NCBI GenBank assembly: GCA_965240325.2
Contig: OZ251232.1
Coordinates: 1,054,001-1,118,000 of the forward strand
Source of the DNA: Rebecca billardiae RCC1528
Taxonomy: Eukaryota; Protista; Haptophyta
Length of the DNA: 64,000 nt
Direction of reading: 5' to 3'
Shown here: piece by piece, positions 1 to 64,000 of the stretch
Layout of the letters: each line of letters opens with the position of its first letter
Numbering within the stretch: the stretch's first letter is position 1
Made by a program: the position numbers and the translations under genes
The notes under the pieces: model-generated
The model's input: the letters and a program-made list of their open reading frames with translations, nothing else
The model's database searches: none
Told to the model about the DNA's origin: nothing

Positions 1-119
1 ACGCGTGGAGCCCCGTTGACTCGGACCGGCGGAACTCCGTGCGCGTGCGCGTGCCGCCGCAGTACGACGCCGCGGTGCGCGAGGTGGTGGCGGGGGCCGG
101 CCGGCGGCTGCCTCTCGCC

Positions 120-1160
120 CTCGCACTCTGCTCTCCCCGAGCGCGCCTGTCGCCTCGCAGGCCCCGCGTCTACTCCGTCCGTCTCGCCCGGCCCTCGCGC
201 TCCGCTCCGTCACCGAGCGCGCCCGCACCGGTCTGTCGGCGTCTTGCCGGGCCGCGTGGCCGAGTCACGCCGAGTCGGCGCGCGCCCAACAACCTGCCCG
301 CGGGCGCGTTCGTCGCTCGAGGAGGAGCGCGCAAGGGCGAGCCGAGTCCGGAGCACTACGCGAGCTCGTCGCTTGATTGAGGAATGAGGACGGGAGCGCG
401 CCGCGACGGCACGCAGCAGCGGAGATGAGCCGGATGCGCCCGGAGCTAGCGCGGCTGAAGGGCGAGCTCGAGCTCGCGAGCTCGCTCCTCGAGTCCGAGC
501 GCGAGCTCCTCCTCAACTCGGTCGTCGACCGCGCCGGAGGTGCAGCAGCAGCAACTCGGCGAGCACGCACGGCCACGCGGGCTGCCGATAGTGTCAGCCT
601 GCCGCGCTGGCTGGCCGCCGCCGTGGCTTATTCGAGGCCGACGCGGCGGACGAGGAGGCGGCGGGCGAGCACGGCGGCGCGGTGGAGCAGGCGCGCACGC
701 GCGGCGGCAGGCGCGACGCGCCGCTCGCCTCGTTCCACTCCGAGCTCCTCTCGGTCTCGCCTCTGGCGATCGGTGCGCGGAACCCTGCGCAGCGCAGGCC
801 GGGGCCAGCAATGCCCGCTGCTAGTTGGGCGCGCGCTCTCGCTCTGTGCCGGCACGAGGCGCGCCGGCTGAGCGACCAGCGGCCCGTCGCCGAGCGCATG
901 GCGCAGCGCGAGCACCTCAAGCAGGTGCGCCCGCACGCCGCCGCACGCGCCGGCCCGCGCCGCGCGGCGCCTCTCGCCCCGTGCGCGCGCGCGCCGCCCG
1001 CCGGCGGCCGCGCTTCCCGCCGCGCGGCACGCGGCGACAGTCCTCGGCCCGCCATATGTCAGTCAGACTGATATCGATGCCAGCAGCCGACGGAGGTTGC
1101 ACCGCGGGCCCCTAACTACGTTAATATTGGTTCTACGGAAGGACCGCGGAACGCGGTCAT
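120..1160 (+). repeat. Dispersed ~1.1-kb repeat (copy 1; may extend past the window start) carrying a frameshifted coiled-coil-like gene fragment and ending in a GC hairpin
   Basis: Long blocks are shared with 55280-56392, e.g. AACAACCTGCCCGCGGGCGCGTTCGTC, ATGAGCCGGATGCGCCCGGAGCT, GAGCGCATGGCGCAG and the terminal GGTTCTACGGAA..GGACCGCGG.A.CGCGGTCAT. Confidence 0.8.
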
Positions 1161-1197
1161 TATTATTACTATACTACTTATATATATTATTATTATA

Positions 1198-1228
<31 letters not shown>
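1159..1228. repeat. Imperfect (TTA)n/AT-rich microsatellite
   Basis: Direct reading of TATTATTATT runs. Confidence 0.9.
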
Positions 1229-1229
<1 letters not shown>

Positions 1230-1390
1230 TGTCCGGACCCGGTCGCGTTAGACTGCTGATGCTGACAATAATAATAATGCTGCGCTAATATATGATAACT
1301 ACGACTAATCGCGTCGCGATGATGGTCATCGCGTCACGACGTACTATATGGCGGTAGTTATTGGTACGTATTGGCGTAATTTGGCGTATA

Positions 1391-4051
1391 TCACAGCAGC
1401 GGCGCGGCAGCACCTCGTGACGATCGATCGACGACTGCCCCGGACCCGGCGGCGTTATCACCGCGGGCAGCACAGCCAACTGCAAGGTCGCTGCTGGAAT
1501 CAGCGGCTGGCGCCGCCCCAGGGCCGCCCGGCGGCCCTCCCGCCGACGGACTCGCGCGGAGCCGCCCCACTCGCATCGCGGGTCTGCCGGCCGGGGCCGA
1601 CGCGGCGGCGGCGCACGCTCCGTCAGCGGGCGTACGGGGAGCGCACTCCGCCCGCGCCGCGCGCTGCCGCGCTCGCCAGCCGGCTGCAAGCGGCATCGCG
1701 CCGAGTGCCAGCAGCAGGAGGAGGCCGGCGGCGGCGGCGGCGGCGAGGAGGGCGCGCTCGCTGCCCGGCCTCGCCGCCTCCGCGCGCGCGTGCGCCTCCG
1801 CGCCCAGCCCGTCCACGTCCTCGCACCGGCGGCCGCGCTTGCCGCACGCGCGGTGCGTGTGCGAGTGGAAGCTTCCGCCGACCGAGTAACGCAAGTAGTG
1901 CGCGTGCCGCTGCCACGGCAGCCCGTCGCCGTCGCGCGGCGTGCCCGAGGTGCTGTTGAACGGCCGGCCGAGGACGGCGCTGAGCAGCGAGTCGGTCACG
2001 TTGTGCAGGTGCGACGTGTTGAGCGTGCGCCCGCTCACGTGCGTGTGCGTGTGCTCCTCGTGCGAGTGCGGGGAATCAAAGTTGTGCCGATTCACGTGCA
2101 CGTGCACGTTGGCGTCGTGCGTCGCGCCGTCCGCGCCGCCGTCGTGGATGTCGCCGTCGGCCTGCGAGGCGGCGACGGCGGCGATGGCGGCGCGCGGCCG
2201 GGCGCGATGCCTCGGGTTGTGCCCGTGCTCCCGCCGCCGCCGGTCGGAGCCGCCTGCGCCGCCGCCGTCGTCCGCCGCGCCGCCGCCATAGTAGGCGGTA
2301 TAGTCTCCGTCAGCAGGCGTGCCGCCCGTGAGGGGCACGAGGGCGCCGGACGCGCGCGGCGGTGCGGCCGCCATCCGATCGCCCGGCGGCGCATCGTCGC
2401 GACGATGGCGCGGGTGGCGCGGCTCGCGGGGCTCGTGCCGCGCGTGCCGCGCCGCGCGCCGCGCCTCGCGCGCGGAGGGCTCCGCAGCAGGGCCGGCCGC
2501 CCACACATCCGTCGCCGGCGTCGCCGGGGCGGGCGCCGGCTGCACGGGCTGTGGCGTCGGCATGGGCAGTGGCGCCGGCGCGCGCGGCGTGGGCATCGAG
2601 GGCGGGCTCGCCCACGGCACGCGCGGCGGCGGCGGCGGCGGGCTCCACCAGCGCGGACGCATCCGGGGGTCAACGACGGCCGTCGGCGCGGCCTCTGCCG
2701 GCGCGGCGCGCCACGCCGGCGTCGCCGGCACGGACTGCGCCACCGTGGCGGCCGGGCGCCGGCTCGCCTGCGCCCAGCTCCAGCGCGCAGGCGCGGGGCT
2801 CGGCGGCGGCGGCGGCGGGCTCCACCACGGCCGGCGCACCCGCGGCGCCACGCCCGGCCACGCCTGCGCCGCCACCGGTTCAGGGTGCAGCGGCGGCGCG
2901 CGCCGCGTCGGCGTCTGCGGCGGCGTCGCGAGCATGGCGGCCGCCTCGGCCGCGTACTGCGGCGGCAGCGGGTGCTGCTCGAAGAAGGCGGTGATGAGCT
3001 CGTACGCCTCGACCCCGCCGTACGTCGGCCCCAGCCCCGAGCTGTAGCTCTGCGCGGCGCTCGGCCACGTGTGCCCCATGCCCCGGACCGTGTAGAGCAG
3101 GACAGCGCTGCCGTCCGCGCACCCCTCCGCGCTCTCGAGCGAGACGTCGGCGTTGTAGTGGCTGAGGTGCGGCGTGCGCTCGCACCGGTTGAACGCCGCC
3201 CACGCCGCGCGCGCGTCCTGCACGCTCGTCCGCCACTCCGCCGCGCCGCCGCCGCCGTACGGAGCGACCGGGTCGGCGGTGCCGTGGATGGCGAGCACCG
3301 GGATCGGCCGAGTCGCGTTGTTCGGCCGCGGGTAGCGGAGCGACGCGACGGGCGCGATGGCGGCGACGAGCGGCGAGAGCTCGGAGGCGAGCTGCGCGCA
3401 GAAGCGCCCGCCGTTCGAGTACCCCGCGCAGGACACCGCGCGCGGGCTGACGCACAGCTGCCCGGCGACGAAGCGCAGGACGGCGAGGGCGTACCCCACG
3501 TCGTCCGCGCCGCCGGCGCGGGGCCGCGCGTCCGCGCCCACGTTGAATTCGTTGTCCAGCCCGCTCAGGACGAGCATGATGCTGTTGAGGTGATTCGCCC
3601 ACTGCAGCGCCTCTCGGATGATCGGCGCCGCCGGCAGCCGGCTGGTGTCCGGGTTGACGATGATGAGGGACGTGGGCTGCGCGCGATCGTACGTCGCTGG
3701 CACAAACAGCATGAACTTGCGCTCGGGCGCAGCCCCGGGGGCGCGGGCGGGTGGCGATGGGTGGTCCCCGAAGAGGAACTCGTCAGCCCCTTTGATGCTC
3801 GTGCAGCCGCGCCCCTCGCCAGCCCTGGGCTGCCACGTGCGCCGCGCCGCGTCGACAAAGCCGCGGCACTCAAACAGGCCGCGCTCGTGGTCGTCCGGAG
3901 GGCACGGCAGCCCCGCCACAGGGGCGTCGGGCTGGGCGACGCCGTGGGGATCGTGGTGGCCGTGGTGCGCACGCAGCCGAGACGCGGCGTGCCGCGGGTT
4001 CGCCGCCGCGCGGCCCGCTGCGAGGAGGAGGAGGAGCGCGTGGCGAGCCAT
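1391..4051 (-). CDS. Secreted/membrane-anchored alpha/beta-hydrolase of the PHB-depolymerase/LpqP/feruloyl-esterase-like family, with Pro-rich and His-rich linker and a C-terminal TM segment
   Basis: 886-aa ORF. Signal peptide MARHALLLLLAAGRAAA, ADDVGY, nucleophile GYSNGG, LAIHGTADPV (Asp), GMGHTWP (His), and hydrophobic LLAAAAAAGLLLLLALG near the C-terminus. Confidence 0.8.
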   Translation of the reverse strand: MARHALLLLLAAGRAAANPRHAASRLRAHHGHHDPHGVAQPDAPVAGLPCPPDDHERGLFECRGFVDAARRTWQPRAGEGRGCTSIKGADEFLFGDHPSPPARAPGAAPERKFMLFVPATYDRAQPTSLIIVNPDTSRLPAAPIIREALQWANHLNSIMLVLSGLDNEFNVGADARPRAGGADDVGYALAVLRFVAGQLCVSPRAVSCAGYSNGGRFCAQLASELSPLVAAIAPVASLRYPRPNNATRPIPVLAIHGTADPVAPYGGGGAAEWRTSVQDARAAWAAFNRCERTPHLSHYNADVSLESAEGCADGSAVLLYTVRGMGHTWPSAAQSYSSGLGPTYGGVEAYELITAFFEQHPLPPQYAAEAAAMLATPPQTPTRRAPPLHPEPVAAQAWPGVAPRVRRPWWSPPPPPPSPAPARWSWAQASRRPAATVAQSVPATPAWRAAPAEAAPTAVVDPRMRPRWWSPPPPPPRVPWASPPSMPTPRAPAPLPMPTPQPVQPAPAPATPATDVWAAGPAAEPSAREARRAARHARHEPREPRHPRHRRDDAPPGDRMAAAPPRASGALVPLTGGTPADGDYTAYYGGGAADDGGGAGGSDRRRREHGHNPRHRARPRAAIAAVAASQADGDIHDGGADGATHDANVHVHVNRHNFDSPHSHEEHTHTHVSGRTLNTSHLHNVTDSLLSAVLGRPFNSTSGTPRDGDGLPWQRHAHYLRYSVGGSFHSHTHRACGKRGRRCEDVDGLGAEAHARAEAARPGSERALLAAAAAAGLLLLLALGAMPLAAGWRARQRAARAECAPRTPADGACAAAASAPAGRPAMRVGRLRASPSAGGPPGGPGAAPAADSSSDLAVGCAARGDNAAGSGAVVDRSSRGAAAPLL

Positions 4052-4176
4052 CGAGCTAGTCGTAGCGGCTCGTTTTTGAAAGGCGAGCCGAGCGTCTCAG
4101 CTCGCGTCTCCGCACCGGACTAGGGTTCCGAAGGTTCCGAGTCCTGCGCCGAGCCGCTAGGTCATGGCCACGCCCA

Positions 4177-4995
4177 ATGGCGACCACCGTCTTGGCGGTC
4201 GCGTGCTCCATCCAGATCCGCGCGCCGCAGCCGCCGCGCGCGGCCCTTGCCGGTGAGGTGCTCGCACTACACCATCGCCTCCCTTTCGACGCGGATGCGC
4301 GCGAGCTGCGTGGGCCTTTTGCCCTATTGGCAGCGCCCACGCCCGACGTGGCCACAGCCGACTCGCACGCCACGGCACTCTGGGTGGGCGAGTGGCCGCT
4401 CTGCTACGCGCGCGAGGGTGCGAACTGCGTCCTCGCGCCCACGATCGACGGCGGGCAGACGCGTCGCCTGATCGCCATCGCGCCCGTCGCCGAGGGTGAG
4501 GCGTGGTGCGTGCCCGCACCGGCGCGAGAGCCAGACCTCGCGCACGCCATCGAGCGTGCGCTCGCGCTCGCAGGGAACACGAGCGTGGTGGCGCACCGCG
4601 ACGAGGTGCGCTTTGCCGGCTCGACGCTCAAAGGGCGAGGCGTGTTCGCCCACCGCGCCTACCGGCGTGGCGAGCACATCGTCACCTGGCCATCAGACGT
4701 GGCGCCCGCGCGAGACGTGCCCACCTCTCTGCGCGACTACGTGTACAGCGGCGCGCAGCCGGGCACGCGCCTCGTGGTCCATGGGCACGGGATGCTGTAC
4801 AATCACGATGACGAGCCGAATATCCGCTCGCAGCAGCCTGTGACGCCCGAGGGCGAGATCATCGCACCGCACGGCGGCATCAGCTTCTACGCCGTGCGTG
4901 ACATTGCGCGCGGAGAAGAGCTCGTGCAGTCCTACGGCGATGAGTGGTGGGCGAGGCGGCGGCAGTCCTCCGCTGCGGCGGTGGCCGGACGGTGA
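4177..4995 (+). CDS. SET-domain lysine methyltransferase (minimal bacterial/viral-type SET)
   Basis: GSTLKGRGVFAHRAYRRGEHI, GMLYNHDDEPN and FYAVRDIARGEELVQSYGDEWW are the SET signature motifs. Confidence 0.85.
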   Translation: MATTVLAVACSIQIRAPQPPRAALAGEVLALHHRLPFDADARELRGPFALLAAPTPDVATADSHATALWVGEWPLCYAREGANCVLAPTIDGGQTRRLIAIAPVAEGEAWCVPAPAREPDLAHAIERALALAGNTSVVAHRDEVRFAGSTLKGRGVFAHRAYRRGEHIVTWPSDVAPARDVPTSLRDYVYSGAQPGTRLVVHGHGMLYNHDDEPNIRSQQPVTPEGEIIAPHGGISFYAVRDIARGEELVQSYGDEWWARRRQSSAAAVAGR

Positions 4996-5341
4996 CGCCA
5001 CACGGCACCTGCGACTGTCACAGTAGTGCCGCATACCGAGGAGTGGTAGACGACCCATCAGCCAATGGCGGCGCCGCCAGCAGCAGCCCGCCGGTAGGCG
5101 GCGGCAGACTCAGGCTGGCGGGGCCGTGACCCGCGCGACGCGGGCCGGACCGGGTGGGCTACTGATTATAAGTCTTATAATTAGAATAAGAACCGCCCCT
5201 TCAACTAGTTCATCAAGTTCAATGCTTGGACTAGCTTGGTGGACCGTCTGGGCCCGGGCAGCAAGTATTATTATTGCCAGTAGCCGGCGCTACCGCGGTG
5301 AACCGCCGGAGGCATTTACTATACGCGCTCAACGGATTACG

Positions 5342-5399
5342 TACAGTTTACTAAGTCTAAGTAAGAATAAGAGACGCACACAGCTCAGGCAGGCGAGAT
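5342..5399 (+). repeat. Short dispersed repeat TACAGTTTACTAAG..AATAAGAGACGCACACAGCTCAGGCAGGCGAGAT (copy 1)
   Basis: Near-identical to 63105-63152 (+) and 45550-45700 (-, interrupted). Confidence 0.85.
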
Positions 5400-5536
5400 T
5401 ATGTATCATACTAACATACGCGGTATAGTATTTAATACGTTATAATCGCGCGTGTACGAACAGCGCGACTCGAACACGTACTAGTCAGCAACTCATTAAA
5501 TAAAGGGCCAACTCACCATATTATAACTGTCAGGCG

Positions 5537-5780
5537 AGAGAGAAGGTATTACCTACTCACCAGGACAGTTTACCCCCGGCCGCCGCGCCGTCACAAAATG
5601 GCCGGCACTCGCAGGTCATTTTCGCGCATCCGCGCACACCCTCCATCCCTCCCGCCCCTCCGAAATCACCGGTGTTTGCCACCCGAAACGAGACTGGCAA
5701 ATGCCGGTGATTTTCGCGCTGAAAACCATGCTTTCACAAGCGAAAATTTAGACGCCACTTCGATACACTGCGCGCTACGA
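5537..5780 (+). repeat. Left terminal inverted repeat (244 bp)
   Basis: AGAGAGAAGGTATTACCTACTCACC...CGATACACTGCGCGCTACGA is the reverse complement of 19139-19382. Confidence 0.97.
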
Positions 5781-5854
5781 GGCCAGCCACCACCCAACCG
5801 CCATAGTGGCGAGCGGGTGGTCGGTGGCTAAATAATTTCTGCGGTGTGTTAAGT

Positions 5855-6172
5855 ATGAAGACCACCTTCACGACCGTCGAGGATGGTCGCATGGGCCCGG
5901 AGAATCCAGCCGAGCTCAAGGGCCTGTACGCCCACTGTAAAGCATGTGAGAAATACGTGCCCGCACTCGAGATGAACTATCGTCGCAAGAACAAGCGTGT
6001 TTACCGGGCCAAGATCTGCATCGCATGCAACCGGGAGCTGCTCAAGAAACGTCAGGCACTCTGGCGCGAGCGTCATCCTCGGCAAAACAAGGAAGATAGC
6101 AATTCAGATATGCAGCTGAGCACGCACTCGGCGCTGAAGACGGCCGATGGAGGCGGCCTATCGTCCATGTAG
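5855..6172 (+). CDS. Viral small Zn-finger protein (CxxC...CxxC plus basic helix)
   Basis: CKACEK...KICIACNRELLKKRQALWRERH. The ATG at 5855 is preceded by the AT-rich/TGCGG motif; the track's GTG start is at 5846. Confidence 0.6.
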   Translation: MKTTFTTVEDGRMGPENPAELKGLYAHCKACEKYVPALEMNYRRKNKRVYRAKICIACNRELLKKRQALWRERHPRQNKEDSNSDMQLSTHSALKTADGGGLSSM

Positions 6173-6397
6173 TATCTCCAGGTTTTTCTGCAGGCTCGGT
6201 GTCGGGCCCCACAGCAAATGACGGCTGTAGTAAATCCCAGATTTGGGGTTGTTCCAGTTTTTATTCACGCGATGCCTAGCGATCCAGGCCTTTTTGATGG
6301 CATCATCACCATGGTCTATATACGTCTTACCGCCTTTAGCACCAAAATGCACACCCTTGTACTCGTATCGCTTACCCTTGCGGGTCGAAGCTTTCAT
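6158..6397 (-). CDS. Tlr6F-like (DUF5754-type) small conserved protein of PLVs, virophages and NCLDVs
   Basis: STRKGKRY...VHFGAKGGKTYIDHGDDAIKKAWIARH...NW...SGIYYSRHLLW matches the family pattern as I recall it. Confidence 0.8.
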   Translation of the reverse strand: MKASTRKGKRYEYKGVHFGAKGGKTYIDHGDDAIKKAWIARHRVNKNWNNPKSGIYYSRHLLWGPTPSLQKNLEILHGR

Positions 6398-6418
6398 TTA
6401 TATGACATGATTTTTAGT

Positions 6419-8539
6419 CTATGGCGGAGGCGTGAAGAGGTCATAGTCGCGATCGACCTCGGCCTGCGTGATCGCACCTTCGGTGTAGAAGCGCACTGCA
6501 GCACACTTGAATGGACCGCCGCTTGGGGGCGTGCTCGCGTAAATTTCGTTGACATCGCCCACGGCAGTGGCGCTCATGGCCTCAACGCCGAGCGATACCT
6601 TGTTCAACCAGGCCTCCATGTTGCCTCCCACTGTATAAGACCAAGCAATATGATACCAGGTGTTCAGCGGCAAAACATCGACTCGGTCGTATAAATTACC
6701 AGACTGCCCTGTGATATCGAACCCAAACGCGGTGTTCCCAACGCCGTTGCGGTAGATGTAAAAATGAACGACCTTCGAGCCTGTATTGCGCCACTCGAGT
6801 TTGAATGAGCCTGAGACGTTGTCGACATAAACCCACGCTGAGAACCCAAACATCGTCATCGTCTGCGTCGGTACTGGCGCTGTCATCACAACCGAGCTGC
6901 TGAGATCAGCATAGCCATTGGTGTGCGTTGCAGTGCCGCTGGATACAGTGAAAGCATAGCTGCCAACATCATCGGTCAAATTCGTCGTCATCGGCCAGCT
7001 GGCAAATGGATTTAAGCCTTGCATCGGCGAGTACAAATTCATCACCGTCGGCACATCGATGATCCCGCGCGCGATTGTCATGGCATACAGTCGCACGCCT
7101 GCGGTCATAGGCGCGGTTCTGTGCCCGATGATGCTGAGCAGCGGGGTGAAGCTGGCTGGTAGCGTGGTAGTACTCACCAGCACACCATCGATGTACACTT
7201 TGGACGTGGTGCCATCCACTGTTTGCGCAATGTGGTGCCACTCTCCATGTGCCGGTCCTGCCAAGTCCTGAAACGCTGTCGCGCCCAGCTCAGAGCGCAG
7301 CTGGCCACCGATGATCTCGAAAGTGAAGTCGGTGACGCCATCCTCGAGGAGCCACATGCGAACGGCATCGGTGTTATTCGGGCGGTAGGTCCATGCCGCA
7401 AGCGAGAAGCGCTCGCTGCCCTGCATGTCGGGCATTTCATTCAGACCGAGATGCAATGTACTAGTATTTTGCATCTCTAGGTAACCGCTCGTCATCACAT
7501 AATCGCCATTTGTGGGCTGCAGCGCGGCGGCGGCACCGTCTACCTCGAGCAAGTTTCCATCGAGCAACCATGTGTACCGCAGGACATATCCAAGCCACGA
7601 CTGCGCATGCGCCAGGCGGCCGGCCGCATCGAGAGCGTATGGATATATGCTCAGCTGCGCGAGCGCAGCCTGGTCGTCAAGCGTGGCGACGAGTGGGTAG
7701 TAGAGCGAAATCCGCTTGAAATCTGGGTCCGTTTGTTGGCCAATAGTGCGAGAGTGGAGGAGCGTTTGGTCCGCATAGATCTCGATATTCGCCTCAAAAG
7801 AGTTGGTTTCCTGCGAGATGACAAAGTGTGTCCAGACACCGCTTGGGACCATCTGGCTCACGTCGTCTACAAAGCCGACACTGCTACTAGCGATGATGTT
7901 CGAGTCCAGCTCAGCGCTCGCGTACGAGAGCCCACCGCCTAGTGAGAGCTTACTCAGGCCTGGGCAGCCCTTCAGGTAGAAAGCCGCACTAAAATCCCGC
8001 CAGTCGTGCCCCGGTGTCTGGAGCGTGAGCGTGCTCGCATTGGCCGTTGAGCGCGCGGAGTCTTCAGCAAAGGCAAACGTGCCAGCCGGCACGAGGCTCT
8101 GAGCGCGAGGAGTGGTATCGACCAGGTCTGCGGTCAGCGGGAAATGTGCCACTGTGGGGCCAGTGAGCATGGACTGGGTAATCAGATTGCCAGACTCGAT
8201 CGACCCATGATATAGCGTACCCGTGTGATCAAAGCTGGTCAGTAGGCTATCGCCGGAGTACACGCTGAAATAAGGCTTATACTCGTGATCATATTGGCGA
8301 TTCACTACCTTCTCATAATTGTCCGCTGTCCAGACTACAGTGGCGCTCGATGGAGTTATGCTCGCGCTCGTCACAGTGAATATATGCCTGGGATGGGAAA
8401 CCCGTATTTTCAGGTCCTCGTTGGGCAGTGGCGGAACGAAATTGATAGTTATAGACGAGCTTGCTGGGTACGTGAGCACCTCGCCACTCCAGCTGATTGA
8501 TGATGATGATGATGAAACTAGGCCGAAGATGCTCGCCAT
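6419..8539 (-). CDS. Viral LamG/concanavalin-A-like repeat protein, putative fibre/receptor-binding protein
   Basis: 706 aa with three LamG-like units: GVWTHFVISQ..IYAD, GEWHHIAQTVDGTTSKVYIDG and NTWYHIAWSY..AWLN, each preceded by an FSxxAW/FY-like motif. Confidence 0.75.
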   Translation of the reverse strand: MASIFGLVSSSSSSISWSGEVLTYPASSSITINFVPPLPNEDLKIRVSHPRHIFTVTSASITPSSATVVWTADNYEKVVNRQYDHEYKPYFSVYSGDSLLTSFDHTGTLYHGSIESGNLITQSMLTGPTVAHFPLTADLVDTTPRAQSLVPAGTFAFAEDSARSTANASTLTLQTPGHDWRDFSAAFYLKGCPGLSKLSLGGGLSYASAELDSNIIASSSVGFVDDVSQMVPSGVWTHFVISQETNSFEANIEIYADQTLLHSRTIGQQTDPDFKRISLYYPLVATLDDQAALAQLSIYPYALDAAGRLAHAQSWLGYVLRYTWLLDGNLLEVDGAAAALQPTNGDYVMTSGYLEMQNTSTLHLGLNEMPDMQGSERFSLAAWTYRPNNTDAVRMWLLEDGVTDFTFEIIGGQLRSELGATAFQDLAGPAHGEWHHIAQTVDGTTSKVYIDGVLVSTTTLPASFTPLLSIIGHRTAPMTAGVRLYAMTIARGIIDVPTVMNLYSPMQGLNPFASWPMTTNLTDDVGSYAFTVSSGTATHTNGYADLSSSVVMTAPVPTQTMTMFGFSAWVYVDNVSGSFKLEWRNTGSKVVHFYIYRNGVGNTAFGFDITGQSGNLYDRVDVLPLNTWYHIAWSYTVGGNMEAWLNKVSLGVEAMSATAVGDVNEIYASTPPSGGPFKCAAVRFYTEGAITQAEVDRDYDLFTPPP

Positions 8540-8561
8540 ATATTATAAGCCATATAATAAT

Positions 8562-9194
8562 ATGCGTATCACTGACCCGCTAAAGAAGGAGTACACGCAG
8601 TTTAAGGCTGCGCTGCAAAATGCGGGCTTCGCTGACAAGGACAAAAAGATTGCCGGCGTGTATGTGATCCACCCAACATGGGCGGGCAAGAGACCCCTGT
8701 TTAAAATGGGAATGACCAAAAATATTCGGAGTCGGCTCTTCGCGGGATACAGGCACAGCATGCCATACGCAGCGGGCAGCTTCAAGCTGATGGCATTCCT
8801 TGTGACGAGCCCCAACCTGGCCAAAGATGTGGAGGATCGGCTTCTCGCTCGCACGAATCCAGGCTACAGTTTTGTCAAGCCTCTCCGGGATAAAGAGTGG
8901 CGACAAAGCGGGGCACCATGGCCTGAGATTCGGCCGCTCCTGGCTCTGCTCATGGCGGTGGTGCGGAGGCAAACAGAGGGGAACTGGTACGTCTTCAATG
9001 ACAAGGGGTCGATCACTCACAGAGGCGGCAGTCAGCCGGCTGTGGAGCAAACCTCGGTCATCCCTACTGGAGCCATCCGTCGCACGCGTAGCCAGAGAGA
9101 CAGGCGAGCGCAGGTCACAAACATTGTAGACGCCACGAGCGGGCACCCAGTCCGCTCGGCCCACGGGTTCAGGATGCTCAGGCCTCGCAAATAA
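8562..9194 (+). CDS. GIY-YIG superfamily nuclease (T5orf172/MUG113-like)
   Basis: GVYVIH...FKMGMTKNIRSRL..Y..S.P...VEDRL...KEW. ATG at 8562 follows a 22-bp AT-rich divergent spacer; the track's start at 8319 overlaps the LamG gene. Confidence 0.75.
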   Translation: MRITDPLKKEYTQFKAALQNAGFADKDKKIAGVYVIHPTWAGKRPLFKMGMTKNIRSRLFAGYRHSMPYAAGSFKLMAFLVTSPNLAKDVEDRLLARTNPGYSFVKPLRDKEWRQSGAPWPEIRPLLALLMAVVRRQTEGNWYVFNDKGSITHRGGSQPAVEQTSVIPTGAIRRTRSQRDRRAQVTNIVDATSGHPVRSAHGFRMLRPRK

Positions 9195-9208
9195 AACTGC
9201 GCAGTAAT

Positions 9209-9826
9209 ATGAATATCCCCACCATCTCCACCCAGGAAGGCGAGCGCATGCTATTCGATTCGGGGACGACCCTCCAAAAAGACAGGCGCATGTTGCTAGA
9301 AGCATCATACATGACGCGCGAGCAGGCGCGCGAGCACGTAAAGCCGCGGTACCGGCTCGACGTCAGACTCTCGTCTGACGAAGACAAGGTGTTGGTGCAC
9401 ATAGCATCAGGCCGGCCGCTAGTCCTATTTCGAGGCAGTGTCAGCTTTGCCGACTGGGCAGTGTCTGATGTGCTACTCGCGCTCGGCTTCTCTGTATATG
9501 ACCCACGTCACCAGCGAGCCCGCAAGCTGGTCGAGATTGTGCGGCGAAAATATGGCGTGACGTCAGCCATGGGCCACAGCTTGGGCGGGCACCTGGCCGA
9601 AAACTCTGGCGCAGCTCAGGTGCATACATCCCAAAAAGGTGCTGGGTTGAAGGATATCGGGAAGGTCTTACCAAAGACACAATTCGATGTCCGCTCTCCA
9701 GGCGATATCGTGTCGGCACTCTCGCTCACTCAGCGAGGGGGCAGTCGGAAGACGGTCGGGCGCATCAGCGCAGACGCGTTCACGCGCCCAATCCGCTTTT
9801 TACGAGAGCAGCACCGCCTAGCGTAG
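9209..9826 (+). CDS. Viral lipase (class 3-like alpha/beta-hydrolase)
   Basis: VLFRGS..DW..SD, GHSLGG nucleophile elbow, GDIVS, terminal H. Lipases are recurrent PLV accessory genes. Confidence 0.85.
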   Translation: MNIPTISTQEGERMLFDSGTTLQKDRRMLLEASYMTREQAREHVKPRYRLDVRLSSDEDKVLVHIASGRPLVLFRGSVSFADWAVSDVLLALGFSVYDPRHQRARKLVEIVRRKYGVTSAMGHSLGGHLAENSGAAQVHTSQKGAGLKDIGKVLPKTQFDVRSPGDIVSALSLTQRGGSRKTVGRISADAFTRPIRFLREQHRLA

Positions 9827-10111
9827 AAACCGGTCGGCTCTGCGAGCCCCCTGGTCCAGACGGTTGGAGATCTGACGCCCACGCTGTATGGCCCGCCTTC
9901 CCGCGGCCGTATAAGGTGAGGCGATATCGCCGAGGCCTTCGGTGCGATCGACTTCGTTCAAGAATTGGGTGACGTCCCCACCCACCTTGTCTACACAGGG
10001 CTTTAGGTGATGGATTGCAGAGCTGATAGGTCTGCCGAGCCTTCGGGCGGTGTTAGCCAGCCCGCCGATCTTTCCGCGCGCATCTCTAACGAGTCTACCT
10101 AGAAAACTCAT
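9818..10111 (-). CDS. Small basic amphipathic viral protein, putative core/membrane-active virion protein
   Basis: 97 aa, Arg-rich, N-terminal MSFLGRLVRDARGKIGGLANTARRLG. Co-oriented directly downstream of the MCP with a TATATATAC leader. Confidence 0.65.
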   Translation of the reverse strand: MSFLGRLVRDARGKIGGLANTARRLGRPISSAIHHLKPCVDKVGGDVTQFLNEVDRTEGLGDIASPYTAAGRRAIQRGRQISNRLDQGARRADRFLR

Positions 10112-10128
10112 GTATATATAGAGCGAAA

Positions 10129-11442
10129 TTAAATGGCGAAATTAAGCTGGTTCTGTGAGACCTCCATCATCACATCGTGGAGCGCCCAGGCATGCCACTT
10201 GAAAGATGCCCCGCTGTTCGTGTCCGCCTCAAAGATGGCGTACTCCGTATCGAGTCGGCGACCGTCGAAGAGGATGTCCGACTGCGAGAAGGCGCTCGTG
10301 TTGAAGGCGATGCAGAAAGCCGCATCGTCAAAGGCCGTGCCGCTCACGCGAGAGGCATAATCGGCAATGCCGAGCGCGTTGAAGGCGCGAACGAGCTCAG
10401 CGCGCGTCTCTGCGCCGCCGTGGGTGGCAGAGACTGGCTGATCCGGCACGAGGGTAGAGCCGATGCGCAACTGCCACTTGGTGAGCGCCGCTCGCGTGCG
10501 AGTCGTGATGTCGCCACCAAAAGCGTTCTCACTGGTATTCGGCACCGCAGCCAGGATGATCATGTTGACCGAGGCCAGGCGGAACGGCAACTGCCAGGCC
10601 GTCGACGTGTTTGCAGCCACCGAGTGGGAGGCATGGAGGTAGGACATCGATGGGATGTAGATCCGATCGAGCGAGCGAACCATCTTGGTGTAGGCACTAT
10701 CACTAAGCATGACCATGCCGAGCTGCATCTTGACCGTCTCAAGCGTGGGGGAGGTAGTGCCTGGGTCGGCATCATACACGCCAAAGTCGAGCATGTTGGC
10801 CACATGGATGTCAACACGAAGGCCTTGGTGCAGCTCGGAGAGCGGCACCGCCTTACCACACAGAGCGCCAAACACGTACGCGAGTGGGAGGGTAACCGTC
10901 TTCCGGGCATTGTTGGCAATTGTCTCACCGGTTGTCGGGTAAAGCGCGCTCTCAACATCGGCGGCTGCATATGCGGCAGGCATCTCGTAGTCGGCACAGC
11001 CCAGCATGCTGCCGGTGGAGAAGCCTGAAGATGCGCCCGACTGGAAGTCGAGCAAGACATTGTGCAGCAGGCCTGCCTTGCCCGTGCTTGCGATCATCTG
11101 GCTGCCGTGGTAGGCGTCAATGCGCTCGATGCACGAGTATGCAGACCTTGAGAGCGTGAGAGGCTGGCCAGAGGTGTTGTGGATTGTAAACTGCAGGACT
11201 GTCTGCGACGGGTCCATCATCGCGCCGGGCGTGCCAGTCGGGATATCGAATTGCATCACCTGGCCACTTGTGAAGCTAGACGACGGGCCTGCATATATCG
11301 TCGACCTCTTGTAGGCAGCGCCAACGGCGACGGGCTTGGGGTTTGAGAAGTCATAGTAGCTCGGAGCCGTCTCCTCCTGCTCGAGCACCATCGCGTCATC
11401 ACCGCGAATATCGTTCGTCACACGCTTGCCGGCGTAAGCCAT
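10129..11442 (-). CDS. Major capsid protein (double jelly-roll, PLV PgVV-like type)
   Basis: 437 aa. FTSGQVMQFDIP...MMDPSQTVLQF...SAYSCIERIDAYHGSQMI...LLHNVLLD, VPLSELHQGLRVDI, WQLRIGSTLVPDQP and FCIAFN resemble PLV MCP motifs. Adjacent to mCP and ATPase. Confidence 0.88.
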   Translation of the reverse strand: MAYAGKRVTNDIRGDDAMVLEQEETAPSYYDFSNPKPVAVGAAYKRSTIYAGPSSSFTSGQVMQFDIPTGTPGAMMDPSQTVLQFTIHNTSGQPLTLSRSAYSCIERIDAYHGSQMIASTGKAGLLHNVLLDFQSGASSGFSTGSMLGCADYEMPAAYAAADVESALYPTTGETIANNARKTVTLPLAYVFGALCGKAVPLSELHQGLRVDIHVANMLDFGVYDADPGTTSPTLETVKMQLGMVMLSDSAYTKMVRSLDRIYIPSMSYLHASHSVAANTSTAWQLPFRLASVNMIILAAVPNTSENAFGGDITTRTRAALTKWQLRIGSTLVPDQPVSATHGGAETRAELVRAFNALGIADYASRVSGTAFDDAAFCIAFNTSAFSQSDILFDGRRLDTEYAIFEADTNSGASFKWHAWALHDVMMEVSQNQLNFAI

Positions 11443-11467
11443 AAGTACTATGGCCAGGAAATATTTC

Positions 11468-12202
11468 TTAAGAAATTTGGAATTTCAGGTTGACAGACCA
11501 CTCGGCTCCATTCAGCTCCACCGGCTGCATGGTCTCGAGATCGATCAGCTGGAGCTCGATATTTTGTATACTCCGGCGGTTGCACTGCAAAATGTCATTG
11601 TTCGCATCAGTGTACAGTACAGTCTGGCCGAAAGGCTTGTCGATATGCACCACGCACAAAATATTGCTTGATGAGCCCGAGTTGGACGAGTCTCTGCTCT
11701 TGACATCCAACCCTTCGCAGGTTAGCGCAAAGCCTCGGCTGAGCAGGTCCACCACGCCGGGTGCCTCTATACTGCCGCCAGCAGGTATTACCAAGTCTGT
11801 GCGACAGAGGCCGAGCACGCGCGAAGCGCTGCTCGTGCCCTTGATGGTGGTGTCGAAACCATGTGACGTCGAGAATGTAAGCTTGCCAGTGGCCGAGTCG
11901 AAAGCAGCAGTCACGTTGATGCTAGACAATGCCGAGTTGATCTCCGTGACTAGCGTGCTAGCGGTATAATTCTTCGGGGTGAGCGTGAGCGTCGTATCGC
12001 CCCAGTCGGAGGCGGCACCCACGCTATTATTCGAGCTGTCTACGGCATAGCGCGTATTAGGCACACACAGGCTATCGACAGATACAAATATGACCTCATC
12101 GCTTGCCGCCATGATTGGGTGGCTCAGTGTGAAATTCACGCAGCTCGTCTTGGCTCGGCCCAGTGGGAACACATCGCCCTGACTTGTGTGCAGGTGCAGC
12201 AT
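11468..12202 (-). CDS. Minor capsid (penton) protein
   Basis: 244 aa. VSVDSLCVPNTRYAVDSSNN, PKNYTASTLVTEIN, FDSATGKLTF, RVLGL, NILCVV and IQNIELQLID...VELNGAEWSVNLKF are typical of PLV mCP. Confidence 0.88.
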   Translation of the reverse strand: MLHLHTSQGDVFPLGRAKTSCVNFTLSHPIMAASDEVIFVSVDSLCVPNTRYAVDSSNNSVGAASDWGDTTLTLTPKNYTASTLVTEINSALSSINVTAAFDSATGKLTFSTSHGFDTTIKGTSSASRVLGLCRTDLVIPAGGSIEAPGVVDLLSRGFALTCEGLDVKSRDSSNSGSSSNILCVVHIDKPFGQTVLYTDANNDILQCNRRSIQNIELQLIDLETMQPVELNGAEWSVNLKFQIS

Positions 12203-12315
12203 GAATTAGTGCCGATATTATTTCATCATCGCTCGTGCCTAGCTTCTTGGAGATGTACCATGCCAATGCATCCTCTCGGCTGAAATCCAAAATATTCTCT
12301 GCTTGCATATAGAAG

Positions 12316-12648
12316 ATGGAGAATAAAAAGACACGCAGCGAGGCGCAGCAGCTGGCGACGGAGCGCATGCGCCTGAAACGCCAGGTAGTGACCTATGAGA
12401 CACATGCGGCCACATACACCAAGCTGGCAGAGGATGCGAAAGCCAAGCTCGAAGAAATCGGCGGCGAGGTCGGGCCAAAAGCACCCACACCCAGGCGCCC
12501 GCCAAGCAAGACGCCGCCGAGCATTGTCAGGCAGCCGGTCGAATCGATCGAGCTGGCAGGCGAGGAAGAGGCGACCCCGGAGGCGGTGACCCCGGAGGCG
12601 GTAGCCCCGGTCAAGCCATCCCAAAAAAGAATCATGCGCTTTATATGA
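12316..12648 (+). CDS. Viral hypothetical protein (basic helix plus Pro/Glu-rich tail) upstream of the ATPase
   Basis: 110-aa ORF with AT-rich leader; its stop overlaps the ATPase start (ATGA). Confidence 0.65.
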   Translation: MENKKTRSEAQQLATERMRLKRQVVTYETHAATYTKLAEDAKAKLEEIGGEVGPKAPTPRRPPSKTPPSIVRQPVESIELAGEEEATPEAVTPEAVAPVKPSQKRIMRFI

Positions 12649-13334
12649 TCAACGAGATCGCGCACCACATAGAGCTCCCGCTGCCTAGAATTAGTGCCGA
12701 CAAGCCTCTAAAGCCAGGCCTACCAGAACCACTCCCTAACACGAGTTTTCATTGGGGCATCTTTGGCCCACCACGCAGCGGCAAATCCAGCCAGGTAGTG
12801 GGCCTGATCACTGGCCCCTATAAACGAGTCTTTGCCAACGTAATCTTCGTGGCTCCTCGCACCTCGGTGGACAGCTTCCAAAATTCCCCGCTAGCCACGC
12901 TTCAATATGTATACCACGAGCTGACGGCAGAGACACTTCAGAATGTGCTCAGCATTGCCGAGTCGAATATGCCTTTGCCGACCCTCCTTATTATAGATGA
13001 TTTTGCTGCGTCACTAAAAGACCCAAATTTGCAGCGCCTGTATTCGCGTATCGTTCAGAACAGGCGACACTACAAACTCAGTATCATTGTTATATCACAG
13101 GGTTACATATCGGTGCCGCTGACTATACGAAAATTATTCTCGCATGTGACCGTGTTCAAGCCCAACAATACCAAGGAGCTAGAGGCTCTGCGCTCTGAAT
13201 TGATCATGATGCCTCGCTCAGACTTTGCTACAGTGTATCAGTACATTTTTGGCGATGGCGATCCGCACACTTTTTTATTTCTTAATGCAGACCATGGTGC
13301 GCTCCACAGAGAGTGGAATAAATTATTACTATGA
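12645..13334 (+). CDS. A32/FtsK-like DNA packaging ATPase
   Basis: Walker A GPPRSGKS, Walker B LLIIDD, arginine finger NRRHYKLS, ISQGY..VPLTIRK. Confidence 0.93.
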   Translation: MINEIAHHIELPLPRISADKPLKPGLPEPLPNTSFHWGIFGPPRSGKSSQVVGLITGPYKRVFANVIFVAPRTSVDSFQNSPLATLQYVYHELTAETLQNVLSIAESNMPLPTLLIIDDFAASLKDPNLQRLYSRIVQNRRHYKLSIIVISQGYISVPLTIRKLFSHVTVFKPNNTKELEALRSELIMMPRSDFATVYQYIFGDGDPHTFLFLNADHGALHREWNKLLL

Positions 13335-13340
13335 TTATAG

Positions 13341-14261
13341 ATGCAGGCCATACATCGCGAGCGATTCCTGCCGACCAAGACCACGCACTTTCGCCTCGAG
13401 GGCAAACCCTACGGCGGCTCCTTTCACAGCCGCGGAAAAGAATACTGGAGCGGAGCCGTGCCTACGCCGTCTTCGAGACGATTGACGTATTCGGCCGAGC
13501 CGATTGTGATGAAGCCACTAATCAAGCCAACGCGACCGCCGCCCACCAACCAGACGGCTGCAGTGGGCAGGCGAGTGCCTTCCATCGATGCGCTGCTACC
13601 CTTTAGCGATGGTGTGAACGAATTTCGGGCTCGGCAGATTCGCCTGCCTACACGCGATGCGTCTGGCCAAGCAATGAGCAGGCTGATAGTCAACAAGCAG
13701 CCTCTGCCTGTCTCTACAAGTGCCGTGCCAGAGCGGCGATCGATTGGTATTGGGACAGACAGAGTCGCTCGGGGCCTGCGCCCAGAGCAGCATTCTACTG
13801 GCATGCAGGCTGGAGGCCCAAAGAGACGGTCGATTGCTACTCAGGAGATGCCTCCTCCGGCTGAACGCCCGGCGATTGGCACGCAGGCTGGTGGCCCAAA
13901 GAGGCGTTCAACTGGTACTCAGGGGATGCCAGAGCGCCCGGCGATTGGCACGCAGGCTGGTCCGAAGAGACGCTCCATGGGGACACAGGAGCAGCCATCC
14001 CAGCAGACGGCTGGCACCCAGGCCTCAAAACCACTCTTCGGAAATGAAGCCAGAGACCACCTTGACGACAACATCGATGCCATCATACTCATGATGCAGG
14101 CCAACCCGAAAGAATCGCGCACAGCTCTGAGCAAAATGCTGGCCAGAGATTTTAACGTCTCTGAAAATGCGGCGAAGGCATTCCTCAAGGTCATTCCTTA
14201 CGATCCCACACCTCGGTTCTCTTCGCCGTCGTCATCCTTCAGCCCGTCGAGCAAGCTGTGA
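13341..14261 (+). CDS. Viral hypothetical protein with eight short repeats (e.g. RRSIATQ, RPAIGTQ) and a small helical C-terminal domain
   Basis: 306-aa ORF that fills the gap between the ATPase and pPolB; repeats at ~13730-14025. Confidence 0.7.
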   Translation: MQAIHRERFLPTKTTHFRLEGKPYGGSFHSRGKEYWSGAVPTPSSRRLTYSAEPIVMKPLIKPTRPPPTNQTAAVGRRVPSIDALLPFSDGVNEFRARQIRLPTRDASGQAMSRLIVNKQPLPVSTSAVPERRSIGIGTDRVARGLRPEQHSTGMQAGGPKRRSIATQEMPPPAERPAIGTQAGGPKRRSTGTQGMPERPAIGTQAGPKRRSMGTQEQPSQQTAGTQASKPLFGNEARDHLDDNIDAIILMMQANPKESRTALSKMLARDFNVSENAAKAFLKVIPYDPTPRFSSPSSSFSPSSKL

Positions 14262-17200
14262 CGAACTCGTTCATTATTCGGTTGGCCCATTTGAGGCTCA
14301 CGTCGTAGCCAGACTCGTCGACCATGATTTGCGCTGCCTTCCTTGCTGTGAGCGTGTCCCAATCATGTGTCTGAATAATTCGCTCAAAGTGTCTCCTTGG
14401 ATCGAGCTTGTAGTGGCCCAGCGATAGGATCTCCAGCCCGTTCGCAGCCACGACACCCTTGTTGTACGAGTTTCGGAGGGCCACCTTCTCTTGGCGTTCC
14501 ATCCTCACCACGTTCGAGCGCGCCGCAATCTGGTAGTAGTCCACGTGTGTCTCCCTCTCGCGGAGGACGATATCGCGATAGTGACCATGTTGCAGTGCTT
14601 TCGTCACCACTTTGTATGGCACGCCCTTGTTCTTGCGTAGCTGTTTCTTTGTCGATCTGACCGAGTAACATTTCGGCGCGTTGCACACCACCTCGCAAAT
14701 GCGGTCGTTGGCGAACTCGTCCTTGAAGTAGCCGACCACTTTCTGGTTCGAGGCATCATGCATCGGGTTGCGCTTGTGGTAGCCATGCATATCAAGCCAG
14801 CGCGGCGCGAGCTCTTTCATCTTGTGCTTGTAATTCTTGTCGTTCACCGAGAAGATGAAGGAATCGGTATCGGTCATGCAGAGCTGGATGTTTGGAAGCG
14901 CCGGCTTGAGGCCATCGTACCAAAAGGTCTGCATGAGCAGCTTCGAGCTCTCAAGGATGAGCGCGCCCAATTGAACAGGAGTAGTCTTGAGGTAGCGCTT
15001 CTTGTCACCAGAGACGAGAAAGAGCGAGCCGCCGATATGCCTCGAGTACCGGCTGCGCGGGTCGAGGAAGCGCTTCTCCATCACACTCCCAGAGACGATG
15101 CCGGCATCCTGGTGGTGCAGCGTGCGCTCCATGGTTTTTCCAAAGCACGAGTTCGGGCCTAGTTTGAAGAAATTCTTCTCAAAGTCGTTTCTCGCCTGGG
15201 CGCGCAGCGCAGCCATCTGGTCGACATAGCCGCGCATCCACGGTGCTAGATGCATCTCTAGCACGCGATGGACCTTTGTCACGACAAAGCCGAGCTCGAC
15301 TGCCTTCTGCAGATTCAGCACACTGCACACATAGTTGACACGTGGGTCGAGGTGCGCGATGAGCTTGCCGTCACGGTGTTCGGGCAGCGGGACAAAATCG
15401 TTGAGGTGCTGGTGCGTGTGCTCCGGGAAGTAGCCATCGATCTCCACATACGCTCCGATGTCTCCTTGGAAATCGAGGTCGCCGGGGTCACTCGGTAGCC
15501 GCCCATACCGGGGGTCGTGCAGGTCAAAGTCCTCGGGCTCAACATCCCAGGGCGCGCCTACTGGCATCTTGAGCTTCATCGCCCAGCCGTACAAGTTGTT
15601 CGCGTCAAAGTAGCCGATGTGCACGCCTCCTCCTGCCGTCTGCAGCTTGTGGCGCACATCTGTGTAGCCGCCTCGAATGCACTTGGAAGCAAAATCCACG
15701 TCTCTCGAGTCTTGCCAGAGCTCGATCTTTTGCCCCGTGGTCTTGAGCATCGTCTTGAAGAAGGATTGCGGCGCCGAGAGAAACCAGCTCGGGTCCAGGC
15801 CAAAGTTGGTGTGAAAGAGGTGCTGGAAGTTGGTGAAGACGTCTGCCTGCCCGTGAACGTCGATAGCGAGGTACCAGTCGAGGAGGTCTCTCATCGTCTC
15901 CAGCCCGACCGCCGACTTGAGTTGCACGAGCTTGACGATCGCCTCATCCTCGCCCGCCTCAAAGTGTTGGTCCTGGCCTGCGATACCGAAGCTCGATTTA
16001 AGCTTGGACAAGAAGAGGTCGGGGTATTTTTCGATGAGCGTGTCGATGGGCGTATCCAGCTCGAGGTGCCACGGAATCTCGTAGGGGAAAATGCCCTTGC
16101 GCCGCGCGGCCTCGAATACGATTTCTGGGTCGAGTCCTCGGGCCCGCGCCCAATCGCTGGCAAACGAGCGCAAGTTCCGCATGTCCGCGGGGTCCAGGTT
16201 GTCTAGGAGCGTCTCCAGCGATTCTTTCATGAAAGCCATCGTGTCCTTGAAGCAAAAGCCGCCGATAGTCAGCTGCTTGAGTCGCTGCGTGTTCTGGAGA
16301 ATGATGTCGGTTTTGAGCGCTTTGGTGGGGCGCGTGCTCGCGAGCTCGCGCTCGAGGCTGGTGATTTGCGCAGTGTCATAGTTGTCTCCTCTTACTGCGC
16401 ACGAGACGAGAAGCGCCTCCTGCGCCTCGATCCTTTTCTTGAGGATCTCCGTTTTGCGGTTCTGCTTTATCCTGGCCATCTCGTTCATCAGCCCTTGCAC
16501 CCGCTCGGAGCCGAGGGCCTGGATCAGGAAATTGGCGTCAAAGCCGGTGAGGTTGTGAAAGAATACTGGTACGCTCGCCATGAGATTCGTCGTGGATGCA
16601 TGCAGGTTGCACTTTGTGCAAGCAGCACCGCGATATGCGCCAGTGTAGTGGTCATGGTCGAAATTTTTGGTCTCGCCGAATTCGCCGTCGCAGAGGTAGC
16701 AGCAGGTGGCACTATCGAAAGCCTGCCTTGTCTCGAGAGGGAAGGAGCGCTTCTTGAGCGCAGAGTGCCTGCTGGCAGTATCCAGGTAGCTCGGGTATGT
16801 CTCCAGCAGGTAGACCACCAGATCGATATGGCACTCAGGCCCGGTGAAGGTCACGTACTTGATGGCTCCGTCGCTCCAGGTCTCAATGAGGCCGACGGCA
16901 TATGGCCTCATCTCACCATCGATTGTCACGGTCTCGAAATCGGCGTGGATCACCAGCGGCTTGACGATCTGCTCGATGCCTCCCGTGTACTCGATAGAGG
17001 TCTGGTAATCTTTGCCGGCCGCAGCCTCGCGAGGCGTCATGTAGCTGGCTAATTTTTGCTCCTCAGTCTGAGCATCGTAATTCACTGTCCACGAGTCATG
17101 GCACGTCTCCTGATGCTCATCTCGCTTGGCGCGAGCGTTGAAGGGGAACTTTTTGAGACACAGCTCGCAGTAGATATAGGTGGTATTTGCGCAAATGGCA

Positions 17201-18513
17201 TCGGCGGAGCGGCAGAAGACCCAGTGCTCCTTGTAGAGCCCGAGGGTCACCCGAGGCAGGTTGTGGAAATCCTGCGGCGTCGGCAGTCGCATCACCTGCG
17301 CCTGCCCACCGTCCTCGGGGAGGCGATAGGCTGTGATGGCCAGGTTGTTGGCGACCTCCCATGCGCGGATCTCGCCGATGTCCACAGGGTAGACAGCACC
17401 CTCGGGCTCGGTCACGAGGAACTTCCGGTGGACGCTCGGCCGCTCGGGGTGGGCAACGCCGCTCTCCACAGCCTTTGCTGCCTGCAGCGCGGCCATGAAG
17501 CACTTGAGGTCTTGGTTCTTGGGGTTGACGATGCCCATCTTGGCGTTCGCCCACCGCCCTTCGAGCTTCACGTAGCTGCTCCCGGATGTCGCTCCGCGAG
17601 GCGTCACCATGCCGCTGGTTATCCACATCCGGCTGAGGGCGATTGGCTTGTCTGCGTAGATTGACTGCCGCTGCTCGAAGGCGTCTGTGATCATCTCGTT
17701 GACGAGATCGATGAGCGGCTGCGGCTCCTGCTGCCAAACTGCTTTGCCGGCAATGGAGCGACTTGACTTCGAGATGGTGGGGTGCCCTCGTTCGATCATG
17801 CGGCGGTAGGCGTCCTCGGGCAGGCCCGGCATCTCGACCGCAAAGACACCCTTGGTGCTCTTCACATGCAGCGTCTCGATGATGACCCTCACCTTGAGCC
17901 GACTCGATGCTCCGCGCATCAGCTCCTTCTCGATCGTCTCAGCGACAAAGTCGTGGATTGCGCTTGTCAGATGCGACGGCATCTGGTAGAGCGCTTGCTC
18001 TCGCATGAGCAGAGGCGCCGTCGCCTCCACCTGCATCGAGATTGGCATGGTGAAGGTCGTCTCCTTGGTGATCTCCGGCCCATGCACAGCCACCCTGGTC
18101 ATGCCATCATTCAGCATCTTGGCGGTGAAGCCGATCTGCTTGCGCAGCTTCCTCATGCCCTCCGATGTGCGAGGTAGTCGCCTCTTGCGCCCTTGGAGCG
18201 TGAACTGCCCGTCTTGGAGCTCGATGCCCATCGCCTTCAGCTCTGTCTCCATAGGCTGGTGCTTCTCAAGCCTCTCGAGCGTGCGGCGTAGCTGGTCCCA
18301 GCTCTTGCGCGTTCTGGGCATGCGCTTTCGCTTGCCCTGCAGCACGAAGGTCTTGCCATCGACGTTTGGCGTCAGGTTGAACTCGGCAAAGAGCCTCTCG
18401 AGACGGTCTCGGTCGAGCTCGTGGCGCGCGGCGGCATGCCGCCTCATGGGCAGCTCGGGGTCGAGGAGTACCTGCTCGAGTTGGTTGCGGCGGTCAAGGT
18501 CGAGGATGACCAT
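14239..18513 (-). CDS. Protein-primed family B DNA polymerase (terminal-protein region, OTU-like protease, Zn finger, exonuclease with inserted endonuclease VII-like domain, polymerase)
   Basis: 1424 aa. ExoI HADFET, ExoII FHNLTGFDANF, RKGIFPYE, ExoIII YLAIDV, IRGGY, YFDANNLYGWAM, KLGPNSCFGK, MTDTDS, GYFKDE, KCYS, KGV. Confidence 0.96.
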   Translation of the reverse strand: MVILDLDRRNQLEQVLLDPELPMRRHAAARHELDRDRLERLFAEFNLTPNVDGKTFVLQGKRKRMPRTRKSWDQLRRTLERLEKHQPMETELKAMGIELQDGQFTLQGRKRRLPRTSEGMRKLRKQIGFTAKMLNDGMTRVAVHGPEITKETTFTMPISMQVEATAPLLMREQALYQMPSHLTSAIHDFVAETIEKELMRGASSRLKVRVIIETLHVKSTKGVFAVEMPGLPEDAYRRMIERGHPTISKSSRSIAGKAVWQQEPQPLIDLVNEMITDAFEQRQSIYADKPIALSRMWITSGMVTPRGATSGSSYVKLEGRWANAKMGIVNPKNQDLKCFMAALQAAKAVESGVAHPERPSVHRKFLVTEPEGAVYPVDIGEIRAWEVANNLAITAYRLPEDGGQAQVMRLPTPQDFHNLPRVTLGLYKEHWVFCRSADAICANTTYIYCELCLKKFPFNARAKRDEHQETCHDSWTVNYDAQTEEQKLASYMTPREAAAGKDYQTSIEYTGGIEQIVKPLVIHADFETVTIDGEMRPYAVGLIETWSDGAIKYVTFTGPECHIDLVVYLLETYPSYLDTASRHSALKKRSFPLETRQAFDSATCCYLCDGEFGETKNFDHDHYTGAYRGAACTKCNLHASTTNLMASVPVFFHNLTGFDANFLIQALGSERVQGLMNEMARIKQNRKTEILKKRIEAQEALLVSCAVRGDNYDTAQITSLERELASTRPTKALKTDIILQNTQRLKQLTIGGFCFKDTMAFMKESLETLLDNLDPADMRNLRSFASDWARARGLDPEIVFEAARRKGIFPYEIPWHLELDTPIDTLIEKYPDLFLSKLKSSFGIAGQDQHFEAGEDEAIVKLVQLKSAVGLETMRDLLDWYLAIDVHGQADVFTNFQHLFHTNFGLDPSWFLSAPQSFFKTMLKTTGQKIELWQDSRDVDFASKCIRGGYTDVRHKLQTAGGGVHIGYFDANNLYGWAMKLKMPVGAPWDVEPEDFDLHDPRYGRLPSDPGDLDFQGDIGAYVEIDGYFPEHTHQHLNDFVPLPEHRDGKLIAHLDPRVNYVCSVLNLQKAVELGFVVTKVHRVLEMHLAPWMRGYVDQMAALRAQARNDFEKNFFKLGPNSCFGKTMERTLHHQDAGIVSGSVMEKRFLDPRSRYSRHIGGSLFLVSGDKKRYLKTTPVQLGALILESSKLLMQTFWYDGLKPALPNIQLCMTDTDSFIFSVNDKNYKHKMKELAPRWLDMHGYHKRNPMHDASNQKVVGYFKDEFANDRICEVVCNAPKCYSVRSTKKQLRKNKGVPYKVVTKALQHGHYRDIVLRERETHVDYYQIAARSNVVRMERQEKVALRNSYNKGVVAANGLEILSLGHYKLDPRRHFERIIQTHDWDTLTARKAAQIMVDESGYDVSLKWANRIMNEFVTACSTG

Positions 18514-18713
18514 TCTTACTCTGGCGCAGAAAATTTTCGTCGAAAACTAACGCACTTTGGTCCGCCGCTGGCTCGGCCCCCAAGTCCTAAGTTTTTTCCG
18601 CGGATGGCGGGTCGGCGGCTGAGGGTCGGCGGCGGCCGCCCGGGATGCCGACATCGTCGCGCGAGCTCGGCCCAAGTCTTAAGTGCGGATCGAAATATGT
18701 TTTGGGGATGGTC

Positions 18714-19029
18714 GGCCTCTCTAAAGTTGAGACCCGAAGCTTCGCCGGCATGGTCGCCTTTTTTTACTGGTGGGGGCGCTGGTCTGTCCTGGTGGAAAAA
18801 CCTGGCGGAGTGCTCGAAGTGGCCTCTAAAGTTGAGACCCGAAGCTTCACCGGTAAAATCATGGTCGCCTCGCGAGTTTTTACTGGCGGGGCGCTGGTCT
18901 GTCCTGGTGGAAAAACCTGGCGGAGTGCTCGAAGTGGCCTCTAAAGTTGAGACCCGAAGCTTCACCGGTAAAATCATGGTCGCCTCGCGAGTTTTTACTG
19001 GCGGGGCTCTGGTCTGTCCTGGTGAAAAG
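18714..19029. repeat. Subterminal tandem repeat, three units of ~105-115 bp
   Basis: CTCTAAAGTTGAGACCCGAAGCTTC recurs at 18719, 18824 and 18939. Confidence 0.92.
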
Positions 19030-19138
19030 CGAGATCCGGAAAGCTTCGGCCTTGGATCACTGGTAGTTCTTGGCCGGCTCGCAAGCTTCGGCCTTGGAAC
19101 TGAGCTTCGGCGGCCGCCCTCGGTTTGTCTTGGCGGGA

Positions 19139-19382
19139 TCGTAGCGCGCAGTGTATCGAAGTGGCGTCTAAATTTTCGCTTGTGAAAGCATGGTTTTCAG
19201 CGCGAAAATCACCGGCATTTGCCAGTCTCGTTTCGGGTGGCAAACACCGGTGATTTCGGAGGGGCGGGAGGGATGGAGGGTGTGCGCGGATGCGCGAAAA
19301 TGACCTGCGAGTGCCGGCCATTTTGTGACGGCGCGGCGGCCGGGGGTAAACTGTCCTGGTGAGTAGGTAATACCTTCTCTCT
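19139..19382 (-). repeat. Right terminal inverted repeat (244 bp)
   Basis: Reverse complement of 5537-5780. Confidence 0.97.
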
Positions 19383-19433
19383 CAGCCGCCATAGTGCGGG
19401 CGACGTGCCCACGGCCCACAATCCACATGCGCG

Positions 19434-19619
19434 AATTTGTGCGACGTTGCCTCACGTTCACCGCGACGAGCCACGAGGTCGGGCGCGGTCCGCTCCGCCT
19501 CGGCCCGCTCCGACTCCGCGACGCGCTCTTGACAGTTTCCGCGTGGGCCGTCCGGAAGTCAAGAACCCCTCCTACTTGTCGACGGCGCCGACCTCGCCGC
19601 GCTGAACGTCGCACAAATT
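19434..19619. repeat. Imperfect fold-back palindrome (~186 bp)
   Basis: AATTTGTGCGACGTT (19434-19448) pairs with AACGTCGCACAAATT (19605-19619). Inner arms are CGAGGTCGG/CCGACCTCG and TCTTGAC/GTCAAGA. Confidence 0.75.
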
Positions 19620-20075
19620 TGAGATTGGTACGGTTGGTACCCCGGGCGCGGGCCGCATGCCAGGTCCGCGCGGCTCTGTGGGCAAGCGAGCCAAGGGGCG
19701 CAGCGAGTCCGGTGCCGGCTGTCGTACGGGGAGAGCGCGAGCGCGATCTGGGTAACCACTAACCTGACAGTTAGAATAGCCAATAGGGGTTCGGCCCTTT
19801 ACTATCGCAACCGCCTTACCCGCCCGCCTCGCTTCATTAATTGACAGTACGTATGGATATCGTTGATACATTATTGGTTGATGTGCGTTTGAGTGGTACA
19901 GATGGTACAGAACAACACAACAGAAGAGCTCGTCGTCCAAAAATAAATGGCTAAGCGCCGTAGAACTGCTGATGAATACGGATATTCATTCGCTGCGCCT
20001 GATCTAGAGCGCCCTCGGCGTTGAGATCTAGATCACGCGGCTGCGCGCCCAGCGGTGCCCCTCCGCGCCCTCGCT

Positions 20076-23000
20076 ATGCCACGCAAAGGGGCGATGACAG
20101 GCTCTGGGGTCGCCACAGCGGTGGTGCCCACCGCCGCGCGTGCGCTTGCAACGCCCACCCATGCGCTCGCACCGCGCGCGCTCATGAGTGTCGCCCGAGC
20201 CCCGAGGGCTTTGACCGACTCGCCGACCTGCTGCTGGCGAGGCGCACGCGCGGCGCCTGCCGACACCCGGCTGGAGCGGGACGCTCGCACTGCGCCGCCT
20301 CTCGTCGCTGCGATCGCTCGAATCGCGAGGAAGACGACGCAGCTGCTGGGACCCATCGCCTGGCTGGCGTGTGGCGCCAGTGCTCGCGCTGCTGGTGTGA
20401 TCGGGCCGCCCCGGCCGGTGGCGAGAAGCCTCGGATCGCACTTCCGAGCGGCGGTCGCCATTCTGCTGCTCATGCTCGGCTGCCCGCAGCCGGCCGCCGC
20501 TGCGATCAACTCGTGCGCTGTGTACAGCGCGGCGATGACCACTTGCCTCGCCGATCCAAGCACGTGCATCTCCCTGTGCGCGCGCGACCGCCCCGCGCCT
20601 CCGCTCGCGCGCTGCTTGCGATTGCTGCCCGGCCCATCTCGCTCGCTCGATCCCCCATCTCGCTCGCTCGACCGCCGCGTGCGTGCGTGACGCGACGTCG
20701 TGCCCGTCGCCGGCGCTGCCTGCTGCCTGTGCGTGCAGGGATGTGAACTCGCAGATCGTGACCACGTGCACGCTGCCCACCGAGATGGGCTCCCTCACGA
20801 AGCTGACGTACCTCGACCTGAGTGACACGTTGGCTGCGTTTGCGATGCCGACGGAGATCGGCGCGCTGACCGCGCTCACGCACTTCGACGCGTACAACGC
20901 CTACTTCAACACGGCGATCCCGTCGCAGCTGGGCGGCTGCACGGCGCTCACGCACCTCAACCTCGGGTTCAACGTCTTCACCGGCCAGATACCGTCCGAG
21001 CTCGGGCTGCTCACGGCGCTTGACTTCCTGCGCGCGAGCCAGCAGACGATCGCGGGCCAGATCCCCTCCGAGCTGGGCGCGCTGACGCGGCTGGCCAACC
21101 TCGAGCTGTGGCTGTCGAGCCTGAGCGGGAGCGTGCCGCCCGAGCTCGGCGCGCTCACGGCGCTGACGAACCTCAAGCTCGACCGCACCTCGCTTGACCA
21201 GGCGCTCCCGACCGAGATTGGCGGCTGGACGGCCGTGACCAACTTGGACGTGTACCAGACGTCCATCCCCGGCTCGGTGCCGACGGAGATCGGGAAGATG
21301 AGCGCGACGGTCGTGCTCGAGCTGGACACGAACTCGCTGTCGTACACGATCCCCACGGAGATCGCGCGCCTGACCCGCGCCACGCACATCTTCCTTAACA
21401 ACAACCCCGCGCTCACGGGCACGCTCCCAACCGAGGTGTCAGCATTCAGCAGCATCGTCTACTTTGGGCTGACCGGCGTGGACGTGTGCGGCTCGGACTA
21501 CGGGCTGGGGTGGGTTGCCTCGCCACCCGGGCCCCCGGGGCTGCCCAGGCCGTGCCCCTCGCCACCGCCGCCGCTTTCGCCACCGCCGCCGATGCTGCCG
21601 CCCTCACCGCCGCCGAGCCCGCCGCCCTCGCCGCCGCCGAGCCCGCCGCCCTCGCCGCCGCCTTCGCCACCGCCGCCGTCGCCGCCGCCGAGTCCGCCAC
21701 CGAGTCCACCGCCCTCGCCTCCGCCGAGCCAGCCTCCCAGCCCTCCGCCCTCGCCGCCTCCGAGCCCGCCTCCGCCCTGGCCACCGCCCAGCCCGCCACC
21801 GTCGCCGCCGCCGAGCCCTCCGCCCTTGCCGCCCCCGCCGCCGCGCACAGAGCCGTTCCCGCCGCCGTCGCCGCCGAGCCCGCCACCCAGCCCACCGCCG
21901 CCCTTGCCTCCGCCCAGCCCGCCGCCGCCGAGCCCGCCGCCGAGCCCGCCGCCGAGCCCGCCGCCGAGCCCGCCGCCGCCGAGCCCGCCGCCCAGCCCGC
22001 CACCGGCGCCACCGCCCAACCCGCCGCCGAGCCCGCCGCCACCATATCCGCCGCCGAGCCCGCCGCCCTCGCCGCCGCCCAGCCCGCCGCCCAGCCCGCC
22101 GCCGAGCCCACCGCCACCATCTCCGCCGCCGAGCCCGCCGCCCTCGCCTCCGCCAAGCCCGCCGCCCTCGCCGCCACCGTCACCACCGCCGTCGCCGCCG
22201 CCGAGCCCACCGCCGTCTCCGCCACCGAGCCCGCCCCCTAAACCGCCGCCGAGCCCACCGCCGTCTCCGCCGCCGGCGCCTCCACCGAGCCCACCGCCGA
22301 GCCCACCGCCCACGCCGCCGCCGAGCCCGCCGCCGCCCTCGCCGCCGCCCCGCCCGCCACCCTCGCCACCGCCGAGCCCGCCGCCGAGCCCGCCACCGTC
22401 CCCACCGCCGTCGCCGCCGCCGAGCCCGCCGCCGGGCCCGCCGCCGAGCCCGCCACCATTACCACCGCCGAGCCCACCGCCGAGCCCGCCGCCACCGTCG
22501 CCGCCGCCGAGCCCGCCACCTTCGCCACCGCCCAGCCCGCCACCGTCGCCACCGCCGCCCTCGCCACCGCCTTTGCCGCCGCCCTCACCGCCGCCGAGCC
22601 CACCGCCGAGCCCGCCGCCCCCCAGCCAGCCGCCCTCACCGCCGCCATCTCCCCCGCCGTCACCACCGCCCTCGCCGCCGCCACCATCCCCACCACCCAG
22701 CCCGCCGCCAAGCCCACCGCCGCCATTGCCGCCACCATCGCCGCCGCCATCATCGCCACCCAGCCCGCCGCCCAGCCCGCCACCGCCCAGCCCGCCGCCG
22801 TCGCCACCACCCTCGCCACCGCCCTCGCCGCCACCATCGCCGCCACCACCTTCACCACCGCCAAGTCCGCCGCCGAGCCCACCGCCCTGGCCGCCACCGA
22901 GCCCACCGCCATATTCCCCGCCGCTGCCGCCGCCGACCCCGCCGCCAAGCCCACCGCCGTCGCCGCCACCATCTCCGCCGCCGAGCCCGCCGCCAAGCCC

Positions 23001-26000
23001 GCCGCCGCCTTTGCCGCCGCCGAGCCCGCCGCCTTCGCCGCCGCCGAGCCCGCCACCAAGTCCACCGCCGCCGAGCCCGCCGCCATCACCGCCACCGGGC
23101 CCGCCACCGAGCCCCCCACCGAGCCCGCCGCCGTCGCCGCCGCCTAGCCCGCCACCCAGCCCACCCCCAAGCCCACCGCCGCCATCACCTCCGCCAAGCC
23201 CGCCGCCCTCACCGCCGCCCTCTCCGCCGCCCTCACCGCCACCGCCCTCGCCGCCACCAAGCCCGCCTCCGAGTCCTCCCCCGTCGCCACCACCGAGTCC
23301 TCCTCCGCCCTCGCCACCGCCGAGCCCGCCACCGTCGCCACCGCCGAGCCCGCCACCGAGCCTGCCACCGAGCCCACCACCAAGCCCGCCACCGAGCCCA
23401 CCGCCAAGCCCGCCACCACCGTCGTCGCCACCGAGCCCGCCGCCCTCGCCGCCGCCGAGTCCACCGCCAAGCCCGCCGCCGCCGAGCCCGCCGCCGTCGC
23501 CACCGCCCTCACCACCGCCTAGCCCGCCACCGAGCCCACCGCCGCCATCGCCGCCGCCGGCTCCGCCGCCGAGCCCTCCGCCCTCGCCACCACCATCGCC
23601 ACCGCCGCCCTCGCCGCCGCCGAGCCCGCCACCGAGCCCGCCGCCCTCGCCACCGCCGAGTCCGCCGCCACCATCGCCACCGCCGAGCCCTCCGCCATCG
23701 CCTCCACCGAGCCCGCCGCCAAGCTTGCCACCGAGCCCGCCGCCGTCTCCGCCGCCGAGCCCACCGCCGAGCCCGCCGCCACCGTCGCCGCCGCCCTCAC
23801 CGCCACCCTCACTGCCACCGAGCCCGCCACCAAGCCCACCGCCGCCGAGCCCACCGCCCTCGCCGCCGCCCTCGCCACCGCCGAGCCCGCCTCCGAGCCC
23901 GCCGCCGCCCTCGCCGCCGCCCTCGCCGCCGCCGACTCCGCCACCCTCGCCGCCACCGTCGCCACCGCCGCCCTCGCCGCCGCCGAGCCCGCCGCCAAGC
24001 CCACCACCGTCGCCACCGCCGAGCCCGCCGCCACCCTCACCGCCGCCGAGCCCACCGCCCTCGCCGCCGCCGAGCCCACCACCGAGCCCGCCGCCGAGCC
24101 CGCCGCCGTCGCCGCCGCCGAGCCCGCCGCCAAGCCCGCCGCCACCGTCGCCGCCCCCAAGCCCGCCGCCCTCACTTCCACCGAGCCCGCCACCAAGCCC
24201 GCCGCCGCCGATCCCACCGCCATCGCCGCCACCGTCATCGCCACCTAGCCCACCACCGAGCCCGCCGCCACCATCGCCGCCGCCCTCGCCGCCGCCAGGC
24301 TCGCCGCCCTCACCGCCTCCCTCGCCACCGCCGCCCTCACCGCCTCCGAGCCCACCGCCGTCGCCGCCGCCGAGCCGACCACCGAGCCCGCCGCCGAGCC
24401 CGCCGCCATCGCCGCCGCCGAGCCCGCCGCCAAGCCCGCCGCCACCGGCGCCGCCGCCCTCACCGCCGCCCTCACTGCCGCCGAGTCCGCCACCAAGCCC
24501 ACCGCCGCCGAGCCCGCCGCCCTCGCCGCCGCCCTCGCCACCGCCGAGCCCGCCTCCGAGCCCGCCGCCGCCCTCGCCGCCGCCCTCGCCGCCGCCGACT
24601 CCGCCACCCTCGCCGCCACCGTCGCCACCGCCGCCCTCGCCGCCGCCGAGCCCGCCGCCAAGCCCACCACCGTCGCCACCGCCGAGCCCGCCGCCACCCT
24701 CACCGCCGCCGAGCCCACCGCCCTCGCCGCCGCCGAGCCCACCACCGAGCCCGCCGCCGAGCCCGCCGCCGTCGCCGCCGCCGAGCCCGCCGCCAAGCCC
24801 GCCGCCACCGTCGCCGCCCCCAAGCCCGCCGCCCTCACTCCCACCGAGCCCGCCACCAAGCCCGCCGCCGCCGATCCCACCGCCATCGCCGCCGCCGTCA
24901 TCGCCGCCTAGCCCACCACCGAGCCCGCCGCCACCATCGCCGCCGCCCTCGCCGCCGCCAGGCTCGCCGCCCTCACCGCCTCCCTCGCCACCGCCGCCCT
25001 CGCGGCCACCGAGCCCGCCGCCGAGCCCGCCACCTATGCCACCGCCGAGTCCGCCGCCGCCCTCGCCACCGCCGAGCCCTCCGCCCTCGCCGCCGCCGAG
25101 CCCGCCGCCGAGCCCGCCGCCACCGGCGCCGCCGCCCTCACCGCCGCCCTCACTGCCGCCGAGTCCGCCACCAAGCCCACCGCCGCCGAGCTCGCCACCC
25201 TCCCCACCACCGTCACCTCCGCCCAGCCCACCACCGAGCCCGCCGCCTCCCTCGCCGCCGCCCTCGCCGCCGCCAAGCCCGCCGCCGTTGCCGCCACCGT
25301 TGCCGCCGCCGCCCTCGCCGCCGCCGAGCCCGCCGCCGAGCCCGCCGCCTTTGCCACCACCGAGTCCGCCGCCACCGTCGCCGCCACCGAGCCCTCCGCC
25401 CTCGTCGCCGCCGAGCCCGCCGCCGAGCCCGCCGCCTCGCCCGCCACCGTCGCCGCCGCCTCGCCCGCCGCCGAGCCCGCCGCCACCCTCGCTTCCGCCG
25501 AGCCCGCCACCAGTACCGCCGCCGAGCCCGCCGCCGAGCCCGCCGCCGCCGAGCGCGCCGCCCTCGCCGCCACCGAGCCCGCCGCCCTTGCCGCCGCCGA
25601 GCCCGCCGCCGCCCTCGCCCCCGCCCTCGCCGCCGCCGAGCCCTCCGCCCTCCCCGCCGCCCTCGCCACCGCCGCCCTCGCCGCCACCGAGCCCGCCACC
25701 GAGCCCGCCGCCGCATCCACCGCCGAGCCCACCACCGCCATCGCCTCCGCCGAGCCCGCCGCCGAGCCTGCCGCCTCTCCCACCGCCGAGCCTTCCCCCG
25801 CCGTTGCCACCACCGAGCCCGCCGCCTTCTGCGCCGCCAAGCCCGCCGCCCAGTCCGCCGCCACCGCTGCCGCCGCCAAGCCCGCCGCCCAGCGCGCCGC
25901 CATCGCCTCCGCCGAGCCCGCCGCCTCCTTCGCCGCCCCCGAGCCCGCCTCCGTCGCCACCTCCGAGCCAGCCCCCCTTGCCGCCGCCAAGCCCGCCTCC

Positions 26001-29000
26001 CGCGCCACCACCGAACCTGCCGCCAAGCTCGCCGCCGCCAAACCTGCCGCCGAGCCCGCCACCCTCGCCGCCACCGCAACCGCCGCCCTCGCCGCTGCCC
26101 CCGAGCCCACGGCCACTGCCGCCCCCGGCTGCGCCGCCGAACCCGCCTCCGAGCCCACCGCCGCCGCCGCCGACGCCCTCAGCACCACCCTCGCCGCCGC
26201 CATCTCCGCAGTCGCCGCCGATGTCGCCGCCGCCGCCGCCGCCACAGCCGCCGCCGGATGCTCCGCCGAGCCTGCCGCCGCCGAGCCCGCCGCCAAGTCC
26301 GCCGCCGCCGCCGCGCGCGGAGCCGTTCCCGCCGCCGGCGCCGCCGAGCCCGCCGCCGAGCCCGCCGCCATCGGCGCCGCCGAGCGCGCCGCCGCGCGCG
26401 CCGCCGAGCCTGCCGCCGCATTCGCCACCGAGCCTGCCGCCGAGCCCGCCACCACCATCTCCGCAGCCGCCGCCGATGTCACCGCCGCCGCCGCCGCCAC
26501 CGCCGCCTCCGAATGCTCCGCCGAGCCTGCCGCCGCCGAGCCCGCCGCCAAGTCCACCGCCGCCGCCGCGCGCCGAGCCGTTCCCGCCGCCGGCGCCGCC
26601 GAGCCCGCCGCCGAGCCCGCCGCCATCGGCGCCGCCGAGCGCGCCGCCGCGCGCGCCGCCGAGCCTGCCGCCGCATTCGCCACCGAGCCTGCCGCCGAGC
26701 CCGCCACCACCATCTCCGCAGCCGCCGCCGATGTCACCGCCGCCGCCGCCGCCACCGCCGCCTCCGAATGCTCCGCCGAGCCTGCCGCCGCCGAGCCCGC
26801 CGCCAAGTCCACCGCCGCCGCCGCGCGCCGAGCCGTTCCCGCCGCCGGCGCCGCCGAGCCCGCCGCCGCCGAGCCCGTCACCATCGTCACCGCCGCATCC
26901 ACCACCATCCCTGCCCCCTCGCCCGCCGCCCGGGCCGCCTCCGGACGCGCCGCCCCACGCGCCGCCCGACCCGCCGCCGCCGCCTCCGGCCGTGGGCGCG
27001 CTGCTGAGCGGCGCCGCGCCGGCGGGGGCGCCGCTCGGCACGTCGAGCGCGGTCACGCTGTCGGGCGTGGGCTTCGCGTCGCTCGCTGACGGCGCGCAGT
27101 GCGAGTTCGCTCGCGTGCGCGCCGATGGCGCCCTGGACGCGCCGCCGCCGCTCCGCACCGCCGCCGCTGCGCTCGACGACGCGCGCGTGGCGTGCGCACC
27201 GCCCGCCGCCGCCGTGGCGGGCGCGGGTGTGTTCAGCGTGAGCCTCGCGCTGGGCGGCGGCGGGGCGCGCGTCGAGCCGCTCTTCGAGCCGATCCTCTTC
27301 GAGCTGTACGACCTGAGCGCCGTCTCGGTCGCGTCGGTGCACCCGCCCGGCGGCCCCGTGCGCGGCGGCACAGCGGTGACGGTGCTGGGCCCGGGCTTTG
27401 CCGAGTACGGCGCCGGGCTGCTGTGCTGCGTGCTGGCCGGCGGCGGCGGCGCCGGCGGCTGCGCGGCGCCGGCGACACTGCTCGCCCCCGCGGCGGACGG
27501 GTCGAGCCGCGCGCGCTGCACGCTCCCGCCCGCGCCCATCGGCGCGGCCGCGTCGTACGCCCTCGAGATCTCGCTGGGCAACGGCACCGCCGACTCGACC
27601 ACGGCTGGCGGCGGCGCGCGCTACGCCTACTACGACGAGCCGACGCTGCTGCGCGTGCACCCGGCGGCGGGCGACGCGATGGGCGGCACGAGCGTGGAGG
27701 TGCTCGGCGAGGGGCTCGACGCGCTGGGCGAGCTGTCCCTGCTGCGCGTCTCCTTTGGCGCCGCGCTCGCCTCCGCGCCGACGCGCGGCAACGGCACGCA
27801 CGTGGGCGTGGTCACGCGGTACGGCGGCGCGGGGCGCGCGGCCGTGCGCGTGTCGCTCAACGGGCAGCAGTTCACGCCCGACGAGGCGGAGGCGGAGTCG
27901 GAGGGCGGCGTATTCTTCGAGTTCGTCGGGCTGCACCCGCCGCAGCTGCTCTCGGCGGCCTTCAGCGCCGAGGCGACCGCGCTGCTGCTGCGCTTCGACG
28001 CGCAGCCGACCGACCGCGCGGGCATGTCGGGCGCGCAGCCGTGCAGCGTCGCGCTCGACGACGGCAGCGTCGACCTGTTGCGCGGCGGCGGCAGCGCGGC
28101 GCCGCTGTGCTACTGGGCGGACGACAGCACGCTGGTGGCGCAGCTCGATGCGCGCACCGCCGTGCGGCCGGGCAGCACGCTCGCGCTGCGCGGCGCCGCG
28201 CTGCTGCCCCGCGCGTGCGCGGACGGCTGCGCCGAGCGCGAGCAGCTGTACGCGGCCGGCGGCGCGGCGGTTGACGCGGACGCGCCGTGCGGCGAGGGCG
28301 TGCCGTGCCCGGCGCCCGAGCCGGCGGTCTCGGGGCCGTCGAGCATCTCGAACTGCCCGGGCGCGTCGCTGCAGTTCGACGCCTCCGCCTCGTCGGCCGG
28401 CGGCATCGGGCCCGCCGCCTTTGAGTGGCGCGTCGACCCGAGCCGCTCGGCGCGCGCGGCGTCGCTCAACGCGCGGCTGAGCGCGCTGCCGGCCGACACG
28501 TCGGTGCTGGCGCTGGGCGGCGACGAGCTGGGCGTGAGCGGCGGCTTTGTGTTCGTGCTGCGCGTGACCTCGTTCCTCGGTGTCGTCTCCGCGCCCGTCG
28601 AGATTGCAATCTCGCGCGCGGGCGGCGCGGTCCCGAGCCTCGCGATCGCAGGCCCCTCGGAGGTGCGGGTGCGTGTGTCTCAAGCGCTGCTGCTGCGCGG
28701 CGACGCGGCGCTCGCGCCGTGCTGGCCGGCGGCGTTCGAGCCGACGATGGGCTTCGAGTGGCACGTGGCGGGCGTGGCACTGAGCGCCGACCCGAGCGCC
28801 GACGCCTCCGCCGCGGCGCTCCCCGACCTCAGCGGCGAGCGCCTCGCCTCGCTGCAGCTGCCGCCGCACTCGCTGAGCGCTCGGCACACATACACGTTTG
28901 AGCTGCAAGCCAGCATGGCCGCCGCGCCCTCGCAGGCGGCGGCGGTGAGCGTGCGCGTGGTGGTGCTGCGCGAGGCGCTGCGCGCGGTGATCGCCGGCGG

Positions 29001-29071
29001 CGACCGGCGCGTCTCGGCCGGCGCCGCGCTGCTCGTCGACGGCAGCGCCTCGCTCGACCCCAACCAGCCGG

Positions 29072-29108
<37 letters not shown>

Positions 29109-32100
29109 GTCGACCGGCCTGGCGTACGCGTGGGCGATGGCGCGCGCGGACGACGGCGCGCCCGTCGAGCTGGGCGCGAACGCGTCGGCGGCGGTGCTCG
29201 AGGTGCCCGCCGGCGTGCTCGGCGTGGGCACGTACGCGCTCACGCTCACCGTCTCCAAGCCCACCTTCGCCCCCGCCACCGCCACCGCCTCCGTCGAGGT
29301 GGTGGGCGGCGCTCTCCCGCGGCTGCTGTTTGAGCCGCTGAGCAGGCCCAAGTACAACCCGAGCTGGGCGCTGCCCTCGGCGCGGCTGGCGCTGGCGACG
29401 CGGCTGGACGGCGCGTCGGCCGCGCTCGCGGAGGCGGGCGCCGCCTCGTTCGCGTACGCGTGGTCCGCCTCGCTGCTCGACGCCGACGGCGCCGCGCGGC
29501 CCGCCGGCCTCGCGCTGCACGACACGGGCGCGGTCAGCAGCACGGGCGCGGCAAGTCCTAACCTCGCGCTGCGGCCGGGCGTGCTCACGCCGGGCGCGAC
29601 GTACGCGTTCCGGCTGACGGTGACGCCGTCGGGCCCGGCGTACGCGCCCGGCGCCAGCGCGTACGGCCAGGTGCTCGTCACGATCAACCGCCCGCCGTGG
29701 GGCGGCGCGCTGAGCGTCTCGCCGCCGTCGGGCGTGGCGCTGCAGACGCGCTTCCGGCTGCAGGCGACCGGCTGGGCGGACGACGCGGAGGACCGGCCGC
29801 TGAGCTACGCGTTCGCGCACGCGGAGGCGGCGGGCGGCGGCGTGTCGAGCGCGGCCGCCTCGCTCGGCGCGGCGGGCAGCGCGCCCTTCGCGGACGCGCT
29901 GCTGCCCGCGGGCAACCGCAGCTGCGTCGTGCGCGTGCGGGACGCGTGGGGCGCGGAGGCGAGCGCGGCCGCGCCCGTCGACGTGCGCGCGCCGCCGCCC
30001 ATCGACGACACGGAGCTGGCCGAGCTGCTCACGCGTGCGCGCGCGGCCGTGGGCGCCGGGCAGGGCGCCGCGGCCACGCAGCTCGTGAGCGCGCTCGCCG
30101 GGCTCCTCCCCACCGCGACGCTCGGCGGCGGCGGCGGCGCCGCGCAGCCCAACGCGAGCGCCGCGGCCGCGTCGCGGGCGGTGGAGCAGCTGCTGCAGCT
30201 GACGGCGCGCGCGGCGGCGGCGGGCGTGTCGACGGCGGAGGCGCGCGCGCACTCGGCGAGCGCGCTCGCCGCGGTGGTCACCGACGCCGTGCCCCTGGGC
30301 GCGCTCAGCGGCGGTGCGCAGCAGTCCGCGCTCGAGCACGCGGGCGCGCTCGCGCACGGCGCGCGCTCGGACGGCGTGGACGGCGGCACGGCGGCCATGC
30401 TGATGGCGGCGGTGGACGGGGCGCTCGGCGCGGGCGAGACGGGCGCGGCGGACGTGGACGCGGCGGTGGGCGCGGCGGCGGCGTTCGCCGCCACCTCGCT
30501 CGCGAGCGCGCTGCTCGCGGGCGCCGTGTCGGGCGAGGGCGCCGCGCAGCTGATCGGCGCCGCGCTCAACGTGAGCGCGCACCGCGAGAGCGCGGCGCGG
30601 CTGCGCAACTCGACGCTCGCCGGCCCGGGCGGCGCGGGCGGCGTCGGCGTGCCCGCGGGCGTGTTCGACGCGCTCTCCGCGGCGGAGCTCGCCGACGGCG
30701 TGGACGTCGTCCTCTGGGCGATCTCGCGCAACGTGCACGGCGCCAACTCGAGCGGCGCCCCCACCGCGTCCGTGAGTGGTGGGCTGTCCACGCCCGTCTT
30801 CTCCGTCACGCTCTACTCGGCGGCGGGGGGCGGCGCGCTGCGCGTGGCCGGGCTGGAGGAGGCGGTGGTGCTGCAGATACCGGTGGCGCAGCCGGCGGCG
30901 CAGGGCGAGGTCCTCTCGTGCATCTTCTGGGACGAGGCCGCGCGCGAGTGGGCCGACGACGGCTGCGCCGCCGTGCCGGGCCCCGACCCGTCGCTGCACT
31001 ACTGCGCGTGCAACCACCTGACCGACTTTGCGGGCGTGTCCGTGCCGGGCAGCGCGGACGAGGCGGCGGCGGACGTGCAGAGCTTCAGCATCAACACGCT
31101 GAGCGCGGACGAGGCCGCCGCCTCGCTCACGCAGCCGCTCACCTTCGCCTCCAACCCGTACATATTCACAGCCATCGTCTGCATGGTCGGCGGGTGTGCG
31201 CTCAGCCTCGCCCTGCTCGGCGCGAGAGACGTGCAGGACAGCCGGCGGCGCGCCGCGCGGCTGCGCCGGATGCTCGAGGGGAAGGGCGGCGGCGCGGGCG
31301 CGGGCACGCCGCTCGGCGGGTCGACCCCGCCCGCCGCGCCCTCGCCCGTCGCGCCCTCCCCCGTCGCGGGCACGCCCACCGGCCGCGGCGGCCGCTACTC
31401 GGCGTTTGCGGCGTCGCGCGTCGCGCGCGCGTCGGCCGCGCTGGACGAGAAGGGAGCGCACGACATGGCCGACCGGCTGGAGGAGCGGCTGGACGCGCTG
31501 GACGACTTCGTGGACGAGCAGCGGCGGCGCGCGGCGCTCACGATGCAGAAGTACGCGCGCGGGCGCACCACGCGCGCGGCGTACACCGAGGTCTTCTCCG
31601 ACGCGATCACGCGCGCCGAGGGCAGGCGCGAGCGGCCGGGCGACCACGCACTCACGGCGCTGCTGCGGCGGGTGCTGCTCAAGCTGCAGAGCGACCACTC
31701 GCTGCTGGGGATCTGGTTCGCGGACCCGGAGGACTCGAAGCGCGCCGAGCTCGCGCAGATCTTCTGGTCCGTCGCGATGCTCGGCCTGCTCATCACGTGC
31801 ATGCTTCACTCCACGTCCGCGCCGGCCGAGGGCTCGGCCACGTCCATCAATCTTGTGCACGCGCTCATGACGGCGCTGCTCACCGCCGCGCTCACCGCGC
31901 CCGCGCTCGCGCTGTTCCGGCTGATCTTCCGCTGGGGGTACGGGCGCAGGGCGGCGCCGCTCTCGAAGCGCGTGTTCACCGCCTTCCTCCGCGCCGAGCT
32001 CGCCCAGCGCCAGCAGCGCCAGACGCCCTTCCGACAGTCGGTCAAGCGCACGGTGCGGCGCGGCGCGACGGCCGACGGCGCGCCGGCGGGCTCGGCGCCG

Positions 32101-33614
32101 GGCTCGGCGCCCGCGAGCTGGCGCGGTGCGCGGGCGGGCGCGCCGGCGGCGGCGGGCGCGCCGCCGCGCACGCGCCCCGACGCCGACGCCGACGCCGCGC
32201 CCTCGCCGCGCGGGCCGTTCAGCCAGCACACGCCGCGCTCCGACCGCGCCGTCACACCGGTCACACCGCAAGCGCCTCCTGACCAGCCGACGGCCGGCGC
32301 GCCGCCGCAGCCGCGCTGGGCCGGCGAGACGGCGGGGGCCGGCGCCGCGGCGCACGCGCACAGCGGCTCGCCGCGTGCCGCGGCCGTGTGCCCCTCGCCG
32401 CGTGAGGACGCCGCCGAGCCCTCGACCGCGGCGGAGGCGGAGCGCGCCGCGCCGCGCCGCGCACGGCCGCCGCCGCCGCCGCGCGACCGCGCGCCTGCGG
32501 CTGCCCACATTTCTCCTGCCGGCTCGGGCTCGGGCGGCACGGCGGCGGGCTCGGAGCCCTCGCCTTCGGCGCAGCCCGCGGCGCTGCGGCCGGGCGCGAT
32601 CGCGCAGGCGCGCGCGCTGCGCCAGAACGGCGCGGCGCCCGCGCTGCTGTACACGTCGTGCCGGGCGCGCGCGCGGCTCCACCCAGAAGAGGCGGAGGCG
32701 GAGGCGGAGGCGGCGGCGGAGGCGGCGGAGGCGGCGGAGGCGGCGGAGGCGGCGGAGGCGGAGGCGGAGGCGGCGGCCGAGGCGGCCGAGGCGAAGGCGG
32801 CGGCGAAGGCGGCGGCCGGGGCGGAGGAGGGCGGCGCGGCGAGCGCGGAGGCGGAGGCGGCGGGCTCGGCGGAGCCCCGCCCACCGCCGCCGGCGACGCG
32901 CCGCTCGCGCTCGCGCAAGCTCCAGCGCGGCCTCGCCGAGCCGCCCACCCCGCCGCCCAACAGCGACGGCCACGCGTCAGCCGGCGGCGCGTGCGCCGAC
33001 TCGGAGCGACGCGCTTACCTCGAGAGCCTCGACCGGATGCTCGAGCTGCGGTCGGCGGGCGGCGCGATCGAGCGGGACGAGATGCGCACGCTCTCGCGCC
33101 TCTTCGCGCCCAAGCCCGTCGCGCTGCCCGTCCCCGCCGCCGCGCGCGCCAGCGCCACCGTCCGCCCGACCGGCTCGCCCGCGACCAACGTGCTTGCAAT
33201 CTCGGGCTATCTCGCGAGCGGCGGCGGAGGCGCGCCCAGCGAGGTGGGGAGCAGCGCGCAGCCGTCGGACGCGGGGCCGAGCGCGGGCGCGGCGGGGCGC
33301 TCGGTGTGCGCGAGCGAGGCGCACGGCGCCGCGCCGCGCCCGCCGAGCCGCGGCCCGAGCCGCGGCGGCAGCGCTGGCAGCCGCGGCAGCAGCTGCAGTA
33401 GCGCGCACGGCCGCACCGGTCTTGTGTTTGGCCCTGGCAGCTGCGGCGGCGCGGGGGGCGGCGCCGCCGTGCAGCGCGCGGGCTGCCGCGCTGAGCTGCG
33501 CTCGCCGCGCTCGCCGCCCAAGCTGGGCTCGTGTGGCCGCAGCGGCAGCAGCGGGAGCGAGCTCGCCCCCTCGCCGCCGCCCTCGCCGCCCAAGCCGAGC
33601 GCGATCCAAACGGG

Positions 33615-33684
<70 letters not shown>

Positions 33685-34419
33685 GGCGGCGGCGGCCGCG
33701 TCGCGAGCTCGCTGCTGCCTCTGCTCGTCACGCAGGCACACGACGACGTGCACGAGCACGCAGCGGTGCAGGACGGCGGCGCGCTCGCCGACCCGGGCGG
33801 CCACGCGCTCGACGCGGACGCGATCTCGCTGCTGCGCTCCAAGTTTGCTGACCACGACACGGACGCCAACGGCACCGTCGACCACGAGGAGTTTGCCGTG
33901 CTCGTCGAGTCGCTCGGCTTCCGGCTGCGGCGCAGGCGCGTGCAGATGCTGGCGCGCGAGCTGGACACGGACCACGACGGCACGATCTCGTTCGCCGAGC
34001 TCGTCGCGTGGTACGACAAGAGCGTGCAGGAGGAAGCCGCGGCCGAGGCGCGCAGCCGCACCGGCTGGCGGCGGCACGTGAGCGCGCTCAAGCGCGCGCT
34101 CGCGCTGCCGCCGCGCGTGCGGCTGGCCGTCGCGTGGGCGGCACAGTGGGCCATCTTCACGGCGCTCGCGCTGCTCTCCTCCTCGTACGCCATCGCCTTC
34201 GGCCCGCAGCAGACGCGCTTCCTCCTCTTCGGCTGGGCGTTTGCGGAGGCGCAGACGCTCGGGCTCGAGGAGCCGATCGTGCTCGCCGTGATCGTCGTCG
34301 CACCCTTCCTCTTCGACAAGCTGCTCTCGCAGGGCGGCGCGACGGGCGAGGCGATCAACGAGCTGCTCGCCACGTCCGTCGGGCTCGCGCTGCACGCGCT
34401 CAACCGAATCACCGGCTGA
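20076..34419 (+). CDS. Giant polycystin-1/REJ-like cell-surface receptor: LRR - Ser-Pro stalk - IPT/TIG - PKD/REJ - GPS - multi-TM with IQ and EF-hand pair (start uncertain; intron 20576-20738)
   Basis: Open frame 20683-34419. A GT..AG intron joins CISL to DVNSQ in frame. About 10 plant-type LRRs (GQIPSELGxLTxL); IPT starts VHPPGGPVRGGTAVTVLG and VHPAAGDAMGGTSVEVLG; REJ AVIAGGDRRV..DGSASLDP and INRPPWGGALSVSPPSGVALQT; GPS CIFWDEAAREWADDGC..CACNHLTDF; IQ-like MQKYARGRTTR; EF-hands DTDANGTVDHEEF and DTDHDGTISFAEL. In-frame ATGs lie at 20076, 20184 and 20472. Confidence 0.85.
21520..26990 (+). repeat. Coding (Ser-Pro3/4)n extensin-like repeat, ~1,800 codons, with higher-order tandem duplications
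   Basis: Continuous CCG/CCA/AGC/TCG codon repeats. One 663-bp duplication (ATC markers at 24211 and 24874) and three 255-bp units (GAGCCGTTC at 26320, 26575, 26830). Confidence 0.95.
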
Positions 34420-35084
34420 CGACCTCGATGCTGATCAGGACTGGCGATGCCGGATGCGCTCAGCACCGTACGTCACGACGTCACGACGTCGCGTGCCTCG
34501 TGGTCGCGGCGCAGCAGCGCCGGCAGCCCGGCCGGGTCTCTAAAGCTGTAGTCTGCTTAGACCGTCGGGCCGGACGATTCGCCTGGATCTGCGAAACTGT
34601 AGTATACTCTGCTGCTGATAATGTCGCGGCTTGCGACTCGTACCTGTACGGTCATCTACACGTATGCAGTGCCCGCCTGGCGGATGCGGGATCGGACTCG
34701 GGCGCCTCGGCGCGGCCTAGGCCGCCTAGCCTACCGCCCTAGCTCGGCCGGCGCCTCAGCCGGTGGCCCGGCGCATCAGCTTGAGCTACTGCCGTAAAGC
34801 TACTCAGGGACGACGGACATCTCCGATATGATATGTGCCATCAAGTCAGCAGCAGATATGAGCTCGTGACGAAGCTCATTATACCGGTGGCCACGCGTCA
34901 TGAGCGGGCCGCAAGCCGTGCTCGGCCGCGTGGCCGAGTGCTGCTGGTAATGCGCGGTCCGCCTTGTGGTGTGTGTGGCGTGAGAAGCGCGTGGCTTGGA
35001 GCGCCGTGAACAGGCGGGGGTAGCGTGTGCGGGCCCCGCGCGGCGGGATGAGCATCAGCCACCGGCGGGCCTCGCAAGAAGCTC

Positions 35085-35255
35085 TCACTTCTTGCCCCTG
35101 TTCCAAGCATCGCGCTCGGCGTCGCTGAACTTGGGCGCGATCTCCCGCCTCGGCGCAGCCTGCGGGGAGAAGAGCATGTAGGCAGCCACGCCGGCGATCG
35201 CCCAGGCTGCGAGCGACATGGGGGAGAATGGGCTGTGGAACGGGTTGATAGACAT
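35085..35255 (-). CDS. Possible small single-pass membrane protein (~44-56 aa), divergent from ClpR
   Basis: MSINPFHSPFSPMSLAAWAIAGVAAYMLFSPQAAPRREIAPKFSDAERDAWNRGKK: one TM helix plus a charged tail with host-like codon usage. It is the 3' part of track ORF 35085..35729. Confidence 0.4.
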   Translation of the reverse strand: MSINPFHSPFSPMSLAAWAIAGVAAYMLFSPQAAPRREIAPKFSDAERDAWNRGKK

Positions 35256-35451
35256 CTCCACGCCGCTCGCAAGCGCCCTAAGCGCCCTCCGCACGAGCGT
35301 GACGCTGCCGTGCAGGATGGCGAGTGGCGACTCGACCCTTCGCTCGGCTTCGGCACCGGACCTCAGCAAGCTGAAGCTGGCTGACGACTCGCTCAGCGCA
35401 AGGCCGCGCCGCTTCGTCGTACGTCTGCGCCCGCGTCCGACGACGCCGACG

Positions 35452-36389
35452 ATGCCGCGACTGGCGCGCAGCGCGCTGGCGCTTGGGCTCTGCCTGGTGA
35501 CCGAGCTCGCGGGCTGCTTCCATGTCCAGCCAGGAGACACACTCCGACGGCTGGTCGCGCGCGCCGGTGGCGCTAGCGCGCGCCGCGCGACAATGGGCCT
35601 CGCCGGCGCCGCGAGCGAAAGCTTCGATGGCGCGCGCATCGGCCCGCCGCCGGACATCCCCTCGCTCCTGCTGAACAACCGCATCGTGTACGTGGGCATG
35701 CCGATCACCGCCGGCGTGAGCGAGCTCATCGTCGCCGAGTTCCTCTACCTGCAGTACGAGTCCGACATGAAGCCGTGCTTTGTGTACATCAACTCGCCCG
35801 GGCTGATCACCGAGAACCGCCAGCTCGCCGGCCTCGACACGGAGGGCTTCGCCATCGTGGACACGATGAACTACATTAAGTGCCCGATCAACACGATCTG
35901 CGTGGGTAAGGCCTACGGCATGGCCGCCCTCATGCTCGCGAGCGGCGACAAGGGCAAGCGCGCGGTGATGCCGTACTCATCAGTCATGCTCCAGCAGCCG
36001 ATCGGATACGCGCAGGTGCGCGCGCGCACGGCCGTGGCTCTCGCTCGAGCCCGAGCGCTCCCGCCGCCTCACGGGCCCACGCGCCTGAGCGCCTGAGCCG
36101 CGCCTCCCACCCACCGCGCCCCACTGCTCAGGGCCAAGCGAGCGACATCAAGATCTCGGCCGTCGAGGCGCTGTACACCCGCAGGCAGCAGTTTGAGATG
36201 CTGGCGGCGGCGACCGGGCAGCCGATGGAGCGGATCACGCGCGACGCCTCGCGCACCTTCTACATGGACGCGCAGCAGGCGATCGAGTACGGCATGGCGG
36301 ACAAGGTGCTGCAGAAGGAGAAGGTGCCGATGGCGCAGGTGGCGGCCATGCCGCCCGCCGTCGCCGCGACCGCCAGAGGAATCCAGTGA
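35452..36389 (+). CDS. clpR: Plastid Clp protease non-catalytic subunit ClpR (2 exons; intron 36016-36131)
   Basis: PPPDIPSLLLNNRIVYVGMP, YINSPG with ClpR-type insertion, catalytic Ser replaced (KAYGMAA) and His replaced (MLQQP). Exon 2 reads GQASDI...ITRDASRTFYMDAQQAIEYGMADKV. Signal peptide is followed by Phe (ELAGC|FHV). Confidence 0.88.
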
Positions 36390-37042
36390 GGCGCCGGGCC
36401 GGGCGGGCAGTGAGCGAAGACGCGCGGGGCCTCGGCCGCGCGCGCCGGCCGTCGGCCGCCGCGCCAGCGCACGCCGGCCGAGGCGACTTCGTGTGCGTGG
36501 TCGTCGGGGCTGGTCCTCGGCGGCAGCGCACGGCGGCACGCCTCACGGCTGATGCGAATCATGTGCACGCCGCCGCCAGCCGGCTGCTTCTCTCATCCAG
36601 TCTGAGTCGGGCCCGTGTCGGCGTTGCGATGGCGTGCGCTAGCGGCGGCATGCAGCGCGAGGTCAACCGCGTTGCCGACTTGCCGCCCTCGGCATCATCC
36701 ATCTGCGAGTTGAATGGGACCGCCCACGACACTCTCGTCTCTGGACTCCCTTGGTCAGCGCGGGAGTGTCATCAGTCAGAAGGGCCCCATGGTCCACCGG
36801 GCCACGACAGTCACGCGCGTCAGATGACGCGATATGAACTATACTCACTATATCATCCGGTGTGCCGAGGACTGGCGGTGCCCAGTCTGACAACTGCGCT
36901 ACTAGTATATGAGTCTTGACGTGGCCCGCGCGGGCGCGGGGGCCCGGGGCCCCGGGGTCAGACGGGGGTCAGACGCGAGCCGCAGTTATTGCGCCAGTTA
37001 AGTAGGCACGGTTCACACGCGAGGGCCACGTGCTCGCGCGTG

Positions 37043-37127
37043 TTACATCGCCCCGAGCTCTTTCATGTCGTCGAGGAAGCTGTCGTACGCGTTCGCCGCC
37101 TTGGTGGCCGGCTGAGGCGCGGGCTGA

Positions 37128-37159
<32 letters not shown>

Positions 37160-38071
37160 ATGCACGGCGCGGACGGCACCGGCACTGGCCGCCAACCCGA
37201 CGCCCGGAGGGCGTGATGGGGGCTTCGGAGGCGCGGGCCTACGCACGCGCAGTGCTGCCGGCACCATCGCCACGACGTCGCGAGAGACCTCGCTGGCCTT
37301 GGGCGGCGCCGGCTTGGGCTCATCTGCCGCTCCGGCCGTGTCGGGCGGAGGCCGGGCCAAAGGCGGTGCCGGCATCGGCGGGCGCGGCGGTGCGACGGTG
37401 CGCGGCGCCATGGGCGGCGGGGCAGCATACGGCGCGCGCGGTGGCGGCGGCGGCGGCACGACGCCTGGCGGTAGGTCGCACGCGTACGGCACGGGCGCCG
37501 CGGGACCGCCCATCACCCCTGGCGGCGGCGCTCCGACCGCCGCTGCCATGGCCGCCGAGGGCGGCAGGGCCACACCCGGTGGCAGGGCAACACCGCTTGG
37601 CCCCTCCGGCGGCTCGGGCGCGTGTGCGCCGGGCGGTGCGCCGGGCGGCAGCGGAGCGGGCGCCGCGTACGAGGCGGGGGGCGCCCAATCCGCAGGGCGT
37701 GCCTCAGGCCGCGCCTCCTCCTTCTCCGCCGCCTCCGAGTTCGGCGCGGGCCGCTTGACGCCCGTGATCCGTGACATGTCGATCGCCACACCCTTCGCAG
37801 CCTCCGAGCTCTCAACGTGTTTCTGGACGAGGTCCCACTTGGCCTGCAGCTCGCGCTGCCGGGCGGCGAGCTTCGGGTCCTTCTTCAGCTTGCCCTGCCG
37901 CTCGGCCTCCGCCAGCTTGTCCAGCTCGGCCTTGAGCTCGTCGGGCCTGTGCACCAGCGCGGCATCCGCGCGCCGCGCCTTCTCCTTCTTGTTCTTGGCC
38001 TGCTCGCGCTTCTTCATCGACTTGAAGAAGGTGTCCGTCGGCTGCGCGCTCAGCTTGTCCTTCTTCCCCAT
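37043..38071 (-). CDS. WBP11: WW domain-binding protein 11 (splicing factor) homolog
   Basis: N-terminal QPTDTFFKSMKKREQAKNKKEK, Pro-rich middle, MVPAALRVRR, C-terminal AYDSFLDDMKELG. Confidence 0.8.
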
Positions 38072-38325
38072 GGTGGCGTGGCACGCGTGCGCGTTTGCGC
38101 GTGTGTGTTTGTGTGTCCCGGCGTGGAGCTTGCGGCTGGGTCGTGGGTTAGTGGCGGGCTTGTGCTGTGGCCTGTCACAGCCTCGTCAGTGCCGCCGCCA
38201 TCGTTCCGGGTCTGTGGCCAAGGAGGCAAGGACTGCACGAGGTCATCCATCTGGGGCCACGCGGACCCGGGAGCGGACGGTCACCTCGACGCGGCCCACG
38301 CTCGCGCCCAGGGCGTCCGGGCGGG

Positions 38326-40263
38326 ATGAAGTACCTCGTCGTGGACTCCGGCCCGCTGATCAAGGGCGCGCGCATCGAGATCGCACAGGCGCGCACGTAC
38401 ATCACCGTCCCCGAGGTGCTCAGAGAGATCCGAGACCGGCAGGCGCGCAGCGGCATGCAGCTGCTTCCGTTTGAGCTGGCGACCAAGGAGCCCAGTGACG
38501 AGGCGATCGCGCGCGGTGCGCGCGGCGAGGGCTGGCCTCCCCCTCAAACTCGCGGATCGCGCCCCTGGCCGCGTGCCCACTGCGCCCTCACGCGCGCTGA
38601 CGCCATGCCGAATGCGCGCGCGCGCTCGGCGCGCGCGCAGTCTCGGCGTTTGCGCGCAAGACGGGGGACTACGCCGCCCTGTCTGGCGTGGACATGAAGG
38701 TGCTGGCGCTGACGTGGATGCTTGAGAAGGAGTGCAACGGCGCAGCCCACCTGCGCGACACGCCAGCCCCGATCCAGCCGAGCAAGCCGCGGCGCGCCGC
38801 GCCACCGCCGCCACCGTCCGCCCCGCAGCCGCCAGAGCCTCCAGGCGTGCAGCCGCCTGCGAGCGGCAGCGCCAACGGGCGGCGGGCGCTCGATGCGCCG
38901 GGCGGGCAGTCGGCCGAGGAGGCGGCGCTGGAGGTGGCGGCCATCCTCGAGCAGGCACTCGCTGACGTGCCGGACGCGGAGGGCGACGACGACGAGGAGG
39001 ACGACGAGGCTGGCGGCGCGGATGCGGCCGCGCCGCCCGCGGCCCCCGATGCAGCGGCCCCCGACGCATCGGCACCGCGCGGCGTCAGCGTGCGCCTCGA
39101 GGCATGCGGCGCGGCGGCGGTGCGCGTGGTGCTCGTGCGCGATGGCCGGCCGCTCGCGGCCGCGCGCGCCGCTTCGGGCTGGGTGCGGCTGCCGGGCTGG
39201 GCGCGAGCCGCGGCGGTGGCGGATGCGGCTGCGGGCGCGGCCGACGGCGCACCTCACGCGGCCGCGCGCACACGCACCACTGGCCACCGCGCGCACGGGG
39301 CGCAGCCGGTGCCGCCCGCCTCGAGCGCGGGCGGGGAGGACGGCGACGAGCTCGCGTGGATCACGCCGGACACGCTCAAGCGCGCGCAGCGCCGCGACGG
39401 CCGGTACGGCCAGCCGCCAGACGCGTCCGTGGACGTGTGCTGCATGAGCACCGACTTTGCGATGCAGAACGTGCTCATGCGCATGGGCATGAAGCTGCTC
39501 TCGACCGACGGGCTGGTGATGCGCTCGGTCAAGCAGTGGGGCGTGCAGTGCTCGGGCTGCTTCCGCACCGCGCGCGACGTCTCGCGCCAGTTCTGCTCGC
39601 ACTGCGGCAACGCCACCCTCGTCCGCGTCGCCCTGGTTGTGGACCGGCACGGCCGGCAGCGCGTGCTCCGCATTCCGGAGCACGTGCGCGCGCGCATCAT
39701 GTCGACGCGCGGCACGCGGTACACGATGGCGGCGCCGAAGCAGGGGCGGAACGCGGGGAACGAGATCACCGCGGAGGACGCGCTCGCCGAGGTGCGACGT
39801 CCCGCGCCGCGCCCGCCCACCCCCCACGCCATGCGCACGCCCCGGCCGCGCCGCCGGCGCCGCACCGCCTGCCCGGTGATGAGTTGCATTCTTAATCTGT
39901 CAATCCCCTGAGCGAGGCGTTGACGAGCACTGCACCGTGTCTGGACCTCTGAGGGAGGGCGGCGGGCACGCGCCCGGCGAGGGCCGGCCAGCCCAGCGCG
40001 CCGCCTCGCGCCGCTTCCCGCTCACCCGCCCCGCCGCCACCCCGCCACCGCGGCCGCCGCGTGACGCCGCGCAGGCCCGGTGGAAGCACATCCGGAATGG
40101 CGGCGCGCGCAAGAGCACCGACGTGTTCGACCCGAATTACGACTTCGACGCGCACTTTGGGCGCTCGGGGAAGCAGGCGAAGGGGCGCGCGGGGAAGGAG
40201 CCGACCGTCGGCCACGGGCGGAAGAACCCCAACGACGTGAGGTCGCGCCCGAAGAAGCGATGA
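38326..40263 (+). CDS. NOB1: 20S pre-rRNA D-site endonuclease NOB1 (3 exons; introns 38516-38640 and 39792-40074)
   Basis: PIN motifs LVVDSGPLI, TVPEVLREIRD, FARKTGDYAALSGVDMKVLAL, WITP and STDFAMQNVL, plus Zn ribbon CSGC...FCSHCGN. Both introns are GT-AG and preserve frame. Confidence 0.92.
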
Positions 40264-40481
40264 TGGGAATGGGAATTGGGATCAGCCCAAATCGGTAGAA
40301 CGGCGTCGGCTGATAATAGTGATGATCGGTAGAACGGCGAAAGCTCGAGCCTCGTGAGTTGCCCAGCTCTAGATCTGACAGCCGGCGGCGGCGGCGACGA
40401 CCCGAGTTTCAAAGCGCTGACACGAGTAGTGCTGCGCTCAAAAAGCTGTTGCCGTGGCGGCCGCGAAATTTGAGCTCGCGC

Positions 40482-41993
40482 ATGATGGGTGCCCGCCGGC
40501 GAGCGTGCGCCGCGGGCATGGTTGTCACGCTGGGCCTGGCCGCGCTGGTCGCGCTGGGGACGGTCGACATGGGCGCTTTCTTCTCCCCTCCACGCCCGCC
40601 GGCCGATGCGTCGCGCAGGGCGCGCCGCGCGGCGCGGTATCAGGCTGTGCCCGCGCGTCAGTCCTGCCAGGATGCCCTGATGGCCAATTTCACTTGTGGC
40701 AGCGGGACCTCGCACGAGCGGTGCGATCGCGAGGCCACACCAGCACATCTGGATCGGCCGTGCGAGGCGAAGCGACTCCAGGACGCGTACCACATCGAAG
40801 ACGACGGCACATGCACGCAGGTGTGTCTGCCGCCTGGCCTCAAAGGCGTCGCCGCCAAGCACGGCGTGTACTACGGCATGCGCTGCTACGACTCGCCGAA
40901 CGAGTGCCGCCGCTTCTACCTGAGCGGCTCGAAAGTGGGCGTCAAGTACGTCACCTACTTCTGCCTGCGGCCCTGCTCCACTGCGCGCCAGACGTGCGAC
41001 GGCAGCAGCGCCGACGACGAGTACGGACGGCGCGGCGGCAACCGCGGGCCGGCAATGCCACGCTGGCCTGGGGACTGGTGGCCGGGCGTCGGGCTCGACG
41101 CGCTGGGCGGTGGCGGATCTAGTGGGCTCATGTGCTCCCCGCCACCGGCCATGCCGCTCCCGCCGTTCCCGCCCTCGCCGCCACCGGTGCCCCCGCACTC
41201 GCCGCCGCCCCCAACGCACGCGGCGAGCGAGCTCCGATGGCGGGCGACGGCGCATCACGCATCGCATCACTCGGCGAGCAGCGTGGTGCGGAGGGGAGTG
41301 GTGTTCACGCAGCCAGCACCGCCGCCGGCGCTCCCGCCGCCGCCGACACCGCCTTCCGAGCCGCCAAGCCCGCCGCCGCCGCCGCCGCCGCCACAACCCC
41401 TCCACCCTCCGCCCTCGCGCGCAGCGCTCCACGCCCTCCGCCGGTACTCCGATCGGCACTGGGACGATGACGACAGGAATTCGCGCAGCGGCGATCGCGG
41501 CGGCGGCGGCGACGCGGTTGAGGACGGCGGTGGCGAGCGTGCGCCGCGGCGTCGGCCGCGCGGCTCGGCGCACACCGGCGGCATCTCCGCCGAGCAGGCG
41601 GCGGCGCTCGAGGCACAGGCGCTGGCAGAGGCAGAGGAGAAGGGGGCCGACCTGAGCCGCACACGCATGCACACGCACCTCACGCGCCACCGCACGCACA
41701 TGCACATGCATATGCACGCGCACACGCTCGAGGCGCTCGCCGAGGGCTTTGAGACCGCCAAGCCCGAGCGGATGAGCCTTGGGATGATGCGCGCCGCCTT
41801 GCCTGCGCAGCCGCCACCGCTGCCGCCGATGCCGCCGCCGCTGCCGCCAGAGCCGTCGCCGCCGCCGCCACGACCTCCACCTGGAGCCCCACCGCCTCCA
41901 TCGCCGCAGCCACCCGCGCCGCACCCGCCGCCTCCATCGCCACGCCCGCTCTCGCGACGCGAGCGGCGGAGGAGGCATCGCACGCAGCACTAG
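40482..41993 (+). CDS. Uncharacterised secreted/type II membrane protein with a Cys-rich domain, Pro-rich and His-rich segments
   Basis: N-terminal hydrophobic VVTLGLAALVALG, about 12 Cys in ~130 aa, PPSP tracts, and HTHLTRHRTHMHMHMHAH. Confidence 0.6.
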   Translation: MMGARRRACAAGMVVTLGLAALVALGTVDMGAFFSPPRPPADASRRARRAARYQAVPARQSCQDALMANFTCGSGTSHERCDREATPAHLDRPCEAKRLQDAYHIEDDGTCTQVCLPPGLKGVAAKHGVYYGMRCYDSPNECRRFYLSGSKVGVKYVTYFCLRPCSTARQTCDGSSADDEYGRRGGNRGPAMPRWPGDWWPGVGLDALGGGGSSGLMCSPPPAMPLPPFPPSPPPVPPHSPPPPTHAASELRWRATAHHASHHSASSVVRRGVVFTQPAPPPALPPPPTPPSEPPSPPPPPPPPQPLHPPPSRAALHALRRYSDRHWDDDDRNSRSGDRGGGGDAVEDGGGERAPRRRPRGSAHTGGISAEQAAALEAQALAEAEEKGADLSRTRMHTHLTRHRTHMHMHMHAHTLEALAEGFETAKPERMSLGMMRAALPAQPPPLPPMPPPLPPEPSPPPPRPPPGAPPPPSPQPPAPHPPPPSPRPLSRRERRRRHRTQH

Positions 41994-42206
41994 TCTGACT
42001 AGGTACGCGAGGCCTGGGTTTTCGAATTTCGTCATTGTCTGACGCGCCTGCGGTAAATAATGATCGGGTACATCTGCGCTCCGCCGGGATCGGTCGCGCG
42101 CTGTATCTGCTGTAGCTAAGCCGTGCTATCACCATCATCAGCGCTATGTATAGTCGTATAGCTAAGACTCACGCACCGGCGCGGCGGGCGGCTCCGGTCA
42201 CTGTCC

Positions 42207-43127
42207 GGGACGTCCAGCAGGGGTGCATTCAGACTCTCTGGGGGGGTCTGGGGGGGGCTCCCCCCAGCCGATCGAAGGACCAAATACGCCTCAATAAGGC
42301 CCCAACTCGCCAGAATTCGCATAGCAGACCGTGTTCGCTGGTGTTGGCTGAGGGCTGCGTCGTGCGGCGTCGGCTCTGCGCCGAGCGGCCATGACGCATT
42401 GCACACAGCCCCGATATCGGCGCCTCCCTCGCGAGTCAAGACGTAGTGCACTGCAGGATCGAGCAACGCATTGACCGCTGCGGCGCACCGTGCAGGCCAC
42501 ACCGCACCTCAGCACTCGTCGAACAAGCTCTGAGCCAGCCAGCTGTGGCAGTCCTCTGAGGAGCTGCAGCCAAGCACGAGCTCGTGCGCATACCCGTGCC
42601 ACCACGAGCTGACGGCGCGGCCCGGGGCGCGAGCAGCTCGAAGCCGACAAGCTCATGCGCACACCCGCACCGCCGCGAGCTCAAGGTGTGGCCGCCGGCG
42701 CGAGCAGCTCGACGCGGACAGCGCGCAGCTTGCTCGAGTCGACGAGCAGCTTCTCGCCCATCGGTGACTCTCAGTGCACGAAGGTGCACCCGGGGCGCGA
42801 GCGCGACAGGGTGCCGCGGCCAACCAGCGGATGCGCCCGGATCAAGGCCTCCAAGGCGTCTCGTCTCCTCGCCCGCTCGGCGGAGCTCCATCGTGCGAGA
42901 GACCGGTCCGGGAGCCCAAAAAAAAGTTCAGCACGATGGAGTCCTCCGTGTTCGACTGTGACGACGCGTTCAAACACGTCGAGGCGTGAGAAGACGTCGA
43001 TTACTTCGATGAGGACTACGTTACTTCGTCCGCCGCCCCGGAGATCTTTCGATTGGTACCCTCATCGCTCCCTGGCTCCCAGGGGTTCGTCTAAATGCAC
43101 CCCCCCCATAGGGTCAGTGGACGTCCC
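42207..43127. mobile_element. Degenerate non-autonomous DNA element with imperfect terminal inverted repeats
   Basis: GGGACGTCCA / GGGGTGCATTCAGAC / CCGATCGAAGGA (42207-42279) is mirrored by TCTTTCGATTGG / GTCTAAATGCACCCC / TGGACGTCCC (43045-43127). Confidence 0.5.
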
Positions 43128-43968
43128 TGACTGTGGCTGGAGCCGGGCGCCGGCCGCGTCACAGTCGAGTAGAGGGGTCAGTCAGTCGTCAGAGCCCCAC
43201 TGGGGGGTGCGTGGCCCAAAATCCAACTTATTCCTGTCGTCTTGAGATGAGGCTCTCAAACTTCGGGATATGTCAATATTCGCCTGAAATGAGCTGGGGT
43301 CACGCTGACAAGTTTTGCGAAAAAATGTCACATACTGGAGATATACGACCTCTTAATCTCGACGCGATCTCGGCAACATTAGTACTAGTAGGGGAGATAC
43401 ACGATCTCCAAGGTGATCTCGCTATTTGCACCAGAATCGCACCGTCTAGATCACATTTTGGCAGTCTGAAATTGGCACGGGCGGATTCTACACCCTGGAA
43501 TTATAAGCCTAAACGAACTCAAACGGACTCAAACAGTTACAAGCCGAGGAGATATTCCATATTTCGAGATTTCGGGAGATTGTGTCACTCGGGAGTGTAA
43601 CGGTCGGACGGAGCTCTGACCCCACTACCGGCCGCGGGGCAGGGGGCCGCGCGGCCCGGGCGGGCCGCGCACGTTTACAGTCTCGGACCGGCGCCGTCTG
43701 GCGGACCGCTCTGCGCTCACGCCGCGATGACTCCCGTCCCCTGGCCCTACCGAGTACCGACGGGCGGCGCGCGACCGCTACGTGTCGTCCCGCGACGCCG
43801 AATGCGCCGTCATCAGACTAATAAGCGATATGGTTCAACGCTCGAAATACAATATACATATCCGACCATCCGTGATATTCCTGATGCGCACACCGCTGAC
43901 TCGCGAGCCATCAATCATATTTTTAAAATAGCTACTGGCGACATTATCGGATATACCGAGTTATATAC

Positions 43969-43999
43969 GTGTGTGTGTGTGTGTGTGTAGTGTGTGTGT
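43969..43999. repeat. (GT)n microsatellite
   Basis: Direct reading. Confidence 0.9.
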
Positions 44000-44052
44000 A
44001 GCGCAGGATGATCGACGCGAGATTCATCCTGACGTCATCGCATATCGATCTA

Positions 44053-45474
44053 TCAACACACCACTCTACGGTGCTGACGGTCCTTGCACCAACCACCATC
44101 CACTTTGCACTTACCTGAAATGCGCTCAGCAGTGTTCCAGGCGTGCTTGCACGTGAGAGCACGAGCAGTGGCAAACGTATCCAAGCCGTGCTCGTACATC
44201 GCACGCGCTCTGATCACGTACTCCTCGGTGCGCCCGTGCCTGCACACGTCAACTGCACGCTGCACTGCGCTGAGAAAGCCAGTGGAGTTCTGGTATGTGA
44301 ACTGCTCAGGGACTCCTGCCCTGAGAGCCAGGGCGTGCCAGATCACTAGTGGTTTGGCGGTCGCCATAGCCAAACCTATCGCCGCCGGCGACTGCAAGCC
44401 CTGCACGTACGTCTTCTTTCGGGTGAGATCGTCAATCATGGGGAGCAAGAAACTCGTGTTTGCCAGAATCAGCTCGACTGCAGCCTTCCATGGCAACGGT
44501 GAGACGTGCACAGTGACTCGCCCTGCAGTGGACAGAGCCAGGTCCCTCTGCAGCACTTGAAAGCGCTGCAGAGATGTGCGCGGGCCCGAGCCGATGACGT
44601 GCAAGCGCACGCGCGTGGTGCCAGTGTCCAGCGCCTTGAGCGAGTACAGGGCATCCCAGTTCTTCTTGTTGTAGTCCACTGTCGCTGGAGTCACTAACGT
44701 GACACTCTGCATTGTGCACTGGACTGGTGCCCTCGAAGCCCAGCTGGCCACCCGCATGCCCATGTACGACGTCGTGAACCAGGTTGGCTGAAGCACCCCA
44801 GGGAAGCGGGCGATCGGGTCTGTCTTGAGCACCTCGTACAGCTCCTTGGTGAGTGCAAACGGGATGACCTTCTTCAGCTGGTGCTGCTCGGTGAGGTTGC
44901 GCATAGCAGGGGCGCAGATGCTCAGGAAATGCTGCCCGACGAAGACAGGGACCGCTCTGCCCTGGCGAGACACCAGCAGATCGACCAACGCGTGCAGGCG
45001 CTCGTCCGGCATGTTCAGCTGCACCGTGCTGAAGCGAGTGAGGGTCTGGATGACAACAAAGGCAGGCCGGCGGCGCCCAGCGATGCAGCGGATCCGGCCA
45101 GTGACCGTCGGGTCGTCGACGAAGGTCACATTCGGCTCGTCGAACCAGTCGAAGAGCTCGCGAGCCCCAAGATCTGTCCTCAGCGAAAGTTTCTCCAAGG
45201 GCCGCCCGGCGTACCACACGACCACGTGAGGTGCACCGAGAGAGCGCGCAAACGCGATCGACGACGGTAACACGTGCACGTGCATGCCTTGCACCTCCAC
45301 CACGAGCGCGAAAGGCTGGTCCTTTGCAGGGCACCCTGCTGCCCCGGCGTCGCACAGCGCCACTCCGACGAGCGTCAACATCGTGGCCAGTGCGATCCGG
45401 CGCACTGCCCCCGGTGGGGTCGGAGGAGCGATGGAGTCCATGTCATCCAGCGCGCCTGGCCTGGGCAAGGCCAA
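44053..45474 (-). CDS. Putative GT-B fold glycosyltransferase-like protein with N-terminal signal/anchor
   Basis: 473-aa intronless ORF. Hydrophobic IALATMLTLVGVALC; C-terminal VDYNKKNWDAL, LHVIG and FLLPMID..Y...SPAAIGLAMATAKPLVI resemble GT4-like donor-binding domains. The family call is tentative. Confidence 0.55.
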   Translation of the reverse strand: MALPRPGALDDMDSIAPPTPPGAVRRIALATMLTLVGVALCDAGAAGCPAKDQPFALVVEVQGMHVHVLPSSIAFARSLGAPHVVVWYAGRPLEKLSLRTDLGARELFDWFDEPNVTFVDDPTVTGRIRCIAGRRRPAFVVIQTLTRFSTVQLNMPDERLHALVDLLVSRQGRAVPVFVGQHFLSICAPAMRNLTEQHQLKKVIPFALTKELYEVLKTDPIARFPGVLQPTWFTTSYMGMRVASWASRAPVQCTMQSVTLVTPATVDYNKKNWDALYSLKALDTGTTRVRLHVIGSGPRTSLQRFQVLQRDLALSTAGRVTVHVSPLPWKAAVELILANTSFLLPMIDDLTRKKTYVQGLQSPAAIGLAMATAKPLVIWHALALRAGVPEQFTYQNSTGFLSAVQRAVDVCRHGRTEEYVIRARAMYEHGLDTFATARALTCKHAWNTAERISGKCKVDGGWCKDRQHRRVVC

Positions 45475-45549
45475 GGGGTGGAGGGGCGAATTCGCGACAG
45501 TATGGGGGCAAGGCCCTTGATGGGGGTACAGTATGGATACGTACTGTCA

Positions 45550-45700
45550 ATCTCGCCTGCCGTGAGGGTGGTGGTTGGTTGGGGGCTGGCCAGGGTAGGG
45601 CTGGAGGCTTCGGCCGCCAGTCTGATCACCCGGAGCCCGTTATAAAGGGGAATTTAAAATGAGCTGTGTGCGTCTCTTATTCTTAGTATCATAAACTGTA
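45550..45700 (-). repeat. Short dispersed repeat (copy 2), split by a 98-bp insertion at 45562-45659
   Basis: ATCTCGCCTGCC | insertion | TGAGCTGTGTGCGTCTCTTATTCTTAGTA..TAAACTGTA is the reverse complement of 63105-63152. Confidence 0.8.
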
Positions 45701-47102
45701 TGGGCCGGGTAAATGCAAATTTGAGCCGATGAAGTTACGACGGACCGACCCCATCACTGGCCGGGCGGGCGGTGCGTGGGGCTGCAGGCCTTCGTCATCT
45801 CGGTGGCGCGCCTTGGGAGGCTGAAGTGTCCCGAGAGCCAGCGCCGGCAGGACGAGGCGGCGGCGGCGCGTGCAGCCGCAAGCAAAGGCTCTCAGCTGGA
45901 TGCGGGCAAGACAGCGAAGGCGTTCAACACGCTGAAGGGCAGGGTGCGCGGGCGACCATATGCGAGCAAACGTAGCGTTCTGTACGCGCGCCACACGTCG
46001 CCCCAAGCGCGCATGTGCTCTTGCCAGCACGGGCCCACGTGAGGAGCACAGACCACGGTCTCGATCACAATTCACAACTGATCTGACCCACGCCGACCGC
46101 ACAGCAGCCTGCACGCGCGCGAGCTGATGACAATTGGCTACGCGCCTTGCTTGCGCTCGCGCAAGCGTGCGCATACGCGCTGGTCTGAGACGAGGCGAAC
46201 GTGACGCGAGCGAGACACGTGGCATGGGAGGGCGCAGCGCGTTCTCTCACGGCTGACCAGATGCGGCTTCAACCTGCATGGCATCGTCCGCGGCTGCACG
46301 AGCGCGCGCCGTGCGCGCCCCCAGCGCCGCCAGGGCTGCCGCCCAGATACTTGGGCGCTGCAGAAGCGGCGCGAGGCAAACTCTCAAGGTGATTTCAACC
46401 TGCACCGCCCTCATCCGTCGGCAGCGTGGGCGCAGACTGCTGGGCGCGCTGTCACGCTCCCCCTGCCGCGCCGCCGCCGTCGCCATCGGCATCGGCAGCG
46501 CAGCGGCACTGACAGCAGCCACTGTGCCCGGGCCGCCCGACCGCAGGGCCGCACCGTGCTGCTGACAGCGCGCTGAGTGCCAGACACTGACACTGCCAAC
46601 TGAGTGTCGCGTTGGTTCGGCGCTCATGCCGCATCATGCGTGCAACTGCTCGCGGGCAGAGTGAGCTAGTCACGATACGACTCCTCGATAACTCCGCCTG
46701 ATCGGATGAGTCATCACTCAGTCCGCGAGTCGGTGGCCGCGACGAGAGAGTGCGGCAGGGCCGCTGCGCCCTGCAAGTTAGTCTGTCGACTGGCATCAGG
46801 GGCGTTGCGCCAGCTGGACAAACACGGTTCCGGTCTTCTTCAGATCTATCTCGCTTTTCAAAACGAAATGTTCCGTGCCCTACTACCCCCTTGTAAGTAA
46901 AGTTACTATATATAACTATATATATATATTATATGTAAATTTTTATTGCCCACCGCAGGCGCAGGGGCCAATGAATCCAATATGATCCTGGGTCTTGGGT
47001 CCTCGGTTCGCGTTTGTCCCGAGCTGGCGCAACGCTCCGACTGTGCGGACCGTCGAACTCGATCCGCGTCGGACGCCAGAGTCAATGACGAGCGCGGTCC
47101 GA

Positions 47103-48248
47103 CTAGCCACAACCGAAGTGACGAAACGCTGTGGTGCAATCCACCATTATCTGTTCGAACGGGGCCTCAGGAGGCCGTGGGATTGACGCATTGTACAGAT
47201 TGCAGCGGGCTGTGTGAGGGTAAGCAAAGCCGTGCGAGCTCGCAGCGTGCATGCCGACTGCTCGCACGACAAAGACTGGTCCTGTAGTAGTGAATGCACT
47301 GCAGTAGTGCTGCTGTGAGGCAGCAATGTGTGCACCAGCTGCTGGCCACGAGTGGAGGCTTGGATCTCGGCACGCCCCTGCAACGCACTCGAAAACGACG
47401 CCATACTTCTGCGTCACCTCTGCGTGGCCACGTCCCTCTCCGAACTCGAGCGGGTCCAGAGCGGGGCGCTCGCAGTGTCCCACCCACCAGTCATCATAGC
47501 CTATCACAGTGCCAGGCCCAGCTAGCCCAGTGGCGAAGAGCCAGTGGAGAACCTGCGCTGTCGACTCGTAGTAATCGCAATCGATGTCCACATACATGGC
47601 TTGGCGCATGCCAAGCTCGTGCACACTCTGCGGCGTGCTGATGGGCGGCAGCGACTCATTGTAGAAGCCGCCGACGAAGCCAATACGCTCACCGAAGGCA
47701 GCACGCATCCTCTTGCGCGGGTCGGAGCGCAGCCAACCTGCGACCCATCGCTTGACGACGGTGTCCTGGACATCGGGGAGCCCCTGAAAGGAGTCGAGAC
47801 CCCACATCTTGACTGGGCGCAGCATGGTGTCCACGTGGCGCATGCTATTGCCGCTAAACACACCTGCCTGATAAAAGTGGCCATCGTGGCTGCCCAGGCC
47901 GTGCGCCTCTGCAGCGAGGACAGCAGCGCGCACGTGCTTCCTCCATGAAGGGCTCCGAGGCGCATACCGACACGCGAGCTCTTCTTTCCACCACTCCAGA
48001 CGCATCACACGCGCGACCGAGTCGTGGATTGACTCACACGTTGCACAACGACCCGGGCACGGGCACGCATGCGCTGCATCGCGCAGACGTTCCATGCGAT
48101 CGCGCTCCTTGCCAGGCGTGAAGCGAGCGAGAAACGCCACCCCAGCATCAGCTCGATGCCCATCGTCATCCCTCGACGAGGGCGCTGCACTCCCCGGTCT
48201 GGCGGATGCCGCGCTCGCCAGGAGGACGACAGCCCACCATGATGGCAT
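47103..48248 (-). CDS. TylF/MycF-like SAM-dependent sugar O-methyltransferase with signal peptide
   Basis: FYQAGVFSGNS, MWGLDSFQGLP, GFYNESLP, YVDIDCDYYEST, GTVIGYDDW, GEGRG. Start MPSWWAVVLLASAASA at 48248. Confidence 0.82.
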   Translation of the reverse strand: MPSWWAVVLLASAASARPGSAAPSSRDDDGHRADAGVAFLARFTPGKERDRMERLRDAAHACPCPGRCATCESIHDSVARVMRLEWWKEELACRYAPRSPSWRKHVRAAVLAAEAHGLGSHDGHFYQAGVFSGNSMRHVDTMLRPVKMWGLDSFQGLPDVQDTVVKRWVAGWLRSDPRKRMRAAFGERIGFVGGFYNESLPPISTPQSVHELGMRQAMYVDIDCDYYESTAQVLHWLFATGLAGPGTVIGYDDWWVGHCERPALDPLEFGEGRGHAEVTQKYGVVFECVAGACRDPSLHSWPAAGAHIAASQQHYCSAFTTTGPVFVVRAVGMHAASSHGFAYPHTARCNLYNASIPRPPEAPFEQIMVDCTTAFRHFGCG

Positions 48249-48514
48249 CGCGCACTGCTTTGATGAGACACCCCGGCCGGCGGCCGGCCCCGCGACTCCG
48301 CGAGGCCCGGGCATCAAGCAACTTCACGCCGAGAAATGCCAGAAATGATCGGGGCCGGGGGTTCCGGCCAGCCTTCGGTGCGCATCCGGACACCAGCACT
48401 CGCCGGGGTGGGGACGACGCGGGGTCCAAAGCGTTGCGGCGCGGCAAGGGCGGGTTCACAAGCCAGAGGGCACCGTGCCCGCAAGGCAGATTAGCACCGC
48501 TGCTTGCCTCCGCG

Positions 48515-49681
48515 ATGGGAACGTGCCTGTTGGCGCTGCTGCTCCTCTGGTCTGCGCACGGGCTAGCCACTCCAAGAGAAGGGCGGCCGGCAATTCCGCT
48601 GGCCAAGATGACGGTCGACAATATCGCGGGCCCGGCGGGCGTGGTGCCAAGCCAGTGCGCGCCCGGTGGCGTGTGGACAAAGGCAGGTGTGCAACGGGAG
48701 CTCGAGCGCGCGCTCGCGCTGATCGCATCCGCGCCTATCGAGCGCGAGCCGTTCGAGCACTTCAGCGTGCACGGGCTGTTCTCGGAGTGCTTTTATGCCG
48801 ACCTGGTCCGCGAGGTGCCACCGAAGAGCCAGTTCACCGAGGCCTACTACCCCGGCACGCAGTCAAGGGTAGGCTGCTACCTGCTGCCGACCGAGCTGGG
48901 CAAGGCCCCTCCCATTGCGTCCGCGAGCCCAATCATTGTGCCACACCATTGCTGCATCCCGAAACGCGGCCACTCGATGAAGAGCGAGTACTGCCTCCAG
49001 CATACGTGCCGCTCGCAAACGCTACAGCTGCACACCAACAGGTCACGCGCCGGCTGGATGATCCCGCTGCCAGCGCTCGTTGCGCGGGCTCGGTCGATGC
49101 CGCTCTGGGTGCAGCTCTTCCGGCTGGTGCACTCTGCTAATTTCACGCGCCTGCTCGTCGACAAGTTCATGCTGCCCGACGGTGGTGGCGTGCCTTGGTG
49201 GAAGCGAGAGCACCTGCTGAAGACTGGCGGCGTGCGCTCGCTCAAGAACGCAGCCGCTCTGCGCATCGAGCCAGAGTACTACCACCTCGCGCCGCACGTA
49301 GACAAGTGGGAGAAGATCGTCACGTGGCAGTTCTTCCATCCGCCCACAGACGCACTTGCCACCCGGCGCGCGGGCACGTTCTTCTACCGCCCGCTGCCAG
49401 AGCTGGCCAACAAGTTCGTGGTAGACGACCAGGCAAACCCATTGTGGCTCAACTACAGCTACTTCGAGGCCGTCAAGGAGCTCAGAGTGATGCGCAACAC
49501 CTTCTTCGCGTTCGCACCGAACAGTCGGTCGTGGCATGGCGCATCGATCGATGGCGCTCAGCTGCGTGGAGCGCCTCCTGACTCGCGTCGCACGTTCCTG
49601 GGCTTTGTGACCCGGCAAGAGGACGGCTTCTGGCACTTCACGAAGAAAGACCAGAGCCAGGAAGAAGCCTTTTATGTCTGA
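48515..49681 (+). CDS. Secreted 2OG-Fe(II) oxygenase superfamily protein
   Basis: Signal MGTCLLALLLLWSAHG; EPFEHF, YHLAPHVD (HxD), GTFFYRP, FAFAPNSRSWHG (distal His), RRT. Confidence 0.8.
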   Translation: MGTCLLALLLLWSAHGLATPREGRPAIPLAKMTVDNIAGPAGVVPSQCAPGGVWTKAGVQRELERALALIASAPIEREPFEHFSVHGLFSECFYADLVREVPPKSQFTEAYYPGTQSRVGCYLLPTELGKAPPIASASPIIVPHHCCIPKRGHSMKSEYCLQHTCRSQTLQLHTNRSRAGWMIPLPALVARARSMPLWVQLFRLVHSANFTRLLVDKFMLPDGGGVPWWKREHLLKTGGVRSLKNAAALRIEPEYYHLAPHVDKWEKIVTWQFFHPPTDALATRRAGTFFYRPLPELANKFVVDDQANPLWLNYSYFEAVKELRVMRNTFFAFAPNSRSWHGASIDGAQLRGAPPDSRRTFLGFVTRQEDGFWHFTKKDQSQEEAFYV

Positions 49682-50068
49682 CGCCCATCATCCAGTGTGA
49701 TGGCTGGGCCTGACAGCGGACTGCTGCCAGCCGTGTCCGACTGGCAGCAGTCTCAGTCACGCAGGACTGGCGGCCGCAGTCTGGCGGCTCTGGCGCGAGT
49801 GTCGCTGGATGCTCGCGCCACGGCTGGAGCGCCAGCAGAAGCCGATGATGCGGCCCGGCCCGCGCCCGGCGATATATCTTGCCTTTGGCCGGAATAAATA
49901 ACAGAAAACCCAGGACGGACTGTCCATAGTGAGTATAGTGACCGGGAGTCTCTCGGCTCTTACTGCTGATATATTTGACTCTTCGAGGTATGGCGGGCTA
50001 TTCTGGTGAACACATCAGCTTTAAACAGCAATTCTGGTGAACACAGCTTTAAGAATTTTAATTCTATC

Positions 50069-52469
50069 CAAAGCTCTGGGAGACCCAGCTCCGACCCCCT
50101 TTAATTGGTGTGACGTACTGCTGAGCAAAGCAATACCGGAGTAGGAATACAAACAATGAGGCCCGAAACGTTTTTTGATTAGGCACGCCTCGGGAATCGA
50201 GAACGCATGTCGTTACCTTTTTGAGCGCGCCTCATAGGGACGTCGTTGCGATTCCCACCTATTTGTTGACGCTTTTCTACGACCATCCACCTCCCTTGAC
50301 CTCCGCTCCCAAGTTGAGGAACCGCGACGATTGCTTTCGCCACCGCGCCGCGTGCGCTCGGCACACACGATTGAGTATGACGAACGAGCTCAGCGCGCTG
50401 CTGCAGGAGGTGAAGGCCACGCGCGACACGCAGAACGGCGCTCAGCCGGCGTGGCTCGACGACGCTGCCGGCACTCGCGCTCGCACTCGCACACACGTAC
50501 GTGTGCGACGAGGATCAGCTTCGCGGGCCTCCGCCGAACCCAGCGCCACAGATGCCATCGTCGGCGTCGCGAGGTACTGCGCCGATCTGGCGGAGATCCA
50601 GCGGCACGTGGCGGCGATCAAGCAGCCGCAGCCGCATCAGATGACGTGCACGAACGGCCTCATGGAGAAGCTCGTACCACAAGCCTACCAAGTACCATAA
50701 GCCACCCGCTCGCCGACTTGCCCGACTACTGACTCGCGCTGGCTCGTCATCAACGGGCGCGGCCCTCGAGCCGTCACCCGCGCCGCGCGCGGCTCGCGGC
50801 GCCATTGCGGAGGTGCGTGCCCGCCGGCGCGAGCTGCACAACACAACATGCACACCGACGCGAGCCGCTCGTACCACGTCGTGCCCGACGGGCTGTGCCC
50901 AGCGACGGCTGCAAGCCTACGCCATGCAGTCGGTTGTGCCCTGCGCCGCTCGCCCCGCACCGGCAGACCCGAGACCGGTGGGCCATCCGCGGTGCGTGCC
51001 GTTGCCGCGCCGTCGTGCCCGAGCGGCCGTGCGCAGCGACGACTGCATCGATGCGCGCCTCGCCGTGCGCCTCGGTGGGCTGCGTGCAGAACCACGGTGG
51101 CGGTGCGGTACCGTGCTGAGGCGCCGCGCGCGCGCGCCTGCGGCGCGCCACCGGATGATACCGTTAGTCAGCGCTGAACGGCCAACTCGTCCCATCGTCG
51201 TCGGGTCTGCCGGCCCCAAACAGCTTCTCCGTCGCGTCCTAGACGCGCTGTGTTCGACCAGCCCCACCGGGACAAGGCCGCCAGGCCCCCGCAGTGTTTT
51301 AATTCGTGAGAAAGCTCCATGGGAGACCCAGCTCCGACCCCCTTTAAAGGAATACGAAGAGTGGCGCCTCAAACGCTTTTTGATTAGGCACGCCTCGGGA
51401 ATCGAGAACGAATGTCGTTACCGTTTTGAGCGCGCATCATAGGGATGTCGTTGCGATTCCCACCTATTTGTTGACGCTTCTCTACGACCATCCGCTCCCC
51501 AAGTCGAGGAATCCAGGAGGAACCGCGACTCGCACGATGTGCTGCTTTCGCCGCCACGCCGCGTGCGCTCGGCACACACGATTGCGTATGACGAACGAGC
51601 GCGCTGCTGCAGGAGGCGAAGGCCGCGCGTGACACGCAGAATGGCGCTCAGACGGCGTGGCTCGACGACTCTGCCGGCACTCGCGCTCGCACACACGTGC
51701 GCGACGAGGATCAGCTCCGCGGGCCTCCGCCGCAGAACCCAGAGCCAGATGCCATCGTCAGCGTCGCGAGGTACTGTGCCGATCTAGCGGAGATCCAGCG
51801 GCACGTGGCGGCGATCAAGCAGCCGCAACCGCATCAGATGACGTGCACGAACGGCCTCATGGAGAAGCTCGTACCACACGCCTACCATAAGCCACCCGCT
51901 CGCCGACTAATGCCCGAGTACTAGCTAGGCTCGAGCGCTGGCTCGTCATCAACGGGCGCGGCCTTCGAGCCGTCACCCGCTCCGCCCGCGGCGCGCGGCG
52001 CCATCGTCGAGGTGCGTGCCCGCCGGCGCGAGCTGCACTACACAACATGCGCTCCGACGTGAGCCGCTCGTACCACGTCGTGCCCAACGGGACGTGCTCA
52101 GCGACGGCTGCAAGTCTACGCCGTGCAAGTTGTGCCCTGCGCCGCTCGCCCCGCGCCTGCAGCAGCCGCCGCCTGCAGACCGGTGGGCCATCCGCGGTGC
52201 GTGCCGTTGCCACACCGTCGTGCCCGAGCGGCCGTGCGCAGCGACGACTACATCGACGCGCGCCTAGCAGTGCGCCTCGATTGGCCTTGCAGACCCGCGG
52301 TGGCGGTGCGCCGTGCGGTGGCGCGCGCACGGCACCGGTAGTCAGCGCTGAACGGCCAACTCGTCCCATCGTCGTCGGGTCTGCCGGCCCTGGCAAGCTT
52401 CTTCGTCGCGTCCTAGACGCGCTGTGTTCGACCAGCCCCACCGGGAAAGGGCCGCCAGGCCCCCGCAGT
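50069..52469 (+). repeat. Diverged tandem duplication of a ~1.2-kb unit (~50069-51295 and ~51311-52469) containing a frameshifted gene relic
   Basis: Both units start AAAGCTC..GGGAGACCCAGCTCCGACCCCCTTTAA and end TGTTCGACCAGCCCCACCGGGA.A.GGCCGCCAGGCCCCCGCAGT. Both encode ARYCADLAEIQRHVAAIKQPQPHQMTCTNGLMEKLVP. Confidence 0.9.
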
Positions 52470-52738
52470 TTATTATTAATAGATCAGATAGATGATATAT
52501 ATATATACCGATAGATATTTAGATAGTCTTAATTAGAAATAATACGGTCCGGTACTCGGTACGGCTTGGGCGATGGAGCTGATGAGCGGCGCTGGGCCCG
52601 TGGCGCCCGCTGCGCTCTTGTCGTCCTGTCTTAGACAATATCAGCATCAGTGATTATATTTAGTACCAATAATTAAACCGGCCTCATCACATCATATATT
52701 AACGACGTGGTATGCAACGGGCAGGCGTATGGCGGGCC

Positions 52739-52740
<2 letters not shown>

Positions 52741-52830
<90 letters not shown>
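52741..52830. repeat. (AT)45 microsatellite
   Basis: 90 bp of perfect AT. Confidence 0.97.
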
Positions 52831-52832
<2 letters not shown>

Positions 52833-53172
52833 CTATACGGTTATTAATGGCCCGCGGTGCAGGGCGGAGCGCGCAGCGTGGAGCCCGCACCAGCGGGCCC
52901 GAACCACGTTTCAAAAAGATCTTTGATCAAGAAAAAAGGGACGGGGGGCGATTTTTAGGGCTGGCGGAGACCGAGTTTCGAGTTTTTGAGATCGCATAGA
53001 GAGGTCTATTAGGCCGAAAATAACCGCGTCCAGCTGATTCCCTTAAGTAAAGTGCGATCTGGACGCCGTCAGCTGGACGTGACATTAGTGTAACGGTTCG
53101 TTACGAGCGCGATTTTAAGTATGAGATTGCCGCCAACCGCCAACCGATAAAAACGGCAAGGCAAGGGCTCGG

Positions 53173-53376
53173 GAAACTTGATCACTTGTAAATGTGAATA
53201 GTAAAATGCTCTCCCCGAGCGCGCCTGTCGCCTCGCAGGCCGCGCGTCTCGCCCTCTCCTCGCTCCGCTCTCCCCGAAACTTGATCACTTGTAAATGTGA
53301 ATAGTAAAATGCTCTCCCCGAGCGCGCCTGTCGCCTCGCAGGCCGCGCGTCTCGCCCTCTCCTCGCTCCGCTCTCC
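53173..53376 (+). repeat. Tandem duplication of a 103-bp unit
   Basis: GAAACTTGATCACTTGTAAATGTGAATAGTAAAATGCTCTCCCCGAGCGCGCCTGTCGCC... starts at 53173 and 53276. Its 3' half also matches ~129-163. Confidence 0.92.
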
Positions 53377-55279
53377 GAGATAGGTGGGCCCACAGCCATT
53401 TAAAAATGAAAACACAATCTCCCTGGCTTTTTCGGACCGCAGCCGTGCTCTTTTTCTCGCGCTGAAGTCCCTTTTTTCCAGGCCGCCAAACTCCCGGTCC
53501 GGGAAGCCGGTCGCTCGCGAAAACGATGACCGGGATCGACCTGTGCGCGTCGTCAGCGCGTTGTCCGCCGCGCTTGCCCGCCTACCATGCGAGGCACGCT
53601 GCGCCGCACGCCCGTGGCATACTGCGTAGCCCTCTGAAACGAGCCATGCGAACGGTTCATCCCTGGGTCATCTTCCCGGTCCGCCATCTCTCGCCGACAG
53701 TCGCGCGTTCAAACACCGGAACAGCTTTGAGGATTGTAATGCGTGCACAACGCGAGCTTGGGACGCACTCGAATCAACTCGGACACTCCGGAGCGTTACT
53801 CGGACAGCATATGCATGGTATCCTGGCAAGGCCCAGCTACTTCTGTGGCCCTGCGGAGACCCGCCTCGTCGGTCAGGTCCCCGGAAGTCTGCGCGGTGTG
53901 ACCGAACGCTGTGGCTATTCACATGATCGTGGGCACTTGGGGAAGGATCTGATGGTCAAACAGCGGTCAAAGTGGATGCGTGTGCCGTCTGTTACCTCCC
54001 CGGCCTCGACTCAACTCTCAGTGCCGACGCACCTCAGGTGTTTGGAAGCTACGAGCCCCTTGGAGGGCCTCGAGCCACACGATTGCACGAGGTCGGGCTG
54101 CGCGTCAAGCCGGGTAGATCGCAGCTGATGCGCTTGTTGAGCCCTGTCGTGGCTCTACGCGTACCTCAAGAGCCCAGCTACTCCCCCCGCGCGGCCGCAC
54201 AGCAGTCGCCCCGCCTCTGCTTGGTCATCCGCTGTGCGCCGTGCTCGCTGCGGACAGTACAGTTGATGCGTTCACCAGTGATTTGAGCCCTTCGTGAGCC
54301 TGCCCGAGGACGTTGGTGGCGCCGCCGACGCCGGTGCACGGTCAGCAGGCGTATCAGCTTACCTGCGAGCCATGTCTCGCCCTGCTGCCACGCAGGAAGC
54401 GGTGATGAGTGCACATCGCTACGCGCGCGCGCGCACCACGGCGAGCCAGCTCGGCGCTGCGACGAAGCGGCCGTTGCGCACAGTTAGGCAAAGGACGGTC
54501 AAGCTGAGGACAGCTCGGACACAGCTTGGTCGCAGTGTAGAGCAACGGTTAGGTCGGGGCATGAGAATAGGCGTTCGATGCATAGCAGTGCCTGCCTTGA
54601 ACGCCACAGATGAGCTCTCGACGAACCTTGTCCGCCGTGTTTACGCTGCGGGCTGCTGGATGGGCCCGGCGCCGCGTGCACCACTCCTGCTTGCCTTGAC
54701 CACGGCGGGCGGGCTGGCGCCGCGACTCGGTGCGGCTCAATCTTTGCCCACGGCTCCTTAAGACTCATCCTTCGAGGGTAGAAGGGTTGGAAAAATTCTT
54801 AGGTGTCACATGCACGCCGTACGGCTGCTACGAGAGCAGTCTGAAACAGTCTGAAATACTATGGCAGCCATGCTGATCAGCATGGCGGTGTATATGTAAC
54901 GCACGGGTGTAACGGCCGTTATCCCGTATTCTCACAGTGCCCATATACGCCGTATATGTGACAATGGGTGTGCATGCTGCTGAAGACCTATGATCAGCTC
55001 ATCAAAGTGCTATATCAAAGTGACGTCTATCGACCCTATATATCACGTTTAAGACGCCCGTTACATGGCCGTTACATTGGTCACAGGCCATTTCCAATAA
55101 GTAAACAGGACCACCGTTACTCCCTATATTTACAGCATGTACCACTGGTTTTTTAACCAGGCAGGCCAGGGGCCATCTCCTGGGGCTGGAATCCAGCTCG
55201 AGACGAAAGTAAACATCGCGCTATGAGCTCGCGCTCTGCGTCACTATAATCCCACAGTGGCCAGTGGGCCCACCTAGGC

Positions 55280-56392
55280 CTCTCCCCGAGGCTGGGCTCG
55301 CGGCCCGCCTGTCACCTCGCAGGCGCGCGCCACGGACACATGCGCGACGAGATCGCGGCGGGGGCGGCGAGATCGCGGCGGGGGCGACGGGCAACAACCT
55401 GCCCGCGGGCGCGTTCGTCACTCGAGGAGCAGCGCGCAAGGGCGAGCCGAGTCCGGAGCACGCGAGCTCGTCGCTCGCCGACCGGAGCAGAGCGCGCCGC
55501 CCGCCGCCGCCGAGCGAGCGGCGCGGCAGAGCTGATGAGCCGGATGCGCCCGGAGCTCGCGCGGCTGAAGGGCGAGCTCGAGCACGCGAGCTCGCGCCTC
55601 GACGCCGAGCCCGAGCTCCTCCTCAACTCAGTCGACGGCGGCGCGGAGGTCCGGCAGCAGCGTGAGGACTCACACGGCGGAGGAGGCGGCGGGCGAGCAC
55701 GGCGGCGCGGTGGAGCAGGCGCGCACGCGCGGCGGCAGGCGCGACGCGCCGCTCGCCTCGTTCCACCGCCCCGAGCTCCGCTCGGTCGGTCCGTCGGTGC
55801 GCGGCTGCGCCTCAGCCGGCAGGCCGGCGGGCCAGCAGTCTGCAGTGGCGCGCGCTCTCGCTCTGCCGGCACGAGGCGTGCCGGCTGAGCGACCAGCGGC
55901 CCGTCGTCGAGCGCATGGCGCAGGGCGAGTACCTCAAGCAGGTGCGCCCGCTCGCGCGCACGCGCCGGCTCGCGACCAGCGGCCCTTCGTCGAGCGCATG
56001 GCGCAGCGCGAGCACCTTGCAAGCTGAAGCAGGTGCGCCCGCACGCGCGCACGCGCCGGCCCGGCGCCGCGCGGCGCCTCTCGCCCTCTTGCCCTGCGCG
56101 CGCCGCCGCCCCGCTTCCCCGCGCGGCCCCGGTCCGCGCCTCTCGCCCTGCGAGCGCGCCGCCCCGCTTCCCCGCGCGGCCCGTCCGCTGGTGTCCCATG
56201 CCACCCTTGGCCGTGCGCGCCCGCATACTCGCGCCGAGTCCGAGACTCGGTCTCGGGTCTGACTCTCCCTCTCAGAGTGGCTGAACTGTCTTTCTGACTC
56301 GGACTGACTGACTCGTCAGTCTCATTCTCAACCACTGCGCCGCGGGCCCCGAACTACGTTGGTTCTACGGAAAAGGACCGCGGACCGCGGTC
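55280..56392 (+). repeat. Dispersed ~1.1-kb repeat (copy 2) with internal duplication and terminal palindrome GACCGCGG-A-CCGCGGTC
   Basis: Homologous to 120-1160; see copy 1. Confidence 0.8.
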
Positions 56393-56405
56393 ATAATACT
56401 GCTAC

Positions 56406-57330
56406 CTATCGGTAAAATCTAATAAAACTGTGCCCTGGCGGGCGGGGGGGTCGGCGGGCCGTGCCAGTGCTGTCGCAATGTTTCCTCTGCGGGTTCGCGT
56501 CTTCATCCACATTCGCTCGTGGCCGTGGGCGACGGACAGTCCGAGGGCGAGGACCAGTGACACCTGAAGGCTGAAGTTCTCCCACGTGTACACGTCTGTA
56601 CTCTGTGCGCATCAACGAGGCCCACACCCACGAGGGAATGTGCAGCACGCGGGGCGGGGAGGGTAGCCCGTTGCTCCGCGCGAGCGCGGGTACGCGCTGT
56701 ATGTGCCGCATCTCGACCGCGATGGCGTAATCGAGCGCCTCGCAGCCGACGAAGCCGCCAGAGTAGATCGTGTGCATGTCCTCCTGACGCCAGCCGAGAG
56801 CGGTCGTCGCGAGGATGCTTGCCGATGTCCGCTCCGGGCATGATGGGCTCGGCGCAGGTCGCGTTGATGTCGTACACGGCCGCCACGCTGAGCACGAGCG
56901 CGTTGACGTTCATGCGGTCGTCGCTCTTCGCATCTTCGACAGGTCTGGCGCTCACGTACTCGGCGGCACGAGGAGCTGTTGGTTGTGCGCGCGCGCGCGC
57001 ACAGCGACAGCGTGTGCCACTCGCGATCGAGAGTGGGCACGAGCTGCTCATGCGGGCACACGAATCGCAGCGCATCCGTCACCGGCGTGACGACTTCCGC
57101 CTCGTCCCGCAGCGCCTGCGCCATGGACGAGGATGGCGCGGCGATGTTTCATCTCTCTGCGGATGGCATCACGGGCTTGTCTGTGTCGCGCTGCGGCGAG
57201 GGTCGCCAATTCGCGAAGGCGCGGCTGCTGCCTTGGCGACAGACCCGGGAGGTGCGTCCGCTGCGCGTCGTACGCCGTTGGCGCTGCGCTTCCGTCGCAT
57301 TGGTCACCGTCGACGCCATGCAGGCCGGAC
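56406..57330 (-). pseudogene. Frameshifted coding relic, possibly transposon-derived (weak Ulp1/C48-protease-like segment)
   Basis: Protein-like segments in three successive frames: QALRDEAEVVTPVTDALRFVCPHEQLVPTLDREW, VEDAKSDDRMNVNALVLSVAAVYDIN, and IYSGGFVGCEALDYAIAVEMRHIQ..RVLHIPSWVWASL. Confidence 0.35.
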
Positions 57331-57841
57331 GTGGGCTTCGGCTGAGGGACCGCGACAGCAGTCCGGTGCGCGGAAACATTCCGGCGATCGAGTTCAGGGG
57401 GCCGCGCCAAATCTTGCGTCGCGTGCGATGGCGCTTCCCGCCCGCGAGACACCTCGTGATGAGGGCCTTTCCGCACCGAGCCCGACACGCGGCGGTGGAT
57501 CGCGCGGAGTGGCTGTCGTGCGCAGCGCGTGATGGTGTAGCCGGTGCGAGCGCTCGACGTGCAAGTCGGGCGAGGACCGTCCCAAATCGCACGATCGTGG
57601 CGACGCGCCGAGCGTACCTCCAGACGCGTTGACTTTGGCCCTCGTTCGACCTGCACGCGAGACGACGAGGACAGCAATCGCGAATCGGGCGAAAACACCC
57701 TCCGGGAATCCCCGCGCGATGTCCGCGCCGGCGTTGGATTTGGCGCGCGCCACCCATGCGCTCCGCGCCATCCAGGAACCCTTTTTCGGCCGAGCGTCCC
57801 CAGTGGGAGCTGCGAGGGCGCCCGGTAGTGAGCTCCCCCCC

Positions 57842-60800
57842 CCAAGACGGGCCCGGCCCGTGATGTGCGCAGCGGAGGCGCGCGGTCGAAGTCGCGCTTT
57901 CGCCGCGTCTGAAAAAGCGCCGTGGTACCTTTGCGCGCGCTGCGCGCCACTGGGCGCACGGTGGCGGCTGCGCGCCGCCGCGCGGGCCGCAGCCTCGCGG
58001 CCACTGGCGCCACCGCGAGGCCGCGCGCTCGGGCTGGGCGGGCTGCCAGCCGCGCGTAGGAGCCCGCCGCGCGCGCTCGGCCCGGCTCGCGGCCTACTCG
58101 CCGCCCGTACGCTCGGCACGCGGCCGGCGCGACCTGGGCGGCGCGGCGCGCGAGGTTCGCGCGCCCGCTCGCCGGGCGCGTGAGCGAGTCGGGCGCGTTC
58201 GGTCGGCAGCGCCTGGGCGAGCGTGTCCGTCACGGGCTGTAGCGAGCCGGGCTTCCTCGCCTCGACGCCCGAGGCGGTGCGCCGCGCGCGTTCTGTGCCG
58301 GTCTGCGGCGGCGCAGCGGCTGCGCTCGCGCACGGACGGCCGCTGGGCTTGGATGGGCGCTCTCGAGCGCGTTTGGCGGCGGATCCCGCGCGGAGGGCTG
58401 GGGCAGGCACGGCAGTCCGCTCTGTCCGCGCCAAGCCCGCCTCGTGACGGAGGCCTTGCCCATCGACCGCTCGCGCGCCTCGCCGCCGGCGCTCGACCGG
58501 AGTCGGGCGTGGGCCGCACGCGCCGCGCGCGCCGCGCGCCCGCCCGGTCGGCCCATGAAGGCGATGCGACGTGCTCTTCACTGTGCCTGGCTCCCGCGTG
58601 CGCTGGCTGGCCGCACGCTTTCCTGGACGTTGCCTTTGGCGCGCCTCGCTCCAGCATGCGCGTGTGTGTCGCTGTGCACGCCGTGGGCACAAGTCAGAAG
58701 TGTAGCGCAATCGTGAGCGGCGCTTAGCCTGCGGGCTACGTATGCAGCTTGCCCCGTGCCTGATATATCGCTGGGCACGCGAGAGGCTATGCCACACACA
58801 TCCATGTATGCGCCAGTAGATAGCACGTGGCTACGTCCAACACGTCTAGGCGGAAGGTCGGGTGAGTCTAACAACTGAGGCGGCGACCCGAATACCTAAC
58901 AACATCGACGGCCAGGCCCGTCGTGGTGTCACGTCAGCTGAGACTCTCTGGCTGACAGGTCAGAGCCGCCATCACCGATGCCGTGCCCGCGTCGATGCGG
59001 CTAGGCACACGACCGAGCGAACATGCGCCATCACGGTGTGCCCGAGGCAGGCCCGAGGCAGCCCACCATGCTGGCCAACATCATCTCGGGCTCGGCATCC
59101 AGGACGGCAGTTGCTGGCCGAGCAGGCACGCGCCGGCCCATAGTGTGCTCGCAAGTTTGCTCGGCCCATAAGGCGCTTCCTCCCGAGGTCGAGATCGTGG
59201 TGGGCCACCAGCTGTGCGCGCCGGCCAACCTTGCCTCAAACGCCAAGCGCAAGCAGCTCGCCATCTGCTGCCGCGGCAGAGGCGCGCTGAGTGCGCCAGC
59301 CAGCCTGTGTGACCGTCTGACAGACCAAGGCATCATCGGTGACTGCTCGTGTAGCCGTGCCATCCAGAGTGCAATTCAGTGGGGCGAGCTGCTGCTGGTC
59401 AGGCGGCAGAGGCTGTGCCCCGTGTCACACGCGGACGTCGCAGTGCGAGAGAGCACGCCGAGGCGGCGCTGCAGGTAGCGAGAGCGGTTGAGAATCATGC
59501 CCGACTGACACTGCTGCCCGCATGGTCAGCCTTGCTTGCTGGAAGGGCTGGCTGCAGGTGCCACCCAGCCCGCCGGCCAGCCAACCGTCGTCGCCACCAC
59601 CATCGCCGCTGGCATACCCGCCGCCACCACTGCCAACATCTCCGCCGCTACGCCCGCCGCGTAGAACGCTGCCGTCGCCGCCGCCAGGCCCGCCACCGAG
59701 CTCGCAGCCAAGCCCGCAGCCATCACCGCCACAGTTGCCCCCTCCTCCCAGTCCGCCGCCGAGCCCACCGCGGATCCCACCACCATCGCTACCACCATCA
59801 CCGCCAGCGTCGTCACCACCTAGTCCACAGCCGTCATCACCGTCATCATCACCGCCCAGTCCGCCGCCGATCCCAGAGCGTCGTCGCCGCCATCGACTCT
59901 GCCGCCATCGCCGCTGCCCAGCCAGTCCAGTCTCGCGCGGTCATCGCAGTATTCAAGCTCAACGGTCGACACTACATCAGCAGGCCGGGTGGTGGTCCCA
60001 GGTGCGCATGGCAACGGGTGTCAAGCAGCGTCGTCCGCTCAACAGGTGTACGTTCCCTACATCCGTGCTGCTGCTCGGGCTCTGGCGAGTCTGGCAGAGC
60101 TGTCGGCACTGCACACGCGCGGACTCGCGCACTACAGCGTCTATGTGCAGCACTGCTGAGTGAACAGCGCGCACACAGCCATGGGCACGGCATGCCTAGC
60201 ACGGCCGTGAGACGGGCGTGCGCGGCTGCGCTCGGGCGGCCCAGGCTGCATCAACTGCGCATGTCGCTCGCCAACACTCTAGCTGGGCCTGCTAGCTCAG
60301 CTTGTGCACATGCGCAGCCGGTGCTCAGTCGGCTCGGCACAGTCACTGCTATGGGCGATAGCAGCGCTTTGTGCCCTGCTGTGCCAAGGTCAGCGCAGCT
60401 GTGGGCTCATTGGGCGCGGACAGCAGCATGCGCCGCGCGCCGCATGTCTGTGAACGCTGCCAGCTAGCGCACTCAAAGGGCAGCAGCCAGTGGTCATGAC
60501 TGCAGCAGGAGGGCACTCCTCCAGCACCGCAGGCATAAAGACGCATGAGCGCTGAGCATGGCGAGAAACGAGTGCGACAGCCTGAGCAGAGATGCCAGCT
60601 GAAAGGTAGGCTGCTGCAACTGCATTGCCCTCGCGTGCCGCCAGATGCCGCGCCACCTTCGTGGGCCGACCGGGCGCGCGCGCGGCCCGCGCGGCGCGTG
60701 CGGCCCACGCCCGACTCCGGTCTAGCGCCGGCGGTGAGGCGCGCGAGCGGTCGATGGGCAAGGCCTCCGTCACGAGGCGGGCTGGGCGCGGACAGAGCGG

Positions 60801-61374
60801 ACTGCCGTGCCTGCCCCAGCGCTCCGCGCGGGATCCGCCGCCAAACGCGCTCGAGAGCGCCCATCCAAGCCCAGCCGCCGTCCGTGCGCGAGCGCAGCCA
60901 CTGCGCCGCCGCAGACCGGCACAGAACGCGCGCGGCGCACCGCCTCGGGCGTCGAGGCGAGGAAGCCCGGCTCGCTACAGCCCGTGACGGACACGCTCGC
61001 CCAGGCGCTGCCGACCGAACGCGCCCGACTCGCTCACGCGCCCGGCGAGCGGGCGCGCGAACCTCGCGCGCCGCGCCGCCCGGGTCGCGCCGGCCGCGTG
61101 CCGAGCGCACGGGCGGCGAGTAGGCCGCGAGCCGGGCCGAGCGCGCGCGGCGGGCTCCTACGCGCGGCTGGCAGCCCGCCCAGCCCGAGCGCGCGGCCTC
61201 GCGGTGGCGCCAGTGGCCGCGAGGATGCGGCCCGCGCGGCGGCGCGCGGCCGCCACCGGTGCGCCCAGTGGCGCGCAGCGCGCGCAAAGGTACCACGGCG
61301 CTTTTTCAGACGCGGCGAAAGCGCGACTTCGACCGCGCGCCTCCGCTGCGCACATCACGGGCCGGGCGTCTTGG
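57842..61374. mobile_element. Non-autonomous element with ~720-bp inverted arms (57842-58561 and 60656-61374) enclosing 2.1 kb that includes a Ser-Pro gene fragment
   Basis: The arms are reverse complements with scattered substitutions (GCCCGGCCCGTGATGTGCGCAGCGG... and ...CCGCTGCGCACATCACGGGCCGGGC). The track shows near-identical ORFs on opposite strands (58223/60770, 58444/60390). Confidence 0.85.
59555..59925 (+). pseudogene. Decayed (Ser-Pro)n coding fragment
   Basis: VPPSPPASQPSSPPPSPLAYPPPPLPTSPPLRPP..., with many Pro-to-Leu/Ser/Gln changes and no flanking domains. Confidence 0.6.
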
Positions 61375-61683
61375 CCCCCAGTGGGGGGGGAGAGCGAGGC
61401 GATTTCCTTTTCTTGGCGAGGCGATTTTCTTTTTCCTTTTCTTTTCCTTATCTTTTTCCCGGGCACTACAAGGGGCGGACCTACGGCCCGCCATACATGA
61501 TGCCTGCTATGTCGTATCATACTCACTGCCGCGATGACGTCACATGTTGTCGTCGCGTCACTTAGTCGTGCACGAAACGCAGATCGAAGTCGCGCGCTGC
61601 AGTCAGACTCCGCAGTGCTCCGATGACTGCTGCGGTACTGGTAGCTGCCACTCTGGGACGGTGCGGGTCGTCCGGGTGGCTCA

Positions 61684-63003
61684 TTAGCTGCCCCCGTGAC
61701 TGTCAGCAGATGGCGGGCCCTGACGCGACCGGGCGCCGGACGGCGCCACCTGCGAGTGCGGCCCGAGCAGGTTCATGTCCCACCAGCGCACCTTCTCCGC
61801 GTGTGTCGCTGCGGTGAACTCACACAAACGCCTCAGTGGCAGCGCCTGCACATAACGCACAGCCAACCTCTTCAGCTGCTTGAAGCTGATACGCGGCTTG
61901 ATCGACCCCACTCGGCACGCGCGCACCGCAGCGTGCAGGTCGGGCTGCATCCACGCGCCCTGCCCCATGCCGACCAGCCGGTTGAGTCGCAGATCTTCAC
62001 CTGGTTCCTTGAGGGTGTGCCGCTCGCTGCGCGCGCGCACGAGTGAGCTGGCGTAGTCCCAGTACTTGAGGGCCGGGTCGGGAAGCGGGGAGAAGAGCAC
62101 TGATGGCACGCCCAGGGCGTCCGAGAAGATGAGGCCGTGCAGCGAGCTCGAGACGACGAGATCACATCCTGCGATGGCCCTCGCAACGTCGGCCGGATCC
62201 TGGTCGTGCCCGATCATCGTGAAGTTAAGCGCGCCGGCGGCCGGCCCGAGAACCGCGTCCCGGCCGTGCACGATGGCGCACAGCCCGCCACCACCGCGCG
62301 CCGTGATGTCGAAGAAGCTGGGGACGAGCACGCGGGCGAACAGCCCAGGATCTCCGAGTGCTGGGGTAGGGCCCCGGAGTGCTGGCTCCAGGGCAGCGAG
62401 CGAGTACCTGCCGCGCACAGCTGCAACGGTGACGTTGCCCTCCTTGAGAATCCGAGCAGCGTGCGCTGCGAGCGGCATTCCTCTGATGCCGGCACCGGCC
62501 ACGACATCTCGCGGGCTGACTGCATCTTCGAGGAGCGAGCCGACCAACAGCAGCTCGCCCGGCGTGCGGTGCTCGGCCTTGCCGAAGGGTGACTGCAATG
62601 GCACGTGCGGCACTGCAGCGCGTGGTTTGCGCAGGATGGCAGCCCACAGGTCGAGGTTGAGATCGTCGCCGAAGTTTCGCCCGTGCCAATGGCTGGTGGG
62701 CTTGCGTGTTGGCGGCGGGACCCAGTGCACCACGGGGGCCGGTGATGCACAGCCACCGGCAGGCAGCTTGTCATCGATCGCCTTGCGGAGCTCGAGCCGC
62801 AAACTCGCGAGAGTTGCGGGACTCGGTCGAAAGCGGTGCACGTCCTCCTCAGCCATGGGAGCACATCGTACGGGCGAGTCGCCGCCGGTCTCAGCGCCGA
62901 TGGTCTCGCTGCTCGTCGGCAATGCCAATGCGATGGCGAACCGCGCGGTGAGCAGCAGCAACGCTGAGAGAGTCATTCGTCCCCCAAACCACACCGAGCC
63001 CAT
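61684..63003 (-). CDS. Polysaccharide pyruvyltransferase family protein (ExoV-like) with signal peptide
   Basis: NFGDDLN, VGSLL, GAGI, VAAVRG..S, LGDPGL, IAGCDLVVSSSLHGLIFSDALGVP, KYWDY. Confidence 0.88.
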   Translation of the reverse strand: MGSVWFGGRMTLSALLLLTARFAIALALPTSSETIGAETGGDSPVRCAPMAEEDVHRFRPSPATLASLRLELRKAIDDKLPAGGCASPAPVVHWVPPPTRKPTSHWHGRNFGDDLNLDLWAAILRKPRAAVPHVPLQSPFGKAEHRTPGELLLVGSLLEDAVSPRDVVAGAGIRGMPLAAHAARILKEGNVTVAAVRGRYSLAALEPALRGPTPALGDPGLFARVLVPSFFDITARGGGGLCAIVHGRDAVLGPAAGALNFTMIGHDQDPADVARAIAGCDLVVSSSLHGLIFSDALGVPSVLFSPLPDPALKYWDYASSLVRARSERHTLKEPGEDLRLNRLVGMGQGAWMQPDLHAAVRACRVGSIKPRISFKQLKRLAVRYVQALPLRRLCEFTAATHAEKVRWWDMNLLGPHSQVAPSGARSRQGPPSADSHGGS

Positions 63004-63104
63004 CGTACAGGGCCCCTTTGGGGGGTTAGGCCCATCCCTGATTTAAGGGCCATTCTTCATTACCCCCCGAGATTGTGTTTGGATATCGCGAGGAGAAAAA
63101 ACTC

Positions 63105-63152
63105 TACAGTTTACTAAGAATAAGAGACGCACACAGCTCAGGCAGGCGAGAT
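63105..63152 (+). repeat. Short dispersed repeat (copy 3, uninterrupted, 48 bp)
   Basis: TACAGTTTACTAAGAATAAGAGACGCACACAGCTCAGGCAGGCGAGAT. Confidence 0.85.
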
Positions 63153-63454
63153 ACAGTAGCGCCGCGCCCAAAATCGACGGACCATCGATCTCAATAGGAT
63201 CTCGACCGATTCGACGCAAGTTGGGACGTGAATACGGATTCGTAAACTCAACTTTCGCCGAACCCACGCCGCAGGCCCCTTGCCGAATCGCTCGCGGCGG
63301 GGTGAAGAACGGCCCTATTAAAACATAGTAAACTGTGCATCCTGCGCAGTGAGTGAGTAACTAGTATTAATCGCAGCCGTGTGTCGCCGGCCCGAAAACG
63401 GATGACGTCAGCCCCTGAGACTTTAGTCGAAGCCGCGGCGCGGTGAGCTTGGCG

Positions 63455-64000
63455 ATGGCGCCCACCGTGGCCGCCGCCGTGGCCGCCCTCGCGCTGCTCA
63501 TGGCGCGCGGCGCGGGCTGCGCGGTGCACGGCCGGATCGAGTGGCTCGACGTCGAGCGCGTGGTGCCACCCAACTCCTCGTGGTGGATCACCAACCCGTG
63601 CGTGGCGCCGTGCGCGAGCGCAGAGACGGGCGGCCGGCTGCCGGGCGTGGCGTGGCTGATGCTCAGCCTGGGCGACGGGCGGGCGTGCATGCGCGGCGGG
63701 AGGGGCGTGGTGAGCGGCACTGACTGCCGCCTTGCCCACCTCGACGGCGAGCGCTCCCTCGCCATCGAGTTCGTCCTCGACGCGCGCGAGCCGACGTGCG
63801 CGGAGGGCGGCGTGTGCCGCGCGCGGGCAGTGCGCACGATCGGCGAGGGGAGCGACCCCAAGGTGTTCTGCGTGGCGGGGCAGCCGGTGGTGACAGTGAC
63901 GACGAAGGCGGGCCTCCTGCTCGACGACTCCGCCGCGCAGCCCCTCATGGTCGCGCGCACGGGCCTGCGCCTCTCGCTGTGGGGCGCGCGCGGCGCCGCG
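63455..64000 (+). CDS. 5' part of a secreted protein running off the window
   Basis: [22 protein letters not shown] signal, then an open frame to the end of the window (WWITNPCV...IGEGSDPKVFCV). Absent from the track because it has no stop. Confidence 0.55.
   Translation, partial: MAPTVAAAVAALALLMARGAGCAVHGRIEWLDVERVVPPNSSWWITNPCVAPCASAETGGRLPGVAWLMLSLGDGRACMRGGRGVVSGTDCRLAHLDGERSLAIEFVLDAREPTCAEGGVCRARAVRTIGEGSDPKVFCVAGQPVVTVTTKAGLLLDDSAAQPLMVARTGLRLSLWGARGAA

What the first reader, a model, noticed from the sequence alone, without database searches (positions are those of the whole stretch)
5537..19382. Intact endogenous Polinton-like virus with no recognisable integrase
Seen: 244-bp TIRs that look identical by eye, AG...CT ends, a 5/6 target duplication (CAGGCG/CAGCCG), and about 12 uninterrupted, tightly packed ORFs including MCP, penton, packaging ATPase and pPolB. 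No ORF shows DDE/rve integrase or tyrosine-recombinase motifs, and there is no unassigned gap large enough to hold one. Known: Polintons make 6-bp TSDs with an rve integrase, and many algal PLVs use a tyrosine recombinase. Inference: a recent, probably reactivatable provirus inserted precisely end-to-end, either by an integrase supplied in trans or by an undescribed route involving its own nucleases or host repair. This is the best candidate for a new system in the window.
Basis: partly seen in the sequence, partly recalled or inferred. Interest (0 to 1): 0.92.

Follow-up and report, generated by a model that had tools for sequence, protein, structure and literature searches.

The report
Integrase-less endogenous Polinton-like virus
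An unbroken 13.8-kb virus genome with perfect end repeats sits in the chromosome of a GC-rich, likely algal host yet carries no detectable integration enzyme, so it was likely inserted by an enzyme borrowed from a related virus; integrase-less viruses of this kind are already described in other hosts.

Summary
5537-19382 is a 13,846-bp element with 244/244-bp TIRs, AGAGAG ends, flanks CAGGCG/CAGCCG and 12 tightly packed, unbroken ORFs. These include a double-jelly-roll capsid (confirmed by fold), penton, A32 ATPase, Tlr6F, lipase, LamG fibre and a full Polinton-type pPolB. No integrase was found by Pfam over 89 six-frame ORFs, nor by custom rve and tyrosine-recombinase profiles built from related viruses, which recover integrases that Pfam misses. 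Relatives with the same capsid family and gene order carry rve (2 loci) or a tyrosine recombinase (9 loci, one clade), so this lineage has probably lost its integrase. Best reading (about 0.5): a Polinton-like virus inserted by an rve integrase supplied in trans. Main rival: capture by host break repair (about 0.27). The target duplication is suggestive only (chance 0.5-3%). 'New system' is not supported: integrated PLVs with no detectable integrase are published (Tetraselmis, Ca_PLV1), with in-trans help already proposed, and one pPolB PLV with no integrase described reactivates. No genome was held, so other insertion sites could not be tabulated.

The parts
5531..5536 (.). left copy of putative 6-bp target duplication (CAGGCG)
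   Evidence: 5/6 match to the right copy
5537..5780 (+). left TIR, 244 bp, begins AGAGAG
   Evidence: junction spanned by an X1 contig
5855..6172 (+). 105-aa basic zinc-finger protein, weakly endonuclease-VII/HNH-like
   Evidence: PHROG endonuclease E=5e-4; weak
6158..6397 (-). Tlr6F (DUF5754), 79 aa
   Evidence: PF19058 E=1e-8; DUF5754 = Tlr6f in PMC12220804
6419..8539 (-). 706-aa LamG-domain protein, likely fibre or receptor-binding
   Evidence: PF13385 E=2e-21; role inferred
8529..9194 (+). T5orf172/GIY-YIG-like nuclease candidate (start probably 8562)
   Evidence: PF10544 E=0.048 on the trimmed domain; not confirmed
9209..9826 (+). lipase (GHSLGG), 205 aa
   Evidence: 30 hits among related loci, best E=1e-10
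9818..10111 (-). 97-aa basic protein after MCP; positional counterpart of 135-aa and 115-aa ORFs in L018 and L084
   Evidence: sequence similarity marginal
10129..11442 (-). [quoted passage not shown]
   Evidence: model pLDDT 84; PBCV-1 Vp54 E=2e-18; nearest sequence 37%
11468..12202 (-). minor capsid/penton, 244 aa
   Evidence: DUF5901 E=1e-6; 59 hits in related viral loci; penton role inferred from position and family
12316..12648 (+). 110-aa charged, Pro-rich ORF before the ATPase
   Evidence: same position as 172-aa and 184-aa ORFs in L018 and L084; no sequence match to the L018 one
12645..13334 (+). A32-like packaging ATPase, 229 aa
   Evidence: PF04665; 15 homologues at 36-41%
13341..14261 (+). 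306-aa Arg/Pro-rich repetitive protein, likely core or DNA-condensing
   Evidence: no family or Atlas hit; same position as 256-aa and 261-aa basic ORFs in L018 and L084; role inferred
14239..18513 (-). protein-primed DNA polymerase B, 1424 aa (likely terminal protein - vOTU - Zn - exonuclease with EndoVII insert - polymerase)
   Evidence: PF03175, PF02945; aligns with Polinton-type pPolBs, catalytic motifs present; domain names from PMC11161782
18719..19028 (.). subterminal 115-bp tandem repeat, partly similar to the inner TIR
19139..19382 (-). right TIR, 244 bp
19383..19388 (.). right copy of putative target duplication (CAGCCG)

Best explanation
This is an unbroken Polinton-like virus genome that encodes its own capsid, packaging and protein-primed replication proteins but no detectable integrase, and it was likely inserted into the host chromosome by a retrovirus-type (rve) integrase supplied by a related element that would recognise its AG-repeat ends. 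Shown: boundaries, TIRs, gene set, capsid fold, and no rve or tyrosine recombinase at the sensitivity tested. Inferred: (1) the linear genome replicates by terminal-protein priming from the TIRs; (2) the lineage lost an ancestral integrase, since capsid-family relatives carry one; (3) a helper rve made a 6-bp staggered cut, one base of which now differs; (4) it could re-emerge without excision, by pPolB copying from the TIRs, possibly during giant-virus infection.
For: Ends are flush, both TIRs are complete to AG/CT, and there is a 5/6 six-base direct repeat (chance 0.5-1.3%). rve-INT typically makes 6-bp TSDs and tyrosine recombinases none; an rve PLV with a one-mismatch TSD is reported (PMC12220804 section 10). 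pPolB associates strongly with DDE integrases (10.64898/2026.10.13.758929); here 17 of 23 IMG/VR pPolB loci carry rve and 0 of 23 a tyrosine recombinase. The two fetched relatives with the same capsid-module gene order carry rve: L018/L025 and L084. Variants of the element in run X1 are synonymous at 27 of 32 listed sites (expected fraction 0.23), so a family under selection exists. In-trans integration is proposed for Ca_PLV1 (PMC11296320).
Against: No helper was seen: there is no rve in the 64-kb window and no genome was held. There is only one insertion site. A mismatch inside a TSD beside 244/244 identical TIRs is itself unlikely (about 2-3% if it arose by later mutation; my estimate), close to the 3.2% chance of any TSD-like pair. 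Chase et al. found no rve or YR hit within or outside Tetraselmis PLVs (PMC9356565), so a helper need not exist. None of the fetched loci falls in the window's own MCP clade, so the integrase status of the nearest kin is unknown.
Confidence: 0.5

Rival explanations
1. The free linear virus genome was captured at a chromosome break by host end-joining repair, and the 5/6 repeat is chance or microhomology.
For: TSD-like pairs occur at 3.2%. The left junction CAGGCG|AGA equals the end of a high-copy host motif (5390, 63143, 45551), which allows a microhomology reading. Tetraselmis PLVs are integrated with no integrase hit anywhere in the data searched (PMC9356565).
Against: Both ends are complete to the last base with no filler. 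Protein-capped ends should be poor joining substrates (established knowledge, recalled). The two flanks may be arms of one small host element (5501-5534 vs 19763-19801), but support is weak: 5 of 500 and 1 of 500 shuffles and 2 of 95 control windows reach the score.
Confidence: 0.27
2. An orphan ORF is an unrecognised integrase or recombinase.
For: Pfam missed every tyrosine-recombinase-like protein of the relatives that was scanned, and the L084 rve. The 210-, 306-, 110- and 105-aa ORFs have no confident fold, and the pPolB N-terminal model failed (pLDDT 33).
Against: Custom profiles find nothing in 1146 six-frame pieces (best E 5-8). Left-out controls score E<=3e-51 for 14 of 14 rve and 1e-7 to 1e-65 for 4 of 4 YR. 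hhalign probability is 0.1% for three candidates. The orphans are low-complexity and sit where rve-bearing relatives also have orphans.
Confidence: 0.08
3. The element integrates by its own route, using its T5orf172-like nuclease or EndoVII domain to cut the target and its polymerase to copy itself in.
For: It carries three nuclease-like domains. The family persists under selection.
Against: EndoVII-bearing pPolBs and GIY-YIG genes also occur in elements that have rve. T5orf172 proteins are described as homing endonucleases (PMC11296320). The nuclease identity is weak (E=0.048).
Confidence: 0.08
4. This copy had an rve gene at insertion and lost it afterwards by a clean internal deletion.
For: It explains Polinton-like ends and a 6-bp duplication without a helper. 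Relatives carry rve.
Against: There is no remnant in any frame, genes abut within 25 bp at nearly all joints, and the TIRs have not diverged.
Confidence: 0.07

Closest known systems
Tetraselmis striata PLVs, pDNAP group G4 / Tsv-S3b (PMC9356565; 10.1101/2025.10.09.676808)
   Same: Endogenous, TIR-bounded, Polinton-like pPolB, PLV capsid module; no rve or YR hit in the 2022 study and none described for S3b; S3b is reactivated and packaged on giant-virus infection.
   Different: Green-algal host, 18-19 kb, TIR 583 bp, 16 genes; no TSD is mentioned in either text. Sequence kinship to the window was not tested.
Ca_PLV1 / AHEV_PLV1 (PMC11296320)
   Same: Ca_PLV1 is integrated although no integration gene was detected; cryptic or in-trans integration proposed.
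   Different: Insect, entomopoxvirus-associated, with highly divergent capsids.
Maverick/Polinton (Polintoviricetes)
   Same: Full TP-vOTU-exo-pol pPolB with EndoVII insert, TIRs, about 6-bp flanking repeat, AG...CT ends (end motif recalled, not from a call).
   Different: No rve, no cysteine protease, MCP not in PF21738.
Unclassified PLVs IMGVR_UViG_3300021438_000077 (L018/L025) and Ga0209992_10004107 (L084)
   Same: Same MCP family (224 and 281 bits) and module order MCP-mCP-orphan-ATPase-basic protein; L018 also has pPolB.
   Different: Both encode rve; AT-rich; L084 has a helicase-fused replicase; both lie outside the window's MCP clade.
PLV-type MCP genes in Pavlovales (Diacronema lutheri, Pavlovales sp. 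CCMP2436)
   Same: Closest named MCPs (32-33% identity), in the same 14-row clade (SH-aLRT 97).
   Different: Their neighbouring genes and ends could not be fetched.

Membership tests
Polinton-like viruses (broad sense) | double-jelly-roll MCP | tested here: met
Polinton-like viruses (broad sense) | minor capsid protein and A32 ATPase | tested here: met
Polinton-like viruses (broad sense) | 14-40 kb genome, often TIR-bounded | tested here: met
   13.85 kb, at the lower edge; 244-bp TIRs
Polinton-like viruses (broad sense) | Tlr6F and lipase accessory genes | tested here: met
Polinton-like viruses (broad sense) | forms virions | not testable with these tools
   needs culture
Maverick/Polinton (Polintoviricetes) | full pPolB (TP-vOTU-exo-palm) | tested here: met
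   alignment; the N-terminal fold was not confirmed
Maverick/Polinton (Polintoviricetes) | rve integrase | tested here: not met
Maverick/Polinton (Polintoviricetes) | maturation cysteine protease | tested here: not met
   no Pfam hit in 89 ORFs; Pfam only
Maverick/Polinton (Polintoviricetes) | 5-6-bp target site duplication | tested here: inconclusive
   5/6 at one site
Maverick/Polinton (Polintoviricetes) | Polinton-type MCP (PF21738) | tested here: not met
   no hit, whereas L004-L006, L008 and L020 hit
PgVV/Gezel group of PLVs | MCP in the PgVV clade | tested here: inconclusive
   no Gezel sequence at hand; D. lutheri MCPs appear under PgVV in Table S4 of PMC10120064 by my column count; whether they are the genes is unknown
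PgVV/Gezel group of PLVs | tyrosine recombinase (widespread, not universal) | tested here: not met
PgVV/Gezel group of PLVs | PGVV05 core gene | not tested
   no profile available
Virophages (Sputnik/mavirus type) | virophage MCP and protease | tested here: not met
   no PF21915/PF22031 or protease hit, whereas L007 hits

The most novel reading that the evidence does not exclude
A lineage of minimal, self-replicating PLVs that has given up integrase yet inserts precisely end-to-end, either as an integration parasite of other Polintons or by an own nuclease-plus-pPolB route with no DDE or tyrosine chemistry; its perfect ends and target duplication would make it the cleanest model for how integrase-less PLVs enter genomes.
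Probability: 0.12. Interest if true: 0.75.

Novelty: new member of a known kind. Interest (0 to 1): 0.36.

Why it matters
How PLVs without an integrase enter host genomes is stated as unknown in print (PMC9356565; PMC11296320). This element is small, intact and has sharp ends with a near-perfect 6-bp flanking repeat, so tabulating its sibling insertions would separate borrowed-integrase insertion from repair capture. It also adds a divergent capsid lineage (<=37% identity over the full length) joined to a Polinton-type polymerase. The phenomenon itself is not new.

Tried and rejected
No whole genome is held, so copies, empty sites and helpers could not be listed. Single-protein scans of viral contigs with the window's MCP, pPolB and ATPase and with P0013 found no relative; small MCP alignments found none either. 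tblastn against phages: no match for MCP or the nuclease candidate. The single-sequence fold of the pPolB N-terminus was unusable. The Atlas gave no hit for the 306-aa ORF. A GIY-YIG profile from four loci did not detect the nuclease candidate; NCBIfam and PDB sequence searches did not either. The rve profile found nothing in two whole records whose fetched part lacked rve, but these are 74% and 5% complete, the search had no positive control and three others were not held: no conclusion. The 'win:' column and the last three blocks are empty through a script error (a file was overwritten); redone. Depth in X1 was not used as copy number. Alternative boundaries were tested: 5536/19383 gives only 3/4. 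The mimivirus early-promoter word AAAATTGA is absent. Literature searches for the phrases 'lack integrase' and 'lost the integrase' with polinton returned 0 papers, and one search gave nothing relevant; the precedents came from reading PLV papers. bioRxiv supplements (gene tables for D. lutheri PLVs in 10.1101/2022.07.28.501842) were not seen and may bear on the nearest kin.
Full report
Observation. The element runs 5537-19382 (13,846 bp). Its terminal inverted repeats are identical over 244 bp and start AGAGAGAAGG. It is flanked by CAGGCG and CAGCCG, 5 of 6 alike. GC is 57% against 73-76% in host DNA. Twelve ORFs without internal stops fill 93% of the inner region. The only sizeable gap, 625 bp before the right TIR, is mostly a 115-bp tandem repeat. 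One contig of public run X1 spans the left junction (5490-5683) without a difference. No bridge of the right junction was listed, and X1 may not be independent of the assembly.

Gene content. The 437-aa ORF folds with pLDDT 84 and matches the PBCV-1 capsid at E=2e-18, so it is a double-jelly-roll MCP, although Pfam misses it. Its nearest full-length relative is 37% identical. The nearest named relatives are hypothetical proteins of Diacronema lutheri and Pavlovales sp. CCMP2436, which fall with it in a 14-row clade (SH-aLRT 97, quick tree). With the high host GC this suggests a Pavlovales-like haptophyte host (inference). The penton, A32 ATPase, lipase and Tlr6F have homologues in related viral contigs. 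The 1424-aa polymerase aligns with ten pPolB homologues from about residue 200 to near its C-terminus and keeps the vOTU Cys/His, exonuclease and polymerase motifs (domain scheme from PMC11161782, passages). A 210-aa ORF is weakly T5orf172-like (E=0.048).

Is an integrase hidden? Pfam gave none in 89 stop-to-stop frames of at least 70 aa. Pfam is not enough, though: it missed the rve of L084 and all the recombinase-like proteins of relatives that were scanned. I therefore built profiles from relatives. An rve profile of 14 sequences recovers each left-out member at E<=3e-51 and finds nothing in the six frames of the whole window (best E=5); adding two more sequences changes nothing. A profile of 17 proteins that I call tyrosine recombinases from their R-K-HxxR-like-Y motif pattern (my label) recovers 4 of 4 left-out divergent members and finds nothing (best E=7). 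hhalign of the rve alignment to three candidate ORFs gives 0.1%. The orphans are small or low in complexity and sit in the same positions as orphans of rve-bearing relatives. An unknown fold cannot be excluded, since the orphans were not modelled with confidence.

Relatives. Of 23 IMG/VR loci found through pPolB, 17 carry rve and none a recombinase; the six without are partial stretches. Of 48 loci whose MCP scores at least 140 bits on the window-centred profile, I examined 14 (at least 15 kb fetched, plus L018 and L084): 9 carry a recombinase, 2 rve and 3 nothing in the fetched part. The five recombinase-bearing MCPs placed in the tree form one tight clade. The two rve-bearing ones share the window's capsid-module order. 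The capsid family thus normally has an integrase, and this element most simply lost one. The limit is that none of these loci belongs to the window's own clade, for which no gene context could be fetched. In X1, some contigs are identical to the element and others differ by 1.5-5%; 27 of the 32 listed differences in genes are synonymous, against an expected fraction of 0.23 (14 further rows were not shown). A family of variants under purifying selection exists, but whether they are integrated, or carry an integrase, is not known.

How it got in. Flush, complete ends and a six-base direct repeat are what an rve integrase leaves. rve-INT typically gives 6-bp TSDs, recombinases give none, and a one-mismatch TSD is on record for an rve PLV (PMC12220804, section 10). 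The repeat is modest evidence: chance is 0.5-1.3% for exactly this pattern and 3.2% for any TSD-like pair, and a mismatch beside undiverged TIRs is itself unlikely. The flanks may be the two arms of one small host element (5501-5534 and 19763-19801), which would mean a clean insertion, but the support is weak. The left junction also reads as the end of a high-copy host motif, which leaves microhomology open. I put insertion by a borrowed rve at 0.5, repair capture at 0.27, a hidden integrase at 0.08, an own-nuclease route at 0.08 and loss after insertion at 0.07. Replication by protein priming from the TIRs and helper-triggered reactivation are inferred, not shown.

Comparison with what is known. 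It works like a Polinton in replication and ends, but fails membership on rve, protease and MCP type. It is a Polinton-like virus in the broad sense; the group is unresolved. Chase et al. found no rve or recombinase hit in or outside Tetraselmis PLVs, including pPolB-bearing ones, and call the mechanism unknown (PMC9356565, passages). A later preprint reports a recombinase in one subgroup but describes only pPolB for S3b, which is endogenous and packaged after giant-virus infection (10.1101/2025.10.09.676808, passages and section 6). Barth et al. report Ca_PLV1 integrated with no detectable integration gene and propose cryptic or in-trans functions (PMC11296320, passages). In cryptophytes 15-49% of complete PLVs in the rve-type clusters lack a detected rve. 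Other papers seen: PMC10120064 (passages, supplement rows), PMC12721341, PMC8547959, PMC13215967 and 10.64898/2026.10.13.758929 (passages), 10.64898/2026.06.19.733378 (passages, parts 2-4 of 5), 10.1101/2022.07.28.501842 (passages, parts 3-4 of 9; supplements not seen).

Verdict. A real, clean and probably recent endogenous PLV of a divergent capsid lineage, without a detectable integrase. It is a new member of a known kind and a good test case for an open question, not a new system on present evidence. Interest 0.36.

Noticed in passing
window 5362-5399, 63115-63152, 45660-45685, 45551: A 38-bp host motif recurs exactly with different flanks and has word depth about 200 in run X1 against 2-5 for neighbouring contigs; probably the conserved end of a small high-copy repeat.
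   Followed up: partly
window 5501-5534 and 19763-19801: Imperfect inverted arms with TA outside each, bracketing the insertion; possibly a MITE of about 450 bp into which the virus inserted (weak).
   Followed up: partly
window 5831-5843 (+) and 18525-18537 (-): The same 13-bp motif lies 12 bp upstream of both terminal, inward-pointing ORFs (first ORF and pPolB); candidate promoter. 3 matches against 0.12 expected, but the pattern was chosen after seeing it. AT-rich stretches precede most ORFs.
   Followed up: partly
window 57842-58568 and 60649-61374: Another inverted repeat of about 720 bp (98% identical) enclosing about 2.1 kb; two ORFs tested there had no Pfam hit.
   Followed up: partly
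window 20785-34419: 4544-aa host ORF with N-terminal leucine-rich repeats, a very long Ser-Pro(n) tract and a likely membrane-anchored C-terminus (domains read by eye).
   Followed up: no
window 18100-18513 (pPolB residues about 40-130): Twice-repeated basic unit at the pPolB N-terminus, not shared with the aligned homologues.
   Followed up: no
L043:2932-4191, L075:2092-3354: GIY-YIG domain fused to the tyrosine-recombinase-like protein in related freshwater PLVs.
   Followed up: no
L025:10917-11894: A PLV of the same capsid family encodes a GH5 cellulase.
   Followed up: no
window 50143-52475: Tandem duplication of about 1.2 kb at 85% identity.
   Followed up: no
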